DNA of 64,000 nt from Caldisericota bacterium (GTDB lineage Bacteria; Caldisericota; JANLFM01): contig JANLFM010000006.1 in the NCBI GenBank assembly GCA_024655865.1, forward strand, positions 16,183-80,182, read 5' to 3'. The notes beneath the pieces are model-generated. The model was not told the DNA's origin. It saw only the letters and a program-made list of their open reading frames with translations, and did no database searches. Below, in pieces: positions 1 through 64,000 of this stretch. Both the position numbers and the translations under genes were made by a program. Positions within the stretch are counted from its first letter, which is position 1. Every line of letters starts with the position of its first letter.

Positions 1-645
1 CAGAGGAACCTTAGAGAAGAGGAGAAAAAAGGAAGAACCCAAAAGATATGAGAGCGTTACTGCCGAGTCAAGGCTATTCCTCAAGGCCAAAAAGATTGCC
101 CCAAGCAAAATGGCAAGAAGGGAATAGCTTCCCAGCGCCTGGTTCCCGGAACTTAAAAGGAAGAGCTCATACCATGATTTTGCCCGGATAACCGTTTGAC
201 CGGTCTCCTCCAGTGAAGGCCAGCTATAGCTTAACGCTCCCGGAAAAATAAAAAAGATAAGGATTAAGGCCAGGATCAGGGGTGAAAAAATGCTTCTCCC
301 CAACCCTCCAGGGATTGTTTTCCCTAAAAGGACAGTAAGTGCGGCCACAAGCACCGGGATGTAAAGGGGGGCTGAAGGAGGAAGAACAAGGGCCGAAAGC
401 ATGCCCATGGATATAGCCCAGCCGTCGTCCAGGGAGAAACTTTGAGAGAGGGCAAAAGAAAAAACTATCTCTGCACAAGCCGCCCCCAGGGCAGAGATCA
501 AGAGGAAAAGGAGAGAGGGCCCGATGCCGTAAGAAAGGGCTCCGGCCACAAAAGCCGGGGCTAAGGCCACGATCAAATCCCAGTTGCTCTTATAGTAGTT
601 CTTCCCAAAAATGTGAGGGGGGAAAGCAGTGGACCTTTTTCTCAT
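1..645 (-). CDS. rnfD: RnfD/NqrB-like membrane subunit, partial (C-terminus runs off the window start)
   Basis: Manual minus-strand translation is open from the ATG at 645..643 to position 1 (215 codons). The product is hydrophobic, and 'GKTIPGGLGRSIFSPLIL' matches the RnfD 'GGLGxNxFNPA' region. Its ATG overlaps the rnfC-like TGA stop (ATGA), which suggests translational coupling. It is not in the ORF track because no stop falls inside the window. Confidence 0.6.
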   Translation of the reverse strand, partial: MRKRSTAFPPHIFGKNYYKSNWDLIVALAPAFVAGALSYGIGPSLLFLLISALGAACAEIVFSFALSQSFSLDDGWAISMGMLSALVLPPSAPLYIPVLVAALTVLLGKTIPGGLGRSIFSPLILALILIFFIFPGALSYSWPSLEETGQTVIRAKSWYELFLLSSGNQALGSYSLLAILLGAIFLALRNSLDSAVTLSYLLGSSFFLLFSKVPL

Positions 646-1904
646 TTCACCAGCCTTTCCCGCGCCCTTTTCAGATACTTCTGATGAGGGATGTGAGCCG
701 GGCAAATATACGAACAAGTGCCACAGAAGATGCAATTTTCCGCGCCCAGGTCGTCCAGCGCCTTCCAGTTCCGGGACTTGACCGCCTCACAGATAAAGAC
801 AGGATAAAGCCCCATGGGGCAAGAATCGATGCAGGAGCCACAGAGAATGCAACTTGTTTCCAGGAAAGGATTTCTTTCGGGGAGAAAAACAAAGCCCCTG
901 CTGTAACGGGTGATGGGTACTTCCAGAGAATTTATCACTTGCCCTCTTAAGGGACCGCCCATAATGATCATCCCTGGTTCCACGGTGAAGCCGTCACATT
1001 GAGCTACCAGTTCCTCAAGCATGGTCCCTATCCTTACCCTTATATTTTGGGGATTTCTAATAGCCGGACCGGTTATGGTCACCACTTTTTCCATAAAGGG
1101 TTGGCGTAAGACTACTGCTTCATGAGAATAAACTGCCAGGGGGAGGTCAATGATCAAGGAATTTTCTTCAGGAACCCCGAGTATCTTTCTTATGAGCACA
1201 GGGTGATCCAGGGGATAGCGGGGCGGAAAAACTTCTAAGGAGATTTGTTTCTTAGCAAAAATCAGGTCACCGAGGTCCTCCAGGATTCCCTTATTCTCGG
1301 TGGAGATCACCAGGATCGCCCTCTCTGCCTCAACAGCCTGGACGAGAAACTCGATTCCCAAAAGGAGCTCCTTGGGTTTCTCTTCCAGGAGGCGCTGGGT
1401 GGAGGTCAGGTAGGGCTCAAGCTCGCAACCATTTACGATCAGGGTGAGAGGGGCGCTTTTCCCAATTAACTCCAGATCCAGGTTTACAACGCCCATGCGG
1501 TAAAGGAGAGAGCGCAGTTCGTCAGGGGAAAACTCCGTCTTGGCCATAGTAATGGGCAAAAGGAGCTCATCCTTCCTGGGCATAATCACGATCGTTTCCA
1601 CCGGTTCCGCGGACCATGGGACCACCGACTTCTCGACTGCCACGACCTCGCCCCATACCGGAGAAAAGAGCGGAAGCGATTCCTTCTCAGAGGGTGCGGC
1701 CACTTGCTGCCCCCTTTTTACGGAACTCCCGGGGCGAACCAGGGGCTTCAGAGGAATGGTATTTGCCCTTTCTTGCAGGGGCAGACAGACCTTTTGAGGA
1801 AGGGCTGAGGGGCGAATCAGTTTGTCAATAGTGGCATCCTGGCGTAAGGGGATCCATACGCCCTGAGGGAAAAATCTGGATTCTGACCTTCCTCTTTTCA
1901 GCAA
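642..1904 (-). CDS. rnfC: RnfC-like electron-transport subunit with two C-terminal 4Fe-4S motifs
   Basis: The N-terminus has an RnfC_N-like stretch (PLQERANTIPLKPLVRPGSSVKRGQQV). 'IVNGCELEPYLT' matches the RnfC 'NGAECEPYLT' signature, and 'IIMGGPLRG' is also present. Two ferredoxin motifs are present: CILCGSCIDSCP and CIFCGTCSYICP. The Gly-rich GGAGFP FMN/NADH motif is not recognisable. Confidence 0.6.
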   Translation of the reverse strand: MLKRGRSESRFFPQGVWIPLRQDATIDKLIRPSALPQKVCLPLQERANTIPLKPLVRPGSSVKRGQQVAAPSEKESLPLFSPVWGEVVAVEKSVVPWSAEPVETIVIMPRKDELLLPITMAKTEFSPDELRSLLYRMGVVNLDLELIGKSAPLTLIVNGCELEPYLTSTQRLLEEKPKELLLGIEFLVQAVEAERAILVISTENKGILEDLGDLIFAKKQISLEVFPPRYPLDHPVLIRKILGVPEENSLIIDLPLAVYSHEAVVLRQPFMEKVVTITGPAIRNPQNIRVRIGTMLEELVAQCDGFTVEPGMIIMGGPLRGQVINSLEVPITRYSRGFVFLPERNPFLETSCILCGSCIDSCPMGLYPVFICEAVKSRNWKALDDLGAENCIFCGTCSYICPAHIPHQKYLKRARERLVK

Positions 1905-3010
1905 ATCCTCGGTAGTTGCTCCCCTGAGAGAGGGGCAAGCACCCTTCGTCCTCCAATCCGAGTGGAGAGCAGTGCCACTCCTTCAGGTTTTTCCAAGCAT
2001 TCACCGATGAGCGTTGCCTGGGTACCCAGGGGGTGTCCTTTTAGTACGGTGAGCGCCTTCTCCGCATTCTTTTTCGGAAGTATAATTACCATTCGGCCCT
2101 CACAGGCTAAATAAAGGGGATCAAGACCGAGCATGTCACAGGCAGCGCGAACGGTTTCCCCTATGGGAATTTTATCCTCTTCCGCCTGAAGGCACAATCC
2201 CGATTCCCGGGCCAGCTCAGCAAGGGTTGTTGCCAGACCACCCCTTGTAGGATCCCTCATAGCGTTTATTTTTAACCCCGCTTTAACCAAGGAATCAATC
2301 AAAGGCCAGACCGGAGCGCAGTCGCTTTGAAGCTCTAAGTTGCGAAAGAAGCTTTCTCTGGCCTGGAGTACAGCCATTCCGTGTTCTCCAATTGGCCCGG
2401 TCACTAAAATGGCATCTCCAGGCGAGATCAGTGCCGGTTGGGGATCAGGAATTTGCCTCCTTACGCCTATGGCGCTTGTGGAGATATAAAGTTTGTCCCC
2501 TGCCCCCTTTTCCACGACCTTTGTATCCCCGGTTACTAAAGCCACTCCCGCTTCCTTGCAGGTTCTGCTCATCGATTCCAATACCCTATCCAGCTCCTCC
2601 ACCTCAAGCCCTTCTTCCAAAATCAGCGAGGCGGAAAGGAAAAGCGGCTCAGCGGCCACGGCTGCCAGATCGTTGATTGAGCCGGAAACAGCCAATTTCC
2701 CGATATCTCCTCCAGGAAAGAAAATGGGGTGTACAACGAAAGCGTCTGTCGTAAAGGCGAGTCTACCTGAGCACTCTAAAAGAGCGCTGTCTAAGAGTTG
2801 CTTCAAGGGAGCGGAATCAAATCTGGGCAGGATGTGGCGTTCGATCAAATCCTGAGTTGGCCTTCCTCCGCTTCCGTGCGCCAGCGTGATAATTTCCTTT
2901 TTCATGGGTGCTCCTCGTAATGATAGGCTGCCGCGCAGGAACCCTCGGAAGAAACCATGCACGGTCCTACCGGAGAATCTGGAGTGCAGACCCTGCCAAA
3001 AAGAGGGCAC
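1898..3010 (-). CDS. hypE: [NiFe] hydrogenase maturation protein HypE
   Basis: AIR-synthase-like fold with 'AHGSGG' near the N-terminus. The C-terminus ends in PRIC, the HypE cyanation cysteine motif. It overlaps hypD and the rnfC-like gene. Confidence 0.9.
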   Translation of the reverse strand: MPSFWQGLHSRFSGRTVHGFFRGFLRGSLSLRGAPMKKEIITLAHGSGGRPTQDLIERHILPRFDSAPLKQLLDSALLECSGRLAFTTDAFVVHPIFFPGGDIGKLAVSGSINDLAAVAAEPLFLSASLILEEGLEVEELDRVLESMSRTCKEAGVALVTGDTKVVEKGAGDKLYISTSAIGVRRQIPDPQPALISPGDAILVTGPIGEHGMAVLQARESFFRNLELQSDCAPVWPLIDSLVKAGLKINAMRDPTRGGLATTLAELARESGLCLQAEEDKIPIGETVRAACDMLGLDPLYLACEGRMVIILPKKNAEKALTVLKGHPLGTQATLIGECLEKPEGVALLSTRIGGRRVLAPLSGEQLPRIC

Positions 3011-3966
3011 TCCTGAGGGCTAATTACCCCTCTTAAGACCTCCCCGCAGCCGCACGCCGGGTATTCTCTGGAGCCCATGATCTTCAGGGGGAACCTGCGC
3101 CTGGCGTCAAAATCCCAATAGGGATGACGAAGTGCCAGACCGCTTTCCGGGATAATCCCGAGCCCTCTCCAATTGGCCTCCTGGGGCTCAAAAACCTCTT
3201 CCATCACCTTCAGGGCCTGGGGATTTCCCTCAGGCCTCACCGCTCTTCGATACTGAATTTCAATATCCGCCCTATCCTCCTTTTTTTGCTTTACAAGCAT
3301 GAAAAGGGCAAGGAGGATATCGTCTGGTTCAAAACCAGTAATTACACCGGGCAAATGGAATTCCTCCTTTAAGAAGAGGAAAGGTTTAGAACCGAGAATG
3401 GCACAGACGTGTCCAGGAAGGATAAAACCGTCGAGTTGAATCTCCTTCAAGGCTAAAAGCGCGCGCATTGCCGGGGGAATAAGCTTATGAAGGACAAGAA
3501 AGGAGAGGTTGGGTATATTTTCCGCCTTTGCTGTCTGTACTGTGCGCGCTATTAAAGGGGCGGTGGTCTCAAAGCCCACGGCCAGAAAGACCACCTCTTC
3601 TTTTGGGTGAGCGCGGGCCAGGTTCAGGGAATCCATTGGAGAATAGACTACCTCCACCTTTCCCCCAGAGGCTCGCGCTTCTAAGAGGCTTGTTTCGGTT
3701 CCCGGAACCCTGACCATGTCACCGAAGGTAGCAACGATTACCCCTGGTTGATGGGCGAGAGCTATGGCGTAATCGATATCCACTTGGGCGGTGACGCATA
3801 CGGGACATCCCGGTCCGGAAATAAGCTTCACGGAATCAGGAAGAAGCTTCTTTAATCCGGAGCGAGCGATGCTCACAGTGTGAGTACCGCAAACCTCCAT
3901 GAAACTGGCGCTCACACCCATTTTTGAAATTTTGCTCAAAACCTCTCTTGGTTCAAGGGATAACAT
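2902..3966 (-). CDS. hypD: [NiFe] hydrogenase maturation protein HypD
   Basis: Carries the GPGCPVCV and CGTH motifs and a cysteine-rich C-terminus (CTPDSPVGPCMVSSEGSCAAAY) typical of HypD. Confidence 0.9.
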   Translation of the reverse strand: MLSLEPREVLSKISKMGVSASFMEVCGTHTVSIARSGLKKLLPDSVKLISGPGCPVCVTAQVDIDYAIALAHQPGVIVATFGDMVRVPGTETSLLEARASGGKVEVVYSPMDSLNLARAHPKEEVVFLAVGFETTAPLIARTVQTAKAENIPNLSFLVLHKLIPPAMRALLALKEIQLDGFILPGHVCAILGSKPFLFLKEEFHLPGVITGFEPDDILLALFMLVKQKKEDRADIEIQYRRAVRPEGNPQALKVMEEVFEPQEANWRGLGIIPESGLALRHPYWDFDARRRFPLKIMGSREYPACGCGEVLRGVISPQECPLFGRVCTPDSPVGPCMVSSEGSCAAAYHYEEHP

Positions 3967-4171
3967 CCGCGTCCTTTAAAAGCTCAAGGGTTTCCCGAGC
4001 CTCTTCTTCCTCAAGCACGGAGATGGCAAAACCCGCGTGCACGATTACGTAATCGCCTACTTGAGCCTCAGGAACGAAATCCGTGCGAATTGTCTGCTTC
4101 AAACCCCCGACCTCTACCAGGGCCTCCTGGTCTTTAATTTCCACAATCTTTACTGGTATTCCTAAGCACAT
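3953..4171 (-). CDS. hypC: [NiFe] hydrogenase maturation chaperone HypC
   Basis: 72 aa starting with MCLGIP, the hallmark HypC/HybG N-terminus. It overlaps hypD and hypF. Confidence 0.85.
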   Translation of the reverse strand: MCLGIPVKIVEIKDQEALVEVGGLKQTIRTDFVPEAQVGDYVIVHAGFAISVLEEEEARETLELLKDADVIP

Positions 4172-6426
4172 TTTTCCTCCAATTTAGCACATGCAATTGC
4201 CCCCTGCCCTACGGAAATTGCTCCATCGTTTACGGGCAAGTTCCGAGGCAGCAGGACTTTAAAGCCTTCTTGCTCAAGCATCTCTAAAAGACGGGCAAGA
4301 AGCAAGAGATTCTGAAAGACTCCTCCCGAAAGGACGACCTGGGAAATGGCGTATCTTTCCCTTCCCCATTTACACCCCTCCAGTATTCCTCGGGCAAACG
4401 CCTCGTGAAATGAGAGGGCTAAATCCCGAGGGTTTTCCCCTCTCAGCTTGCGATAAGCGAGCTCCCTAACCATGGGGGCGGGATCGAGCAGAAAACGGTC
4501 TTCCTCCTTGTTGGGAAAATTCAGGGGAATAACGCTCCTTCCTTTTTCCGCTTCTCGCTCCAAAATAATGGCCGCCTGTCCCTCATAGGAGATCTCCCTG
4601 GAGAACCCCAAGATTGCGGAGATGGTGTCGAAGAGGCGACCAGCTGAGGAGGTCTGTGGGGAACCAAATCCCTTTCTCCACTGGGCCTCCAGAACTTTCA
4701 TTCTCTCTTCTCCAATTTCCGGGAAAATTTTTAAAGAAAGCACTGGAGAGCCTCCCTCGGCGTTCAAAAGGTGGCTCACAGCCATCCTCCATGGTTGCCT
4801 GATGGCTTCCTCTCCTCCCAGAAGAGGGAGATAATCAAGGTGACCGAACCTCTTGTAGGACCAGAGGTCGGCGATAAGAAACTCCATTCCCCAGATCGCT
4901 CCGTCATCCCCATATCCTGTCCCATCGCAGGAAACTCCGATCACGGGATGAAAAATGCGGTGCTCGAAGAGCACGGAGGCGATGTGCGCGTGGTGATGTT
5001 GCACGGGAATCTTCATCCCTACATTAAGGGAGAGGGCATACTGGGTCACGATGTACTGAGGATGCAAATCGTAAGCTACAACTTCTGGTTCTATCTGATA
5101 GAGCGCCTTTAAATGCTCAAGCGACGAAAGGAAGTGCTCGTAGCTTTCCCAGTTCTCCAGATCGCCTATGTGGTGGGAGAGAAAAAGGTAGTTTCTTTTG
5201 GTCAACGAGAAGGTGTTCTTCATCTCGGCCCCGGTGGCCAGAATGGAAGGGAAATTTCCCCAAAGCTTAAAGGGGAAGGGCGCGTACCCTCTGGCCCTTC
5301 TTACCATCTGAATTCCCCTGGAGTATGAGCCTAAAACGGAGTCGTCGAGTTTCTGAACGATTTCCCGGTCGTGCCACAGGAAAGCATCCGCAACCGCAGA
5401 AAGTTTACTCAATGCCTCCTCATTTGAAGCTACCAGGGGTTCGCCGCTCTCGTTGGCTGAGGTCATTACCAGGGCCTGAAACTCCTCCAAAAGCAGGTGA
5501 TGCAGCGGAGTGTAAGGGAGCATAATCCCGATTCGGTTATTGTCCGCGGAAAGGGAGGGTGCCAGGGGGGTACCCTCTCTCTTCGGAAGGATCACGATTG
5601 GCCTCCTCCAGCCAGTTAGCTCCCTTTGCGCTTCCTCAGAAACCCAGGCCAGGCTTTGAGCTACTTCCAGCGAGGGAACCATTATGGCCAATGCTTTGCT
5701 GGGCCTACCCTTTCTTTCCCTTAACCTGATCACGGCTTCCTCGTTTGTGGCATCGCAGGCTAAATGAAAACCGCCGAGCCCTTTGATCGCCAGTGTTTTT
5801 CCCTCCCTGAGCAATACTTTGGCGCGCTTTAGGGCTTCTTCCTCGAAAAGAACGCGCTCTCCTTCCTTCAAAGAGAGCTTTGGCCCGCACTTCGGGCAGG
5901 CCACGGGCTGAGCGTGATAGCGGCGATCCCTGATATCGTGATATTCCCGCTCACAGTCCGGGCACATAGGGAACTTCTTCATGGAGGTCCGGGCCCGATC
6001 GTAAGGCAAGGATTCGATAATCGTGAAGCGGGGACCGCAATTTGTACAGTTCAAAAAGGGGTAACGGTATCTCCGATCCGAGGGATCGCGCATTTCCCGC
6101 AAACAGTCCTCGCATGTAGCTACATCAGGGGGTATTAAGGTGATAGGCTCTTCCTCTGTCCGGGAGGAGCGAATTTGAAATTCCGCATAGCCCACGGGCT
6201 CCAGCTCCTCCACCTCCAGAGTCTCAAGGACAGCGAGCGGAGGGGGGTTATCTCTAAGTTCTCTGAGAAAAAATGGGGCCTTCTCCCCTTCCACTTCTAT
6301 CAAGACGCCTGAGGGTGAGTTCAACACCCACCCTTTAAGATTATATTTCAGAGCCAGGTTATGGACATAAGGTCGAAAGCCGACTCCCTGGACCACTCCC
6401 TCGGCCCTGATACGCAGTCTGACCAT
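4162..6426 (-). CDS. hypF: Carbamoyltransferase HypF
   Basis: N-terminal acylphosphatase domain (VQGVGFRPYV). Two CxxC zinc-finger pairs, then YrdC and Kae1-like domains, in a 754-aa protein. Confidence 0.9.
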   Translation of the reverse strand: MVRLRIRAEGVVQGVGFRPYVHNLALKYNLKGWVLNSPSGVLIEVEGEKAPFFLRELRDNPPPLAVLETLEVEELEPVGYAEFQIRSSRTEEEPITLIPPDVATCEDCLREMRDPSDRRYRYPFLNCTNCGPRFTIIESLPYDRARTSMKKFPMCPDCEREYHDIRDRRYHAQPVACPKCGPKLSLKEGERVLFEEEALKRAKVLLREGKTLAIKGLGGFHLACDATNEEAVIRLRERKGRPSKALAIMVPSLEVAQSLAWVSEEAQRELTGWRRPIVILPKREGTPLAPSLSADNNRIGIMLPYTPLHHLLLEEFQALVMTSANESGEPLVASNEEALSKLSAVADAFLWHDREIVQKLDDSVLGSYSRGIQMVRRARGYAPFPFKLWGNFPSILATGAEMKNTFSLTKRNYLFLSHHIGDLENWESYEHFLSSLEHLKALYQIEPEVVAYDLHPQYIVTQYALSLNVGMKIPVQHHHAHIASVLFEHRIFHPVIGVSCDGTGYGDDGAIWGMEFLIADLWSYKRFGHLDYLPLLGGEEAIRQPWRMAVSHLLNAEGGSPVLSLKIFPEIGEERMKVLEAQWRKGFGSPQTSSAGRLFDTISAILGFSREISYEGQAAIILEREAEKGRSVIPLNFPNKEEDRFLLDPAPMVRELAYRKLRGENPRDLALSFHEAFARGILEGCKWGRERYAISQVVLSGGVFQNLLLLARLLEMLEQEGFKVLLPRNLPVNDGAISVGQGAIACAKLEEKCA

Positions 6427-6460
6427 TTTTAAAATTATATCATATAAAAAGTTGTCCTTG

Positions 6461-9400
6461 CTATTTCAGGGGGAGGGTAAGAGAAACCGTGGTCCCCTTC
6501 CCTACCTGGCTCTCGATCCTGACTTCCCCTTGGTGGGCATCAAGGATTAGCTTGGTAATGTGCAGGCCGAGTCCGGTACCGGAAATGATGGCTTTAGAGC
6601 CGTGGGTTGAACGGAAAAACTTCTCAAAAATATGAGGCAGGTCCTCAGAGGGAATTCCCATTCCCTGGTCCTGAACTTTCAATATAGCCTTATCATTCTC
6701 CTTGGTTAGCTGAACCTTGATCGTGCCAGCCCCGAGGGAAAACTTTATAGCATTAGATAGGATGTTAGTCACGGCGAGGCGCATCAGGAACTGGTCCATT
6801 TTTACGAAAACGGGTTCCTCAGGAAGATCAAGCTCCACATTTATATTCTTTTCCCGGGCATATAGCTCAATAAAGTCCACTTCCTCCCTGACAATCCTGC
6901 TTAAGTCCTCCTTGCGAAGTTCCAGCGTGGTCAGGGATTCCTTTTTGGAGGCAATAAGCAAATTATCCACAAGGATGGCTAACCTCCTGAGGTTACGCTC
7001 CAAGACCTTAGCATATTCCCACATTTTCTCCCCAGTTTGCTTCCCGGAGCTCATAAACTCCAAAGCGGACATGGAGATCATCAATGGGGTTTTAAACTCG
7101 TGGGAGATGGTGTAGAGGAAATCCTCTTTGACCTGGGCCAGCTCTCTGATAGTCTCCACATCCCGCTCCAGTTGCCGCACTATTTCCTCTTTTTCCTTAA
7201 AAAGCAGGGCGTTTTCCACGGCGATTGAGGCTTGTTGAGCGAAAAGCCAGAGAGCTTCCTGGGCATCGGTTCCAAAAGCATCCTCCCTCTCATGATTTTC
7301 TAAACTGAAATATCCGAAAAGCTGCCCGTGGGCATAAATGGGAGCAGAAAGAAGCACTTTTATTTTTTGTAGTCCGCCTATCTCTTCCAACTGCTTTTTG
7401 ATAGTCTCTGGCAGATCTTGGCGCATGAGCTCCTCGCCCTTTGTTAAAACCGCCCTGTTTGCCGTCAACTTACGGGAAACAACGTTCTGAGGTAGCTTGA
7501 TTCCCCTTAGCTTCTGGAAATCGTAGCCCACCGCCTCCTTATAGAGGAAGTGATCGTTCTCTTTGACTAAGATGGAGCCTGTCTGGGCTCCGGGAACGAC
7601 CTGAACTGCCATCCTCAGGAGCTCCTTCAATAACTCGTCGATCTCGATTTTCTGGGAAATGTTTCTCAGCGCGGTGTTCAGGATTTCCATCAGTTTCCTT
7701 CTCTTCTCTACTTCCAGGTAGAGTCTGTTGTTTTCCAGGGCTACGGCTACGCTGGAGGCGAACGTGGAAAGCATTTCCAGATCCTTTTCCCCGAACTGAT
7801 TTAAGCCCATCTTCACCACTGAGATCACGCCGGTTGCCCTGTCTTTAACCTTCAAGGGGACCGCCATAAAGGATTCATCAATGATGGGGGTTCCTTGAAT
7901 GTGATGGCTCCTGGGATCGCGATCGGCATCGTTTAAAATCAGGGGTTCTCCAGTTTGGGCTACTAACCCTGCTAACCCCTGCCCCACCTTTTTGGGAAGC
8001 CTCTGAGGGAACTCTTCCTCGGGAAAGTTCAAATAATCGGGCCGATAGCGCCAGTAAAGAGGAGTCATTTCCCCGTCCCGCACCTCATAGATGATCACTC
8101 CCTGAGCATCCAAAAGCTGGCGCAGAGTGCTTACTGCTTGCTCCAGCGCAGCATTAATGTCCAAACCCGACACCAGGTCCAGAGAGGAGCGGTGGATGAA
8201 CTCCAGATCACGCAGGCGCTGCCTTAAAATCTCCTCCAGGCGCAGGCGAGCAAGGCCCATGCTCAGATATTGGGCCACAGTGCCCAGGAAGACCTTATCC
8301 TCCTCTTTGAACATACCTTCATGGGCAGAAAAGAGGCAGAGCATCCCTACCAGGTCTCCGGCCTGGATCAAGGGAAAGCCCAAGTAGGAGCCAATTTTAA
8401 TTCCTTCCTTCTCCAATTTGGAAAAATGAGACTCTTCTCCCTCAAGAAGGACGCTTGCTTGCGCTTCGTGGATGGGTTGAAATAGCCAGTACTCCTTTTT
8501 GGAAGCAGGCATTTTCTCCCAGGCGGAAGGAAGGATGGTCTTAAAGGAGAACTTCTCCCCTTTTTCTCCATAAAAAACCAGGGCTCCACCCTCGGCCCGG
8601 AAATATGAAACCACCTTTTCCAGGAGGTTCTGAAGGACTGAGTCTGCTCCCTGAAGGTCAAGCATGCGGCTCATATCCCGAGAGACATCGAATAAGAGGG
8701 CGATCTGCGCTGACCTTCTTTCTCTCTCCTGAGCAATAATCTTTTCCTCGGTAATATCAGCATAGAGGCCGATAACGAATTCTGGCTTCGGTCTTTGGCC
8801 CTTCACAGGAAAAATGGTAATCCGCAACCATTTTTTAGGCCTTCCGGGAAGGAGCACATGGCGCAGAGAGGAGAAGTCATACTCTACTTCCGTCTGAAGT
8901 TGTGTTCCTTCCTCAAATACCTTCATGATTTCCTTCGTTAGGCCTTGTGCGCTCAGAACCTCGTCCCGGAAGATATTGTATTTTCCCAGAAGCACGGTGT
9001 CCCTTTCCAGGGCGAAAAGCTGCATCGCCGCCTGGTTTAAACGGATAGCGGTTCCCAATCGATCAAAGACCAGAATCCCCTCAGGAGACTGATCGATGAT
9101 GGCTGAGAGAAACTGATAAGAGGATTCCAGAGCTTGTCTCTGCCGGGCAAGCTGGGTGATATCAAGAAGAATCACCGCAATCTGACCTTCAGCTCGTGAA
9201 GGTTGCCTCCAGAAAAAGGCCCGGACCCACTTCATAGTTTTGTCGTGTTCCAGAGGGAATTCCGTCTCGAAATCCTGCTTCTGGGAGCTAAGGAAGTTCT
9301 CCAGTTTTCGCTTGACCTCTTCTCGATATTCTCGTGGAAGGAGCTTGAGCCAGTCTTTGCTATTGAGGTAGTTCTCCCATTCAATTCCCTGGGAGGAGGC

Positions 9401-9997
9401 GCCTGGAGAGTAGTAAATCAGGTTCAGGGAGGAATCTAACTTCAGGAAGATGATTTCCGCTTTGGCCATCTGGTAGTCTAAAAGCTCGGCCACCTGGCGT
9501 AGCTGGACCTCAGCCTTCCTTCTTTCCAGTTCCGTGATCAAGGCCTGGGCTAAAAGGGCATAATAGTAGGTATCAGGACCATAAGGAACTCGGGGAGGCG
9601 TACGCTGTTCGCCCAAAAGGAGAATCCCGTAGGTCTTATCCCGGGAGATCAGAGGAAAAATAGCTACCGCCCCTAACTCCACTCCAAAATCGGCGACCAG
9701 CCTCTGAAACTCCTCCGGGTCGGATTCCCCTTTGATCAAAATGCGCGGTTTCCCCTCTCCTAATATGGACCAGAAAAGAGCCGGTTCGCCAGCGTAGACG
9801 TGGTTCAGCGCGGGGTTCCAGGTAGTTTCTCTTATAGGTTCAGCTGCTCTGACCTTGAGGCTATCGTCCTCCCTCAGGAGGATGCGGCAGAAGGTAGTGG
9901 GCAGTTTTTTGACGATGAACGAAGCGAGTCGCGATAGAGCCTTGTTTTCCTCGAGATCCTCCCCCAAAATTTCCAGAAATTCTGTAAATTCCTTCAT
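6461..9997 (-). CDS. Multi-GAF/PAS sensor histidine kinase (1178 aa), no receiver domain
   Basis: The C-terminus has an H-box (SHEFKTPL) followed by an HATPase_c domain (GTGLGLHITK). Several GAF/PAS-like blocks lie upstream of it. A GGAGG ribosome-binding site sits 8 nt before the ATG. Confidence 0.8.
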   Translation of the reverse strand: MKEFTEFLEILGEDLEENKALSRLASFIVKKLPTTFCRILLREDDSLKVRAAEPIRETTWNPALNHVYAGEPALFWSILGEGKPRILIKGESDPEEFQRLVADFGVELGAVAIFPLISRDKTYGILLLGEQRTPPRVPYGPDTYYYALLAQALITELERRKAEVQLRQVAELLDYQMAKAEIIFLKLDSSLNLIYYSPGASSQGIEWENYLNSKDWLKLLPREYREEVKRKLENFLSSQKQDFETEFPLEHDKTMKWVRAFFWRQPSRAEGQIAVILLDITQLARQRQALESSYQFLSAIIDQSPEGILVFDRLGTAIRLNQAAMQLFALERDTVLLGKYNIFRDEVLSAQGLTKEIMKVFEEGTQLQTEVEYDFSSLRHVLLPGRPKKWLRITIFPVKGQRPKPEFVIGLYADITEEKIIAQERERRSAQIALLFDVSRDMSRMLDLQGADSVLQNLLEKVVSYFRAEGGALVFYGEKGEKFSFKTILPSAWEKMPASKKEYWLFQPIHEAQASVLLEGEESHFSKLEKEGIKIGSYLGFPLIQAGDLVGMLCLFSAHEGMFKEEDKVFLGTVAQYLSMGLARLRLEEILRQRLRDLEFIHRSSLDLVSGLDINAALEQAVSTLRQLLDAQGVIIYEVRDGEMTPLYWRYRPDYLNFPEEEFPQRLPKKVGQGLAGLVAQTGEPLILNDADRDPRSHHIQGTPIIDESFMAVPLKVKDRATGVISVVKMGLNQFGEKDLEMLSTFASSVAVALENNRLYLEVEKRRKLMEILNTALRNISQKIEIDELLKELLRMAVQVVPGAQTGSILVKENDHFLYKEAVGYDFQKLRGIKLPQNVVSRKLTANRAVLTKGEELMRQDLPETIKKQLEEIGGLQKIKVLLSAPIYAHGQLFGYFSLENHEREDAFGTDAQEALWLFAQQASIAVENALLFKEKEEIVRQLERDVETIRELAQVKEDFLYTISHEFKTPLMISMSALEFMSSGKQTGEKMWEYAKVLERNLRRLAILVDNLLIASKKESLTTLELRKEDLSRIVREEVDFIELYAREKNINVELDLPEEPVFVKMDQFLMRLAVTNILSNAIKFSLGAGTIKVQLTKENDKAILKVQDQGMGIPSEDLPHIFEKFFRSTHGSKAIISGTGLGLHITKLILDAHQGEVRIESQVGKGTTVSLTLPLK

Positions 9998-10017
9998 TAA
10001 ACCTCCAATCCACCCCG

Positions 10018-10050
10018 TTGACGATTTGTTGACAATAAGTTGACGATTCT
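10018..10050. promoter_or_regulatory. Three 11-bp-phased direct repeats TTGACGATTTG / TTGACAATAAG / TTGACGATTCT
   Basis: Read directly in the 50-bp gap between the lipoprotein gene stop and the kinase RBS. The helical-turn spacing is typical of OmpR/PhoB-type response-regulator sites. On the plus strand they also resemble stacked -35 hexamers. Confidence 0.35.
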
Positions 10051-10549
10051 ACTTGCTTTTCTTGAGCCCCGTCACAAGCCATGGGCCTTTCTCCCAAAGC
10101 CTGCTTAGCTCAATTACCCATACCCCCTTGTTCTGGACTATGAGCTTAACGGAAGTCGTCTGGGAACCCGGGCTCGTTTCCTCTCCCTCGTAATAAGCGA
10201 GGAGCTGGTGGTCTTCCCCTAAAACCGTTATCCCCTTTCCGGAGGCTAAAAGGTCGATTTTTTCATCGGGCTTGAGCCCTATAAGGTCGGATGTGAAATA
10301 TAAAGCAGAATTCAGGGAATCATAGGCCCAATTTTTACCGAGGACTGGAAAGCCCTGGGGCTCAGTGCTTATAAGCTTTTCAATATCACCCCGCTCTAAA
10401 TTCTCCCAGCGACCCTGATTATAAATTTGATAACCTGAGGCCGAAGAGCAACTAGACAGCAGAATCAAAAGCGCAAGAAGGATGATGGTTATTCTTTTCA
10501 TATGATCTTTTATACAAAAACCAACTCCATAGGTCAAGGACTGTCTCAT
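10049..10549 (-). CDS. Small lipoprotein of unknown function
   Basis: Signal peptide with a lipobox (LLSSCSS). No recognisable domain. Confidence 0.5.
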   Translation of the reverse strand: MRQSLTYGVGFCIKDHMKRITIILLALLILLSSCSSASGYQIYNQGRWENLERGDIEKLISTEPQGFPVLGKNWAYDSLNSALYFTSDLIGLKPDEKIDLLASGKGITVLGEDHQLLAYYEGEETSPGSQTTSVKLIVQNKGVWVIELSRLWEKGPWLVTGLKKSK

Positions 10550-12348
10550 TGCGGGATTTCCATGGATGTCGCCTGGGTAGTGTAGAGGAGGTAGTAAAGG
10601 CCTCTTTTTTCCATAAGGGACTCGTGGGTTCCTTCTTCGACTACCTGTCCCCCCTCCAGGACCAGAATTTTTGTTGCGCTTCTGATTGTTGAGAGGCGGT
10701 GAGCAATGACGATTGAGGTTCGCCCTTCCATGATTTTGGCTACGGCTTCTTGAATGAGTTTTTCGGTATCAGAATCGATATTTGAGGTAGCTTCATCCAG
10801 AAGCAGGATGGATGGATGACGATAAATGGCCCTGGCGAAAGATAGAAGCTGTCTCTGACCTGCAGAAAGGTTTGCTCCGTTGGGCGCAAGCATGGTCTGG
10901 TACCTTTCGGGCAATTCCTCCACGAACCGAGCATTAACATAAAGGGAGGCTTCCCTGGCTCTTTCCTCGTCTCTCTCCCAGAGGGTGATGTTGTTGAGGA
11001 TGGTATCGCGGAACAAAGTCACATCCTGAAGCACCAGGGACATTTTTTCCCGCAGGTTTTGGAGATCGTGTGAGCGAAGCTCGACCCCGTCAACCAGAAT
11101 TTCCCCCTGGTAATCCCACCAGAAACCCAAGAGCAAGTTCAAAATGGTGGTTTTCCCGGCCCCGGTGGGGCCGACAATTGCTAAGGACTCCCCCGGGGAA
11201 ACGTGGAAGGAAACATTTCTCAATACTGGAGTCCCATTGTAGGAAAAGCTCACGTTTCTGAACTCCACTTCCCCCTTGATGGGGATTCGGAGTCTTCCTT
11301 CCCTGTATTCCCTGTCGTCCTCCTCGAAAAAATCCATGATCTTCTCTAAAGAGGCAAAGGCAGTCTGGAAGATGGAGTATTTGTCCGAAAAATCAGCAAT
11401 GGGCTCAAAGAACATGTCCAGGTAGAGGAAGAACGCCACAAGCACCCCCATCGTGCTATATCCCTGGTAGAGCGCCCACCCTCCGTAAAGCAGGATTACC
11501 GCACGGCTGAATTGCTTGAGGAAGTTTATCGAGGGGTAAAACAGGGTTCTCAGGCGAAAAGCCCTGAGGTTCTCTTGAAGAAAGCGTTGATTGATCTCCC
11601 TGAACTCCTCCCGGTTCCTCTCCTCCCTGTTAAAGGCCTTTATAATCTGAAATCCAGAGAGGTTCTCCTGGAGGTAAATGTTCATCTCCGCTACTATTTT
11701 CCGCACCCTGCGGAAAATGATCCTCATTCTGATCCCCACGTACTGGAGCATAAAAGCAATGGGCATGGCGACAAGCATGGTGATCAAGGTCAGGCGCCAA
11801 TCCATAATGAACATCACGGCTAAGATGCCCAGGAGCATAGCGGCATCGGCAATCAGAGCTGAAATTCCAGCAGTAAGGAGCTCGTTCAAGTTTTGAATGT
11901 CATTGGTCAGACGGGTTATTATTTTCCCCACGGGGTTCTGATTGTAAAAGCGGATGGAGAGGGAAAGCAGGTGTTCCATGAGATCCGAACGCATCCTCCA
12001 CATCAACTTCTGTCCCAGGGAATTGGAAATCAGAGCTCTACCCCACCCTAACAGGAAAGAGAGGACGGCGAACCCCAAAATCAGGGACGCTACGAGCGGC
12101 ACTCCCTGAAAATTCCCTGGAACGATGTACTGGTCAATTCCCAGTTTGAAAAGGTAAGGAAGGGCAACGTTGGTCAGGGAGGCAAACAGGATTGTGAGGA
12201 TACAAACTGTGAGATGGAGCGGGTAGCGTTTCAAATACCTCCAGAAGAAGAGCAGCAACTGGGAATCTTTTCTTTTACGCTCTAATTCCTGCTCCATAAG
12301 CCTTTCCTTCAAGAACCTGAGTGCGGTAAAGGTGGGAAAAATAACCAC
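10546..12348 (-). CDS. ABC exporter, fused permease/ATPase (MsbA/ABCB-like), half-transporter 2
   Basis: Six-TM domain followed by Walker A (GPTGAGKTT), the LSAGQRQ signature and Walker B (LLLDEATS). The true start is probably the internal M at 'MEQELERKRK', which shortens the overlap with the upstream gene. Confidence 0.85.
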   Translation of the reverse strand: MVIFPTFTALRFLKERLMEQELERKRKDSQLLLFFWRYLKRYPLHLTVCILTILFASLTNVALPYLFKLGIDQYIVPGNFQGVPLVASLILGFAVLSFLLGWGRALISNSLGQKLMWRMRSDLMEHLLSLSIRFYNQNPVGKIITRLTNDIQNLNELLTAGISALIADAAMLLGILAVMFIMDWRLTLITMLVAMPIAFMLQYVGIRMRIIFRRVRKIVAEMNIYLQENLSGFQIIKAFNREERNREEFREINQRFLQENLRAFRLRTLFYPSINFLKQFSRAVILLYGGWALYQGYSTMGVLVAFFLYLDMFFEPIADFSDKYSIFQTAFASLEKIMDFFEEDDREYREGRLRIPIKGEVEFRNVSFSYNGTPVLRNVSFHVSPGESLAIVGPTGAGKTTILNLLLGFWWDYQGEILVDGVELRSHDLQNLREKMSLVLQDVTLFRDTILNNITLWERDEERAREASLYVNARFVEELPERYQTMLAPNGANLSAGQRQLLSFARAIYRHPSILLLDEATSNIDSDTEKLIQEAVAKIMEGRTSIVIAHRLSTIRSATKILVLEGGQVVEEGTHESLMEKRGLYYLLYTTQATSMEIPQ

Positions 12349-14014
12349 CTTTTTCTAACAGTTCATGGGGGGAACCAAACTCTCTTACCTTTCCCTCAAA
12401 AAGCACAAGAACCAGATCCGCCCAGAGCAAGGTAGAAACTCTATGGGAAATCGTAATTACGCTCTTTCCGTGCTCTCGCGAGTGTTCCTTGAGGTTGGTG
12501 ACGAGCCTCTCTTCGGTTACCGTATCCACAGCGGAAAGGGCGTCGTCCAGAAGAAAGACTGGTCTTCCGGAAATCAGGGCTCGGGCAATGGCCACCCTCT
12601 GCCTCTGTCCCCCTGAAAGGGTCACTCCCCTTTCTCCCACCACCGTGTTCAATCCTTCAGGAAACTGCTCAATATCCTCATCCAGACAGGAGATCCGGGC
12701 CGCTTCCTCTACCTCCTTGAGCTCTGCCTGGGGGCGAGAATAGCGAATATTCTCGAGGAGCGTTGCTGAGAACAGGTAGTTGTCCTGAGGGACGAGGGCA
12801 AAAAACTGACGCAGAGTCGAAAGGGGGATGTACCTCACATCTATATCGTTGAGGAAAATTCTATTCTCTTCAGGCTCCACCAATCTCAGGATCAGGCGAA
12901 AAAGGGTGCTTTTCCCGGCCCCCACCGGACCTACAATCCCTAAAACCTGACCCCTTTCCAGGCGGAAGGAAACCCGATCCAAAACATTCCGGCCCTCAAG
13001 AGAAAAGGAGAGGCTCCTGACTTCCAGGCTCTGGAATTCCTTTCCGGGATCGCAAAGAGGCTCCTCGTGACTCTTTTCTTTTTCCGCGTAAATGATTTCC
13101 TCCACTCTCTTAAGCGAGGCTCGCGAGCGCTGAAAAGTAGTGGTGGTAAACCCCAAGGCCATCATGGGCCAGGAAAGGGTGTTAATGTAGTTCACGAAAG
13201 CTACAAGCAACCCCAGGGAGAGCTCTCCTGCCATGACCAGGTTGCTACCGTAGAAGAAGGCCAAAACTACCGAAATCATCACCAGGAAACCCATGGACGG
13301 CTCAAATACCCCTTCCAGTTTCACCAGGCGCATGTTCGTCCTGTAGTACTCCTGGTTGACCTGCTGGAAGATCTCCATCACTCTGGACTCCTTAGCAAAG
13401 GCTCTCAACACTCTGACCCCGGAGATGAACTCCTGCGCTTTTTCCGTGAGCTTACCGAAAACATCCTGCACTACCTTGAAGAGCCCGAAAACGTAGCGGC
13501 TGAAAAATAGGGCCACAATGGCAATCACGGTAATTGGTCCTACAGTGGTCAAGAAGAGCTTCCAGTTTAGGGAAACCATCAAAATTACTGTGGAAACCCC
13601 CAATACTATCACATCGGTAAATCCGATCAGGCCGAAGACCAGAAATTGCCTCACGGCCTGCATGTCGTTGGTGGCGCGAGCCATGATGTCCCCAATGTCC
13701 TCTTTCTGGAGAAAGTTAAGGGGAAGATTCAAAACCTCCCGAAAGAACTCCTCTCTTAGGTTGCGATCAAAGAATAAAGCTAACTTGCCCATCTGCCACC
13801 GGTAAGCGTAACGTAAAAGGGTGATCAAAATAGCCAGAGCCAAAAAATAGAGGCCGTAAAGGTAAGTGCCCGAAGCGTGTCTCCCCACTGCATCGATAAA
13901 GAACCCGAAGACAAGAGGGAGCAAAAGTTGAAGGCCATCCACAGCGATCAGAGCGAGGATGGCCCAGAGGTATTTCTTCCAATTTTTGAAAATATATTTC
14001 CAGACTCTCTCCAT
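12275..14014 (-). CDS. ABC exporter, fused permease/ATPase, half-transporter 1
   Basis: Walker A (GPVGAGKST), signature LSGGQRQR and Walker B (FLLDDALS). Tandem with the previous gene, which suggests a heterodimer. Confidence 0.85.
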   Translation of the reverse strand: MERVWKYIFKNWKKYLWAILALIAVDGLQLLLPLVFGFFIDAVGRHASGTYLYGLYFLALAILITLLRYAYRWQMGKLALFFDRNLREEFFREVLNLPLNFLQKEDIGDIMARATNDMQAVRQFLVFGLIGFTDVIVLGVSTVILMVSLNWKLFLTTVGPITVIAIVALFFSRYVFGLFKVVQDVFGKLTEKAQEFISGVRVLRAFAKESRVMEIFQQVNQEYYRTNMRLVKLEGVFEPSMGFLVMISVVLAFFYGSNLVMAGELSLGLLVAFVNYINTLSWPMMALGFTTTTFQRSRASLKRVEEIIYAEKEKSHEEPLCDPGKEFQSLEVRSLSFSLEGRNVLDRVSFRLERGQVLGIVGPVGAGKSTLFRLILRLVEPEENRIFLNDIDVRYIPLSTLRQFFALVPQDNYLFSATLLENIRYSRPQAELKEVEEAARISCLDEDIEQFPEGLNTVVGERGVTLSGGQRQRVAIARALISGRPVFLLDDALSAVDTVTEERLVTNLKEHSREHGKSVITISHRVSTLLWADLVLVLFEGKVREFGSPHELLEKGGYFSHLYRTQVLEGKAYGAGIRA

Positions 14015-14085
14015 GGGCTTTATATAATTTAAGCCAAATTGAGGGTTATAGCAATGAGAATAGAGGAGGAGTCACAGGCGAGGTT

Positions 14086-15261
14086 TTAGATTAGGCCCTC
14101 GTTACGGTGCTTTTCCAGGACTGCCTCTGCCAGACGATCCAGGGCTTGGAAATCCTCCTCCTTAGGCAAGCCCCTTGCCAGGACGGGCTCCAGGATCTCA
14201 ACTTTTAAATTGGAAAGCATGCCCGAAATCTGTTCCACGGTCTTGCCACCCCAGCCAAAGGAGCCGATAAGCGAGACGAAGCGCAGTCTTGGACGGAGAG
14301 CGTTCGCCAGGAAAGCGGCAAAGGCAGCGTAAGGGTGAGCACCCCCGAGAACAGTAGGCGTTCCTAAAATCAGAGTGGCTGCATCTACCAGGGCCATGGC
14401 GATTTTTCCCAGATCTGTTTGGGGCAGCTCGAACCTTTCCACCTGAATTCCTCTTTTAATCAGGGCATCAGTGAGGTAATCAACCATAATCCTCGTGGAA
14501 TTGTGCATGGAAACGAAAGGAAGTACCATGATATTCTTGGGTGCGCCGCTCGTCCACTCACGGTATTTGTCCATGATCAATTGGGGATTATCCCAGAGGG
14601 GTCCATGGCTGGGAGCGATGATGGAAACATCCAGGGTTTTGACCTTCTCGAGATTCTTTTCAATCGTGGAGCGGAAGGGCATCATAATCTCGGCAAAATA
14701 GCGTTTGGCTGCTTCTAAGGAATAATCTCCTCGGGCATAGGTTTTCGAGGTAGCGAGATGTAAGCCAAAAAAGTCACAAGTGAAAAGGATTTTGTCCTCC
14801 CTCAAATAGGTAACCATGGTTTCAGGCCAGTGCACCCAGGGAGTGTACAGGAACTCAAGGGTCTTATTTCCCAGACTGAGGGCCTCACCGTCCCCAACTA
14901 CCTGCACTCTCTCCTCAGGGATCCTGAGATGAGCCATTAGGATTTCTTTCCCCTTAGAAGAGACAACCAGTTTACTTTCCGGGAAGAGTTCCAGGACTTC
15001 CGGGATCAGGCCTGAGTGATCCTGCTCTCCATGGTGGGCGATGAGATAATCAATCCTCTTTATCCTCTTTAACTCTCTCAGGAAAACTTCCCTCATTGTG
15101 GGATCAGAGGTATCCAGAAGAGCGGTCTTTTCTGAACCTTCTATTAAGTAAGCATTGTAACTCGTTCCATCGGGCAAAGGGATTAAAGAATCAAAAAGCC
15201 GCCTGTCCCAATCAACTGATGGAAGTAGAAAAACACCCTCGCTAATTTTCCTTTTCAGCAT
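14086..15261 (-). CDS. Flavodiiron protein (FprA-type O2/NO reductase)
   Basis: Metallo-beta-lactamase-like di-iron motif (HHGEQDHSG). C-terminal flavodoxin-like domain. Confidence 0.8.
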   Translation of the reverse strand: MLKRKISEGVFLLPSVDWDRRLFDSLIPLPDGTSYNAYLIEGSEKTALLDTSDPTMREVFLRELKRIKRIDYLIAHHGEQDHSGLIPEVLELFPESKLVVSSKGKEILMAHLRIPEERVQVVGDGEALSLGNKTLEFLYTPWVHWPETMVTYLREDKILFTCDFFGLHLATSKTYARGDYSLEAAKRYFAEIMMPFRSTIEKNLEKVKTLDVSIIAPSHGPLWDNPQLIMDKYREWTSGAPKNIMVLPFVSMHNSTRIMVDYLTDALIKRGIQVERFELPQTDLGKIAMALVDAATLILGTPTVLGGAHPYAAFAAFLANALRPRLRFVSLIGSFGWGGKTVEQISGMLSNLKVEILEPVLARGLPKEEDFQALDRLAEAVLEKHRNEGLI

Positions 15262-15334
15262 TTTTTATCCTCCCTTAATTTAAGACCTGTCATCAAATTA
15301 GACAGAGAACGGCTTGAGGATATTCCTCAAATGC

Positions 15335-16366
15335 TCAGGAGAGCTCGTAATATGTTGCCCTTCCCAATCCCCGGCGCACGATCAGGCCATTTTCTAAAAG
15401 AGGATCCAGGATCCGGTTGGCCATCTCCCTGGAAACCTGAAACATCCTCTGAACATCGGAGATGCGCAGGCGACCTTCCCGCTTCAAGACCCTGATAACT
15501 TCCCTTTGTCTCTCGTCCAGGTATATCTGGCCTTTTTTCTCCTTAAGCCTGGATTCCAGGGAAAGCTCATTTATCGCTTCTTTCACTTTCTTCAGGGAGA
15601 CCGCTACCCCCTCAGCGAAGTATTCCAACCATCCCGTGAGCTCTCCCGTGCGATCAGCTAAGGCAAGAGCGGAGTAATACCCCTTGAGGTCGGTGTTGTA
15701 GTACTCGTCGAGGACGAAGAAACGCTTGGTATCGAAACCACGCAAATACAGGATCAGGGTTGCCAGAAGCCTTGCTGTCCGTCCGTTTCCATCGGTGAAG
15801 GGGTGAATACGCACAAGTTCGTAGTGAGAAACCCCCGAGACGATCACCGGGTGGAAGTCCCGGGAAGGCCCGTTAATCCATTGAAGAAGATTTTCCAAAA
15901 GCGAGGGGACTTGTTCTGCAGGTGGTGCTTGAAAGACAATCCTCCCTAAGTGATCCAATACCGCAACCCGCCCGCTGCGGATAGTCCCTAACTCCTCCTG
16001 GGGGAGCAATCCCTTCATCAGGGTAGAGTGGAGCGCCATAATCGTTTCTCTTTCAATAAGCGGCAACCCCTTGTTTCCTAACTCGTCCACGAGCCTTAAG
16101 GCGCTCAGGTAATTCAGGATCTCCTGCTTGTCCTTTTCCCTGGCCGCCACATCCTCGCCCCGAAAAAGAGAAGATACCTGTTCGCTGTTCAAGGGATTCC
16201 CCTCAATGGCCGTGGAGTGGTGAGCCATCTGGAGCATAGCCTGTCTCCTGAGTTTGAAATCCCACTGGGGAAGGATGTAAGCGGAATTGATCAATTCCCG
16301 GACGCTGGAGATTTCCGCAACCAGGTTCAGTAGTCTAGGTGTAATTTCAAAATGAGGCCGATACAC
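15335..16366 (-). CDS. Fic-family AMPylase/adenylyltransferase with C-terminal winged helix
   Basis: Canonical Fic motif (HPFTDGNGRTARL). An N-terminal inhibitory-helix motif (STAIEGN, matching (S/T)xxxE(G/N)) is present. The C-terminus carries a wHTH-like region. Confidence 0.85.
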   Translation of the reverse strand: MYRPHFEITPRLLNLVAEISSVRELINSAYILPQWDFKLRRQAMLQMAHHSTAIEGNPLNSEQVSSLFRGEDVAAREKDKQEILNYLSALRLVDELGNKGLPLIERETIMALHSTLMKGLLPQEELGTIRSGRVAVLDHLGRIVFQAPPAEQVPSLLENLLQWINGPSRDFHPVIVSGVSHYELVRIHPFTDGNGRTARLLATLILYLRGFDTKRFFVLDEYYNTDLKGYYSALALADRTGELTGWLEYFAEGVAVSLKKVKEAINELSLESRLKEKKGQIYLDERQREVIRVLKREGRLRISDVQRMFQVSREMANRILDPLLENGLIVRRGLGRATYYELS

Positions 16367-16401
16367 GACAATAGTTTATAACAAAATGCTAACTTTTGGC
16401 C

Positions 16402-17508
16402 TCAAGAAAGGGGTCTTAAAGTTATGTCTCCAGAAATGGTCTTAATCTCCAGGACAGCGTCCCGCTCGTTCAGCACCCCGGTGAATTTGTGCCCGATTCT
16501 TATCCAATCCTTTTCCAGCCAGACCGGCCCTGCCTTTTTACCCTCATTGAGGGTCTCCTCGAAAACCCGCTCGGAGGTCAAGGGCAGGTTACTGAAAAAG
16601 CTCCCGGAAAGGGTAGCAACTTTAACTTCCAGGCGTGCGCTAGGCGGAATCCTGAGATTGATGTCCCCTGAGGTCGTAGCCAGCTCGTATTTCCCCCCCG
16701 ATTTGGGAATTATAGCCAGAGAGAGGTCCCCCGAAACAGTGCTTACTTTAACGAAGGGAGCGTTTAAAACCCGGGCTTGAAGGTCTCCAGAAGTGGTCGA
16801 AGCCTGAAGCTGCCCTTCGATTTCCTCTATCCGCAAATCGCCAGAGATCAAGGAGAAGCTCCCATTTCCTTTAGTCTTTCCTAATTCCACATCCCCCGAG
16901 ACGGTCTCGCACTTCAAGTCTCCATTCGCACCTTCTAAATTGATGTCCCCGGAGGTGGTATTTATGTTCAAGGGTCCCTCAAAGCCTTCCACCCTGATGT
17001 CTCCGGAACTGGTACGCAGTCGGCCCTGGCCCTTAATTTCCCTGAGCTTGCAATCCCCGGAAGTGCTGCGAAAGTACAGTTCCCCCTCCCACTCCTGGAC
17101 CGTGAGGTCACCGGAGATGGTGTAAAAATCCAGAATTAGCCCTTTAGGCAGGGTAATCTCCAGATCGACCTCGTCCCTAATTTTTTGATCGAACTCCACG
17201 CTCAAGCTGATGCCAACTTCTTTCAAACTGGAGGAGACAGCACCCCAGATGGTCTCCCAGAGCTCGCGCCCCGGACTCCTATCGGGTTCCTTCTTGGATT
17301 CTTCCGTTATTTTTTTCGTTCCGCTCCTGATGATCAGCTCCTCTTGGGAAGCTTCGATCACCGGGACCACCGACTCCGGTCTGCGCTTGATAATCACCAC
17401 CCTGGCCTGCTCCTCATCCGTGCCCTTGATGAAGACATCAGCTGAGGATAGGCGGATGGTAACCCTCCCTCCTTTTTTCAGGCTATAAGCGCTCTCTATT
17501 TTGTCCAT
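16402..17508 (-). CDS. DUF4097-like beta-helix repeat protein (LiaF/YvlB-type 'putative adhesin' fold)
   Basis: Roughly ten tandem '(T/S)SGD(I/L)' repeats spaced about 20 aa apart. No signal peptide. Overlaps the MerR gene by 26 nt. Confidence 0.6.
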   Translation of the reverse strand: MDKIESAYSLKKGGRVTIRLSSADVFIKGTDEEQARVVIIKRRPESVVPVIEASQEELIIRSGTKKITEESKKEPDRSPGRELWETIWGAVSSSLKEVGISLSVEFDQKIRDEVDLEITLPKGLILDFYTISGDLTVQEWEGELYFRSTSGDCKLREIKGQGRLRTSSGDIRVEGFEGPLNINTTSGDINLEGANGDLKCETVSGDVELGKTKGNGSFSLISGDLRIEEIEGQLQASTTSGDLQARVLNAPFVKVSTVSGDLSLAIIPKSGGKYELATTSGDINLRIPPSARLEVKVATLSGSFFSNLPLTSERVFEETLNEGKKAGPVWLEKDWIRIGHKFTGVLNERDAVLEIKTISGDITLRPLS

Positions 17509-17899
17509 TTTTGGCTCCTTTTTTTACCGTCCACTCCAAAAGCTCCAAGGTTCTATCGCCTACGAGCTTAGCGTAAAGGCTCTCCAGAAGGATCATCAAC
17601 CACACCGGGTCGTCCTCCTCCTGAACCTGCCCGCTTTTTAACTTGGTCAGCGCCAATTCCTTGCACCCTAATTTCTGGATCACCCTGATCTCTGCGGTAG
17701 AGAGTTCGTACTCCTTGACCAGCCTGTTAATCAGGGAGAGAATACGAATCTCTTCTTCCGAGAACCTTCTCTGATTTCCAGGCGTGCGTTTGGGGAAAAT
17801 GAGACCCAGATCCTCCCAGTATCTCAGCATCCTGGGAGAGACTCCCACTTTAGAGGCTGCTTCCTCGATGGTGTAATATTTCTCGTTCATTTTCCCCAT
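17483..17899 (-). CDS. MerR-family transcriptional regulator
   Basis: N-terminal HTH (YTIEEAASKVGVSPRMLRYWEDLGLI). No metal-binding cysteine cluster. Confidence 0.8.
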   Translation of the reverse strand: MGKMNEKYYTIEEAASKVGVSPRMLRYWEDLGLIFPKRTPGNQRRFSEEEIRILSLINRLVKEYELSTAEIRVIQKLGCKELALTKLKSGQVQEEDDPVWLMILLESLYAKLVGDRTLELLEWTVKKGAKNGQNRERL

Positions 17900-18070
17900 T
17901 CTGTCTCATCGCTCAGGGTTAGCACAAGTTAATGATAATTAAGGGGGAAATTATGTCAAAAGTCTGTCAAGTTTTTTGAGGAAATTTTTTCTAATTTGAA
18001 TAAAAATAAAGAAAATATGCGCCACTTGAAGAGCGAAAGGCGTCTCCTATTTAAACGGGCCCTGATAAGT

Positions 18071-18265
18071 TTAAGCGGCTTTCCTTTCCCCTGCCCTTTG
18101 TTCTTCCTTAATGTTCCGTAGGAACTTCCCGCAGTTCTGACAGGCCCACACTCCCAAAACGTTCTCGTAACCACAGTAGGGACAGGGAGCGCTGAGCTTG
18201 GCGCCACATTTCACGCAATTTAGGGCTCCAAATACATTTTCTTCCCCGCAGTTAGGACATTTCAT
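18071..18265 (-). CDS. Zinc-ribbon protein
   Basis: 64 aa with four CxxC pairs (CPNCG..CVKCG..CPYCG..CQNCG). Confidence 0.5.
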   Translation of the reverse strand: MKCPNCGEENVFGALNCVKCGAKLSAPCPYCGYENVLGVWACQNCGKFLRNIKEEQRAGERKAA

Positions 18266-18321
18266 CCCTTTACCTCCTTAAATTAATTTTACCAGAGGAG
18301 GAACCCGGAAAGGAACTTCAA

Positions 18322-18843
18322 TTATTTTTGAAGGAGAATTTCTCTTAAGAAGGAGACTATTTTGGGGATAGCTCTTCTTACCTGGGGCGAGAGCTCCAGG
18401 GAAAACTCGATGCCTGCAGGCTTTAAGAGCAAGAATTTCACTTGAGCAGAGGAGCCCTTTTTGACCTCCTCCGCAAGTAACTTCAGGGGGAACCGGTGCG
18501 AAAAAAGGGGTTCATCCGGAAGTTCCTCCGGGTCAAAAAATTCCCAATTTCCGGAGGAACCAGGGATATCCCCCGCATCGCAGATGAGCACTGCTTCGGG
18601 ATTCAAGCGCAGAATCGGGGAAAGGAAGCTTTCTGGGGCGCTTTCTCCCCAAAATAGGTGGACGCCCTCGGGAATTGATTTCTTGAGCGCAGAAAGCAAA
18701 TAGAAAGCCCAGCCATCGTCCCCGCGCAGAGTTGAACCAGCCCCTAAGATCACCAGGGGGCGCTTTTTGAAGAAATCCTCAATACTGGAAGGCGAAAACT
18801 TACTCTTTTTGATTTTCCTTTCCGGTTTCTTCTGAAGAGGCAT
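18322..18843 (-). CDS. Hydrogenase maturation endopeptidase (HycI/HybD family) for the group-4 large subunit
   Basis: 'ILGAGSTLRGDDGWA' matches the GxGNxxxxDDGxG motif. It is the last gene of the Mbh operon. The annotated ATG adds about 30 aa and overlaps the NuoI-like gene by 44 nt. A GTG just before 'ILGAG' is an alternative start. Confidence 0.75.
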   Translation of the reverse strand: MPLQKKPERKIKKSKFSPSSIEDFFKKRPLVILGAGSTLRGDDGWAFYLLSALKKSIPEGVHLFWGESAPESFLSPILRLNPEAVLICDAGDIPGSSGNWEFFDPEELPDEPLFSHRFPLKLLAEEVKKGSSAQVKFLLLKPAGIEFSLELSPQVRRAIPKIVSFLREILLQK

Positions 18844-19216
18844 CCTCCTTGGGTTTCGGAGGTACTCCCTCTTTGCGGTCGATAAGTTGTGCTCTCTGGA
18901 AGGTGGCTAATTCAAAGATCTGACTCATGGTGATCGCCTTCCGGGGACAACTGTCCGCACACTGACCGCAATAAATGCACCGGTCCAGGGAGAAGGTGCA
19001 GGCGAAGGTCTTTTCCGCAATCTTTTCAATGGTAATTACTCCAGAGGGACAATCCCTCTCGCAGATCTTGCAGCCTACACACTTTTCCGGATCAAACACC
19101 GGACGACCACGGAAGTTTGGGGGGACAGGAAGGCGCTCTTTAGGATAGAGAACGGTAGCTGGTTTGCGGCCTAAATTTTTTGTGATTTCACGCCAGATAG
19201 CACCGGGACGAGTCAC
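18800..19216 (-). CDS. NuoI/HycF-like 2x[4Fe-4S] ferredoxin subunit of the group-4 hydrogenase
   Basis: Motifs CVGCKICERDCP and CIYCGQCADSCP. Confidence 0.85.
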   Translation of the reverse strand: MTRPGAIWREITKNLGRKPATVLYPKERLPVPPNFRGRPVFDPEKCVGCKICERDCPSGVITIEKIAEKTFACTFSLDRCIYCGQCADSCPRKAITMSQIFELATFQRAQLIDRKEGVPPKPKEDASSEETGKENQKE

Positions 19217-20172
19217 AGGATACCTCCTTTCTGGAAGAGAACCACAAGCAACATCCCCAGGAGGCTCAAAGGCGCCAGGATCTTCCAGCCAAAACTGATC
19301 ATCTGGTCAATGCGGATTCTGGCCACTGCAGCTTTGATGTAGGCCAAAATAAAGATCACGATTAAGGTCTTGATCAGGTAAGCGATAAAACCAGGGATTC
19401 CTAAAAATGACTGCGCACCGCCCAGGAAAACGGCGGAAAGCAGGGAAGCACCCACAACCATTTCCATGTCCAAAGAGAGCCTGAAGATAGCCAGGAGTCT
19501 TCCGGAATATTCCGTGAATGGCCCGGCGACCAGCTCAGTTTCCGCATCAGGGATATCGAACGGCTTGCGCTCCAATTTCCCCTGGAGGGCTATGATTCCC
19601 ACGATGAAAGCTAAAATTACCGGAATGAAGTAGAAGGGGTGAGCGAACAAAAAGGATGGCAGGTTCTGGGAGATCTCCGAGATGTTCCAGGTTCCCAAAA
19701 GCAAAGCAGGGGTGAGGAGAGCCAGGAAAAAAGGAACCTCATAAGCGAATAGCTGAGTGAGGCACCTGATTCCCCCCAGGATACTGTAGGCCGTCGCAGA
19801 ATTCCATCCTGAAAGGGAAAGCACCAAGGTGGGGATAGTCAAAAGGTAAGCCACGATTACCAAGTCCCCCTGATAAGAGTATAGGGCCTGGGGAGACCAG
19901 ACCGGAATAAAGAAAAAGGCCGTCACCACGCTGGCGAAGGCGAAATAGGGAAGGAGGGTGTAGAGGTAGTACCCAGCGGAACGGGGAACGATCACCTCCT
20001 TGGAAAAGAGCTTGATCAAGTCGGCCAGGGGTTGCCAGTAAGGAGGCCCCACTCTGTTCTGCATACGGGCATATAATTTGCGATCCAGCCATTCCGCGAA
20101 AATGGCATAAATTACCAGGAACAGGAACCCCGGAAATATTAAAAGTTGAAGGACAAAAAGCAGTTCGTTCAT
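19213..20172 (-). CDS. NuoH/HycD-like membrane subunit
   Basis: Polytopic membrane protein. The 4-bp overlaps with neighbouring genes are typical of an operon. Confidence 0.8.
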   Translation of the reverse strand: MNELLFVLQLLIFPGFLFLVIYAIFAEWLDRKLYARMQNRVGPPYWQPLADLIKLFSKEVIVPRSAGYYLYTLLPYFAFASVVTAFFFIPVWSPQALYSYQGDLVIVAYLLTIPTLVLSLSGWNSATAYSILGGIRCLTQLFAYEVPFFLALLTPALLLGTWNISEISQNLPSFLFAHPFYFIPVILAFIVGIIALQGKLERKPFDIPDAETELVAGPFTEYSGRLLAIFRLSLDMEMVVGASLLSAVFLGGAQSFLGIPGFIAYLIKTLIVIFILAYIKAAVARIRIDQMISFGWKILAPLSLLGMLLVVLFQKGGIL

Positions 20173-21344
20173 AGCGGTTTCTTTGCGATACTCCTCCTTC
20201 TCAGTTCTTCCCAGGTGAGAATCTCTCCCTCTTTTTCCCCCGCCTGTTTCAAAAGAATCAGGCGATCAGTGCAGGAAAGGCAGGGGTCGATTGCCGCAAT
20301 AATGATGGGGATGTCAGCTACTTGCTGATTCAAAAGGCAGTGCCTGATGGACATTAAATTTGCCATTGTAGGAGCGCGCACTTTCACCCTGTCCGGCTTC
20401 TCGCTTCCGTTCGCCCGCACGTAGTGGATGCATTCCCCGCGAGGGGCTTCGTAGCGAGATGTGGCTTCTCCTTGAGGAACCTTTCTGGGAACACGCGCGG
20501 TGATGGGACCTTCCGGGAGATTTTTCAGAGCGTATTTAATGATTTTCACGGATTCAAAAATCTCCCCCACCCTGACCAGTGTTCGACCCAGGACGTCACC
20601 TCTCTCAGAAGTAATTACCTGGAAGGGAATCTGGTCATAGGCGGCGTAGGGAAAATCTCTCCTGACATCGTAGTTCACGCCTGAACCTCTGGCAGTGGGA
20701 CCCACGGCGCAATAAGCAATGGCAATGTCCTTAGGGAGATACCCCACTCCGGAGACCCGGGCGATGAACGTGCTTTCCTCCCTGGCCACCTTCTCATAAT
20801 ACAGGGTGCGCTCCTCCAGAATCTTTATTCCCTTGAGGGTCTCGTCGATTTCCTCCTGATTCATATCCTTGCGCACACCGCCGAAGGTGTTCATGCCGTA
20901 GTTGACTCTATTCCCGGTGATGATCTCCAAAAGGTCCATGACGATTTCCCGATCCCTCCAGGAGACCATAAAGAGAGTATCAAATCCAATTTCGTGGCCA
21001 GCGACACCCAGCCAGAGGAGGTGACTGTGGATTCTCTCCAGCTCTCCCACTACGGTGCGCAAAAATTTTGCCCGGGGTGGGACTTCCACGTTCAGGATTT
21101 TTTCCACGGCCTGCACGAAATTAGTGGCATGTGTGTGGGAGCAAATGCCACAAATTCTCTCTATCATGTATAGATCCTGGATGTAGGTTCTTTCCTCAGC
21201 AGCTTTTTCAATTCCCCGGTGGTTATAGCCCATCCGGATGTCGGCGTCCACAATTGTTTCTCCATCCAGGGTAAAGCGGAAATGAATGGGCTCTTTTAAA
21301 AGCGGGTGCTGTGGTCCAATCGGTAAAGTCAATCTTTCACTCAT
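20169..21344 (-). CDS. Group-4 [NiFe] hydrogenase large subunit (NuoD/HycE/MbhL-like)
   Basis: N-terminal RICGICSHTHA (L1 Ni-Fe ligands) and C-terminal DPCLSCTDR (L2). A C-terminal extension follows, a substrate for the HycI-like protease. Confidence 0.9.
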   Translation of the reverse strand: MSERLTLPIGPQHPLLKEPIHFRFTLDGETIVDADIRMGYNHRGIEKAAEERTYIQDLYMIERICGICSHTHATNFVQAVEKILNVEVPPRAKFLRTVVGELERIHSHLLWLGVAGHEIGFDTLFMVSWRDREIVMDLLEIITGNRVNYGMNTFGGVRKDMNQEEIDETLKGIKILEERTLYYEKVAREESTFIARVSGVGYLPKDIAIAYCAVGPTARGSGVNYDVRRDFPYAAYDQIPFQVITSERGDVLGRTLVRVGEIFESVKIIKYALKNLPEGPITARVPRKVPQGEATSRYEAPRGECIHYVRANGSEKPDRVKVRAPTMANLMSIRHCLLNQQVADIPIIIAAIDPCLSCTDRLILLKQAGEKEGEILTWEELRRRSIAKKPL

Positions 21345-21717
21345 TGCTTTTCACCTCCCCTGGTTTGAAATCCTTGCGCAAAGGGTAAACGCCTTCCGGC
21401 CAATGCTCTGGCAAGATCAATCTCCGGCCGTCGATTATGCCCTCGAATTTCACCCCCAAAAGATCCTGGATCTCCCTTTCGTAAAGGATTCCCCCAGGTA
21501 AAACAGGGGTTATAGAGGGGAGAACGGGGTTTTCTTTAGGAACTGAAGTGCGCACGTTCAAATCGCCCTCACTGCCCACAAAGTGGTAGAGGATGTAGTA
21601 ATTATCGCCCTCTTCGTATCCGGAAATCGTGGAAAGAAGACGAAATGCTCCGCTCTTTAAAAACTCCTCCACCCAGTTTCGGATTTCGGAGGAATTGACA
21701 TCAACCCACATGCCCAC
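21337..21717 (-). CDS. NuoC-like (30 kDa) hydrogenase subunit
   Basis: Lies in the conserved NuoB-NuoC-NuoD order. Size and composition fit the Complex-I 30-kDa family. Confidence 0.75.
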   Translation of the reverse strand: MGMWVDVNSSEIRNWVEEFLKSGAFRLLSTISGYEEGDNYYILYHFVGSEGDLNVRTSVPKENPVLPSITPVLPGGILYEREIQDLLGVKFEGIIDGRRLILPEHWPEGVYPLRKDFKPGEVKSNE

Positions 21718-21720
21718 TCG

Positions 21721-22149
21721 CTATCCTCCTTTCTTTAGCTTCTCCAATAGCGCGTAAACTCCCTGGATAATGGCATCGGGGCGGGGAGGGCAACCGGGGA
21801 CATAGGCAGTCACGGGAATAACGTCGTCCATCCCTCCCAGGGTGTTGTAACAGCCGCGGAAAACTCCACCCGAGATTGCGCAGGCCCCTACGGCCACAAC
21901 GAATTTAGGATGAGGTATCTGATCGTAAATGCGTTTCAGCCTGCTCTTGATCTGCTCATTTACGGGACCAGTGCAGACAAGGATATCTGCGTGTCTGGGA
22001 GTTCCCTTGAGGAGGATACCGAAGCGCTCTACATCGAAGCGCGGGGTAAGTGCTGCCAGAACCTCTATGTCGCACCCGTTGCACCCACCAGCATTGAAGT
22101 GGATGATCCACGGGGATGCTCTTCTTGACCATTCTACAATCTTGGACAT
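21721..22149 (-). CDS. NuoB-like [4Fe-4S] small subunit of the group-4 hydrogenase
   Basis: Motifs GGCNGCDIE, GACA and GCPPRPD. Confidence 0.85.
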   Translation of the reverse strand: MSKIVEWSRRASPWIIHFNAGGCNGCDIEVLAALTPRFDVERFGILLKGTPRHADILVCTGPVNEQIKSRLKRIYDQIPHPKFVVAVGACAISGGVFRGCYNTLGGMDDVIPVTAYVPGCPPRPDAIIQGVYALLEKLKKGG

Positions 22150-22153
22150 TTCT

Positions 22154-22465
22154 TCACCTCAATATTAGAGACAGAAGGGCCAGGACAATTATTCCTGCGT
22201 AAACGAGCCCCACCCAGGCCAGACCGTAGGGGAGAAGCCCCAAAAGTAAAGCCAGGACGTGAAGCACGGTGAAAAAAAGAGCAATGGGAAAGAATACCCG
22301 GTACCCGATGAATTTTTTTTCGCCAGGTATGTCCTCGCCTCCGGCATAGGAAGTAGTAGCTTCCTCGTCGGGAGGAGCCTGGGGGGATATCCTCTTTCCT
22401 CCAAACCCCAAAAGGAGCGCCACGAGGAGGAAGAAAACAAAAGCTAAGGGAGGAACGAAGCTCAT
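22154..22465 (-). CDS. Small hydrophobic Mbh/Mrp-associated membrane subunit
   Basis: 103 aa with two or three TM helices, located between the antiporter-like subunits and NuoB. The assignment rests on position only. Confidence 0.45.
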   Translation of the reverse strand: MSFVPPLAFVFFLLVALLLGFGGKRISPQAPPDEEATTSYAGGEDIPGEKKFIGYRVFFPIALFFTVLHVLALLLGLLPYGLAWVGLVYAGIIVLALLSLILR

Positions 22466-23923
22466 CTAAAACCCTCCTTTAAGCAAGGAGAAAGCCTGAG
22501 CAACCCAGCTTCTTACGGGATCAGGCTGAACTCCAAGATAGATTGTTAGAAGGCAAAGGATAACCAGAGCGACAGTCATGGCCCAGGGGACTTCCTTTAT
22601 TGCGGGGACCTTTTCCGCCTTTTCCTTGCTGTATAAAACGCCGATTGCCGGGAGATAGTAGCCCAGGGAAAGGACAGAGTTGAAAATAGCCACGAGCGAC
22701 CCAGCCCAGCCCAAAGCGGTGCCGCTCTGAATACCGCTCTGATAGATCAAAAGTTTGCTCATGAATCCCGAGAAGGGGGGCACTCCAGCCAGAGAGAGAG
22801 CGGCGACCGAGAAAGTCAAAGCAGTGACGGGCATTCTCCATCCTGCACCCCTCATATCCTCTAAATAGCCGGAGCTTAGCCGGAAAATCAGGGCTCCGGC
22901 GCAGAGGAAGGCCAGCCCTTTCATGAAGGCGTGAGTGATGATGTGAAACACGCCTCCGGTAAACCCGCTGGCTACGCCGTAGGTGGCTCCCATCCCAATT
23001 CCTAAAAGGATGTAGCCCATCTGCGCGATGGAGGAGTAAGCGAGCATCCGTTTGAGCTGCTTCTGGGTCAGGGCCATGATATTTCCCGCGGTCATTGTCA
23101 GGAGGGCAAACCAGATCAGAATTTCTCCCCAGGGGAGGCTGGCGCCCAGGGAGAGCATTATCCTGAGCATGGTAAAAAGCCCGGTCTGAATAATGATTCC
23201 CGAAAGCATGGCAGAAATTCCCGAGGGAGCTTCAGGGTGAGCGTCGGGAAGCCAGGTATGCAGAGGGAACATAGCCGCTTTGATTCCGAAGCCAATGAGG
23301 AACAGGGTTATGGGCAACCAGATTGAGGCACCGCCAGAAGCGGTGAAGAGATAATTCAGGTCTAAATTGCCGAATTGGGCATAAACCAGGGAGATACCTA
23401 AGAGGATAAAGGCTGATCCGGTAACGGACATAACCATGAACTTGATGCCCGCCTCCACCGGTTCCCATTTGTCCTTACGAAAAGCCACCAGGGCAAAGGA
23501 AGTAATTGAGAGAAGCTCAAAGAACAGGTAAAGGTTGAAGAGGTCATAGGCAAAGGCCAGTCCGATCACCGAAAGGACCATGAGGAGCAAAAGCGGGAAG
23601 AATTTGCTCGTTCCGGTATCCTCCTCCATGTAAACGATGGAGTAAAGGGCCACGACGGTACCCAGGACAAGGCTGACTTCGGCCACAATCCACCCCAGGA
23701 GGTCGATCTGCCAAGAAAGGACGCCAAAAAGTAAAACCTTTTCGCTCGCTCCTGTCATGCGGAAAAGAAGGGAGAAACTAATCAGGCTCCCCAGAAGAGC
23801 AAGAAAAGCGATTACGCCTGAGATCAGCCTCTCCCTGTGACGGAAGAGAACCCCTCCTAAATAGCTGGCGACAGCTCCCAGGACAAGCAAAGAAATTGTG
23901 GTTTCCAGGAAGGATGCACTCAC
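22466..23923 (-). CDS. NuoN/MrpD-like antiporter-type membrane subunit
   Basis: 485-aa polytopic protein with NuoL/M/N family features. Confidence 0.8.
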   Translation of the reverse strand: MSASFLETTISLLVLGAVASYLGGVLFRHRERLISGVIAFLALLGSLISFSLLFRMTGASEKVLLFGVLSWQIDLLGWIVAEVSLVLGTVVALYSIVYMEEDTGTSKFFPLLLLMVLSVIGLAFAYDLFNLYLFFELLSITSFALVAFRKDKWEPVEAGIKFMVMSVTGSAFILLGISLVYAQFGNLDLNYLFTASGGASIWLPITLFLIGFGIKAAMFPLHTWLPDAHPEAPSGISAMLSGIIIQTGLFTMLRIMLSLGASLPWGEILIWFALLTMTAGNIMALTQKQLKRMLAYSSIAQMGYILLGIGMGATYGVASGFTGGVFHIITHAFMKGLAFLCAGALIFRLSSGYLEDMRGAGWRMPVTALTFSVAALSLAGVPPFSGFMSKLLIYQSGIQSGTALGWAGSLVAIFNSVLSLGYYLPAIGVLYSKEKAEKVPAIKEVPWAMTVALVILCLLTIYLGVQPDPVRSWVAQAFSLLKGGF

Positions 23924-23925
23924 CT

Positions 23926-25374
23926 TTAGCCTCCTACTTGAATGCCCAGAAGATTAAGAGCGCCCCTCACCAGTTGAAACGCTGGACCGGGGTATATTCC
24001 AAAGATGATCATAATTAAGAGACCGGCTGCCAGGGCCAAAGAGGTATTCCAGGGAGGCCTGATCACCGATCCCTCGTGCTCCTTTTGAAGTGGTCCGAAG
24101 AAGACGAACCTCACCAGGCGCAAGCCGTAAGCTGCCGTGAGCACGGAAGCCACTAATGCCAGGGAGGCGACCAGGTAATTTGATGAAGCAAATCCTCCCG
24201 AGAATGTGAGAAACTCGGGCCAGAATCCCAGAACTGGCGGCGCTCCAAGAAGAGAAAGCATGGCCGCTGAGGCACAGACTGCAGCAAAGGGGTGTCTTTT
24301 GGCCCAGCCCCCCAGCTCGTCCAGGCGCCAGGTAGAGGCACTCTCAGCCACCAATGCCACGGAGGTAAAGAGCACGAGCTTGGTAACCGCCTGGTTCATG
24401 ATGTTGAAAACCGAACCGGAGATTCCTAAAGGGACTAAAGTGGCGAACCCGAAAAGAACATATCCCATCTGGCTCATTGAGGAGTAAGCGATCATCCTCT
24501 TGGCGTTCTTCTCCGCAAGGGCCATCGCTCCTCCGTAGAACATATTCACCAGGCTAGCAATCAAAAAGGGAAGGGATAGTTTTAAGAGGGCTTCCCGGGG
24601 GAAGAAGGGAAGGAACCTGGCGAATCCGTAAATTCCCACCGAGGTCATCATGCCCACGAGGACCAGGGTAACTGGCATGCTGGAAGTAGTGTAAGCATCC
24701 GGAAGCCAGGTGTGGAACGGGAAGATCGCCAGTTTCACGATAAATGCCATGAAGAATAAAGCTGCCATCCAAACGAGGGTGGATACAGGCAACTTGGGTA
24801 GGAGATCCTGAAGCACGAACATGTTCGTAGTACCTAAAGTGGAATAAATCCAAAGAATGGAGGCCAGAGTGAGTACGGCGCCGATATGGGTGATGATGAA
24901 GAACTTCAATCCCGTATAGCGCACCTTTTTGGGGTCCTCGTTCCAGTTTACAACGAGCGCCCAGGCCGGGATAAGCATCGCCTCCCAGAACACGTAAAAC
25001 TGGATCAAATCCCGCGCTAAAGCCACACCCACCGTGCCGAAAAGGACAAGCAGGATCAGGGAGTAGAAGGAAGGGGACCTCTCGTGTTCCAGGGGTTTTC
25101 TCAAAGAGTAGAGAAGGGAGTAAGCGCAGGCAAAAGAAAGCACGATCAGGACAATAGCAGTTAAATAGTCAAAGGAAAGCACCATGGTCACCCCCAGGCC
25201 CAACCCCAGATAAACGGTGAGTTTCTGGGGCAGGAGAAGGAACACGAACAAAAGCTCCAGGAGGGCGGTGACCAAAGCGAGAATCGCTGCAGTTTCCTTT
25301 TTATCTTTTGGGAACAAAAGGACAATCAGCGCCCCCAGAAGGGGAAGAAATTGTAAAACTAAGAGCTCTACCAT
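23926..25374 (-). CDS. NuoM/MrpD-like antiporter-type membrane subunit
   Basis: 482-aa paralog of the neighbouring subunits. Confidence 0.8.
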   Translation of the reverse strand: MVELLVLQFLPLLGALIVLLFPKDKKETAAILALVTALLELLFVFLLLPQKLTVYLGLGLGVTMVLSFDYLTAIVLIVLSFACAYSLLYSLRKPLEHERSPSFYSLILLVLFGTVGVALARDLIQFYVFWEAMLIPAWALVVNWNEDPKKVRYTGLKFFIITHIGAVLTLASILWIYSTLGTTNMFVLQDLLPKLPVSTLVWMAALFFMAFIVKLAIFPFHTWLPDAYTTSSMPVTLVLVGMMTSVGIYGFARFLPFFPREALLKLSLPFLIASLVNMFYGGAMALAEKNAKRMIAYSSMSQMGYVLFGFATLVPLGISGSVFNIMNQAVTKLVLFTSVALVAESASTWRLDELGGWAKRHPFAAVCASAAMLSLLGAPPVLGFWPEFLTFSGGFASSNYLVASLALVASVLTAAYGLRLVRFVFFGPLQKEHEGSVIRPPWNTSLALAAGLLIMIIFGIYPGPAFQLVRGALNLLGIQVGG

Positions 25375-27188
25375 AGGATCAACCCCAGAATGATTAGTAA
25401 GGCAACTACAATGTAGAGCAGGTTCCAGTGCAGATCACCGGTTTGCATTTTCCTGCTTGAGATACTCAAGGCCACGCTGCCTTCTCCTGTGGCCCGGTTT
25501 ATCCCCTCCATCACCTTTTCCTCAAAGAAAGTGGAAAGGAGGTTGGAGGTAGCATAAATCTGCTGAGAGAGCCAGCCGTATAAAATATCAAATCCTAAAC
25601 CTACGGAAACTGCTTTGAAGAAGGCGGGAATTTTACCCTTCAGCCAGCCCAGGTTCCTGCGATAGTAAAAGATCAAAAAGCCCAATACGATTACACAGAC
25701 CGTGATCAGGAAAGCTGTGGAGGAAAAGGTCTCCCTCAAAAGCTCCAGCCAGTCAATGTGCGGAGCTTCCAGGCCTGTCCTTATCCAGGAAGTGGTCAAG
25801 GGCCCTACAAGCACCCATGAGACCAGGGAGCCCAGAGCGAGAAGCGTGAGCGGGCCGGTCATCACGACAGGCGCTTCCTTGACGTGAGCGCTGGTTCTTC
25901 TCTTTCCCCAGAACACAACGGCCGTGGTGCGCAGGGAGTAATAAGCAGTAAGGAGAGCGGCCAGCGCAGCGACGATCAAAGGCCCCCAGGAACCAGCGAT
26001 CAGGCCTTCCTCTAAAATCATGTCCTTGGAAAAGAAACCGTTGAGCACGGGGAGCCCCATCAATGCCAGGGCTCCGATCAAGAAGGTGGTTCCGGTTACG
26101 GGCATGAACTTCTGGAGTCCGCCCATCTCCCTGATGTCCCTCGTTTTAAGCTCATGGATCACGGCCCCCGCACAGAGGAAAAGCAGGGCTTTGAAGATAG
26201 CGTGGGAGAAAAGGTGGAACTGGGAGGCGAAAACTCCTCCTACCCCCACAGCGAAAACCATGTAGCCTAATTGGGAGATGGTGGAATAGGCCAGAATGCG
26301 CTTCAGGTCATTATGGAAAGCAGCCAGCAGGGAACCTAAAAGCGCGGTCAGAGCGCCAATCCACTGGATGACTACAAGCCAGGATGGAACGAGGGAAAGA
26401 AGCGGATAAACGCGAGCTAAAAGGTAGACGCCGGCGTTCACCATAGTGGCGGCGTGAATCAAAGCGGAGATCGTGGTGGGAGCTTCCATGGCGTCCGGCA
26501 GCCAGACGTGTAGCGGAAGTTGAGCCGACTTTCCCACTGCTCCCAGGATGAAGCCAAAAGCGATGAAGTTCAGGAGGGGAAGAGCGATCTTGCTGCCTTC
26601 GGCCAGTCCCTGGCTGATGGAGAAAGTCCCTGTGAAGGCATAAATTGTAAGGATGGCAGCTAAAAGCCCGATATCTCCGATCCTGGTCGTGAGGAAAGCT
26701 TTCACTCCTGCTGAGGCTGCTTTGGGATCCTTGTAGAAAAAGCCAATCAGGGCATAGGAGCACACTCCCATTACTTCCCAGAAGAAAAAGAGCGACAGAA
26801 AATTATCGGCCAGGGACATCCCGATCATAGAGGCGATGAAGAGCAAGGTGAGGGAGTAATACCGGGAGAGGTTCTCCTCGTGTTTCATGTAACCCAAGGA
26901 ATAGATCAGAACCAGGAACCCGATCCAGGTGGCGATCAATGCGGGAACAACGGAGAGAGTGTCTAACTGAAATCCAGTCTTTAACACTCCGGGTAGCCAT
27001 TCAAAGGATGCCGCCTGAGCACCGATCTGCCCCAGAAGGAAGAACCCGATCACCGCTGTCACGAGACCCACAAAAACGGAAAATAAAGGCACCGCCCTGG
27101 AAGCGAAGAAGTTAAGCAAAGGAACAAGGGCAGCTCCCGCAAGCGGCACGATCAAAAGCAGGAGGGGGATCATCTCTTTATTCATCAC
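25368..27188 (-). CDS. NuoL/MrpA-like antiporter-type membrane subunit
   Basis: 606 aa. It is the longest of the three, with a C-terminal extension like MrpA/NuoL. Confidence 0.8.
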   Translation of the reverse strand: MMNKEMIPLLLLIVPLAGAALVPLLNFFASRAVPLFSVFVGLVTAVIGFFLLGQIGAQAASFEWLPGVLKTGFQLDTLSVVPALIATWIGFLVLIYSLGYMKHEENLSRYYSLTLLFIASMIGMSLADNFLSLFFFWEVMGVCSYALIGFFYKDPKAASAGVKAFLTTRIGDIGLLAAILTIYAFTGTFSISQGLAEGSKIALPLLNFIAFGFILGAVGKSAQLPLHVWLPDAMEAPTTISALIHAATMVNAGVYLLARVYPLLSLVPSWLVVIQWIGALTALLGSLLAAFHNDLKRILAYSTISQLGYMVFAVGVGGVFASQFHLFSHAIFKALLFLCAGAVIHELKTRDIREMGGLQKFMPVTGTTFLIGALALMGLPVLNGFFSKDMILEEGLIAGSWGPLIVAALAALLTAYYSLRTTAVVFWGKRRTSAHVKEAPVVMTGPLTLLALGSLVSWVLVGPLTTSWIRTGLEAPHIDWLELLRETFSSTAFLITVCVIVLGFLIFYYRRNLGWLKGKIPAFFKAVSVGLGFDILYGWLSQQIYATSNLLSTFFEEKVMEGINRATGEGSVALSISSRKMQTGDLHWNLLYIVVALLIILGLILW

Positions 27189-27478
27189 CCTTTCAACCTT
27201 CTCATATCGTCAGTATCAAGCGAGCTCGATTTCTCGTGGAAAGCGTAAACCAGGGCCAGAAATACTGCTACCACCATAACTTCGATAGCAATGGCAATTA
27301 CTGCCAGACTCTGGGTGTAAGATAAGGAGTTGCGCAGGATGCCACTCCAGATCAAGGCAAGCGTAGCGCCTTTGCTCAGGAGTTCCAAACCAATCAGAAT
27401 CTTGATCAGATTGCGCCTGGTAAGCAGGCAGAAGATGCCCAAAGCAAAAAGGGCGAAAACAAAGGGCCAGAGGTTCAT
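27185..27478 (-). CDS. NuoK/MrpC-like membrane subunit
   Basis: 97 aa with a 'LIGLELL' core typical of NuoK/MrpC. Confidence 0.7.
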   Translation of the reverse strand: MNLWPFVFALFALGIFCLLTRRNLIKILIGLELLSKGATLALIWSGILRNSLSYTQSLAVIAIAIEVMVVAVFLALVYAFHEKSSSLDTDDMRRLKG

Positions 27479-27957
27479 CTCTCTTTACTTTCCCCCTCCT
27501 TTCTCAATAACGCCAGAATGCCTAAGACTGCTGCCAGAATTACCAGAATCTGGGGCAATAAATCAAACAGCCTTACCTTCCAAAGAATTTCGCCCACCTC
27601 TCCCCAGCTGGTTTCAGGGATGATGTCCGCCAGGACTTGAGGCCAGAGCGCCTGGAAAAGAAAAAAGACCAGCGCCGCTAAAGCCAGGGAAAGGGCAAGC
27701 CATAGGGCAGCGCCCGGTTGCTTTTTTTCCTTCCTCTTCTGGAGGAAGGAAATCGTGAGCACCGCGAGCACGGTAATCAATCCTGCACCCACTGAGAGTT
27801 CAAAAGCTCCCGCCACCGGGGAATTAAGCTGGTAGAAAGCTATAGAGAGCAGGGCGGAAACCGTCGCCAGGGAGAGGACGGAAAGCAAGGTATCCCTCAA
27901 AAAGACAGCGAGAAGAGCAAAAAACAGAAGAAAACCTAAAGTGAGATAGATCATCAT
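27475..27957 (-). CDS. MrpB-like membrane subunit, first gene of the Mbh/Mrp operon
   Basis: 160-aa hydrophobic protein followed upstream by a 270-bp AT-rich divergent promoter region. Confidence 0.55.
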   Translation of the reverse strand: MMIYLTLGFLLFFALLAVFLRDTLLSVLSLATVSALLSIAFYQLNSPVAGAFELSVGAGLITVLAVLTISFLQKRKEKKQPGAALWLALSLALAALVFFLFQALWPQVLADIIPETSWGEVGEILWKVRLFDLLPQILVILAAVLGILALLRKEGESKER

Positions 27958-28131
27958 TCAGGAACCTCTAAAAGATTTTTGTTTCCTTCTTTAATCTTAA
28001 AACGAGATTTCCAGAAAGTGCCGCATATCGTGTTCATCTTCGAGACCTTTTTATTATAAATTGCTTTCAAAACCTGTCAACGTATAGGTTAAGGGGAGCT
28101 TAAAATTTAAATCCCCTTTTTCAATATTTAG

Positions 28132-28140
28132 TGGTATAAT
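28132..28140 (+). promoter_or_regulatory. Extended -10 element TGGTATAAT upstream of the divergent sensor kinase
   Basis: The consensus TGnTATAAT sits 90 bp upstream of the ATG at 28231. The same GTGGTATAATG core recurs at 58167. Confidence 0.45.
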
Positions 28141-28230
28141 GGCAGAATAGATCTGGGGAGGGTCCGGTTCTTAATGAATAATTTTAATTTTTTACTGAAG
28201 AATAATTCTAATTAATTTTTTATTTGCCAA

Positions 28231-30336
28231 ATGAAAATCGGCCAAAAGGTCCTTTTGAGCTTCTTCTTGATTGGGGGCATTCCCCTTATCGCCCTGGCCC
28301 TCACGGTTTATTTTTTAAACTCCCGTGTTTTCCTTGGGGCTGAAGCCCAACATCTGACAAGCTCCCTTTCCACGATGGAATCCTTCCTGAAGCAGGAGAA
28401 ATCCAGGCTGGAAACCACACTTGAGGACTATGCCCTCTGGAGCGATCACTATCAAGCTCTCCTTGAGCAGAAGGATGCTTGGATCGAGGAGAACGTTACC
28501 TCCTGGGTGCCCCAGCACTTCGGTATGGAGCTGGTGATCCTCTGGGATCGTTTTGGCAAGACAATTGGCTATGCGGGAGACCCGGCCTCTCTGGATTCTC
28601 ACATCAGGGAGCTGGCGCTGACCAAAGCTTTGGGCCAGTCTCAGTTTTTCTCAGGATTCGAGCGCTTGGGTCCTTCTTTAGCCATTTTTGCTTCCGGTCC
28701 CGTCCTTACTAACGAAGGTAAGGGGCCTCCAGCCGGGGCTCTCCTTTTTGTTCGGTGCCTGAAACCAGAGGATTTATCCTTGTTCGAAAGCGAGGGCTCT
28801 TTCCCTCTTCTTCTTGTGGGAAACGACCTTCAGGTGAGCGAAAAATATTCTCAGACCCCACAGCTTACCGAGATCAAAAGCAAGGTTGGGGAAATAACTG
28901 CTAACTCTGGTTATTTGTTCCTTTCTCAAGGAGCTATTTTAACTTCCAAAGCTCTCTTAAATCCCGAGGGAAAGGTTATCGGTTATCTGGGCTTCTTCAG
29001 CTTTGCCAGAGAAGTAGCGCAGGCCAGGGAAAACACCATAATTTTCTCCCTAATAGTGGGGTGCGGGTTCTTAGGCCTGGTCATCCTGGCCTCGGGATTT
29101 TTGTATAGGTGGCTCCTTGCCCCTCTGAACACCTTGAGTCAGGACCTCCGTAGCCTGTTTTCCGGAAAAAGGATCGAGGAGAGGAAGTGGCCTCGGGATC
29201 AGGTGGGAGCCCTGGCTAGCTCCTTGATGGAACTGTACAGAGAATCCCAGGAAGCGCGCCAGAAAGCTGAGGCAGAAAATGCCTGGTTCCGCGGGATTTT
29301 GGATTCCTCTCAGGACATTCTTTTGATTTTTGATTCTCAGGGAAGGCTCGCAGATGCCAATAAGGCGGCAGAAGTGTTTTTCTCGACTTCCAAAAAACAA
29401 TTTCTGGGCTTAGAGCCCGAAGAGGCTTTAAAGAGGTTGAACATAGAACCTGAAACTCTCAGCTCCCGGTTTTGGGATGGTTTGAAAGAGGCCTACTCCT
29501 CGGGGAAGGAGACGATATACGAAGGGTACTTTGCCGCCATGGACAAACAATTGCTGGTGAGCTTCCTGCCCCTGTTTTTGAAGAAAGAGCTCAAGGGGGT
29601 AATCCTTACCATCAAGGATATTACACCGCTCAGGAATTTAGAGTTAGAAAGGCGCACTGTGCTTGAGGGTGTGGTTCATGATCTGGGTTCTCCCATTACA
29701 TCTCTTCTTGCTGCAGTGGAGCTTATGAAAAAGGGTTGTGATTCCCCCCAAGCGATGAGTTATCTCAATGGGATGGAGAACAACCTGCTTCTTCTGAGAA
29801 ACCTGGTGCAAAATTTAATAAATTTGAACCGCCTGGAAGCTGGCATGGTTAAGCTGGAGCAAGTTCCCATTAACCTTTCTCAGTTCTTGGAAAGGATTCG
29901 CTCCATGTTCCAGCCCCTCATTCAATCCCGCAGGCTGAATCTGGCAGTTGATTGCCCTGAGGACCTTCCTCCCATTAAAGCGGACCCCACGCGCTTGGAG
30001 GAAATTTTTTCCAACCTGATCTCCAACTCCGTAAAGCATACTCCTCCTGATGGTTTAATTTTGATCAGCGCAAGGAAAATTGACGATGCAATCAAGATAC
30101 GCTTTCAGGATACAGGCTATGGAATCCCCGAAGAGGAAAGGGATTTCATTTTCCAGCGTTTCGCTCAAGGAAGAAGGGGGAAAAGGGTCGGGGGTAGCGG
30201 CCTGGGCCTCTACATCACCAAATCCTTAATGGAACTGATGGGGGGAGCGATCAAGCTCGAAAGCGAGAAAGGCAAGGGCACCGTCGTGGAGCTCACGTTC
30301 CCCCTCAGCCAGGAAAACTTTAATTCAGGCTCTTGA
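28231..30336 (+). CDS. Membrane sensor histidine kinase (periplasmic domain-HAMP-PAS-HisKA-HATPase)
   Basis: Two TM segments flank a roughly 250-aa extracytoplasmic domain. H-box (HDLGSPIT), then N and G boxes (GYGIPEEE.., GGSGLGLYITK). Divergent from the Mbh operon. Confidence 0.85.
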   Translation: MKIGQKVLLSFFLIGGIPLIALALTVYFLNSRVFLGAEAQHLTSSLSTMESFLKQEKSRLETTLEDYALWSDHYQALLEQKDAWIEENVTSWVPQHFGMELVILWDRFGKTIGYAGDPASLDSHIRELALTKALGQSQFFSGFERLGPSLAIFASGPVLTNEGKGPPAGALLFVRCLKPEDLSLFESEGSFPLLLVGNDLQVSEKYSQTPQLTEIKSKVGEITANSGYLFLSQGAILTSKALLNPEGKVIGYLGFFSFAREVAQARENTIIFSLIVGCGFLGLVILASGFLYRWLLAPLNTLSQDLRSLFSGKRIEERKWPRDQVGALASSLMELYRESQEARQKAEAENAWFRGILDSSQDILLIFDSQGRLADANKAAEVFFSTSKKQFLGLEPEEALKRLNIEPETLSSRFWDGLKEAYSSGKETIYEGYFAAMDKQLLVSFLPLFLKKELKGVILTIKDITPLRNLELERRTVLEGVVHDLGSPITSLLAAVELMKKGCDSPQAMSYLNGMENNLLLLRNLVQNLINLNRLEAGMVKLEQVPINLSQFLERIRSMFQPLIQSRRLNLAVDCPEDLPPIKADPTRLEEIFSNLISNSVKHTPPDGLILISARKIDDAIKIRFQDTGYGIPEEERDFIFQRFAQGRRGKRVGGSGLGLYITKSLMELMGGAIKLESEKGKGTVVELTFPLSQENFNSGS

Positions 30337-30348
30337 ATATAACCTGCC

Positions 30349-32673
30349 TTACCAGACAGGCCCCGTATCCACGTACTCGATCAGCTTCTCGTTACCCGTG
30401 GGCATGTGCACACCTTTGTGGGAGGCGAAGGACTCCTCCCCCCATCCGTAGAACCAGTCCGTGGGATGGCAGTCAGGGAAGTGCTGGACAACTGGCCCTT
30501 CAAGGAGTGGTCCTCTTCCCAGGGCGCGGTCGATCAGGGTTACAGTCTCAGCGCGGATGATGGGATCATCGGGGTGGAAAGTGCCGTCCGGCAGTCCCTC
30601 CACAATTCCCAAAACGTAGGCGGTCTCGATTTCCTTGATCGCCCAGTGCCCGGAGATATCCGGGAAAGGAGGAGCAGGAAGGAAGACTACTGGGTCTATG
30701 TCCCGAGCCCGAATCATGGCTACGGCTACGTTGGCACGGGTGGCGGGCTCATCGGGGCGGAAGGTGCCGTCCGGGAAGCCCGTCATAATCCCAGCCCTGT
30801 GCACCGCTTCCACATACTTGAAGCTCCAGTGACTCGGTGGGACATCCGCGTAAAATTGCTCGCCGGTTACCGTGCTCTCCAGGTGGAGCAGTCGAGCAAT
30901 AATCGCTGCGATCTCGGCCCGGGTGACGTTCCGCATGGGTCCAAAAATGTTCCCTAAATCGCCAGTGTAGCCTTTAATGTAGGCTTCGTGGATTTTACCG
31001 CCCACAATGACCACTTCGTCCTCAGACTCCACGGTCAAGGGGGGTCTTGTGGAGGTGGCTACGGCTTTATTGCGGATCAGCGTGCCGTCGGGAGTGTCCG
31101 GGTCGACCTTCACGATCAACTTTAAAAGCCGCCATTCTCCAGGGGCGAGGTTCCCCAGGTCCCAGGTGGTGATCTTCGTTGCCGAATCAAAGGTGCCTGC
31201 AGGGCCCCAGAGAGTAGCTGGGGCGTCCACAAAGGTGGTGTGGTCAGGAAGGGAATCCGTGACCTTTACGTAATAGAGGGTCTGATCCCCCTTATTTGCC
31301 ACCAGGATGAAGAAGGTAATGTTCTCCCCGGCCATCACGGTATCCGCCGTGGCCTTCTTCTGAATGGTGAGAACTGGCTTTCCGGAAGGCCCGGGAACCG
31401 TTTTCAGGGCGGAAAAAAGGATGTAGCGCCAGAGAACCGCCACCGTGGCCGGGAGCTGTTCCCGATAACCCAAAACGGGAACCGGCGAACCCGATACCGC
31501 TCCGGTAGCGTTGATCCCCGAAACAAAGAACTGATAAGTAGCCCCAACCGGTGGGGAGGGGTTCATCAGGTAGACCACGAGCAGGTATTTTGGTTCTCCC
31601 AATTTGATCAAAAGCCCAGGTGCAGGGAAGGTAAAGGTAATTGAGCCGTTGTCCGAGGGGTAGGTCCCAGAAGCCAGAACGGGCTCTGTGCCGTCGTAAA
31701 GAGCGTCCTGATTGGTATCCTCAATTAAAAGCACATTGGCAATGTCGGTCTGGTCATTGCCGGTGCCGGTGGCGGTGATGGTCAGGTCGTTCAAATAAAC
31801 ATTTTCAGGAATAACGTCCTGGGATTGTTCCTCGTCAGCAGTGAGCACAAGCTCCATCATCTCGTTAAACTTGTCTCCCGGATCATAGTTATGATCGGGC
31901 GGGGAATTCTCGCTCTCGAAGATGAGCAGCCGGCCGCGGGGGGCGCCCCAGCAGTCCGAGGGAACCATATTTCCCCAGGTATTGGGAATCATCCAGTCAG
32001 CTTTTGTCGCGCTCGCAGGGGGCCAGTAATAGTAAATGGGTTTGCCGTCGGGATCCATTGCTACAGCATCAAAGAGGCAGCCCTTGGGGGAGGGATCGCA
32101 GATTTCAATCCCTAAAAAGTCATAGGGAATAGCCATCTCCACAAGCCAGTATTCCGTGCCTGAGGTGCTGATTGCCCCTGAGAACCCGGGGGGTTCGGAG
32201 ATCGTTTGCCAGCCAGTTCCTGTTCCTGTGGCGAAGATAAAGGGTGTTTCTCCCGCTGGATATTGTTGCCTGATGATGATTTGTCGGTCGTCAGTCTGGG
32301 GTTTGGAACCTAAATTGTGCAGGGAGCACCATTCAAAACTTAACGGGTGGTATATACTTGGAACGGCGTAGTACAGATAAAGTCGCCCCCCGCCGGGATA
32401 ATCCCCGGGGATGGCCTTCATGTAGACCGCTATTTGCGGCCCACCATCTATACCGAAGGAAATGTGATTGGCATCAGACCACTCATCTCTGGGAGCAAGC
32501 TGGCCGTCGATTTTGGGCGTGGTGCCAAAATCTGCGGAACAGGTCCATTCCTCGTTGTGCCCGGATGTGGAAGAGGGCAGATAGGCGAAGGAAATCAGAG
32601 AGAAAACGAGCAACCAGCTCAGGACCACCTTCAATTTTCCCAACATAAATTTACACCTCCTCATTTCTTGCAA
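30349..32673 (-). CDS. Large surface protein with a DUF11/CARDB-like region and three C-terminal SLH domains
   Basis: Signal peptide. C-terminal SLH repeats (..TGFPDGTFRPDEPATRANVAV.., ..EGLPDGTFHPDDPIIRAE..). Confidence 0.8.
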   Translation of the reverse strand: MQEMRRCKFMLGKLKVVLSWLLVFSLISFAYLPSSTSGHNEEWTCSADFGTTPKIDGQLAPRDEWSDANHISFGIDGGPQIAVYMKAIPGDYPGGGRLYLYYAVPSIYHPLSFEWCSLHNLGSKPQTDDRQIIIRQQYPAGETPFIFATGTGTGWQTISEPPGFSGAISTSGTEYWLVEMAIPYDFLGIEICDPSPKGCLFDAVAMDPDGKPIYYYWPPASATKADWMIPNTWGNMVPSDCWGAPRGRLLIFESENSPPDHNYDPGDKFNEMMELVLTADEEQSQDVIPENVYLNDLTITATGTGNDQTDIANVLLIEDTNQDALYDGTEPVLASGTYPSDNGSITFTFPAPGLLIKLGEPKYLLVVYLMNPSPPVGATYQFFVSGINATGAVSGSPVPVLGYREQLPATVAVLWRYILFSALKTVPGPSGKPVLTIQKKATADTVMAGENITFFILVANKGDQTLYYVKVTDSLPDHTTFVDAPATLWGPAGTFDSATKITTWDLGNLAPGEWRLLKLIVKVDPDTPDGTLIRNKAVATSTRPPLTVESEDEVVIVGGKIHEAYIKGYTGDLGNIFGPMRNVTRAEIAAIIARLLHLESTVTGEQFYADVPPSHWSFKYVEAVHRAGIMTGFPDGTFRPDEPATRANVAVAMIRARDIDPVVFLPAPPFPDISGHWAIKEIETAYVLGIVEGLPDGTFHPDDPIIRAETVTLIDRALGRGPLLEGPVVQHFPDCHPTDWFYGWGEESFASHKGVHMPTGNEKLIEYVDTGPVW

Positions 32674-32750
32674 TTTGATTTCTTAGCAGGATGTAATTGG
32701 TTAATCTTTCCCCCAGATTATAAGCTATTTAAACTCACAAAGAAATTATT

Positions 32751-33857
32751 TTAAAAATTTAAAAATTTTCCGTTCTCGTAGATCACCTTTCCGTCCGCTT
32801 TCACCCTTGAGCCGTTCTTCATCTCCCGCACTATATCCCAGTGGATGGCTGACTCGTTCACTCCTCCAGATTCCGAATAGGAGTTCCCCAAAGCGAGATG
32901 CACGGTGCCCCCGATCTTTTCGTCGAAAAGGACGTTTTTGGTGCAGATCTGGATGCCGAAGTTCGTGCCGAAGGAGATTTCGCCGATCCTCCTGGCCCCG
33001 GGATCAATTTCCAAAGCGGCTTTTAGGCTCTCCTCTCCCTTTTCTGCAGAAAATTTCACCACTTCCCCGCGCTCGAACTCCAGGCGTATTCCCTCCACGG
33101 GCTTCCCGTAGAACTCGCTGGGGTATTCAAAGTAAATAAATCCCTCGGCGGAATCCTCAATTGGTCCCGTGAAGATCTCCCCGTCCGGCATATTGATTTT
33201 GCCGTCGCAGTTGATCCACTTTCTTCCTTTGACCTTCATCCTCAAGTCGAGATTGGGGCCCTCAAAGTGCAGCTCCTCCACCTGACCTAAGAACTCGGCC
33301 AAACGCTCCTGCTCCTCGTGCACTTTCTTCCAGTAGCCCACGGGATCATTTTCGTCGGGCATGCAGGCCTGGAACACGAACTCCTGATAATCGGAGAGGG
33401 ACATCCCGGCCTCCTGGGCCAGAGCATTCGTGGGGTAATCAAAGCCCACCCATTTGATGCCCCCTTCCTCCCTGGACTTCATGAACCTCTTCATAAGTGG
33501 TTCCAGAACCTTGCGCCTTCTTGCAATCCTTTTGGGATCAATGCCTGCAAGCTCCCTCAAATTTGCCGGGGCTCCGATCCCGATTTGGACGTCGAGGTGC
33601 TCTATTTCGAATTTTCTGATCTCCGAAACGAAATCCAGTTGCTCCAAAGTTGCGTAGCGGAAGAAGATCTCGTCCAGCCCGTCCAGTCCCAGGCGCAACA
33701 GGGGATGGCCTCCGTGGAGGAGAACCTCCCTGTAGATTGCGCGCACCAGGTCCGCGGCTTCAAGGGTAGAGTTAATGACCACAACCTCTCCTGGTTTTAC
33801 TTCTACGGAATAATCCACAAGTAATTGAGCCAACTTATCAATTCTGGGGTCGCTCAT
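32751..33857 (-). CDS. M29-family aminopeptidase (AmpS/PepS-like)
   Basis: Overall similarity to thermophilic aminopeptidase T/S, including 'ESGGVNESAIHWDIV'. It overlaps the upstream protease gene by 20 nt. Confidence 0.7.
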   Translation of the reverse strand: MSDPRIDKLAQLLVDYSVEVKPGEVVVINSTLEAADLVRAIYREVLLHGGHPLLRLGLDGLDEIFFRYATLEQLDFVSEIRKFEIEHLDVQIGIGAPANLRELAGIDPKRIARRRKVLEPLMKRFMKSREEGGIKWVGFDYPTNALAQEAGMSLSDYQEFVFQACMPDENDPVGYWKKVHEEQERLAEFLGQVEELHFEGPNLDLRMKVKGRKWINCDGKINMPDGEIFTGPIEDSAEGFIYFEYPSEFYGKPVEGIRLEFERGEVVKFSAEKGEESLKAALEIDPGARRIGEISFGTNFGIQICTKNVLFDEKIGGTVHLALGNSYSESGGVNESAIHWDIVREMKNGSRVKADGKVIYENGKFLNF

Positions 33858-34293
33858 TCTCTTCCTCTCTTTCTTGCACTTCTTTTATCAGGTTTTCCAG
33901 TATTTTAATTCCCTTTTCGGCAGAAGCCAGGGCTTCGGGTGAGAGACCCTCGCCAAAATCAAAATTGTACCCTCTTAGAGAAAGAAGAAAGGCTCGAGGT
34001 CGGCGATGATAGAGTTCCTCGAGCCAGAACAGGAATTGCTCCGGAAGGAGGTGGTGGGAAAGGAAGGAGGGCTTATTTTCCGGGAAAATTTCCCTCACCC
34101 GCACTTCCTCCCCTTCCAAAGCCGCATCTACGAATACGGCATAATCACAAAGCGCCAATTCCTCAAGGAGGTCTAAAGAAAGCTCCTGGAGGAACAACTT
34201 CTGGGCGGAAATTTCCGCTTTCTGGACGACATAATGGCCGATCCCGTCGTCCTGGCGATAAGGATTGCCGTAGGCGATTAAAAGGAGCCTAAT
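33838..34293 (-). CDS. Hydrogenase maturation endopeptidase (HoxW/FrhD-like), extended 5' of the track ORF
   Basis: The track ORF is 119 aa and starts at a TTG. The same frame is open 47 codons further upstream and encodes 'LLLIAYGNPYRQDDGIGHYVV', the conserved GxGNxxxxDDGxG metal-binding motif. No ATG, GTG or TTG lies in that stretch. The nearest plausible start is an ATT that overlaps the TAG stop of the large-subunit gene. Confidence 0.7.
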   Translation of the reverse strand: MRLLLIAYGNPYRQDDGIGHYVVQKAEISAQKLFLQELSLDLLEELALCDYAVFVDAALEGEEVRVREIFPENKPSFLSHHLLPEQFLFWLEELYHRRPRAFLLSLRGYNFDFGEGLSPEALASAEKGIKILENLIKEVQEREEENERPQN

Positions 34294-35713
34294 CTCTTTG
34301 AATCCTTTTTTCCAGTTTCCCCTCCTGGTTGTAGATTTCTACGATCAGGGGCATCTTCCCCACAGCATGAGTGGAGCAGGAGAGGCAGGGATCGTAACAG
34401 CGGATAGCTCCTTCCACGCGGTTGAGCATCCCTTCCTTGAGGTTTTTGCCGTCCACGAATCCCCTGGCCACGAGGTCCACAGCTTTGCTCATAGCCCAGT
34501 TGTTGTGCCCGGTAGCCACGATCAGGTTGGATTTCTTCATGGTCCCAGTTCCGTCCACCCAGTAATGGTGAATCAGGGTCCCCCGGGGTGCCTCGATCAC
34601 GCCGATCCCTTCCTCGTTTTTGGGGGTGCCGAAAGTGAAGACGTCCTGAGAAAGAATGTCGGGGTCTTTCAGGATCTCTATAGCACGCTCGGCGGCATAG
34701 AGGGTCTCAATCAAGCGCGCATAGTGGTAGTAAAGCGAGCTCTCCACGGGTTTTCCCCCGTTCACCTTTTTGAACTCCAGGAACTCCTTATGAGCCAGAG
34801 GAGTGGAGATGGAGTCCGCCACATTCAGGCGCCCCAGCGGTCCCACGCGGTAGAAACCCTCTTCCGGACCGAGCTCTTTGAAGAATGGGAACTTGAGGTA
34901 GGTCCAGTCTTCAACTTTCTCCCCGATGTATTTCAGGTAATCTTTGCCCTCGAACTCCCTGACGATCTTTCCCTCCTTATCCATGAAGCGCACAATGCCG
35001 TCATAGAGCTCTAAGGAACCGTCCTTTTTCACAAGCCCCATATACCCGGAGGGGAAGGAAGCAAATTGATTGCACTCCTCCTTGTGCTCGGAAATCCACT
35101 TTTTGGCGATCTCGATTCCCTCCTGAATGTACGGGATTCCCTCCTCCAGGAAAGAGAGCATCTCATCCCTGCGAGCTTCATCGAGGGCGGCGTTCACCCC
35201 TCCGGGAACGGCGAAGGTGGGGTGGATCCTTCTTCCCGCCGTAAGCTCAATGATTCTCTGCCCAAATTTGCGCAGCTTCACGGCCTTTAAGGCTATATCC
35301 GGGTTAGCCTGAATCAGCCCCACCACATTGCGCACGGCGGGGTCCGCATCCCACCCCAAAAGGAGGTCCGGGCCAGCCAGCTCAAAGAAGTGCATGGCGT
35401 GGGACTGGACAATCTGTCCCATGTGGACAAGCTCTCGCAGAAGTTTGGCCGGCCTGGGAATGTCCACGCCGATGACGGCGTCGCAGGCTTTGGCCGAGGC
35501 TAAATGGTGAGAGATGGGGCAGATGCCGCAGATGCGCTCGGTGATCATGGGCATCTCCGAGAAGGGCCTGCCCTCGGTGAATTTTTCATAACCGCGGTAC
35601 TGATCCACGTGGAAGTAGGTCTTTTCCACCTTTCCCTGATCGTCCAGGAAGATGGAAACCCTGGCGTGACCTTCAATTCTGGTAACTGGATTTATCGTAA
35701 TTTTTTCTCCCAT
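34289..35713 (-). CDS. Group-3 [NiFe] hydrogenase large subunit (HoxH/MvhA-like)
   Basis: N-terminal RICGICPISHHLA (L1) and C-terminal DPCLSCSTH (L2). A 24-aa tail after the His is the protease substrate. Confidence 0.9.
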   Translation of the reverse strand: MGEKITINPVTRIEGHARVSIFLDDQGKVEKTYFHVDQYRGYEKFTEGRPFSEMPMITERICGICPISHHLASAKACDAVIGVDIPRPAKLLRELVHMGQIVQSHAMHFFELAGPDLLLGWDADPAVRNVVGLIQANPDIALKAVKLRKFGQRIIELTAGRRIHPTFAVPGGVNAALDEARRDEMLSFLEEGIPYIQEGIEIAKKWISEHKEECNQFASFPSGYMGLVKKDGSLELYDGIVRFMDKEGKIVREFEGKDYLKYIGEKVEDWTYLKFPFFKELGPEEGFYRVGPLGRLNVADSISTPLAHKEFLEFKKVNGGKPVESSLYYHYARLIETLYAAERAIEILKDPDILSQDVFTFGTPKNEEGIGVIEAPRGTLIHHYWVDGTGTMKKSNLIVATGHNNWAMSKAVDLVARGFVDGKNLKEGMLNRVEGAIRCYDPCLSCSTHAVGKMPLIVEIYNQEGKLEKRIQRD

Positions 35714-35721
35714 AGTTCCTC

Positions 35722-36264
35722 CTAATCGTACTTCAGAAGCTCTTCTTTGAGCTCTGGGGTTTTCCCCTCCAGGATATCCTTGAGCACTTTATAGATAGCG
35801 TCCGCCGAGGGAGGGCAACCGGGAATGTAGAAGTCCACCTTTACCACTTCGTTCAGGGCCATGCACTTCTTGAGGTGTTTGCCAATTCCCGGACCCTGGG
35901 GGATCTTTCCCTCCACCGTGCTCTCAGTGTTTACATATCCTCTTTTTAAAAGCTCCTCGATGGGAATGTAGTTTCTCATGGTGTTGATCCCGCCGAAGAC
36001 CGCACAGTCCCCTAAAGCAACCAGGATCTTGCAGCGCTCGCGGAAGAGTTTCGCTACCTCCTCGTGGTGGTCGGTGGCCACTGCTCCCTCGAGCACCCCG
36101 ATATCCGTTCCGAAAGCGGGGACCTTAAGGTCGGTTATAGGTGTGGCGGTGATCACCAACCCCTCATTGATCAGCTCCACTAATCGCTCATCCATATCTA
36201 AGAGGGACATGTGGCAACCCGCACACCCCTCTAACCAGTCGCTCGCTAAGGTTATCTTCTTCAT
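35722..36264 (-). CDS. Group-3 [NiFe] hydrogenase small subunit (HoxY-like), proximal cluster only
   Basis: 180 aa carrying the GCAGC, GDCA and GCPP cysteine motifs. Confidence 0.85.
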   Translation of the reverse strand: MKKITLASDWLEGCAGCHMSLLDMDERLVELINEGLVITATPITDLKVPAFGTDIGVLEGAVATDHHEEVAKLFRERCKILVALGDCAVFGGINTMRNYIPIEELLKRGYVNTESTVEGKIPQGPGIGKHLKKCMALNEVVKVDFYIPGCPPSADAIYKVLKDILEGKTPELKEELLKYD

Positions 36265-36286
36265 GGCGTTCCTCCTGACCTTTGCC

Positions 36287-37939
36287 TTAAATTTTTAGAA
36301 GCCGAGAGGAGATCTCTTCCACGGTCAAGACACCCTCGGCAGGGGTAACTACTCTCTGGCGCACAACTTTTTTACCCTCTAAGGTGATAAAGGTTCCCTC
36401 ATCCTCCAGATACCAGGTAATGGGGATTAACAGGTCGGCTACGGATTTGAGTTCCGGGGTTTCAAAGGGAGTAAAGGCAACGATAAAATCCCCTGGGGAA
36501 CGGGCGGAGGAAATGTTTTCCCCGACATAAATTTTCACTTTTTCCTGGGGTACTTTATGTTCGATCCCCAACTCCTTAAGGGCCATAGTGTTAGCCTCGT
36601 AGGGTAAAAAGAGATATTTGAAGCCGGATTCGGTCTCTAATCTCTCACTGATCCCCTCGGGGAGGGAAGAGTAAACGGCAACAACCTTTTCCCCTTTTCT
36701 GGCCTCTCCCAGAGCGGTATCAATGTCTTTATATTCGTAAGAGAAATCCGTAATTCCAGAGAGGCTACCCGCTTCCACAGCAATCAGCCTGGCGTTCTGG
36801 GGGACGACCCTGCGCTTGATCATGGAGCCCACGACCCCGTAGCGCTCGTTCAAATCCACGCCCACTACGAGGTAGGTATCTGCATCCTCCAGGTCCTTTA
36901 AAGTGGCCGTTGATGGGATGGGAGGATTAACCTCGTTCAGAGCGAAAACCCTGTCTCCCAAAGCCGACTTAAAGGCTTGAAGGAGCTCCAGTGGCAGGCT
37001 CCCCTCCAAAAATACCGTTGCCGCTCCCTTTTTCTCGCTGATCACTTTGAAAGCCATCTCGGGGGAAATCTGGGTCCAGATTCCTCCTTCCTTTAACTTA
37101 GGAGCGTTGAGGCGGGGCCGGTCTTCATAAAGGGGAAGGTAGCGTCCGTTCTTGCACAACACTCCCTGGTTAATCGGTGAATCCCAATCCCCGTAAACCT
37201 TCAAAATGAAGTTCGCCCGCCTGTAAACCTCGATGCCGCAACCCACGGGGCAGCGATCGCAATTCGTCTTGATGACCTCCGCTTGCTCTTTCCTTCCCAG
37301 GTAGGAAGCCCTTTTATCCACCAGCGCTCCGGTGGGACAGACCTGGACACACAGTCCACAGGAAACGCAGGAAGACTGAGCAAACTGGTTATTCAGATCA
37401 ATGTTGATCAGGCTCTGGTAACCCCGGTTCTTTACTTCCAGCACGAAATGTCCCCCAAGTTCAGCGCAAGCCCGAGCGCAACGGCGGCAGAGCACGCAGC
37501 GGTTCTGATCTAGAAGGATGTACGGGTGAGAGACATCTACAGGATACTTATCCTCATAGGGAGGGAATTCAAAATGATCCAGACCGAATTTATATCCCAG
37601 GTCCTGGAGCTCGCAGTTTCCGCTGGACTCGCAGTACATGCAGTAGTGGTTGCGCTCCCCGAAAAGGAGCTGGAGTACCGTCATCCTCACTTCCTGGATT
37701 TCCGGAGTGGAGGTCTTTACTTCCATCCCGTCCGTAACATAGGTGGCGCAAGCCGGCTTCAAGGCTCCAGGTCCAGCTTCCACCACACACATGCGGCAGG
37801 CTCCATAGGGAAGTAACTTTTCGTGGTAACAAAGGGTGGGAATTTCAATACCCGCTTCCTTCGCCGCTTCCAGTATGGTCTTACCTTCTTCTACTTCAAT
37901 TTCTTTTCCGTCTATTTTCAGTCTCACTTTTCCCATCAT
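36287..37939 (-). CDS. NuoG/HoxU-like FeS subunit with a truncated molybdopterin-type domain
   Basis: 2Fe-2S motif (CYHEKLLPYGACRMC). His-ligated cluster (HYCMYCESSGNC). Two 4Fe-4S motifs (CVLCRRCARAC, CVSCGLCVQVCP). An MopB-type N-terminal cluster (CDRCPVGCGIE) follows. Confidence 0.8.
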   Translation of the reverse strand: MMGKVRLKIDGKEIEVEEGKTILEAAKEAGIEIPTLCYHEKLLPYGACRMCVVEAGPGALKPACATYVTDGMEVKTSTPEIQEVRMTVLQLLFGERNHYCMYCESSGNCELQDLGYKFGLDHFEFPPYEDKYPVDVSHPYILLDQNRCVLCRRCARACAELGGHFVLEVKNRGYQSLINIDLNNQFAQSSCVSCGLCVQVCPTGALVDKRASYLGRKEQAEVIKTNCDRCPVGCGIEVYRRANFILKVYGDWDSPINQGVLCKNGRYLPLYEDRPRLNAPKLKEGGIWTQISPEMAFKVISEKKGAATVFLEGSLPLELLQAFKSALGDRVFALNEVNPPIPSTATLKDLEDADTYLVVGVDLNERYGVVGSMIKRRVVPQNARLIAVEAGSLSGITDFSYEYKDIDTALGEARKGEKVVAVYSSLPEGISERLETESGFKYLFLPYEANTMALKELGIEHKVPQEKVKIYVGENISSARSPGDFIVAFTPFETPELKSVADLLIPITWYLEDEGTFITLEGKKVVRQRVVTPAEGVLTVEEISSRLLKI

Positions 37940-37951
37940 TTACCTCCTGAA

Positions 37952-39526
37952 TTATTGAACAAGGGGAAGGAATTCTTCCCGGAAGTTTTCCAAAGCAGAT
38001 TTCACAGGCATGATCAGAGATTGCCCCAGAGGACATAGTGAGGAGTACCACAAGGCTTCTGACAGCTTGACCATTGTATTCAGATCCTCCGCTTTCCCTT
38101 TTCTCTCCAGAAGGTGTCCGGAAATGCGGTATAACTCTCGCGTCCCGGAGCGACAAGGAGAGCACTGTCCACAGGACTCGTGACGGAAGAAATAGAGTAC
38201 TGAGTGCAACATTTTTGGGATGGAGGCTTCTTGACTCATCACCAAAATAGCGCCCGACCCGAGGACGGCTTTGTACTGCTTCAAGTTATCGAAATCCATG
38301 CGCACATTGAGGAGGGATTCCGGGAGGAAAACCCCTGCTGCCCCACCCACTAAGGCTGCTTTGAACTTTTTCCCTCCTTTAATGCCCCCTCCGTAGCCAA
38401 AAATAATTTCATAAAGCGTAGTTCCCATCTCAACTTCTATCAGGCCAGGAAAGTTCACGTCGCCTAAAATGGTGTACACCTTCGTTCCGGGACAGGACTC
38501 CGTACCCATAGTGCGGAACCAATCCGCTCCTTTTCTGATAATTGCGGGAATATTCGCTAAGGTCTCCACGTTGTTGATCACGGTGGGACTGCCAAAAAGG
38601 CCTACTACTGTGGGATAAGGGGGTTTAATGCGGGGGTTGCCCCTTTTGCCCTCCAGGGATTCCATGAGCGCGGTTTCCTCTCCGCAGACATAGGCGCCGG
38701 CCCCTTCTTTGATTTCCAGATTAAAGGAGAATCCGCTGCCCAAAATGTCTTCTCCTAAGAGCCCATATTTTCGGGCATCCTCGATGGCCTTGTGCATCCT
38801 GTGCAGGGAAAGAGCATACTCCCCTCTGATGTAGATATATCCTTTCCTGGCACCCACGGCGTAGCCCGCGATGATCAATCCTTCAATCAGTTTATGGGGG
38901 TCACCCTCCAGAATCAGCCTGTCCTTGAAGGTCCCGGGCTCCCCTTCGTCAGCGTTGCAGATGATGAATTTTTCCATAGCCGAGGCCTTGCGCGCTCCCT
39001 CCCATTTAATTCCTGTGGGGAATCCGGCTCCTCCTCTTCCTCTCAGGCCGGATTTCTTGACCTCGGCAATGACCTCATCCGGGGTCAGGGAGAGGGCTTT
39101 TTCCAGAGCAGTGTAACCATCTCGCGCCAGGTACTCCTCGATTTTCTCAGGATCGATTATACCTGAGTTCTCAAGGACCACCCTCTTTTGCTCCCTCATG
39201 GGGCCTATCAGGTCCCTTCTTACTGCCCTAACAACCTCTTCTTTTATGATCAGGTCCTGAACCGGACGGCCCTTGAGGAAATGCTCCTCCACGATCCGAG
39301 GACAGTCCTCAGGTTTCACCTTCCCGTAATATATGCGCTCTGGATAGACTGCCAGAACCACGCCCAGCCCGGTAACTCCCAGGGTTCCAGTTTCCAGAAC
39401 TTTAATTTCCTCCAAGAGGCCTCTCCGGGAAATCTCCTCTTTCAGTCTTTTTAAAACCTCCCAGGCTCCTGAGGCCACGCTTTCGATATCAATCGATACC
39501 AGGACATGACTGCGAGCTAATCTCAT
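37952..39526 (-). CDS. NuoF/HoxF-like NADH-binding flavoprotein subunit
   Basis: FMN motif (GRGGAGFPTG). N3 cluster (ESCGQCSPCRSG). The N-terminal thioredoxin-like domain lacks the usual 2Fe-2S cysteines. Confidence 0.85.
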   Translation of the reverse strand: MRLARSHVLVSIDIESVASGAWEVLKRLKEEISRRGLLEEIKVLETGTLGVTGLGVVLAVYPERIYYGKVKPEDCPRIVEEHFLKGRPVQDLIIKEEVVRAVRRDLIGPMREQKRVVLENSGIIDPEKIEEYLARDGYTALEKALSLTPDEVIAEVKKSGLRGRGGAGFPTGIKWEGARKASAMEKFIICNADEGEPGTFKDRLILEGDPHKLIEGLIIAGYAVGARKGYIYIRGEYALSLHRMHKAIEDARKYGLLGEDILGSGFSFNLEIKEGAGAYVCGEETALMESLEGKRGNPRIKPPYPTVVGLFGSPTVINNVETLANIPAIIRKGADWFRTMGTESCPGTKVYTILGDVNFPGLIEVEMGTTLYEIIFGYGGGIKGGKKFKAALVGGAAGVFLPESLLNVRMDFDNLKQYKAVLGSGAILVMSQEASIPKMLHSVLYFFRHESCGQCSPCRSGTRELYRISGHLLERKGKAEDLNTMVKLSEALWYSSLCPLGQSLIMPVKSALENFREEFLPLVQ

Positions 39527-39981
39527 TTTCCCCTCCGCAAATCATTAAGGACAGAACGAACTTTCTCCGGTGTCAGGTTTCCGTAGACCTCCTCGTTGAC
39601 CATCATCGCCGGAGCTACACCGCAGACCCCGAGGCAGGAGGATAATTCCAGGGTGAAAAGGCCATCCGGGGTGGTCTCTCCCACTTTTATGCCCAAAAAG
39701 TTGCTCACCGTATCAATAATTGACTCGGCGCCCACCAGATGGCAGGGAGGGGATTCACAGATGCGGATGATGTATTTCCCCCGGGGCTTCAGGCTGAACA
39801 TGGAATAGAAAGTGGCCACACTGCTCACAAAGCTCAAGGGAAGGGAAAGGTAATTTGCCGCCAGTTTCAAATCCTCTTCCTCGAGATAGTTCTGAGGGTT
39901 GCTCCTCTGAAGAGCATGGAGCAGGGATAAGAGGTTTTCCTTTCTGGGCTCAAACCTTTTCAGGATTCTCACCTTTTCCAT
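39523..39981 (-). CDS. NuoE/HoxE-like [2Fe-2S] subunit
   Basis: Motifs CESPPCH and CLGVCGVAP. Confidence 0.8.
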   Translation of the reverse strand: MEKVRILKRFEPRKENLLSLLHALQRSNPQNYLEEEDLKLAANYLSLPLSFVSSVATFYSMFSLKPRGKYIIRICESPPCHLVGAESIIDTVSNFLGIKVGETTPDGLFTLELSSCLGVCGVAPAMMVNEEVYGNLTPEKVRSVLNDLRRGK

Positions 39982-40038
39982 AAAGGTCCCTCTTTCCCGG
40001 ATGATCTATTAACCGTTAATTGCTTTTTTCCGGTCATC

Positions 40039-43000
40039 TCAACCTCCTAAAGGAATTCTCACTTTTTCCTTTTCCAATTTTTCGCTCACGACCTCCTTGC
40101 CCCTATCGCACTTCAGGCACCTCTTCGATTCCTCAAGGGCCTCCTGAAGAAGAATCCCCTTATTCACTTCGATGAATGATTTAATTCTCTCCTCAACCAT
40201 TTCCAGAGCTGGAGTTTTCCTGGGGATCACCTTCAGGTATTCCTCCTCGTTGAAAGAGGTCTCTACCACTTCCCTCCTGGGGAAGGGGAATTTTCCTTCA
40301 TACCCGAAGTGTCTGTCAATGGAGAGGGCGGCCTTCCTTCCCTGGCCCACAGCTTCCACAACGGTCGCGGGGCCCAGCACAGCGTCACCGCCTGCGAAGA
40401 CTCCGGTTAAACTCGTCTCCAGGGTATCCTTGTCAACCTTTATCGTTCCGTCCCTATTGGTCTCCAATTCCTCAGCAAATCCTGAAAGCTCTGGCCTCTG
40501 CCCGAGGCACAGGAGCACGAAATCCGCCTCTATTTCGAATTCCGTTCCCTCTTTGGGCACCGGTCTCCTTCTTCCGCTCTTATCGAACCCCTGGAATTCC
40601 ATCTGCACGCACCTTATCTTTTCCACTCTTGTTGATCCGGTGAATTCTATGGGGTTCGTCAGGAAGTAGAATTTGATGCCTTCTTCGATGGCTTCCTCCA
40701 CTTCCGTAGCCTGCGCGGGCATTTCCTCCCTGGACCTTCTGTAGATTACGGAAACTTCGCTGGCCTTAAGCCTTAAGGCAGTTCGGGCCGCATCCATGGC
40801 GGTTGAGCCACCACCGACCACTGCCACCCTCTTCCCCTTGAGGTCCATTTTCTTCCCCAGGTTCACTTCGCGCAGGAAATCAATGCCGCCTGTAATCCCT
40901 TCCAGCTCCTCGCCTTTGACGTTTAACTTTTCTGAGCGGTGGGCCCCTATGCTGATAAAGACAGCGTCAAAGCCCATCTCCTTCAGCTCCTGAAGGCTCG
41001 AAACCGGAGAATTAAGTCTCAGCTCCACCCCTGATTCCACAATCCTGGCGATCTCCTCATTCAGGACATCCTTGGGGAGTCGGTAGTCCGGGATGCCCAC
41101 GCGCATCATTCCCCCGGGCACAGGAAGGGACTCGAACACTACGGGCCTGTAGCCCAGCCTGGTAAGGAAGTAAGCGCAGGAAAGTCCCGCAGGGCCAGCA
41201 CCGACAATGGCCACTTTTTCCTTCCTAAGTTCTAAGGGAGGGTTGAATTGCACGTCGTTTTCTCTGGCCCAATCCGCAAAGAGCCTCTTTACCTCCCTGA
41301 TAGCGATGGGTTCATCGAATTTGCCCCTCTCGCACGGTCTTTCACAGAATGCGGGACAGACCCTGGCGCACACGCTGGGGAAAGGATTGTTCTCCATGTG
41401 CACCAGGAAAGCCTCTTTGAGTCTTCCCTCCGTCATATGGGCGAGGTAGCGAGGGACATCCACACCCGCGGGACAGGCATTGGTGCAGGGGGCATAGAAA
41501 AGCGAAGCGCACACTCCGGCGCGACACTTCTTGTAAAGAACGTGTTCCAGAAACTCTTCAGGGAAATATTTTAAACCGGTAAGGACCGGGTTGGGGGCTG
41601 TCTGCCCCAGAGCGCACATAGAGGAGCTCTTTATCTGTTTTCCCAGTTTTTCCAAAAGAGTTAGGTCCTCCAGCGTGCCCTGCCCGTTCGTGATTCTGTC
41701 GAGAATGCTGTACATTTGCTTCAGGCCCACCCTGCAGGGGGTGCACTGGCCACAGGATTCCGACATCGTGAACTCCACGAAGAACTTGGCCATGTTCACC
41801 ATACAGTTGTCCTCGTCGAGGACGATCATTCCTGCAGAGCCGATTATGGAACCCGTCTTCTCTATTTCCTTATAATCCACAGGCAGGTTCAAAAATTCGC
41901 TCGTGATGTAACCGCCTGAAGGGCCACCCATCTGGATGGCCTTGAATCTTTTCCCTTTGGGGATCCCGCCGCCAATATCGAAGATTACCTCCCCCAGAGT
42001 CAATCCGAAGGGAACCTCAATCAAACCGGTATTGTTCACCTTTCCTGAGAGCGCGAAGAGTTTAGTGCCCTTGCTGTTCTCCGTGCCCATGGAGGCGAAC
42101 CACTCTCCCCCGTTTAAAATGATGTGCCTGATGTTGGCCAGAGTTTCCACGTTGTTGACCAGCGTGGGTTTTCCCCAAACACCCTTCTGGGCAGGATATG
42201 GAGGCTTGAAGCGCGGCGTGCCTCTTTTCCCCTCAAGGGAATTTAAAAGAGCGGTTTCCTCTCCAGCGACGAATGCTCCGGCTCCCATTCTCAGCTCTAT
42301 ATCAAAATCAAACCCTGTCTCTAAGATGTTTTTCCCCAGTAAACCGTATTTCCTTGCCTGTTCCAGGGCAATTTCCAGCCTCTTGATGGCCAGAGGATAC
42401 TCGGCGCGGATGTAGATATATCCGTGGTGGGCGCCTATGGTGTAGCCGGCAATAATCATCCCTTCGATTACCGCATGAGGATCGCCTTCGAGGATTGCCC
42501 TGTCTTTGAAAGCCCCAGGGTCTCCTTCATCGGCATTGCAGACGACGTATTTTTCATCGCCCTTCGCTTCCCGTGTGAATTTCCATTTCAGGCCCGTGGG
42601 AAAACCGGCGCCTCCTCTTCCTACTAATTTCGACTTGATCAGTTCCTCGATCACCTTTTCAGGCGTCATCTCTGACATGACTTTGGCTAAGGCCTCGTAC
42701 CCTCCGTAGGCGATATACTCCTCGATGTTTTCCGGGTCGATTCTGCCGCAGTTTTTAAGGACAACCTTCTCTTGCTTTTCGAAGAAGGGGATCTTCTTTT
42801 TTTCCTCGACGATCTTCGCGGCCTCAGGGGCAGTCCATAAAAGCCTTTTTACGGGTCTTCCCTTGAGGAAGTGCTCTTCAACTATTTGGGGAATGTCCTC
42901 GTCCTTGAGCTTTACGTAAAAGGAACCCTCGGGGTAGACAATCATCACTGGGCCCAGCTGACAGGGACCCATGCACCCGGTTCCCACTATGTTGACTTCC

Positions 43001-43113
43001 TCTTGAAGTTGCCTCCTCTCTAATTCCTCCTCCAGCTTCTTCTTGAACTCCAGGCTGTGCGAGGAGAGGCAGTTTGCTCCCGTACAGATGAGAACGTCCA
43101 GTCTTTTCCTCAT
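40039..43113 (-). CDS. NuoF-like flavoprotein fused to a 2x[4Fe-4S] ferredoxin and a GltD/SudA-like NAD(P)H FAD oxidoreductase (1024 aa)
   Basis: N-terminal thioredoxin-like 2Fe-2S (CTGANC..GCMGPC). FMN motif (GRGGAGFPTG) and N3 cluster (ESCGQCTPCRVG). Two Cys4 clusters follow. Then come Rossmann motifs (VAIVGAGPAGLSCAY and VAVVGGGSTAMDAA). Confidence 0.8.
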   Translation of the reverse strand: MRKRLDVLICTGANCLSSHSLEFKKKLEEELERRQLQEEVNIVGTGCMGPCQLGPVMIVYPEGSFYVKLKDEDIPQIVEEHFLKGRPVKRLLWTAPEAAKIVEEKKKIPFFEKQEKVVLKNCGRIDPENIEEYIAYGGYEALAKVMSEMTPEKVIEELIKSKLVGRGGAGFPTGLKWKFTREAKGDEKYVVCNADEGDPGAFKDRAILEGDPHAVIEGMIIAGYTIGAHHGYIYIRAEYPLAIKRLEIALEQARKYGLLGKNILETGFDFDIELRMGAGAFVAGEETALLNSLEGKRGTPRFKPPYPAQKGVWGKPTLVNNVETLANIRHIILNGGEWFASMGTENSKGTKLFALSGKVNNTGLIEVPFGLTLGEVIFDIGGGIPKGKRFKAIQMGGPSGGYITSEFLNLPVDYKEIEKTGSIIGSAGMIVLDEDNCMVNMAKFFVEFTMSESCGQCTPCRVGLKQMYSILDRITNGQGTLEDLTLLEKLGKQIKSSSMCALGQTAPNPVLTGLKYFPEEFLEHVLYKKCRAGVCASLFYAPCTNACPAGVDVPRYLAHMTEGRLKEAFLVHMENNPFPSVCARVCPAFCERPCERGKFDEPIAIREVKRLFADWARENDVQFNPPLELRKEKVAIVGAGPAGLSCAYFLTRLGYRPVVFESLPVPGGMMRVGIPDYRLPKDVLNEEIARIVESGVELRLNSPVSSLQELKEMGFDAVFISIGAHRSEKLNVKGEELEGITGGIDFLREVNLGKKMDLKGKRVAVVGGGSTAMDAARTALRLKASEVSVIYRRSREEMPAQATEVEEAIEEGIKFYFLTNPIEFTGSTRVEKIRCVQMEFQGFDKSGRRRPVPKEGTEFEIEADFVLLCLGQRPELSGFAEELETNRDGTIKVDKDTLETSLTGVFAGGDAVLGPATVVEAVGQGRKAALSIDRHFGYEGKFPFPRREVVETSFNEEEYLKVIPRKTPALEMVEERIKSFIEVNKGILLQEALEESKRCLKCDRGKEVVSEKLEKEKVRIPLGG

Positions 43114-43124
43114 TATTGGGCTCC

Positions 43125-43487
43125 TTATTCTTCAACCTGAATTACGTACTCGGAGACCACCACCCCATTCACTATGTGTTCTGCCACTATCCTTTTCGCC
43201 ACTTCCGGCGTAACCATTCCATAGACTATCCCGGGTTTTCCAGACTCCTCCACGATCACCACCGGTTCCTGGGAAGCCAGCCCTTTTTCTCCGGTCTGCG
43301 TCACGAGGACGTCTGTGAGATTTCTATTTTCAATTTCCGACAAAAAGGCCCTTAAGGTCTCCCTTGCTCCGGCCGCAATGCCGCTGGTTCCCATTCCAAT
43401 GATGATTTTTATTCTTGCTTTTCCCTCTCTCAGGCTCAGTTCCTGTTGAACCCTTTCTCTTATTTTTCTCAGCTCTTCCAGCTTCAT
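43125..43487 (-). CDS. HndB-like thioredoxin-fold protein, cysteine-free
   Basis: 120 aa with the fold of a NuoF N-terminal domain (..IIIGMGTSGIAAG..) and no Cys. It sits between the NuoE-like and NuoF-like genes as HndB does in Hnd operons. Confidence 0.55.
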   Translation of the reverse strand: MKLEELRKIRERVQQELSLREGKARIKIIIGMGTSGIAAGARETLRAFLSEIENRNLTDVLVTQTGEKGLASQEPVVIVEESGKPGIVYGMVTPEVAKRIVAEHIVNGVVVSEYVIQVEE

Positions 43488-43552
43488 TCTCCATCCTCCG
43501 TATTTTTATTTTTTATCTTGTAAGTTTTGAGGGATCAGATCAAAGGTAAGGC

Positions 43553-44086
43553 TCAGCGATCGAGCTCCCTTTCCCGGATCCCCTTTATGACATTGACCAC
43601 CTTGAGGGGAGTCAACCTGCCGTAAATCTCCTCGTTAACCATCATGGTTGGGGCTAAACCACAGGCACCAAAACAGCGAGCAGTAGACAGGGTGAAGAGC
43701 CTGTCCTCCGTGGTCTCCCCTACATCGATCTTGAGCTCCTTACAGACGGCCTTCAAAACGTCAGCCGCTCCCTTTACGTGACAGGCAGTCCCCAGGCAGA
43801 GGTTTATGACGTACTTCCCTACGGGCTGTGTGCGGAAAAAATGGTAAAACGTGATCACTCCCAGGATCTGGGATGGGGGAACATGCAGCTCTCTGGAAAT
43901 GAAATATTGCACTTCCCTGGGAAGGTATCCAAAAAGTGACTGGGCTTTATAGAGAACGTTGAGCAAGGCGCCTTTAGAGTTTTTGTGTTCCGCTATGAAT
44001 TCCCTCAGTTCCTGGTACTGCTCGTTCTCAGGAATAACAATCTGCTCGTTCATTGAAACCTCCTGTTCAGTTGAGGGCTTTTTCAA
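43553..44086 (-). CDS. NuoE/HndA-like [2Fe-2S] subunit
   Basis: Motifs CLGTACHVKG and CFGACGLAP. Confidence 0.8.
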   Translation of the reverse strand: MKKPSTEQEVSMNEQIVIPENEQYQELREFIAEHKNSKGALLNVLYKAQSLFGYLPREVQYFISRELHVPPSQILGVITFYHFFRTQPVGKYVINLCLGTACHVKGAADVLKAVCKELKIDVGETTEDRLFTLSTARCFGACGLAPTMMVNEEIYGRLTPLKVVNVIKGIRERELDR

Positions 44087-44165
44087 TTAGCCAATATTTT
44101 ATCAAATATTTTACTCAGGATTACTTTATTTAAAATGCTTCCTGAATTCAAGGCAAATATTTTTC

Positions 44166-44726
44166 TTAATCTTGTTCAGGAAAGATCCTCTCCAGCTCCT
44201 TTACTTTCTCATTTATGAATTCTCTCAAAAACTTAATCACCGAGGGATGAGAAAGGGGCACATCATTTAAAATCGCTTTTATTTCTCGAGTGTCCAGAAC
44301 CAGTTCCCTTCCGTTTTTTAAATAGCGGAAAAGGATGTCCGCTCTTTCTGAAGCGTAAACCAGGGCCAGTATGGTCCCGCGCAAATCCCCCAGCGGGGGA
44401 AGGTCAATATGGCTGCGCGGAAATTGTGCTTTTATCCTCGTGCCTTTCCCGGCCTGGGATTTGACCTTTAAATCACCTCCGGTGGAGAGGGCCGTCTGCT
44501 TCAAAAGGGGAATTCCCAGGCCCACTTTCTTTCCGGACTTGGTGGTGAAAAAGGGATCTTCCACCATTTTCAGAGTCTCTTCATCCATACCCCGGCCGTT
44601 ATCTTCCACCGTGATCTCCAGAAGATCCTCCTTGATTCGTTCTCTGATCTCTACGGAGATCAAGCTGGCTCCTGCGCTAATCGAGTTCTGCACAATATCC
44701 AGAACGTGGAGAAGGAGTTCATCCAT
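44166..44726 (-). CDS. Stand-alone HATPase_c (histidine-kinase-like ATPase) protein
   Basis: N box (ITVEDNGRGMD) and G box (GLGIPL) with no HisKA or sensor domain. Part of the putative sensory [FeFe]-hydrogenase module. Confidence 0.6.
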   Translation of the reverse strand: MDELLLHVLDIVQNSISAGASLISVEIRERIKEDLLEITVEDNGRGMDEETLKMVEDPFFTTKSGKKVGLGIPLLKQTALSTGGDLKVKSQAGKGTRIKAQFPRSHIDLPPLGDLRGTILALVYASERADILFRYLKNGRELVLDTREIKAILNDVPLSHPSVIKFLREFINEKVKELERIFPEQD

Positions 44727-45510
44727 TTCCTAAGGGTTCCCTCCCGATTTCTAAGCGGATTATCCCTCTTCCCCCTTTCCCCTCCAGAGCGTACCTCAAT
44801 TCTTCAAGGGTGGGGCTTTCCATCTGGAGTACCGTTACCGCCCTGCCGATTTCCTCGGGATAGTGGGCATCGGAAAAGGATACCAGAGGATACCCCAAGA
44901 GGTCGCGCGCTGAGGGATTCTTTTTCAAAAAGGCGTGGGAGACCTCAAGGGCAGGAAAGTGCAGTTCAGGAGGGATAAATCCCAACTGCCCGGCAAGGCT
45001 GAAGTGAAAGGAGTCCACATGTGCGGGAATAACCAGTCCTCCCATTTTTGTAACAAGGCGCGAGAGGCCCTCCAAAGAAATCGCCACGGAGTTCAGAAGA
45101 AGCTTCTCCTCAAAATAGATCACGTTTTCCTCCTCGTCCACGGCCACCTGGTCTCCAAAGTGCTGAGGGTCGTTCTTCACCTGCGGGAGACGGTCGTAAA
45201 TTTCCTTTCCAAAAAGTTCAAAGGAGGAGGGGTCATCAAAATAAACGAGGAGGTGCGCCTCCTCCTGAGTTTGCACTTCTATTCCATAAAAGAAGGGCAG
45301 GCTCCTCTTCCGCGCCATTTTTCCCAGCGTTACGCTGTTTAAAGTTGCGTTGTGGTCTGTGATGGCCACTAAATTTATCCCCATTCCCACTACACTTTCC
45401 AGGATGCGCGAGGGGGACATTTTCAGGCTTCCGCAGGGGGAAAGCGTGGAGTGGATATGAAGGTCAGCGCGGAATTTTTCCACCTTGAAGCAACTGGAAA
45501 ATTTTTCCAC
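44719..45510 (-). CDS. PHP-domain phosphoesterase
   Basis: 'ADLHIHSTLSPCGS' matches the N-terminal PHP metal-binding motif. Confidence 0.7.
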   Translation of the reverse strand: MEKFSSCFKVEKFRADLHIHSTLSPCGSLKMSPSRILESVVGMGINLVAITDHNATLNSVTLGKMARKRSLPFFYGIEVQTQEEAHLLVYFDDPSSFELFGKEIYDRLPQVKNDPQHFGDQVAVDEEENVIYFEEKLLLNSVAISLEGLSRLVTKMGGLVIPAHVDSFHFSLAGQLGFIPPELHFPALEVSHAFLKKNPSARDLLGYPLVSFSDAHYPEEIGRAVTVLQMESPTLEELRYALEGKGGRGIIRLEIGREPLGNG

Positions 45511-45811
45511 TCAGGGTAAAGGCATCATCCGGACTTCCTAAAAGCCAGATCCCCTCTTCCTCAGCTTTCTTCATCACATCCTCTTCCGGAAGTAGCTCCT
45601 GAGCGATGATTATTGCGGGAATTTCCTTAAGCGCTGCTACGGCCACGATGTTCACGTGCCTTTGCACGGTAATCCACAGGGCCCCAGAAGGAGCGGAACC
45701 AATCACCAGGGAAAGGAGGTCCCCAGTATATCCCTTATCTATGGAAGCTTCTTTCCCGGTGGCATACACCTTTAAATTTAAATGGTCGATTATTTCTTTA
45801 ATACTCACCAT
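45464..45811 (-). CDS. DRTGG-domain protein
   Basis: 'YTGDLLS' lies in a roughly 110-aa stand-alone DRTGG-like fold. Confidence 0.55.
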   Translation of the reverse strand: MVSIKEIIDHLNLKVYATGKEASIDKGYTGDLLSLVIGSAPSGALWITVQRHVNIVAVAALKEIPAIIIAQELLPEEDVMKKAEEEGIWLLGSPDDAFTLSGKIFQLLQGGKIPR

Positions 45812-45863
45812 TTTCAGCTACACCTCGCTTCTAATTTAGCCCGGGGGCAAACTAACCCTTCTT

Positions 45864-47075
45864 TTAGAGGAAGATGCAGTCCTCAAGAGAAGCTTCGCCC
45901 TTGGCAACGTCCTCTGCCAGTGCCCTGCAAGTGGGAGCACCACATGACCCGCAGTCTATTTTGGGAAGTTTCTCGTAGAACTTATCAATCATCTTCAGGA
46001 GCTTGGCGGCGGCTTCCATATTTTCGGAGAGAAAGTACTGCGGTCTTGGTTGGATGGGCATAGTTAAATAGAGAAAATCCGCCATATCCTCCCTGGAAAG
46101 AGGGGAAATCGCATTTTCCCTCTTTCGCTCTTCCTGCTCCAGACGGTAAAGGTTCAAAAAGGAGTCCCTCTCAGGGAGGAGGATGCCCCCCACGCACCCA
46201 TTGGGACAGGAGCGGCCTTCAATCAGGTCAAGGGCGGGCACCTTTTCCATCTCGAGCTCTTTTAAAAATCTGACCACGTTGGTGATCCCGTCAATCGCCA
46301 GCACCCTTAAGGGAGAGAGGAATTCCTTTTCCCCGCCAATTCTGCCAATGGCTACCCCGCTCGGACCCGAAAGGTGTACTTTCCCCGAGGTAGTCTCATT
46401 GACCCTGAGGATTTCCCGATAGAGGATATTCGCTGCGATCACACCATCGTAAGGGGATTTCTCGATCCCCTGGGGGTTCCTGATGGCAGTAATTTTGGCG
46501 GGGCAGGGTGCAAGATAGAAAAGCCCCGAATTTTTTCCTAACTTACGCCTGACTGTGGCCCCCAAAATGTCCCTGGGAGTATTCAAGGGGGAAAGATGTG
46601 AGAGCAGATCAGGAAACCTGACCTGCATCAGCCTGATCACGGCCGGGCAGGCGACGGAAATCAAAGGTTTCTTCACATTCCCCTTTGTCAGGATGCGGCG
46701 CGTTTCCTCTAAATAGGCTTCCTCGCCTATCCCCTCCTCGTAGACCTCCTGGAACCCCAGGGCAAAGATTCGGCCCATTACTTCGGATGTGCTTAATCCC
46801 AGGAAATCCAGGGAGAGAAAGGCGGGAGGAATCACCAGCACTCTGTATTCGTAGTGAGAGAGAACCGAAAGGTCATCGGTTAAAACCTCGTTCGCTCCCC
46901 AGGGGCAGAAGCGCACGCAATCGCCGCAATCAATGCACTTTAAATCCTTGATTTGAGCTAAACGGTTTCTCACCCTGATGGCCTCTGTGGGACAATTGCG
47001 CAGGCAATGGGTACAGCCCTTGCACACGTCCTCCTTTATGCGCAGTGAATGGAAATAAAGGTTAAACGCTGGCAT
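45864..47075 (-). CDS. [FeFe]-hydrogenase-like protein, putative sensory HydS-type (2x[4Fe-4S] + H-domain)
   Basis: N-terminus has CKGCTHCLRNCP and CIDCGDCVRFCP. The H-cluster motifs are variant. L1 is 'SVACPAV', where the first Cys of TSCCP is replaced by Ala. L2 is 'APCPAK' (PCxxK). L3 is 'EGRSCPNGCVGG'. An extra C-terminal CGSCGAPTC motif is present. Confidence 0.75.
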   Translation of the reverse strand: MPAFNLYFHSLRIKEDVCKGCTHCLRNCPTEAIRVRNRLAQIKDLKCIDCGDCVRFCPWGANEVLTDDLSVLSHYEYRVLVIPPAFLSLDFLGLSTSEVMGRIFALGFQEVYEEGIGEEAYLEETRRILTKGNVKKPLISVACPAVIRLMQVRFPDLLSHLSPLNTPRDILGATVRRKLGKNSGLFYLAPCPAKITAIRNPQGIEKSPYDGVIAANILYREILRVNETTSGKVHLSGPSGVAIGRIGGEKEFLSPLRVLAIDGITNVVRFLKELEMEKVPALDLIEGRSCPNGCVGGILLPERDSFLNLYRLEQEERKRENAISPLSREDMADFLYLTMPIQPRPQYFLSENMEAAAKLLKMIDKFYEKLPKIDCGSCGAPTCRALAEDVAKGEASLEDCIFL

Positions 47076-47502
47076 TGGGAATATCTATTTCAAAAATCAC
47101 TTTCGTGCCCTTTCCGGGGTGGCTCTCAATAAGCAATCGGTCGGCATTTTTCTTGATATTGGGTAAGCCCATCCCTGATCCAAAACCCATTTCCCGAATC
47201 TCCGGAGGAGCAGTGGAGTATCCCTCCTTCATGGCTAACTCCACGTCCTCGATCCCTGGTCCGCGGTCCGTGGCGGTAACCCTGATCATTTTCGGATAGA
47301 CTTCAAGTAAGAGCTCTCCTTTTTCCGTATACACGATGATGTTCATTTCCGCTTCGTATGAGGCGATGGCTGTCCTTTTTATAACCTGGGGATTGATCCC
47401 CATGCGCTTTAAAGCCTCCTTTATGTCTGAAGAAGCCTCACCCCCGTGCTCAAAGTCTCGCCCCTGAATCTGGTATGTGTGGCTGTAAAGCAGGTCGTTC
47501 AA
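47062..47502 (-). CDS. RsbW-like HATPase_c serine kinase / anti-sigma-type ATPase
   Basis: 146 aa with N box (ATDRGPGIED) and G box (GFGSGMGL). Confidence 0.65.
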   Translation of the reverse strand: MNDLLYSHTYQIQGRDFEHGGEASSDIKEALKRMGINPQVIKRTAIASYEAEMNIIVYTEKGELLLEVYPKMIRVTATDRGPGIEDVELAMKEGYSTAPPEIREMGFGSGMGLPNIKKNADRLLIESHPGKGTKVIFEIDIPNASV

Positions 47503-47870
47503 GGTCCCCTGGTTATTCGGGCCCCTTCGATTCCAGCTTTATAGAGCAGCCCGCAGGTAACGAAAACGATGAGCTCCGTGGATACTACGATTACTCCTTT
47601 TTCCTCACCCAGGGTTATCGTTTCCCAGGGGACGCGTTTCCCTCGGGCCACGATTACCATGGGAATGTCCATGAGCACTGCTGTGCGCACAATTTGAGGG
47701 TTAGTTATTCCTGTTATCAGGACCACGTCCCTGTTCTCTACTTCCACCAGGGCCAGTACGTCGCTTAATAAGTCAGCGGCGAATCCCCTTTTAATTTCCA
47801 CTTCATCCAGCAGGGATTCTCCGGATAGGACTTTGCCCTTAATTAAGCTCACAATTTCTCGCGCTCTCAT
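47499..47870 (-). CDS. DRTGG-domain protein (second copy)
   Basis: Paralog of 45464..45811 (..VVLITGITN..). Confidence 0.55.
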   Translation of the reverse strand: MRAREIVSLIKGKVLSGESLLDEVEIKRGFAADLLSDVLALVEVENRDVVLITGITNPQIVRTAVLMDIPMVIVARGKRVPWETITLGEEKGVIVVSTELIVFVTCGLLYKAGIEGARITRGP

Positions 47871-47887
47871 CTTCCCTATTCTACACC

Positions 47888-48611
47888 AAAAATAGGGACA
47901 GTCCCTATTTTTTTCTGGGCCTTCCCCTCAGCTTCGGAAGCGCCTCCTGGCCGAGCCTTTTTATAATTTCCTCCGCCCACCCTCTGCTTCCGAAAGGGAC
48001 CTGCCTGTTGGCACAGGCTCTCAATTTTTCCAGCTCTCCGGGGCTTACTGCTTCCATGACATAGGTGCCCCAGTCTCGGGGAAGAGGGACCGGGCTGGCA
48101 TCAAGAAGGGGGATCTTCACGTTTCCCCCTTCCCTTTCCCGGAAAGAAGACCACTTCCACTCGCCAGGAAGAGAGGCCAATCCCGCCCTCAAGGGATTGG
48201 CCTCCACATAGCGCATAACCATGAGAAAATGCTCGTCCTCCTGAACGAGAAAGCATCGGAAGCGGTCCTGCCAGATGTGGCCGCTCGTCCCATGCTCCTT
48301 GTGATAGCGGCGAACATGGCTGGTGCAAAGCCAGTGCATTCCCCGGCTCAGGTCTTTACCCTCTGGAGAAGAGAGGACCAGATGAAAGTGGTTGGGCATC
48401 AGGCAATAAGAAAAAATTGACCAGAAATACTTTTCCTTCGTTTCCTTAAGCAGCTGGAGGAAGGAGAGATAGTCCTTTTCCTTGTAGAAAACGGTCTGCC
48501 TGCCATTCCCCCGGTTGAGCACGTGGTAAATTGCTCCCCCGATGACATTTCGAGCTGTCCGTGGCATCCTCAGTTTCCTCCTTCAAAAATAGGGACAGTC
48601 CCTATTTTTTT
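47888..48611. mobile_element. REP-RAYT-REP unit: IS200-like REP-associated tyrosine transposase flanked by palindromic REP hairpins
   Basis: The palindrome AAAAATAGGGACAGTCCCTATTTTT occurs at 47888..47914 and 48585..48611 in the same orientation. Each is followed by TCTGGGCC. Confidence 0.7.
47905..48567 (-). CDS. REP-associated tyrosine transposase (RAYT, IS200/IS605 TnpA-like)
   Basis: HUH motif (MPNHFHLV). 'YHVLNRG' near the N-terminus. A downstream catalytic-Tyr region (RYVEANPLRAGL). The TAG stop lies inside REP-A. Confidence 0.8.
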   Translation of the reverse strand: MPRTARNVIGGAIYHVLNRGNGRQTVFYKEKDYLSFLQLLKETKEKYFWSIFSYCLMPNHFHLVLSSPEGKDLSRGMHWLCTSHVRRYHKEHGTSGHIWQDRFRCFLVQEDEHFLMVMRYVEANPLRAGLASLPGEWKWSSFREREGGNVKIPLLDASPVPLPRDWGTYVMEAVSPGELEKLRACANRQVPFGSRGWAEEIIKRLGQEALPKLRGRPRKK

Positions 48612-48650
48612 CTGGGCCCGGCGATCCGCTTCCAGAACCTCTTCCAGAGC
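48585..48650. repeat. REP hairpin plus 39-bp copy of the dxr 3' tail (direct repeat of 52750..52815)
   Basis: About 66 bp with roughly four mismatches to the copy at the true dxr 3' end. The repeat includes GATCCGCTTCCAGAACCTCTTCCAGAG. Confidence 0.8.
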
Positions 48651-48844
48651 TACCCTTCTAATAAATCCAGCGCCCCAGCAGCCAAAGTCTCTGAATCTCT
48701 GGAAATCTCTGAGAAGAATTATAGCAAAACTGGGGCCGCATCCCTTGGGAGCATGAATCCTTTGACGAACAAGCCTTTAATCGCTTTCACCCATTCTTTA
48801 AATTTCGGCAAAAAATCAAAAAACTGAAAATCTGAAAATCGACA

Positions 48845-48882
48845 GGCTGCAAATAAGGAGGGGCGCGCCCTGCGCCCCTCCC
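48845..48882 (-). terminator. GC-rich hairpin terminator downstream of the nucleotidase gene
   Basis: GGAGGGGCGC-gccct-GCGCCCCTCC. On the minus strand it is followed by UUAUUUG. Confidence 0.5.
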
Positions 48883-48910
48883 AAAAAAATGGGGACAGTC
48901 CCCAGTTTAT
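48883..48910. repeat. Degenerate REP-like palindrome (AAAAAAATGGGGACAGTCCCCA)
   Basis: Variant of the REP core at the 3' end of the nucleotidase gene. Confidence 0.45.
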
Positions 48911-51900
48911 GGGGCTATCGTAATCCGGCCCTCAATGGCTGCCGTGATGGGGGTATTGGCGGGAGGAGTCCCGAACTTCCAGAGGATATAATCGATGAAC
49001 GCTGTGAGATCGCGAATGGCGGTGCGCTGGACGTTAGTCCCCTGGAGGAAGACCGTAAATTTGTCTCCGCCTGTGGCGATGAATTCATTACACACCACAC
49101 TGTACTTAGTTGCTGGATCGATAGGCGTCCCGTCCTCCAGGGTCAGGGAGACAATCCTTGATCCCGGAGGGTTGGTTGGCCTGTAAGAGTACTTGATTCC
49201 GGAGATCTGAAGCGTCCTCGTGGCAGTCTGCGTGGGCGGCCACTGCTGCTCGAGAAGGGCGGCAATCTGGGCCCCCGTGAGCTCCATAGTCACAAGCTCG
49301 TTATCGAAGGGCTGGATGGTATAGAGGTCTCCCCAGGTCACATCCTTGGGATAGGAAGTGCCCACAAGGTCCGCGCGGATTCCGCCCGGGTTCATGAAGG
49401 CAATCTGGGTCCCCGTTTTCCACCTCTGGGAATCAGCGATCAGGTTGCCCAGAGCGGACTCCCCAGCGGTATTCTGAGTTCGTGTGATGGGGCCGGTTAT
49501 AGTCCCCAGTACCTGGTTGACGATGGGGGCAATAGCGTCCTTGTAGTACTGGACTAAGGCCGCGATTTCGGGATCAGGTGTGATGCCTGCATTATATGTG
49601 GTGATCACGGAGAGGTCATAGGAGAAGAGCTTGTTGTTCAGGCGGTCCACCCGGAGTTTAGCTACTCCTAAAGCGGTCCCGGAGGAGTAAGCCTGGGTGA
49701 TGGGTATGGAGTTCGCCGTCCCGGCGATATTGGTGTGGGAGTGTCCGGAAACGATGTAATCCACACCCGTGAGGTTCTGGGCCAGGGTTGCTACTTCACC
49801 CGTGATCACCTTGGTCGTGGTATCCTGCGTTCCTCCCATGTGCGCCAGGACGATAATCACGTTCACACCAGAGGCTCGCAATTGCTGCGCTAACTGGTTA
49901 ATTATCGGCGCCGGATCCCTGAATTCCAGTCCCGCAAGGTTTCCCGCCATGACGATTGAGGGGGTCTCCAGCGTGGTGGCTCCGATCAATCCGATCTTCA
50001 GGCCCTTGGCCTGGATAATCGTGTAGGGCTTAATCCAGGAAGGTCGATCATTGGTACCAGCCGTGAAGATGTTGCAGGATAAACGGGGGAAATCAGCCTG
50101 GGCAACGCGCTCCTGGAGCACTGCCTGCCCCCAGTCGAACTCATGGTTACCGAATGCGGAAGCCTGATATCCCATGTGATTGAAGACGTCGATCACGGAT
50201 TCACCCTTGACCAGATTGGAGATGGGCGTTCCCTGCATGGTGTCCCCGGCGTCCACAAGGATTGTTCCTAAGGGATTCTGAGCGCGATAGTTTTTGATAT
50301 ACGTCATATTGTACGCAGCGCCGCCAGCCCACTGCCCGGATACTGTCTTGGGCTCAAGCTGTCCGTGGAAGTCGTTGGTGGAAAGGACGGTTAAAGAGGG
50401 ATACCTGGTCTCAGAGATCCACTGGAGTGCGGTCCAGTTGGTCAGGGCGGCTTTAGGATTAAGAGAGGACTGTCCGTAGAAAAGTCCTATCTGTATACTG
50501 TAAGTGTAAGCCGAGGCGGACCAAGGGGAAATGCTCTTATAGTCGCCAAAATCGTCCAGAAGCGTCCAGTCAACTGAAGGAGAAACAATACCGCTCATCG
50601 CCTGGTTCACGAGGAAAACCTGCGCACGCTCGGCATCAAAGGCCGTAGGCAGGTCTCGGGACAGAAGCAGGTATCTTTTGCCTGTTTTCTTATCAAGAAC
50701 AGTCACATTGGACGGCCCGCCTTTAAGACTTAAATTGGCATTAACAAAAAGATCGTTTGCGCTATAAGAGAACTTTAAAACGCTTGAGGTAGCAAATATC
50801 CTGGAAGCAGAACGGACGCCGTAGGTTTTCTCCCCCGCAAAGAACTGAAACTTCTTGTTCGATACATCCACCACAATCGCCGTTTTTCTTGAGGGATCCG
50901 CAAAAAGGTACGTCTTTTCGCTGGGCTCACCAAAAGCCAACCCCAGAAGCGCAAGATAAGAATCCTTTGTTATCACCTCATTGGGGCGGAGGAAGTTATC
51001 CGGGTAAAGACTCCAGTTCTTGATGAAGATAGCATTGGGGTCAAGCGGTGAATGAGCCTCTACCCATTGCACAATCAGATCCCTGACTTCCGTTGTGGAG
51101 CTGTAGAGTACGGTGGCGCCTCTGGGTACGAACTGCCCCGTGGCACGGTAGTTGTTCACCGCTACCCTGATCTTCTGGCTCATAGAGATGGGCACGCCGT
51201 TTAATTTCAAATCGAAGATCCTCTGGCCAGGCGGCTTTGTGATGTCAATCTTATATTGAATCCCGGACCACATGTCGTAGTTGTAATCCCTAACAGCAGG
51301 ATTCTTGGTAACCCCCGTGGGGCTGAAATCGTAGGTATTGAAGTACTGAGCCGTCCACTCCAAGACGTCTTTGACAATTTGACCCGTGGCCTCAACCACG
51401 TAAAGAGTGTTGTCGTAAATATAAAGACCGTAAATGTCCTTTAGTCTGATGGGGCCTTGTGCTAATTGTGCCGCATCAGTGAACAGAGCAGCGCAGGAAG
51501 CATCAACGGGATAACCGGCGGCTGCAGCCGCTTCAGTTTGTACCAGGTTAATCAGATCAGCCGTGGGACCATCCTGAATGCGAGCGGGGAATCCACCGGG
51601 GAAGGGCCCAAGAGCCTCTCCCACCGGGGTGTTCACGTAAGTCCTTGTGGCATCATGATAGGGTTGCATGGTAGCAAGGAAGCCGGAATCCTCCGCCACG
51701 GCATCCATGGATTGAACAACTCCGGACTTGGAGGAGACCGTCCAATCGGAGCCCGATCCGGTGAGATTCAGCGTGACATCGCAGACGTCCCTTCCGGCGT
51801 TGCGCGGGGCTACGATTAATACTCCATTAACCGTGGTATTCACCACCACGTGAGCGTGTCCCGCGAGGATAACATCCACTCCAGAAACGTTATTGGCCAG

Positions 51901-52668
51901 ATCAAGGATGAAGTTCTCCTCGTGTCCATAGCCGTAGGTGACATCGGTTCCCGAATGGGCGGCGATCACAATCACATCTGCTCCAGCCGCTCTCATCTGG
52001 GGGACATAAGTATTTGCTTCCGCAACCGGATCGGTGAAGCTCAGCCCGGCGATGTTTTCCGGTTTCTCCCAGTGTGGGATGGCCTGGTTGGTCAGTCCTA
52101 AAATTCCCACCTGCACTCCTCCGATATCCTTGATTGTGTAGGGAGTGTAGGCCGGGGTATTGTCCGCTGTTTTCCTCACGTTGGCCGCAAGAACGGGGAA
52201 GCTGGCCTCAGAGATGAACTTTCCCAAGACAGTCTGGCCGAAGTTGAACTCGTGATTGCCCAGGGTCATGGCATCGTAGCCGATGTAGTTCATAGCTACC
52301 GCCATGGGATTGGGATCTGTGGGACGAAGGACGTTATAAAGGTAGTTTACCGGAGTCCCCTGAATGGTGTCTCCGTTGTCAATCACAAGGGTATAAGGGT
52401 TGGCGGCCCTTACCTGGTTAACGTAGGTACAAATTTTTGCCATCCCTCGCTTGGAGCTCGTGATGGCGGTGTCGGAAAAGTAATCCCAGTTCTGAATCTG
52501 ACCGTGGATGTCGGATGTCCCGATCAACCTCAGGGTCCTGGATTCAGCTGCACTTGCAGGACCAACGGTGAAGGTGAAAGAAAAGAAAAGGACGAAAGCG
52601 AGAAGAAAACTGAGAAACCTAACCCCTTTTGACTCTCTCAATCTCAATTGACATACCCCCCTCTGCAA
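48907..52668 (-). CDS. Secreted tandem (2x) UshA-like 5'-nucleotidase / 2',3'-cyclic-nucleotide phosphodiesterase (1253 aa)
   Basis: Signal peptide. Two full calcineurin-like metallophosphatase modules plus 5'-nucleotidase C-terminal modules. First module: GTSDIHG..NGDTIQGTP..GNHEFN. Second module: STNDFHG..AGDTMQGTP..GNHEFD. Confidence 0.8.
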   Translation of the reverse strand: MQRGVCQLRLRESKGVRFLSFLLAFVLFFSFTFTVGPASAAESRTLRLIGTSDIHGQIQNWDYFSDTAITSSKRGMAKICTYVNQVRAANPYTLVIDNGDTIQGTPVNYLYNVLRPTDPNPMAVAMNYIGYDAMTLGNHEFNFGQTVLGKFISEASFPVLAANVRKTADNTPAYTPYTIKDIGGVQVGILGLTNQAIPHWEKPENIAGLSFTDPVAEANTYVPQMRAAGADVIVIAAHSGTDVTYGYGHEENFILDLANNVSGVDVILAGHAHVVVNTTVNGVLIVAPRNAGRDVCDVTLNLTGSGSDWTVSSKSGVVQSMDAVAEDSGFLATMQPYHDATRTYVNTPVGEALGPFPGGFPARIQDGPTADLINLVQTEAAAAAGYPVDASCAALFTDAAQLAQGPIRLKDIYGLYIYDNTLYVVEATGQIVKDVLEWTAQYFNTYDFSPTGVTKNPAVRDYNYDMWSGIQYKIDITKPPGQRIFDLKLNGVPISMSQKIRVAVNNYRATGQFVPRGATVLYSSTTEVRDLIVQWVEAHSPLDPNAIFIKNWSLYPDNFLRPNEVITKDSYLALLGLAFGEPSEKTYLFADPSRKTAIVVDVSNKKFQFFAGEKTYGVRSASRIFATSSVLKFSYSANDLFVNANLSLKGGPSNVTVLDKKTGKRYLLLSRDLPTAFDAERAQVFLVNQAMSGIVSPSVDWTLLDDFGDYKSISPWSASAYTYSIQIGLFYGQSSLNPKAALTNWTALQWISETRYPSLTVLSTNDFHGQLEPKTVSGQWAGGAAYNMTYIKNYRAQNPLGTILVDAGDTMQGTPISNLVKGESVIDVFNHMGYQASAFGNHEFDWGQAVLQERVAQADFPRLSCNIFTAGTNDRPSWIKPYTIIQAKGLKIGLIGATTLETPSIVMAGNLAGLEFRDPAPIINQLAQQLRASGVNVIIVLAHMGGTQDTTTKVITGEVATLAQNLTGVDYIVSGHSHTNIAGTANSIPITQAYSSGTALGVAKLRVDRLNNKLFSYDLSVITTYNAGITPDPEIAALVQYYKDAIAPIVNQVLGTITGPITRTQNTAGESALGNLIADSQRWKTGTQIAFMNPGGIRADLVGTSYPKDVTWGDLYTIQPFDNELVTMELTGAQIAALLEQQWPPTQTATRTLQISGIKYSYRPTNPPGSRIVSLTLEDGTPIDPATKYSVVCNEFIATGGDKFTVFLQGTNVQRTAIRDLTAFIDYILWKFGTPPANTPITAAIEGRITIAP

Positions 52669-52744
52669 AATTCGGTTTTCAAGTTTTTCAAGCTTTTTCT
52701 CAAAAACCAGGATATTTTTAGTTTAAAACCACCAAAAGAAAAGT

Positions 52745-53911
52745 TCAATAAAAAATAGGGACTGTCCCTATTTTTTTTCGGGCCCAGCGATCCGCTTCCA
52801 GAACCTCTTCCAGAGTCTCCCCCGAAAGGGGCACGTGGCAGGACAGCACTTCCTCCACTACTTGAACGATTCTGGTAAACGAAATCCTTCCCCCAAGGAA
52901 GGCCTCAACCGCTACCTCATCCGCGGCAGAGAGCACGGTGGGTGCGGTGCCTCCCATCTCGAGGGCCAGATATGCAAGCCTCAGAGCCGGGAAGCGCTCC
53001 AGGTCAGCCCTTTGGAACTCTAACTTCCCCACCTCCGCCAGATCCAGTGTACGGACGAGGGAGGGAAGCCTCTCCGGATAAAGGAGGGCATACTGAATGG
53101 GAAGCCTCATATCAGGGACCGAGAGCTGGGCCAGCATAGCCCCGTCCTTGAACCGAACCAAGGAATGAACCACGCTCTGGGGATGAATTAGGACCTCGAT
53201 CTTCTCCGGAGGCAGTCCAAACAAATAGTGGGCCTCGATCACCTCCAATCCTTTATTCATCAAAGTGGCAGAATCTACCGTGATCTTTTTCCCCATCTTC
53301 CAGACAGGGTGAGCCAGGGCCTCCTCCACCGTCACCCTTTCAAGCTCGGCCGGGTTCCGGCGCCAGAATGGTCCCCCGCTGGCGGTGAGGACGATCTTGT
53401 CCACAGCCTCCATCGACTCCCCTTGCAGGCACTGGAAAATCGCCGAGTGCTCGGAGTCCACAGGGATCAAGCGCCCTCCCCCTTCTTTGATTGCCCTCTC
53501 TACCAGCTTCCCCCCGGCAACCAGCGCCTCCTTCGTAGCCAGAGCTACGGTCTTCCCTCTTCTCAAAGCCTCCAGAGTGGGTGCCAGGCCCGCGATCCCC
53601 ACAACCGCCACGAGCACAAGATCCACATCCTCCCTCGTTACGAGCTCCACGAGCCCCTCCTCCCCCAGATAGAGGCCGGTTCCGGGGGGAAGGAATGAGC
53701 CGAGAAGGTTCGCTCTCGAAGGATCGGTGGAGGCCGGGTGGGTAAGTGCCACAGCTTTTGGATGATGCCGCAACACGATCTTTCCCAGCTCTTCCACGGA
53801 GCGGGAAGCAGAAACCCCTACGAGCTCCAGGCGCTCGGGGAAGCGCTCCACGACCTCAAGAGCCTGTCTGCCAATGGAACCTGTGGCGCCTAAAATTGAA
53901 ATGCGCTTCAT
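52745..53911 (-). CDS. dxr: 1-deoxy-D-xylulose 5-phosphate reductoisomerase
   Basis: N-terminal 'ISILGATGSIGRQALEV' NADPH motif and overall Dxr architecture. The last 12 codons (..KKIGTVPIFY*) are encoded by the REP element. Confidence 0.9.
   Translation of the reverse strand: MKRISILGATGSIGRQALEVVERFPERLELVGVSASRSVEELGKIVLRHHPKAVALTHPASTDPSRANLLGSFLPPGTGLYLGEEGLVELVTREDVDLVLVAVVGIAGLAPTLEALRRGKTVALATKEALVAGGKLVERAIKEGGGRLIPVDSEHSAIFQCLQGESMEAVDKIVLTASGGPFWRRNPAELERVTVEEALAHPVWKMGKKITVDSATLMNKGLEVIEAHYLFGLPPEKIEVLIHPQSVVHSLVRFKDGAMLAQLSVPDMRLPIQYALLYPERLPSLVRTLDLAEVGKLEFQRADLERFPALRLAYLALEMGGTAPTVLSAADEVAVEAFLGGRISFTRIVQVVEEVLSCHVPLSGETLEEVLEADRWARKKIGTVPIFY
52750..52815. repeat. REP hairpin embedded in the dxr 3' end (partner of 48585..48650)
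   Basis: AAAAAATAGGGACTGTCCCTATTTTTTTT followed by CGGGCCCAGCGATCCGCTTCCAGAACCTCTTCCAGAG. The dxr reading frame passes through the hairpin. Confidence 0.8.
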
Positions 53912-54390
53912 ACACAGGATTATAACTTTATTATTAATAAAAAGGGCGGTCCCTACTGCACTTTTTCACATGCGCCCGGACAATAGGATTAATTTCCACT
54001 TTCATGTGAGCAGTCGCAGTGGCAGTGGTCCTTTTAAATTAAATGCTTCTTTTATACCTCTTCGAAGACTTTAGTGTTCCCTATCCATCCTTAAAACAGG
54101 GTGCTGGCTTAACCGCTCCAGGACCGTTTACCGGAAGCCCGAACTAATTCTCAACCCTATTCCGTTACACTGCTTTTTAATCCTTGAAGTCTTAAGATCC
54201 TTCAACTACAGAAATTTTCAAAAATAATTTGCTACTTCGCTGGAAATGCCTATAATAAATGCCTATAATTCCGTTAAAAGCACGTTCAGAATCGGAGGGC
54301 AAAGAAAGCAAAAAGAAAGAAGGGGGGTTTGTAGTAAAAAATAATTTTAAATTTAAGCTAAAAGCCTTTTAAGGAAAGGAGGTTCGAATT

Positions 54391-57300
54391 TTGAAGAGAT
54401 CAAAAGTTATTTCGCTTGTAGCCATTGTCTTTCTCCTTGTCTTTTTCACCACCAGTATTGGCATGGCTACCCCCTTGGTTACCCCTGGCCGCACCATTCC
54501 CGAATCCTGGAAGGTGTCTCCGCAGAAAATCGTGGAAAATCACCTTGCTCAAGCAAGCAAGGTGGATTCCTCTCTATCCAAATCCAGTCCGGTTTTCCAG
54601 AAGTCGCTTCCCGAGGAGGGTATACAGGCGCCTGTGCCTGATGATGGCGTGGCCAAAGGAAATTTCCGGGTGGAAGAGGACGGAAAAATCACGGCCATTA
54701 TTGGTCTGAAGGAAGCGCCCGTGGCCGCAGTTCAGGACAAGAACCTGATCAGCAGGAACCTTCTCAAAGTAAAAAGTGAGCAGATCATGGCCGAGGACGT
54801 CCTGGCCTCCATCGGGGATGTCGAGGTTAAGGAGAAGCTTCAGTACGCTTACAACGGCCTGGTCGTTCGCTTCCCCAAAGAGAAGCTTTCGGAAATCCAA
54901 AAGCGCTTCGGCGCGGAGAACATTCACCCCTCCAAGACCTATTACCTGGACATGGCCTACAGCACCGTGCTCACAGGAGCCACGACTGTCTGGTCTAACC
55001 TCGGTTACGACGGTACGGGAGTGGTGGTAGGCGTTGTGGACACCGGTGTGGACTACAATCACCCTGATTTAGGTGGAGGATTCGGCAACAAGGTAATCGC
55101 TATGATTGACACCGGAGACGACGACAACGACGCTATGGATTCAAACGGTCACGGCACGCACGTTGCTGGCACAATGGCGGCAAAGGCCGCAGCACCGGGT
55201 GGAGTCACAGGCATGGCTCCGGAAGCGAAAATCATTGCAGCCAAGATCGTAAAAGGCGGGGAGGGCTCTGCTTCGAACGCTGACATCGCTGCTGCCTTCG
55301 ACTGGATGCTCCAGAAGAAGTTGGAGGGTGTAAATCTGGTCTCCATCAATATGTCCTTCGGCTTCCCCGGTGGCTGGAACAACCCCACTGATCCCGAGCA
55401 GGTGGCGATCCAGAACTGCGTGGATAACGGGATTTTTGTCTCCCTCTCCGCAGGAAACGAGTACTGGTCGGTTTATCCCTATAACCAGGTTTACTACTAC
55501 GGGGAAAATTACCCTAGGACCACCTGGTACCCCGCCGACATCAGCACTGTCGGCTCTCCTGCTACTACACCTGGTGCAGCTTCAGTCGCCGCTTCCTGGA
55601 ACACGAATTCTATGTATCCCAGCTTCCTCGAAGTAACGGGGTCAAGGCGCATTCCTTATGTCGTAGGAAGCCCCTCCCCTGACCCTGTAAATGTCTTTGG
55701 CACATCCAGCCAATTGGAGTATGTTTACTGCGGCCTCGGCGGAACACCAGCGGATTTCCCCTCTTCAGTAGCAGGAAAGATCGCCCTGATTGAGAGAGGA
55801 GTGTACACATTCCTGACAAAGGTTCAAAATGCTCAGGCTGCTGGCGCTATCGGTGTGATTGTTTATAACAGCGCTGCCGGTGGGGAAGCTTTCGTCACCA
55901 TGGCGCTGGATGCGAGCGTCACCATTCCTGCGGTCTTTATCCGCAGAAGTGACGGCTTGTATCTTCAGGGTCTTACCAGCCCACCGGCAAAGGTGCAGTT
56001 TGACGGTCAGGTGACCGCGGTAGCCAACCCCACTGCCGACAAGATGGTGGACTTCTCCTCCTGGGGTACTGACCCCAATTTGAACTTTAAACCCGAGATC
56101 GCGGCTCCCGGTGGCGGAATCTGGTCCACAGTGCCTCTGGCCATGGGCGGGTACGCCAACTACTCCGGAACATCCATGTCCTCCCCTCATGTGGGCGGCG
56201 CTGCTGCTTTGATCATGCAGGCTCATCCCGACTGGACGCCCGCTCAGGTTAAGGCTGCCTTAATGAACACGGCTACGCTCCTCACAGATCCTACAACCGG
56301 CCTTCCCTACAGCCCCAGGCTCCAGGGCGCCGGCCGTATCAACGTCTATGACGCTCTCCTCACTCCGGTTTTCGTCGCCGACAACACCACGAATTACCCC
56401 GCTGAGCCCCTGGGAGACACAGATTCTGCTACCTCGAAGAGCTTCACTTTAAAGCTCACCAATACCGCAACTTATGACATCACTTACAATCTCAGCGCCA
56501 CCATCCAGAGGTATAGTACCACCCGCGTTCCTTACGCTCTTACTGGGGGAAGCGTTACCTTCCCGGGAGGCACTTCTGTGACAGTTCCCGCTGGGGGCAC
56601 AGCCCTGGTGGATGTAATAGTTAGCGTGGCGGGAAACATTACCTACGAGAACATCTTTGTGGACGGGTTCGTGAACTTCACCCCTCAAGGGGCGACGGTT
56701 CCCGAGCTCCACGTTCCCTACACCCTCTTCTGGGGTGACTGGCAGGATACCAGATACACGGAAGACTGGGCGCATAACCCGGTAATCGATCCTCCTCCCG
56801 ATGATCCCACAGGCTGGTGGTGGTGGGGCTACACCTGGCTCTACACTCAGATGGGCACCTCCTACTACTACCTCGGTTACACATTCAGCGGCGACCTCGA
56901 CCGCAACGCCATCGCTATCTCTCCCAATGGGGACGGGATCTGGGATAACCTCTATCCCCTAATTTCCTTAATGAGGGGCACTCCCGAGACCTATGTTCAC
57001 AAGAACTTCAACCGCTATCCCTACTGGGATTCCTGGGACAACTGGTGGCTCTGGGCTCCTGCGCCAGGGGCGATCCCTGATGGCAACTACTTCCTGAGAT
57101 TTAAGGCTGAGATTCCGGGAACCCTCACCCAGCATTCCGGAATTTACCAGACGGTTGACCTGCCCTTCATCGTGGATACGGCGGTACCCCAGGTGAACGT
57201 CTCTACCAGCATTTCAAAGGTCCCCTCCGGTTCTTACGACTTCACCATTAACTGGACTGCCTCCGACGACAGGAGCGGCCTCTGGGGGTTCGACCTCTAC

Positions 57301-57945
57301 TTAGATGGGGAATACTACGACTCTGTAGGGCCGGATGTCACGAGCTACACCTTCACCGGCCTTCCCGACGCTCCCCATTCCTTTATGGTTGTGGCCTGGG
57401 ATAACGCCCAGAACTACGCCTTCTCTGCTTACCTCTACAACGCCTTCACCTTCAATATGAGCGCGGGCTGGAACTTCTTCTCCTTCCCGGTTCAGACCAA
57501 CCCCGATCCCAGTAAAGTACTTCCTTCAACTCCTGCGCCATTCACTCTTAAATGGTTCAACGACGCTACCCAGAAGTGGGTAACAAAGAACATCACCTTC
57601 ACCCTGGGAGACGCCTACTGGCTGATGCTCAAAAAGGCCACTTCATTCACCTTCTCCGGCGTACTGAACGGCCAGCCCTCCTTCTCTATCGCTCTCTATA
57701 CGGGCAGAAACGATATCGGTGTACCCTATCCGGCGAACTTCAGCTGGACGGACGTGAAAGTGCAGAAGGGCAACACCGTGCTCACCCTCAAGGACGCTTT
57801 AAAGGCCAAGTGGATCAGAAATGTCTTCTACTGGGATCGCGGCGTGTACCGCAGTGCCCTGAATAAGGATTTGATCCCCGGCAACGGTTACATTATTTAC
57901 GCCAACACCCCGCTGACTCTGATCTTCCCGAATCCCCTCTATTGA
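54391..57945 (+). CDS. Secreted S8 subtilisin-like serine protease with PA domain and long C-terminal extension (1184 aa)
   Basis: TTG start after a GGAGG RBS. Signal peptide. Catalytic triad motifs: VGVVDTGVDYNHPDL (Asp), HGTHVAGT (His) and GTSMSSPHVGG (Ser). Confidence 0.9.
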   Translation: MKRSKVISLVAIVFLLVFFTTSIGMATPLVTPGRTIPESWKVSPQKIVENHLAQASKVDSSLSKSSPVFQKSLPEEGIQAPVPDDGVAKGNFRVEEDGKITAIIGLKEAPVAAVQDKNLISRNLLKVKSEQIMAEDVLASIGDVEVKEKLQYAYNGLVVRFPKEKLSEIQKRFGAENIHPSKTYYLDMAYSTVLTGATTVWSNLGYDGTGVVVGVVDTGVDYNHPDLGGGFGNKVIAMIDTGDDDNDAMDSNGHGTHVAGTMAAKAAAPGGVTGMAPEAKIIAAKIVKGGEGSASNADIAAAFDWMLQKKLEGVNLVSINMSFGFPGGWNNPTDPEQVAIQNCVDNGIFVSLSAGNEYWSVYPYNQVYYYGENYPRTTWYPADISTVGSPATTPGAASVAASWNTNSMYPSFLEVTGSRRIPYVVGSPSPDPVNVFGTSSQLEYVYCGLGGTPADFPSSVAGKIALIERGVYTFLTKVQNAQAAGAIGVIVYNSAAGGEAFVTMALDASVTIPAVFIRRSDGLYLQGLTSPPAKVQFDGQVTAVANPTADKMVDFSSWGTDPNLNFKPEIAAPGGGIWSTVPLAMGGYANYSGTSMSSPHVGGAAALIMQAHPDWTPAQVKAALMNTATLLTDPTTGLPYSPRLQGAGRINVYDALLTPVFVADNTTNYPAEPLGDTDSATSKSFTLKLTNTATYDITYNLSATIQRYSTTRVPYALTGGSVTFPGGTSVTVPAGGTALVDVIVSVAGNITYENIFVDGFVNFTPQGATVPELHVPYTLFWGDWQDTRYTEDWAHNPVIDPPPDDPTGWWWWGYTWLYTQMGTSYYYLGYTFSGDLDRNAIAISPNGDGIWDNLYPLISLMRGTPETYVHKNFNRYPYWDSWDNWWLWAPAPGAIPDGNYFLRFKAEIPGTLTQHSGIYQTVDLPFIVDTAVPQVNVSTSISKVPSGSYDFTINWTASDDRSGLWGFDLYLDGEYYDSVGPDVTSYTFTGLPDAPHSFMVVAWDNAQNYAFSAYLYNAFTFNMSAGWNFFSFPVQTNPDPSKVLPSTPAPFTLKWFNDATQKWVTKNITFTLGDAYWLMLKKATSFTFSGVLNGQPSFSIALYTGRNDIGVPYPANFSWTDVKVQKGNTVLTLKDALKAKWIRNVFYWDRGVYRSALNKDLIPGNGYIIYANTPLTLIFPNPLY

Positions 57946-57967
57946 GCGAAAAAGGTATTTGAATCTT

Positions 57968-58008
57968 CGAGCGGCTGGCTTGGGCCCAAGCCAGCCGCTC
58001 GTCTTTTG
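57968..58008 (+). terminator. Rho-independent terminator of the subtilase gene
   Basis: Perfect 17-bp inverted repeat CGAGCGGCTGGCTTGGG/CCCAAGCCAGCCGCTCG followed by TCTTTTGG. Confidence 0.7.
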
Positions 58009-58166
58009 GAATCAATTTTATGAGCATTCGCCCTTTTTCACAGCTTTAATCTCCTCCCTGACGCACCGGGAGAAGGAGGTTTACGAAGAGAGGTCACTTC
58101 AGGATAATTTGAAAGTAAAAACTGAGGAAAAAGGGTTGTTCTCGCTCTGAAAGAGAAAATTTTTGT

Positions 58167-58175
58167 GGTATAATG
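58167..58175 (+). promoter_or_regulatory. Extended -10 element TGGTATAAT for the C1 peptidase gene
   Basis: 'TTTTGTGGTATAATG' lies 28 bp upstream of the ATG. It has the same core as the kinase promoter at 28132. Confidence 0.45.
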
Positions 58176-58203
58176 TTGAAAAATCCAAAGGACACGAGGC
58201 GAG

Positions 58204-60822
58204 ATGAAAAAAGGATTGAGCGGAGCGATTGCGGCGGTTCTTTTAACTTTTCTTTTTATTTTCCCTGCCATGCCACCGGCGTTTTCCCAGCAGCCCCCGC
58301 CGCAGATTGCCCCGGTAAGCAGCGCTTTTTTAAACCGAATTTCGGAAATCGGCCAGAAAGCTGATTATAATTTAACAGAAGAGCAAGCCCTGGGATATTT
58401 CCCCTCCCCTTTGGACCGCTCCCATTTGATGGGAATGGGCACTCGTTTTAGCGAAGCCAACTCCTTCCCCTCCTCCTACGACCTCCGCTCTTCAGGAAAG
58501 GTTTCTCCTGTGAGAGACCAGAACCCTTACGGCACCTGCTGGGCTTTTGCGGCCTACGGTTCCCTGGAGTCCGCCCTCTTGCCATCTGAGTCCTGGGATT
58601 TCTCTGAGGACAACCTGGTGAATGGAAGCGGCTTTGATTTCGATCCCTACAACGGCGGAGGAAATCAGGATATGACCACAGCCTATCTTACCCGCTGGAG
58701 CGGGCCGGTGCGGGAGGATCAGGATCCTTACCCAACCCCGGGAGTTCTGACGCTTCCTCCCCAGAAGCACGTGCAGGAAGTTCTTTACCTGCCGGGAAGA
58801 TCCGGGGCACTCGACAATTCTACCATTAAAAGTGCGGTTATGACCTACGGCGGGGTTTACACATCAATTTACTGGAGCAACTCTTACTACAATTCCACTC
58901 GCCGCAGTTATTTCTACAATGGAACCCGGGCACCCAATCACGCCGTGGTGATCGTGGGCTGGAACGACGATTTCCCGGCCTCCTATTTTTCAAGCAGGCC
59001 TCCGGGAAACGGGGCTTTCATCGTCAGGAACAGCTGGGGAAGCTCCTGGGGCGAGGACGGTTATTTTTACGTCTCTTACTATGATTCCAAAATCGGGGGA
59101 GATCTTGCCGTCTTCAACAACGCGGAGCCTGTTTCCAATTACTCCAGAATCTACCAGTACGACCCCCTGGGTTGGACTGCTTCAGCGGGTTACGGACAGG
59201 AAACGGCCTGGTTTGCCAACGCCTTCACCGCTTCCGCATCCGAGACCCTTGTGGCCGTGAGCTTCTACACCCCCTCCTTAAACAGCGCTTACCAGATCTA
59301 TACGGGAAGCTCCCTCCAGAGCCTAAATCTTTGCGGGTCGGGTTCCCTAACTTTACCTGGCTATCACACAGTAACACTGGATTCACCTTTTCCCCTGAGC
59401 GCAGGAACAAAATTCCTGGTGGCGATTAAGCTCACTACGCCCGGTTACTTATACCCCATTCCTCTGGAATATCCCTTTTCGAATTACAGTAGTGGGGCTT
59501 CTGCCTCATCCGGACAGAGCTACATGAGCCCTGAGGGATCAAGCTGGCAGGATGTCACCTCCCTTTATGCCAAAACCAATGTCTGCCTGAAGGCTTTCAC
59601 CGCTCCTTCTTCAGGATCTCCTCTAGTTTCCATTACCCCTACCCAGTTTGTCTTTCAGGCCCTTGAAGGTGGCGGCAACCCGCCCCCTCAAACCCTATCC
59701 ATTCAGAACACGGGCGGGGGAACCTTGAGGTGGCAGGTCTCCGAGAGCGCCTCCTGGCTCAGCCTCTCTCCTTTAAACGGTTCCTCGACGGGTGAGGTTG
59801 ATCAGGTGACCGTGAGCGCGAATACGAGCGGTCTGGGCGCCGGCACATATAACGCCACGATCACGGTGAAAAATTCAGACACCCTGCAAGTGCTTGAAAC
59901 CGTTCCGGTAACCTTACAGGTCTCCCCCCAGGGTGGCGCAAGCGGCCTGAGGGCTATTCCCCCCGCATCCTTGAGCGTCCAGAAGGGGACGGGCGCGGGG
60001 CTTCTTTCCAGCCTCTTTTTCGATGACTCCAGCTACTTCCAGGTGGCCTCCGCTTTCATTTCTCCGTACTACTACATTGAGTGGACGGCTGATTTTCAGG
60101 TCCCCGATTACGGGAACGCCAAGTTTTTGGGGGTGAGGTTCAAGGGGTTTAATTCCCGCTCTGTGAGCACCTACCTCAAGCTCTACAACTGGTCCACGAA
60201 GAGGTGGGACAGCCTGAAGTCGGCCTCCATTTCCACAAGCGAGAAGGAGATCCTGGGAACCACGCTCGATTGCGGAAAGTACATCTCCGCAAGCGGCCAG
60301 GTGAGGGTGCAGATCTACGGGAGGACCTCTTACAGCTCCTTCACGAACAGTGCGGACCTGTTAGAGGTGCTTGCGGGATATTCTCTGAGGACCGTCCCGC
60401 CTTCCTCCTTGAGCGTCCAGAAGGGGACGGGCGCGGGGCTTCTTTCCAGCCTCTTTTTCGATGACTCCAGCTACTTCCAGGTGGCCTCCGCTTTCATTTC
60501 TCCGTACTACTACATTGAGTGGACGGCTGATTTTCAGGTCCCCGATTACGGGAACGCCAAGTTTTTGGGGGTGAGGTTCAAGGGGTTTAATTCCCGCTCT
60601 GTGAGCACCTACCTCAAGCTCTACAACTGGTCCACGAAGAGGTGGGACAGCCTGAAGTCGGCCTCCATTTCCACAAGCGAGAAGGAGATCCTGGGAACCA
60701 CGCTCGATTGCGGAAAGTACATCTCCGCAAGCGGCCAGGTGAGGGTGCAGATCTACGGGAGGACCTCTTACAGCTCCTTCACGAACAGTGCGGACCTGTT
60801 AGAGGTAATAGCGGGGTATTAG
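58204..60822 (+). CDS. Secreted papain-like (C1A) cysteine peptidase with C-terminal duplicated beta-domain (872 aa)
   Basis: Signal peptide. Catalytic Cys (NPYGTCWAFAA), His (NHAVVIVGWND) and Asn/Trp (VRNSWGSSWGEDGYF) motifs. Confidence 0.85.
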   Translation: MKKGLSGAIAAVLLTFLFIFPAMPPAFSQQPPPQIAPVSSAFLNRISEIGQKADYNLTEEQALGYFPSPLDRSHLMGMGTRFSEANSFPSSYDLRSSGKVSPVRDQNPYGTCWAFAAYGSLESALLPSESWDFSEDNLVNGSGFDFDPYNGGGNQDMTTAYLTRWSGPVREDQDPYPTPGVLTLPPQKHVQEVLYLPGRSGALDNSTIKSAVMTYGGVYTSIYWSNSYYNSTRRSYFYNGTRAPNHAVVIVGWNDDFPASYFSSRPPGNGAFIVRNSWGSSWGEDGYFYVSYYDSKIGGDLAVFNNAEPVSNYSRIYQYDPLGWTASAGYGQETAWFANAFTASASETLVAVSFYTPSLNSAYQIYTGSSLQSLNLCGSGSLTLPGYHTVTLDSPFPLSAGTKFLVAIKLTTPGYLYPIPLEYPFSNYSSGASASSGQSYMSPEGSSWQDVTSLYAKTNVCLKAFTAPSSGSPLVSITPTQFVFQALEGGGNPPPQTLSIQNTGGGTLRWQVSESASWLSLSPLNGSSTGEVDQVTVSANTSGLGAGTYNATITVKNSDTLQVLETVPVTLQVSPQGGASGLRAIPPASLSVQKGTGAGLLSSLFFDDSSYFQVASAFISPYYYIEWTADFQVPDYGNAKFLGVRFKGFNSRSVSTYLKLYNWSTKRWDSLKSASISTSEKEILGTTLDCGKYISASGQVRVQIYGRTSYSSFTNSADLLEVLAGYSLRTVPPSSLSVQKGTGAGLLSSLFFDDSSYFQVASAFISPYYYIEWTADFQVPDYGNAKFLGVRFKGFNSRSVSTYLKLYNWSTKRWDSLKSASISTSEKEILGTTLDCGKYISASGQVRVQIYGRTSYSSFTNSADLLEVIAGY
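59971..60822 (+). repeat. Perfect tandem duplication, period 438 bp (146 aa), inside the C1 peptidase gene
   Basis: The roughly 400-bp stretch at about 59971..60371 is repeated base-for-base at about 60409..60809. The identical minus-frame ORFs at 60204..60464 and 60642..60839 confirm it. Confidence 0.9.
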
Positions 60823-60828
60823 GAAAAC

Positions 60829-61512
60829 TCAAGGGGTGAAGATTAACCGGTAAAGAAGAACCGCGGCCTGCGCTCTGGTTGCAGGAAGGTCAGGGGAAAA
60901 AGTATATCCCACAATCTCTTTGTGGTAGGCTCCGATGGGCTTCGAGACTTCCTCGGTAAGTCCAGGATCTGGCACGCGCAGAATGTTGAAGGAAAGAGCC
61001 GTCTGAATGTAGGGGAAAAACCAGTCTTCCTCACGGCAGTCCAAAAAAGCACCTTTTTTATAAACGCTCGCAGGCAGTTTCCTGGCCACCACGATCACTT
61101 TTACGATCTCTGCTTTGCTGATCGTTTTCTCCGGTTCGAATCTTCCGTCCGGGTACCCGGAAATCCATCCTAATTTAACGCAGGCTTCCACATAGCCAAA
61201 GGCCCAGTGCCGGCGGGGGACATCGGGGAAAGTCGGCGCGGCGGGGAACTGGGGTTCAGCTTTGTGCAGAGAAGAAAGCAGGGTGAGTTTAGCGAATTCC
61301 GCCCTGGTGACGGGATTCTCCGGGCGGAAAGCCCCGTCCGGATAGCCGGAAATGATTCCTTCCTGAGTTAGAAACTGGATCTCCTTATAAGCCCAGTGAT
61401 CCGGGGACAAGTCTTGAAAGGAAGGGGTCTTTGAGTAAACGCCCGGACCGGAGAGGCTCAGGAGGAACCAAAAAACCAGAAGAAGAACCGTTGCTCGCAA
61501 GATTACCTTCAT
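60829..61512 (-). CDS. SLH-domain surface protein (three SLH repeats)
   Basis: Signal peptide. SLH motifs (..SGYPDGAFRPENPVTRAEFAKL.., ..SGYPDGRFEPEKTISKAEIV..). Confidence 0.75.
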   Translation of the reverse strand: MKVILRATVLLLVFWFLLSLSGPGVYSKTPSFQDLSPDHWAYKEIQFLTQEGIISGYPDGAFRPENPVTRAEFAKLTLLSSLHKAEPQFPAAPTFPDVPRRHWAFGYVEACVKLGWISGYPDGRFEPEKTISKAEIVKVIVVARKLPASVYKKGAFLDCREEDWFFPYIQTALSFNILRVPDPGLTEEVSKPIGAYHKEIVGYTFSPDLPATRAQAAVLLYRLIFTP

Positions 61513-61787
61513 TTTTTCCTCCCTCTTTTCATTGCCTTCAATTTTAACAGAACTTCTAAGAAGGCGCTGCGAAAAGCCCTGGATTTTTTAATAATCCAAA
61601 GAAGGACGGGAGAAACTTCCCAAAATAACCTTTCCTCCTTCTTGAGCCAGGCCGGGAATAAACAAGAACCAGGAACGCTCCGCTTTTAAAGCTTAAAAAC
61701 TGAGAAATCGAGAGCAAAATGACTCTCATCAAGAGGATGTTTGAAAAACCAGTAAGAGCTTCAGGCAGACTAAATGAGCGCCCGAAA

Positions 61788-61828
61788 AAGGACAAAAGAA
61801 AAAGAGGGGGCCTTGCGGCCCCCTCTTT
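61788..61828 (-). terminator. Rho-independent terminator of the large secreted protein gene
   Basis: AAAGAGGGGGCC-ttgc-GGCCCCCTCTTT hairpin. On the minus strand it is followed by UUUUUCUUUUGUC. Confidence 0.65.
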
Positions 61829-61844
61829 CGTTCAAAAAACGGCC

Positions 61845-64000
61845 TTAGTCGACGAAAATCTCGAAGTCTTTGCCAGAGTATGAGCCACCAAAGGGATCCA
61901 CGGGCTCTGTGATGTAGCCATCATCGGGAGTGATGATGATGGTGTTGGGAGCATACCTGCCGTCGTAATCGAGGCGGATGGTGACATCGTGGAAGTTGTA
62001 GAACTGGATTCCGGTGAACGCGTAGGAGCCGGTGGAATCGGTGTAGGTTACTTCCTCATGGGGGTTGCCGCAGGCGTCAGTCCATTCAAGGTAAACAGGC
62101 ATGTCAGAAGGGGTTTCCGTCACTTCGCCTGTAGCTGTCACCGTGCCGGAGAAGTCCCAAGCACCAAGGGTGAAGTTGAGGTCGAATTCCCAGGTACCGG
62201 TCAGGACCTCCGTTCCGGTATCAGCGTCCACGGCGTTGTAGAAGACGATGTAGTGTCCGGGAACCAGTCCGCAGGGGGTGAAGACCATGGTGTCGTTGGG
62301 GTAGATCCCGGTCTGGGTGAAGGTAAACTCACCGCAGTAGGGGTAATTTCCAGGATCGGCAGTGAACCATTGGCCATCGTCTACATTGTAGAACAACATC
62401 CAGCTCTTGGCGGTGTTCAGGGGCTCGTTGAACTGCATCCAGACGTGGAAGCCTTCCTGTGGTACATATTCTTCAGTAGTAGGTTCGTATCCGGAATCGA
62501 TTATCCTGAGCTCGGTCCCCAGCATGGGTCGAATGACGATGAACTTCACCACGGGGATGTACTGGCCATTGACCAGCATCCAGTCGCACATGTAGGGGTT
62601 AGCGGGTTCTTCGACGGGTTGGAAGAAGACCTGGACGAACTGCTCGCGCTGGAGGTCGGCCATCTTCTTGATCAGGATGTTGCCGTCGGGAGTGGGAACG
62701 TTGGGAGCGGGCAGGGTAGCGTCGTAGATCACGGTTCCGGGCTGACGAATAGAAGGGTTAGAGGAGCTAGCAGGCCATGGGACTGTGATGATATCCTTGG
62801 CGGCCAGCCAGGTGGTCTCATATTGTTCGTAGGGGATGGGGTTCGGCTTCCAAGCGGTTGAGGGAGTGAAGGTCCAGTAGAGCTGCTCGCGGCTCGTGTT
62901 CTCTAAGGAGAAGATAGTTCCGTCGAAGGTGGGCCCGATCTCGTCAATGATGCCCTCGGTGTTGTAGGCCTGGAGCGCACCAGGATTGGTGGCCAGCTCC
63001 TCGATCTTGAGAATATCTCCTAAGCTGGTGGTAACTTTGGAGAGCTTAACAACGTCGCGCACCAGGTTCTGGAGCTTCTGCCAGACAGCGTAAAGGGTGG
63101 TGTAGTCAGTAATGGCTGCGCTTCCGTCTTCGATTGCTTTGGTGCCACGGTTATGATCGTTGTACCAGCTGAATTTCCAGAAGATGCTGGTAACTCCAGA
63201 GGAATCAGCGAGCTCTGTCAGCGGGTAGTTCACTACAGTTCCATCACCCTTCATGACGTCAATGGAGAGGTGGTAACCGGTGGAATCCTGGTTCATGTTC
63301 ACGCGGGTGACCATGCCGTACTCAAGGTAGGCTGTAGTGGTCACCGGGTTAGCATTAGTCAAGAGGCGAACTTTGCCATCGGCATTCAGTACAATGAGAA
63401 CGTTTGTTCCCAGCCAATCCTCTCTCTCATCCCAGAGGTTGTTGAAAACATATTCGTAGTCAAGCCAGTACCAGTAGCCTCCAACCCAAGTTGATGTGCC
63501 GAATGTGGCGCCGGATTCCACGGCTCCCACTTGTCCCACAGGAGCGGTGGGCTCCTCTTTGGTTCCGGTTGTAGAAGCGGCGATGGCCGGGAATTCACCG
63601 CGGCCGGGGAAAAGCACATCGTAGACCTTGCCGGAAACCTTGATCTGGGTGACCCAGTCATTGCCCCACTGATCCTTGGTGCGATAGATGTCCTCCAGGA
63701 CCCCAGTCTGTGTAACCTCGTTCCCCTCGAAGCGGACCACAGAGAACCTGTTCTCCTCATCAAGGTTCTTGACAGGAGCCATGTACACGGTTCCCACTGG
63801 ATAAATTGTCGAATAGAACCAGTCTAAAGCTGAGTAGGCGCCACCTACTGCCGCATACCAGTTCCAGTTGGTGTAATCGCCACCGCCTAAGACGAACTTA
63901 GCATCATCCTCAACTAAAGCCGTGTAGGTATCGGCGGAAGTGGGATAAGGAGTGGGAAGTCTCTTGTTGAAGGTATTGTCGTCGGTATAGGAGAAGGACA
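61845..64000 (-). CDS. Large secreted protein of unknown function, partial (N-terminus beyond window end)
   Basis: The frame stays open upstream of the GTG at 63797 through to position 64000, checked manually over about 40 codons. The product is Trp/Tyr-rich with a C-terminal prealbumin/CarboxypepD_reg-like region. Confidence 0.6.
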   Translation of the reverse strand, partial: SFSYTDDNTFNKRLPTPYPTSADTYTALVEDDAKFVLGGGDYTNWNWYAAVGGAYSALDWFYSTIYPVGTVYMAPVKNLDEENRFSVVRFEGNEVTQTGVLEDIYRTKDQWGNDWVTQIKVSGKVYDVLFPGRGEFPAIAASTTGTKEEPTAPVGQVGAVESGATFGTSTWVGGYWYWLDYEYVFNNLWDEREDWLGTNVLIVLNADGKVRLLTNANPVTTTAYLEYGMVTRVNMNQDSTGYHLSIDVMKGDGTVVNYPLTELADSSGVTSIFWKFSWYNDHNRGTKAIEDGSAAITDYTTLYAVWQKLQNLVRDVVKLSKVTTSLGDILKIEELATNPGALQAYNTEGIIDEIGPTFDGTIFSLENTSREQLYWTFTPSTAWKPNPIPYEQYETTWLAAKDIITVPWPASSSNPSIRQPGTVIYDATLPAPNVPTPDGNILIKKMADLQREQFVQVFFQPVEEPANPYMCDWMLVNGQYIPVVKFIVIRPMLGTELRIIDSGYEPTTEEYVPQEGFHVWMQFNEPLNTAKSWMLFYNVDDGQWFTADPGNYPYCGEFTFTQTGIYPNDTMVFTPCGLVPGHYIVFYNAVDADTGTEVLTGTWEFDLNFTLGAWDFSGTVTATGEVTETPSDMPVYLEWTDACGNPHEEVTYTDSTGSYAFTGIQFYNFHDVTIRLDYDGRYAPNTIIITPDDGYITEPVDPFGGSYSGKDFEIFVD

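Follow-up and report, generated by a model that had tools for sequence, protein, structure and literature searches.

Bacterial surface proteins with repeats of the alpha C/Rib type carry domain repeats that are identical at the DNA level. For the repeats of Periscope Proteins, unequal crossing-over has been proposed (PMC8201768). A second point of reference is Cwp84 of Clostridioides difficile, an S-layer-associated cysteine protease of known structure (PDB 4CI7/4D59; PMC4089489). Here we describe a Cwp84-like peptidase gene from a Caldisericota bacterium that ends in two tandem copies of one domain with an identical core, and we compare it with both systems. The gene was analysed within a 64,000-nucleotide stretch of DNA (hereafter the window) and against related metagenome assemblies.

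A Cwp84-like peptidase beside SLH genes

The gene (58204-60822, + strand, from the ORF list) encodes a secreted cysteine peptidase of 872 amino acids that matches Cwp84 (4ci7_A, E = 1.7e-29) over residues 65-467. In an exact look-up the product matched NCBI MCR4433124.1 of a Caldisericota MAG at every residue. Read from the sequence, an N-terminal hydrophobic stretch (...FPAMPPAFS/QQ) looks like a signal peptide. The papain-like Peptidase_C1 catalytic domain (PF00112, E = 5.3e-26; residues 89-292, 58468-59079, +) contains the motifs GTCWAF, NHAVVIVGW and NSWGSSWG, read from the translation, which supply the Cys, His and Asn of a Cwp84-like C1 peptidase. Directly after it, as in Cwp84-like proteins, comes a lectin-like domain of the Cwp84 type (residues 316-466, 59149-59601, +), which matches PF18560 over its full length (1-156/156, E = 2.2e-50), followed by a BACON_2 Ig-like domain (PF19190, E = 7.1e-11; residues 475-563, 59626-59892, +). 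A Pfam scan of the peptidase found no CWB2 repeats, and that position is occupied by BACON_2 and two orphan units. No anchor domain of the SLH, CWB2 or sortase type was detected in the protein. When the whole protein was scanned against the genome collection, 78 loci matched the peptidase, lectin-like and BACON part only, the best of them from Coprothermobacterota MAGs at about 50% identity, and the C-terminal unit was present in none of the 78 matches.

The neighbouring genes place the peptidase in a cell-surface context. Upstream lies a gene for a secreted S8 subtilase of 1184 amino acids (54391-57945, +), with S8, PA and Fn3-like domains identified by Pfam; it is the second protease of this surface-protein cluster. 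A perfect 34-nt hairpin followed by a T-run (57968-58001, +; a terminator scan gave a 15-pair stem with 11 GC pairs, and self-BLAST showed the inverted match) is the likely terminator of the subtilase gene, and the C1 peptidase gene would therefore be isolated as its own transcription unit. A promoter-like site, 30 nt upstream of the peptidase ATG, consists of CTGAAA, a 16-nt spacer, TATAAT and a TG extension (58147-58174, +; 10 of 12 matches in a promoter scan, a consensus match only). On the opposite strand, a convergent gene for a 227-amino-acid SLH-domain protein (60829-61512, -; Pfam SLH, E = 1.1e-36) lies 6 nt from the peptidase stop codon. Beyond it is the 3' part of a gene for a 1251-amino-acid SLH-domain protein (61845-64000, -), whose frame stays open to the end of the window and continues past it. 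Its full extent was taken from the corresponding gene, with an SLH match, at 5913..9668 of a second assembly that probably represents the same population and sample as the window (JGI Ga0417229_001051; L083). The 1251-amino-acid protein is a candidate S-layer protein. Processing of the S-layer protein precursor is a feature of Cwp84; for the Caldisericota peptidase it is a possible activity, with the adjacent SLH genes, including that for the 1251-amino-acid protein, as context.

A tandem pair with an identical core

The two C-terminal units are each 146 codons long, and the repeat period of 438 bp keeps the reading frame. Unit 1 (G581-Y726; 59944-60381, 438 nt, +) and unit 2 (S727-Y872; 60382-60819, +) were both recognized by a family profile search, unit 1 with iE = 7e-46, as GH114_assoc-like beta-sandwich domains; unit 2 is followed immediately by the TAG stop codon (60820-60822). 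An exact-run computation at offset 438 showed that 59968-60368 (+) in unit 1 and 60406-60806 (+) in unit 2 agree over 401 bp with zero mismatches, and TRF reported a single array in the window (59968-60820, period 438, 1.9 copies, 99% matches). Every other self-match found by self-BLAST in the window was at most 72 nt long, except for one weak match of 171 nt at 72% identity. An exact repeat of 401 nt cannot have arisen by chance. A preliminary description of this DNA had proposed a base-perfect 438-bp tandem duplication of two 146-residue units, identical over about 400 bp, with the second copy ending the gene as IAGY*. The tandem arrangement, the in-frame units and the gene end all held up, and the perfect identity proved to cover only the 401-bp core.

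Outside this core, 15 of the 37 remaining positions of the unit differ between the copies, and synonymous changes are among them. At the left edge 11 of 24 positions differ (GLRAIPPA in unit 1 vs SLRTVPPS in unit 2), and at the right edge 4 of 13 (VLAGY vs VIAGY), so that copy 1 ends ...LLEVLAGY-S and copy 2 ...LLEVIAGY*. The diverged edges are linked by a junction (60369-60405, +) encoding LAGY-SLRTVPPS. In it, the right edge of unit 1, GCTTGCGGGATAT, passes through a TAT/TCT fusion, which replaces the stop codon, into CTGAGGACCGTCCCGCCTTCC, the left edge of unit 2. One candidate route to such a junction, a microhomology-mediated duplication through the GAGG found upstream of the unit and again just after the stop codon, was rejected because TAG would have stayed at the junction.

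The arrangement recurs in other assemblies. L083 reproduces the two-copy structure of the window exactly. The only complete two-copy comparison genome, GCA_049720615.1 (L085), is 93% identical to the window over 4.5 kb and has the same 438-bp period with an exact run of 421 bp. GCA_049718385.1 (L086), also about 93% identical, covers the junction and copy 2 only, on a contig that starts 58 nt ahead of the junction. Window, L085 and L086 agree exactly in the junction GGGATATT-CT-CTGAGG and have the string GGGATATTCTCTGAGG in common. When the cores of the window and L085 were aligned, 20 of 401 positions differed, spread over positions 2-395. At each of these 20 positions, copy 1 and copy 2 of a genome carry the same base, and within either genome the copies differ at 0 of 401 positions. 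In the core, dS is 0.215 between orthologues and 0 between paralogues; orthologous dS is 0.115-0.18 in the remainder of the peptidase gene and in the SLH neighbour; the two lineages have thus truly diverged. Contamination from the window population as the source of the junctions in L085 and L086 is argued against by divergence of 5-7% along the whole contig.

These comparisons bear directly on the age of the pair. The preliminary description listed a very recent duplication first; on that view the event took place in the window lineage, and the copies have simply had too little time to accumulate differences. The absence of any difference over 401 bp is what such an event would leave, and the more distant relatives L002 and L003 (72-87% identical) have a single copy. 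However, a fresh duplication should leave 438 or more identical bases, and the observed run is shorter than the period, with diverged edges on both sides. The same junction occurs in L085 and L086, with cores 20/401 different from that of the window, and a divergence of dS about 0.2 that postdates the duplication contradicts its youth. We consider a very recent origin extremely unlikely.

The pattern is instead that of concerted evolution. Paralogous copies within a genome are closer to one another than orthologous copies are between genomes; the shared junction and period place the duplication before the split of the two genomes; and the different limits of the homogenized tracts (401 bp in the window vs 421 bp in L085), together with mosaic edges, indicate independent homogenization events. 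The right-edge haplotypes are mixed among relatives: R1 of the window equals the terminal edge of L003, R2 of the window resembles the terminal edge of L002, and L085 carries a chimeric right edge at both positions. Because the differences are shared between copies within each genome and the tract lengths differ, we infer one ancestral duplication followed by recombination in each lineage. We put at about 85% the probability that the copies are identical through recurrent recombination that erases their differences, and not through newness of the duplication.

A history of this kind would run as follows. The pair would have arisen once, in an ancestor, when the C-terminal domain was duplicated in frame and in tandem and the last sense codon, TAT, became joined to a codon of a Ser-Leu-Arg linker where the stop had been. 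This event would predate the separation of the window lineage from that of GCA_049720615.1 and GCA_049718385.1. Homologous recombination between the copies, as gene conversion or as cycles of unequal crossing-over, would since have replaced one copy by the other again and again. This would explain the identical pair of cores seen in each genome, 401 bp here and 421 bp in the sister lineage, and the drift of about 5% between the cores of different genomes. The outermost codons of the unit at either end, which lie at the limit of homology, would rarely fall inside a tract, and they are diverged mosaics. A paralogue elsewhere as donor was set aside, as the DNA covered (the window, L083, L002 and L003) contains no further copy of the C-terminal domain.

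The preliminary description had also listed an assembly artefact. The assembler might have expanded a single-copy gene, or merged two somewhat different copies into one consensus and placed it twice. Copy number, and the lack of low-frequency differences between the copies, are read here from assemblies, all of them metagenomic, and a 401-bp exact repeat is longer than short reads. The L086 contig begins 58 nt before the junction, as when an assembler stops at a repeat, and the window and L083, whose two contigs add up to about the length of the NCBI contig, probably have reads in common. Yet the reads must contain a fragment that links the end of the domain to its start. The junction keeps the reading frame, contains no stop codon and resembles the unit edges by homology while being diverged from them, and it is found in four assemblies of three distinct genomes. 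Copies as different as the orthologues, with one SNP per 20 bp or so, would not collapse in a de Bruijn graph, and at most a handful of paralogous SNPs could be hidden. An artefact is thus very unlikely, given that the structure recurs in L083, L085 and L086. A variant in which overlapping contigs from two strains were concatenated end to end was rejected because the junction recurs in diverged genomes.

Family, fold and likely role of the repeated domain

A word-indexed homologue search with the unit gave only one 83-amino-acid fragment, and an exhaustive HMMER search was needed to recover the family, returning 201 remote homologues. The domain lies at the extreme C-terminus in 103 of the 145 homologues with a near-full domain, and 23 of 150 matched proteins have at least two copies. 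The unit itself had no Pfam match at E <= 0.1, and the gathering score of GH114_assoc was not reached; PF14741 (GH114_assoc) was reached by 12 of 31 aligned remote homologues, at best with E = 3.4e-07. On this sequence evidence, we regard the unit as a divergent relative of PF14741 rather than a scored member. Pfam found no GH114 catalytic domain in the peptidase, and the unit is C-terminal, not N-terminal to a GH114 domain. A literature search for PF14741/GH114_assoc returned nothing. Sequence-profile matches of the family alignment to the PDB (Kelch, fucose lectin, Top7) were short and spurious and were set aside.

AF2 modelled the single unit as one beta-sandwich domain with a pLDDT of 97.3. 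In the tandem model (pLDDT 92.8, pTM 0.84), the last strand of unit 1 runs almost straight into the first strand of unit 2. Foldseek searches of the PDB gave as top match 9eui_D, a baseplate protein of phage phi812 (E = 2e-7, TM 0.69), followed by 2xom_A, a CBM61 (E = 1e-6, TM 0.55), and by CBM16 and CBM4 at E about 1e-4; the best structural matches thus have TM-scores of only 0.55-0.69. The predicted fold is the jelly-roll beta-sandwich of CBMs. The core has an omega of 0.05, which indicates strong purifying selection on what the model predicts to be a CBM-like beta-sandwich. The probable binding target of the unit is a glycan or the cell envelope. The tandem, with its two copies rigidly joined, would then most likely be a bivalent binder of a glycan or cell-envelope polymer, holding the protease at the surface beside the SLH proteins. 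What the analysis shows directly is the sequence pattern, the common junction, the fixed differences, the selection and the fold; the mechanism of recombination, the ligand and the role in anchoring are inferred.

The family also bears on how the copies stay alike. Copies within one protein are usually far more similar (median identity 51%, up to 100%) than copies between proteins (about 30%). One could suppose that the duplication is ancient and that identity arises from cycling of copy number (2-1-2 or 2-3-2), selected for variable length as in Periscope Proteins, and not from neutral gene conversion. Exact tandem repeats of 401-421 bp are an efficient substrate for unequal crossing-over, and the within-protein similarity fits such cycles. 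One-copy forms do exist: L002 and L003 each have one domain copy, in a decaying pseudogene, and the L002 copy has L1-like and R2-like edges, as expected of a collapse within the core. However, being pseudogenes, these relatives are uninformative on selection. All three close genomes have exactly two copies, with L086 showing the junction and copy 2 only, and among 15 billion collected proteins there was neither a synthetic one-copy nor a three-copy product. The repeats also sit at the C-terminal end and do not form a stalk that links an anchor to a distal head. We find selected cycling of this kind quite unlikely. A locus prone to expansion and contraction was one of the possibilities in the preliminary description; in a broader sense this is borne out, since the repeats recombine and distant relatives are single-copy. 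Close relatives showed no polymorphism in copy number, the single copy being confined to the pseudogene-bearing relatives at 72-87% identity. Under recurrent recombination after an old duplication, the single-copy state of L002 and L003 could be ancestral, which would make the duplication later but still older than the split between the window and L085.

In an unrelated reprolysin-like protein (P0056, locus L082), a domain of the same family is repeated with a period of 459 bp; the cores are identical and the last 12 nt have diverged, a parallel that also speaks for recurrent homogenization in the Caldisericota gene. Because this protein shows the same pattern, and because copies within proteins resemble one another so much more than those between proteins, there is a hint of a family-wide tendency. 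A more speculative proposal, to which we give a small chance, is that identity itself is selected: the domain would work as a matched pair, for example on a periodic cell-envelope polymer, and its genes would be recurrently duplicated and homogenized, or the number of domain copies in them would shift among one, two and three, tuning how firmly secreted enzymes are held at the surface.

Comparison with known systems

The tandem pair exemplifies concerted evolution cleanly but is nothing out of the ordinary, and it does not overturn current understanding. Its use lies in showing that a sister-genome junction, together with the differences between genomes, can separate a fresh duplication from an old homogenized one using assemblies alone, and it reminds annotators that base-perfect repeats in MAGs may be genuine. 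It also puts on record a Cwp84-like protease whose C-terminal module is unusual, encoded in an S-layer-type cluster of Caldisericota, to our knowledge a phylum with almost no experimental data. The C-terminal domain, widespread, CBM-like and GH114_assoc-related, is a candidate module for surface retention or glycan binding.

Like Cwp84, the peptidase is secreted, combines a cathepsin-L-like C1 domain with a following PF18560 lectin-like domain, and is encoded in a cell-surface gene cluster, here with SLH genes. Unlike Cwp84, which has three CWB2 repeats as its anchor, it has BACON_2 and two GH114_assoc-like domains. The unit differs in turn from PF14741 GH114_assoc domains, which are N-terminal and associated with GH114, in being C-terminal and without a GH114 domain, and its predicted jelly-roll beta-sandwich resembles CBM61 (2XOM), CBM16, CBM4 and the phage baseplate receptor-binding protein. 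As in other surface-protein repeats that evolve in concert, paralogues within a genome are closer than orthologues, the protein is secreted or surface-associated, and the repeat is long enough for homologous recombination. The 438-bp units also share with Periscope Proteins (PMC8201768) long, in-frame, DNA-identical repeats that each encode a whole globular domain. They differ from Periscope-type repeats in that there are only two copies, with no number variation seen among close relatives, and in that they form the extreme C-terminus of an enzyme, not a stalk. In contrast to Ig-like, SHIRT or Rib repeats, the fold is CBM-like, and the host is an uncultivated Caldisericota bacterium.

The peptidase gene and its repeat

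The 872-aa product of the gene at 58204-60822 (+) matches NCBI entry MCR4433124.1, from a Caldisericota MAG (89-kb contig), at every residue. A Pfam scan of this protein identified a Peptidase_C1 domain (residues 89-292, E=5e-26), a lectin-like domain, PF18560 (residues 316-466, E=2e-50), and BACON_2 (residues 475-563, E=7e-11); the scan returned no match for the repeated unit and no SLH or CWB2 anchor domains. Among solved structures, the closest relative is C. difficile Cwp84 (4ci7_A, E=1.7e-29, residues 65-467). Cwp84 is a cysteine protease associated with the S-layer, and the original description of the lectin-like domain came from this enzyme (PMC4089489). Both proteins have the C1 peptidase and PF18560 domains. 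Ahead of the gene lie a promoter-like site of its own (58147-58174) and the strong terminator hairpin (57968-58001) of the upstream S8 subtilase gene. An SLH-protein gene (60829-61512) is convergent with it, and a gene for a 1251-aa SLH-domain protein follows at 61845-64000 (-), where the window holds its C-terminal part, listed as a 650-aa ORF; the gene continues past the window end. This 1251-aa protein, which has no Pfam match outside its SLH region, may be an S-layer protein. The window comes from the chromosome of an anaerobe; its genes include hydrogenase and Nuo-like ones as well as those for Dxr and a 5'-nucleotidase. It also contains four copies of a palindromic element of 26-35 nt, AAAAATAGGGACAGTCCCTATTTTT (47888-47913, 48585-48610, 48883-48908 and 52750-52775). 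Two of these flank an IS200/Y1-transposase-like gene (47905-48567); the palindromes could represent a REP/RAYT-like arrangement, or else shared terminator hairpins.

Tandem Repeats Finder reported one array at the end of the peptidase gene (59968-60820, period 438, 1.9 copies, 99% matches). The period of 438 bp corresponds to 146 codons, with unit 1 at 59944-60381 (+) and unit 2 at 60382-60819 (+), followed by TAG. A direct scan at offset 438 found a sole exact run, in which 59968-60368 equals 60406-60806 over 401 bp with zero mismatches. The preliminary description was correct in its coordinates, its 146-aa unit and the ending IAGY*; its base-perfect 438-bp duplication is exact over the 401-bp core, but the remaining 37 positions differ between the copies at 15 sites. 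The left edge reads GGC CTG AGG GCT ATT CCC CCC GCA in copy 1 and TCT CTG AGG ACC GTC CCG CCT TCC in copy 2, and the right edge G CTT GCG GGA TAT and A ATA GCG GGG TAT, respectively. Some of these differences are synonymous, and others replace residues conservatively (A/T, I/V, A/S and L/I). A unit of 438 bp that has just been duplicated in tandem necessarily matches its copy over 438 bases or more, so the contrast between 0/401 and 15/37 was a first sign that the duplicate is not young.

One ancestral duplication, probably homogenised in each lineage

Closer sequences were found by look-ups through neighbouring genes and a 90% cluster. One of them, JGI contig Ga0417229_001051, matches window 57006-64000 apart from three SNPs near 57940, has the same repeat and junction, and includes the 1251-aa SLH protein gene in full. 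The two contigs of this assembly are together about as long as the NCBI contig, so the same community was probably assembled twice. The JGI assembly breaks within the S8 subtilase gene at window 56963-57006, where a more distant contig (L003, below) has a 21-aa insertion, and the three clustered SNPs (57933-57955, at the 3' end of the S8 subtilase gene) shift the stop codon by one codon. These two stretches may mark a strain-variable spot.

Two further genomes, L085 (GCA_049720615.1) and L086 (GCA_049718385.1), share approximately 93% identity with the window. In L085 the repeat also has a period of 438 bp, and its copies match exactly over 421 bp. The L086 contig opens (L086:1-62) within the last part of copy 1, approximately 58 nt short of the junction, and runs on through the junction and copy 2. 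Such a start would be expected if assembly halted at an exact repeat, which indirectly supports identical cores in this genome too. The window, L085 and L086 have one and the same junction, GGGATATT-CT-CTGAGG, which rules out independent duplications and indicates a single ancestral duplication common to all three. The shared junction and the diverged edges contradict the earlier suggestion of a very recent duplication. Two observations contradict an assembly artefact, also proposed there: the structure recurs in four assemblies that represent three distinct genomes, and the junction, which is in frame, shows homology to the unit edges despite having diverged from them. Behind these assemblies there may still be more than two copies or a few hidden paralogous SNPs.

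Between the window and L085, 20 of the 401 core positions differ; they are scattered over positions 2-395 and change 16 codons synonymously and 3 non-synonymously. Each of these differences (20/20) is found in both copies of its genome, and within-genome differences are zero. Between orthologues, core dS is 0.215, comparable to 0.115-0.18 for the rest of the gene and the SLH neighbour, and core omega is 0.05. Copies diverging independently since a duplication that preceded the split would differ at least as much as orthologues do, which neither lineage shows. Within-genome identity combined with between-genome divergence is the defining signature of concerted evolution.

Recombination end points and single-copy relatives

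Three more distant metagenome contigs (L001-L003) are 72-87% identical to the window. L002 and L003 each have one domain copy, in a C1 peptidase gene that is a decaying pseudogene (L002:1-2330 and L003:4338-5290). In both, a 1-nt deletion disrupts the W codon of IEWTADF. The L002 pseudogene has an additional frameshift near 1005 and a TGA stop in NW*ST; in L003 most of the gene is gone, and only approximately 530 bp of it can still be recognised, located between the S8 gene and the single copy. Divergence between L002:1916-2316 and L003:4870-5270 is 4% over the initial 150 nt of the core and 12% over the other 251 nt, while their differences from the window in the same parts are 20-24% and 10%. 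These unequal levels indicate mosaic alleles and thus inter-lineage recombination inside the domain.

The edges are mosaic as well, across the window, L085, L002 and L003. The internal right edge of the window, GCTTGCGGGA, equals the terminal edge of L003; its terminal right edge, AATAGCGGGG, resembles that of L002; and L085 has a chimera, AATAGCGGGA, at both positions. The homogenised tract is 401 bp long in the window; that of L085, at 421 bp, takes in the right edge. Differing tract ends and mosaic edges fit repeated recombination events with variable end points. The preliminary description's expansion- and contraction-prone locus holds as ongoing recombination between repeats, although all close genomes have two copies. 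Homogenisation may proceed either by gene conversion or by expansion-contraction cycles. Against such cycles stands the constant copy number in close genomes, and synthetic one-copy and three-copy products were absent from a 15-billion-protein collection. In their favour, the single-copy pseudogenes may be collapse products, because L002 combines the left edge of copy 1 with the right edge of copy 2; equally, a single copy may be the ancestral state.

The repeated domain

A word-indexed homologue search with the unit returned one 83-aa fragment and nothing else, whereas exhaustive searching of 1.84 billion representatives with HMMER recovered 201 proteins (E<=1e-3) at approximately 30% identity. 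The domain lies at the extreme C-terminus in 103 of 145 proteins with a near-full domain, and at least two copies occur in 23 of 150 matched proteins; hosts include S8 peptidases, phosphatases, metalloproteases and beta-propeller proteins. Pfam PF14741 (GH114_assoc) was reached by 12 of 31 aligned family members but not by the window unit in a Pfam scan, and a literature search on GH114_assoc found none.

An AlphaFold model built with the family alignment predicts a beta-sandwich for the single unit (pLDDT 97.3). Foldseek matched it in the PDB to a phage phi812 baseplate protein (TM 0.69), CBM61 (2xom, E=1e-6), CBM16, CBM4 and MAM domains. In a tandem model (pLDDT 92.8, pTM 0.84, from a shallow alignment of 12 rows), unit 1 ends in a strand that continues almost directly into the first strand of unit 2. 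This geometry suggests that the units form a fixed pair and not a beads-on-a-string arrangement. Considering the Cwp84-like enzyme, the SLH-protein cluster, the lack of SLH or CWB2 anchors, the rigid CBM-like pair and strong purifying selection, we suggest that binding of the pair to a glycan or an envelope polymer retains or targets the protease at the cell surface.

In other two-copy proteins of the family, within-protein copy identity ranges from 27 to 100% (median 51%), compared with approximately 30% between proteins. An unrelated reprolysin-like protein on a 568-kb contig repeats the pattern of the window pair exactly (ENA ERZ25039492 contig_17911, L082:5113-6023), with a 459-bp period, identical cores and 5 differing sites in the last 12 nt. 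It comes from an unrelated high-GC organism, where a metalloprotease underwent an independent tandem duplication of the same domain family. Its copy 2 is frameshifted by a 1-nt homopolymer deletion, which may be a long-read error. A comparable process is seen in Periscope-type surface proteins, which have DNA-identical domain repeats (PMC8201768). This kind of process is already well documented; what is new is the protein and the phylum, Caldisericota.
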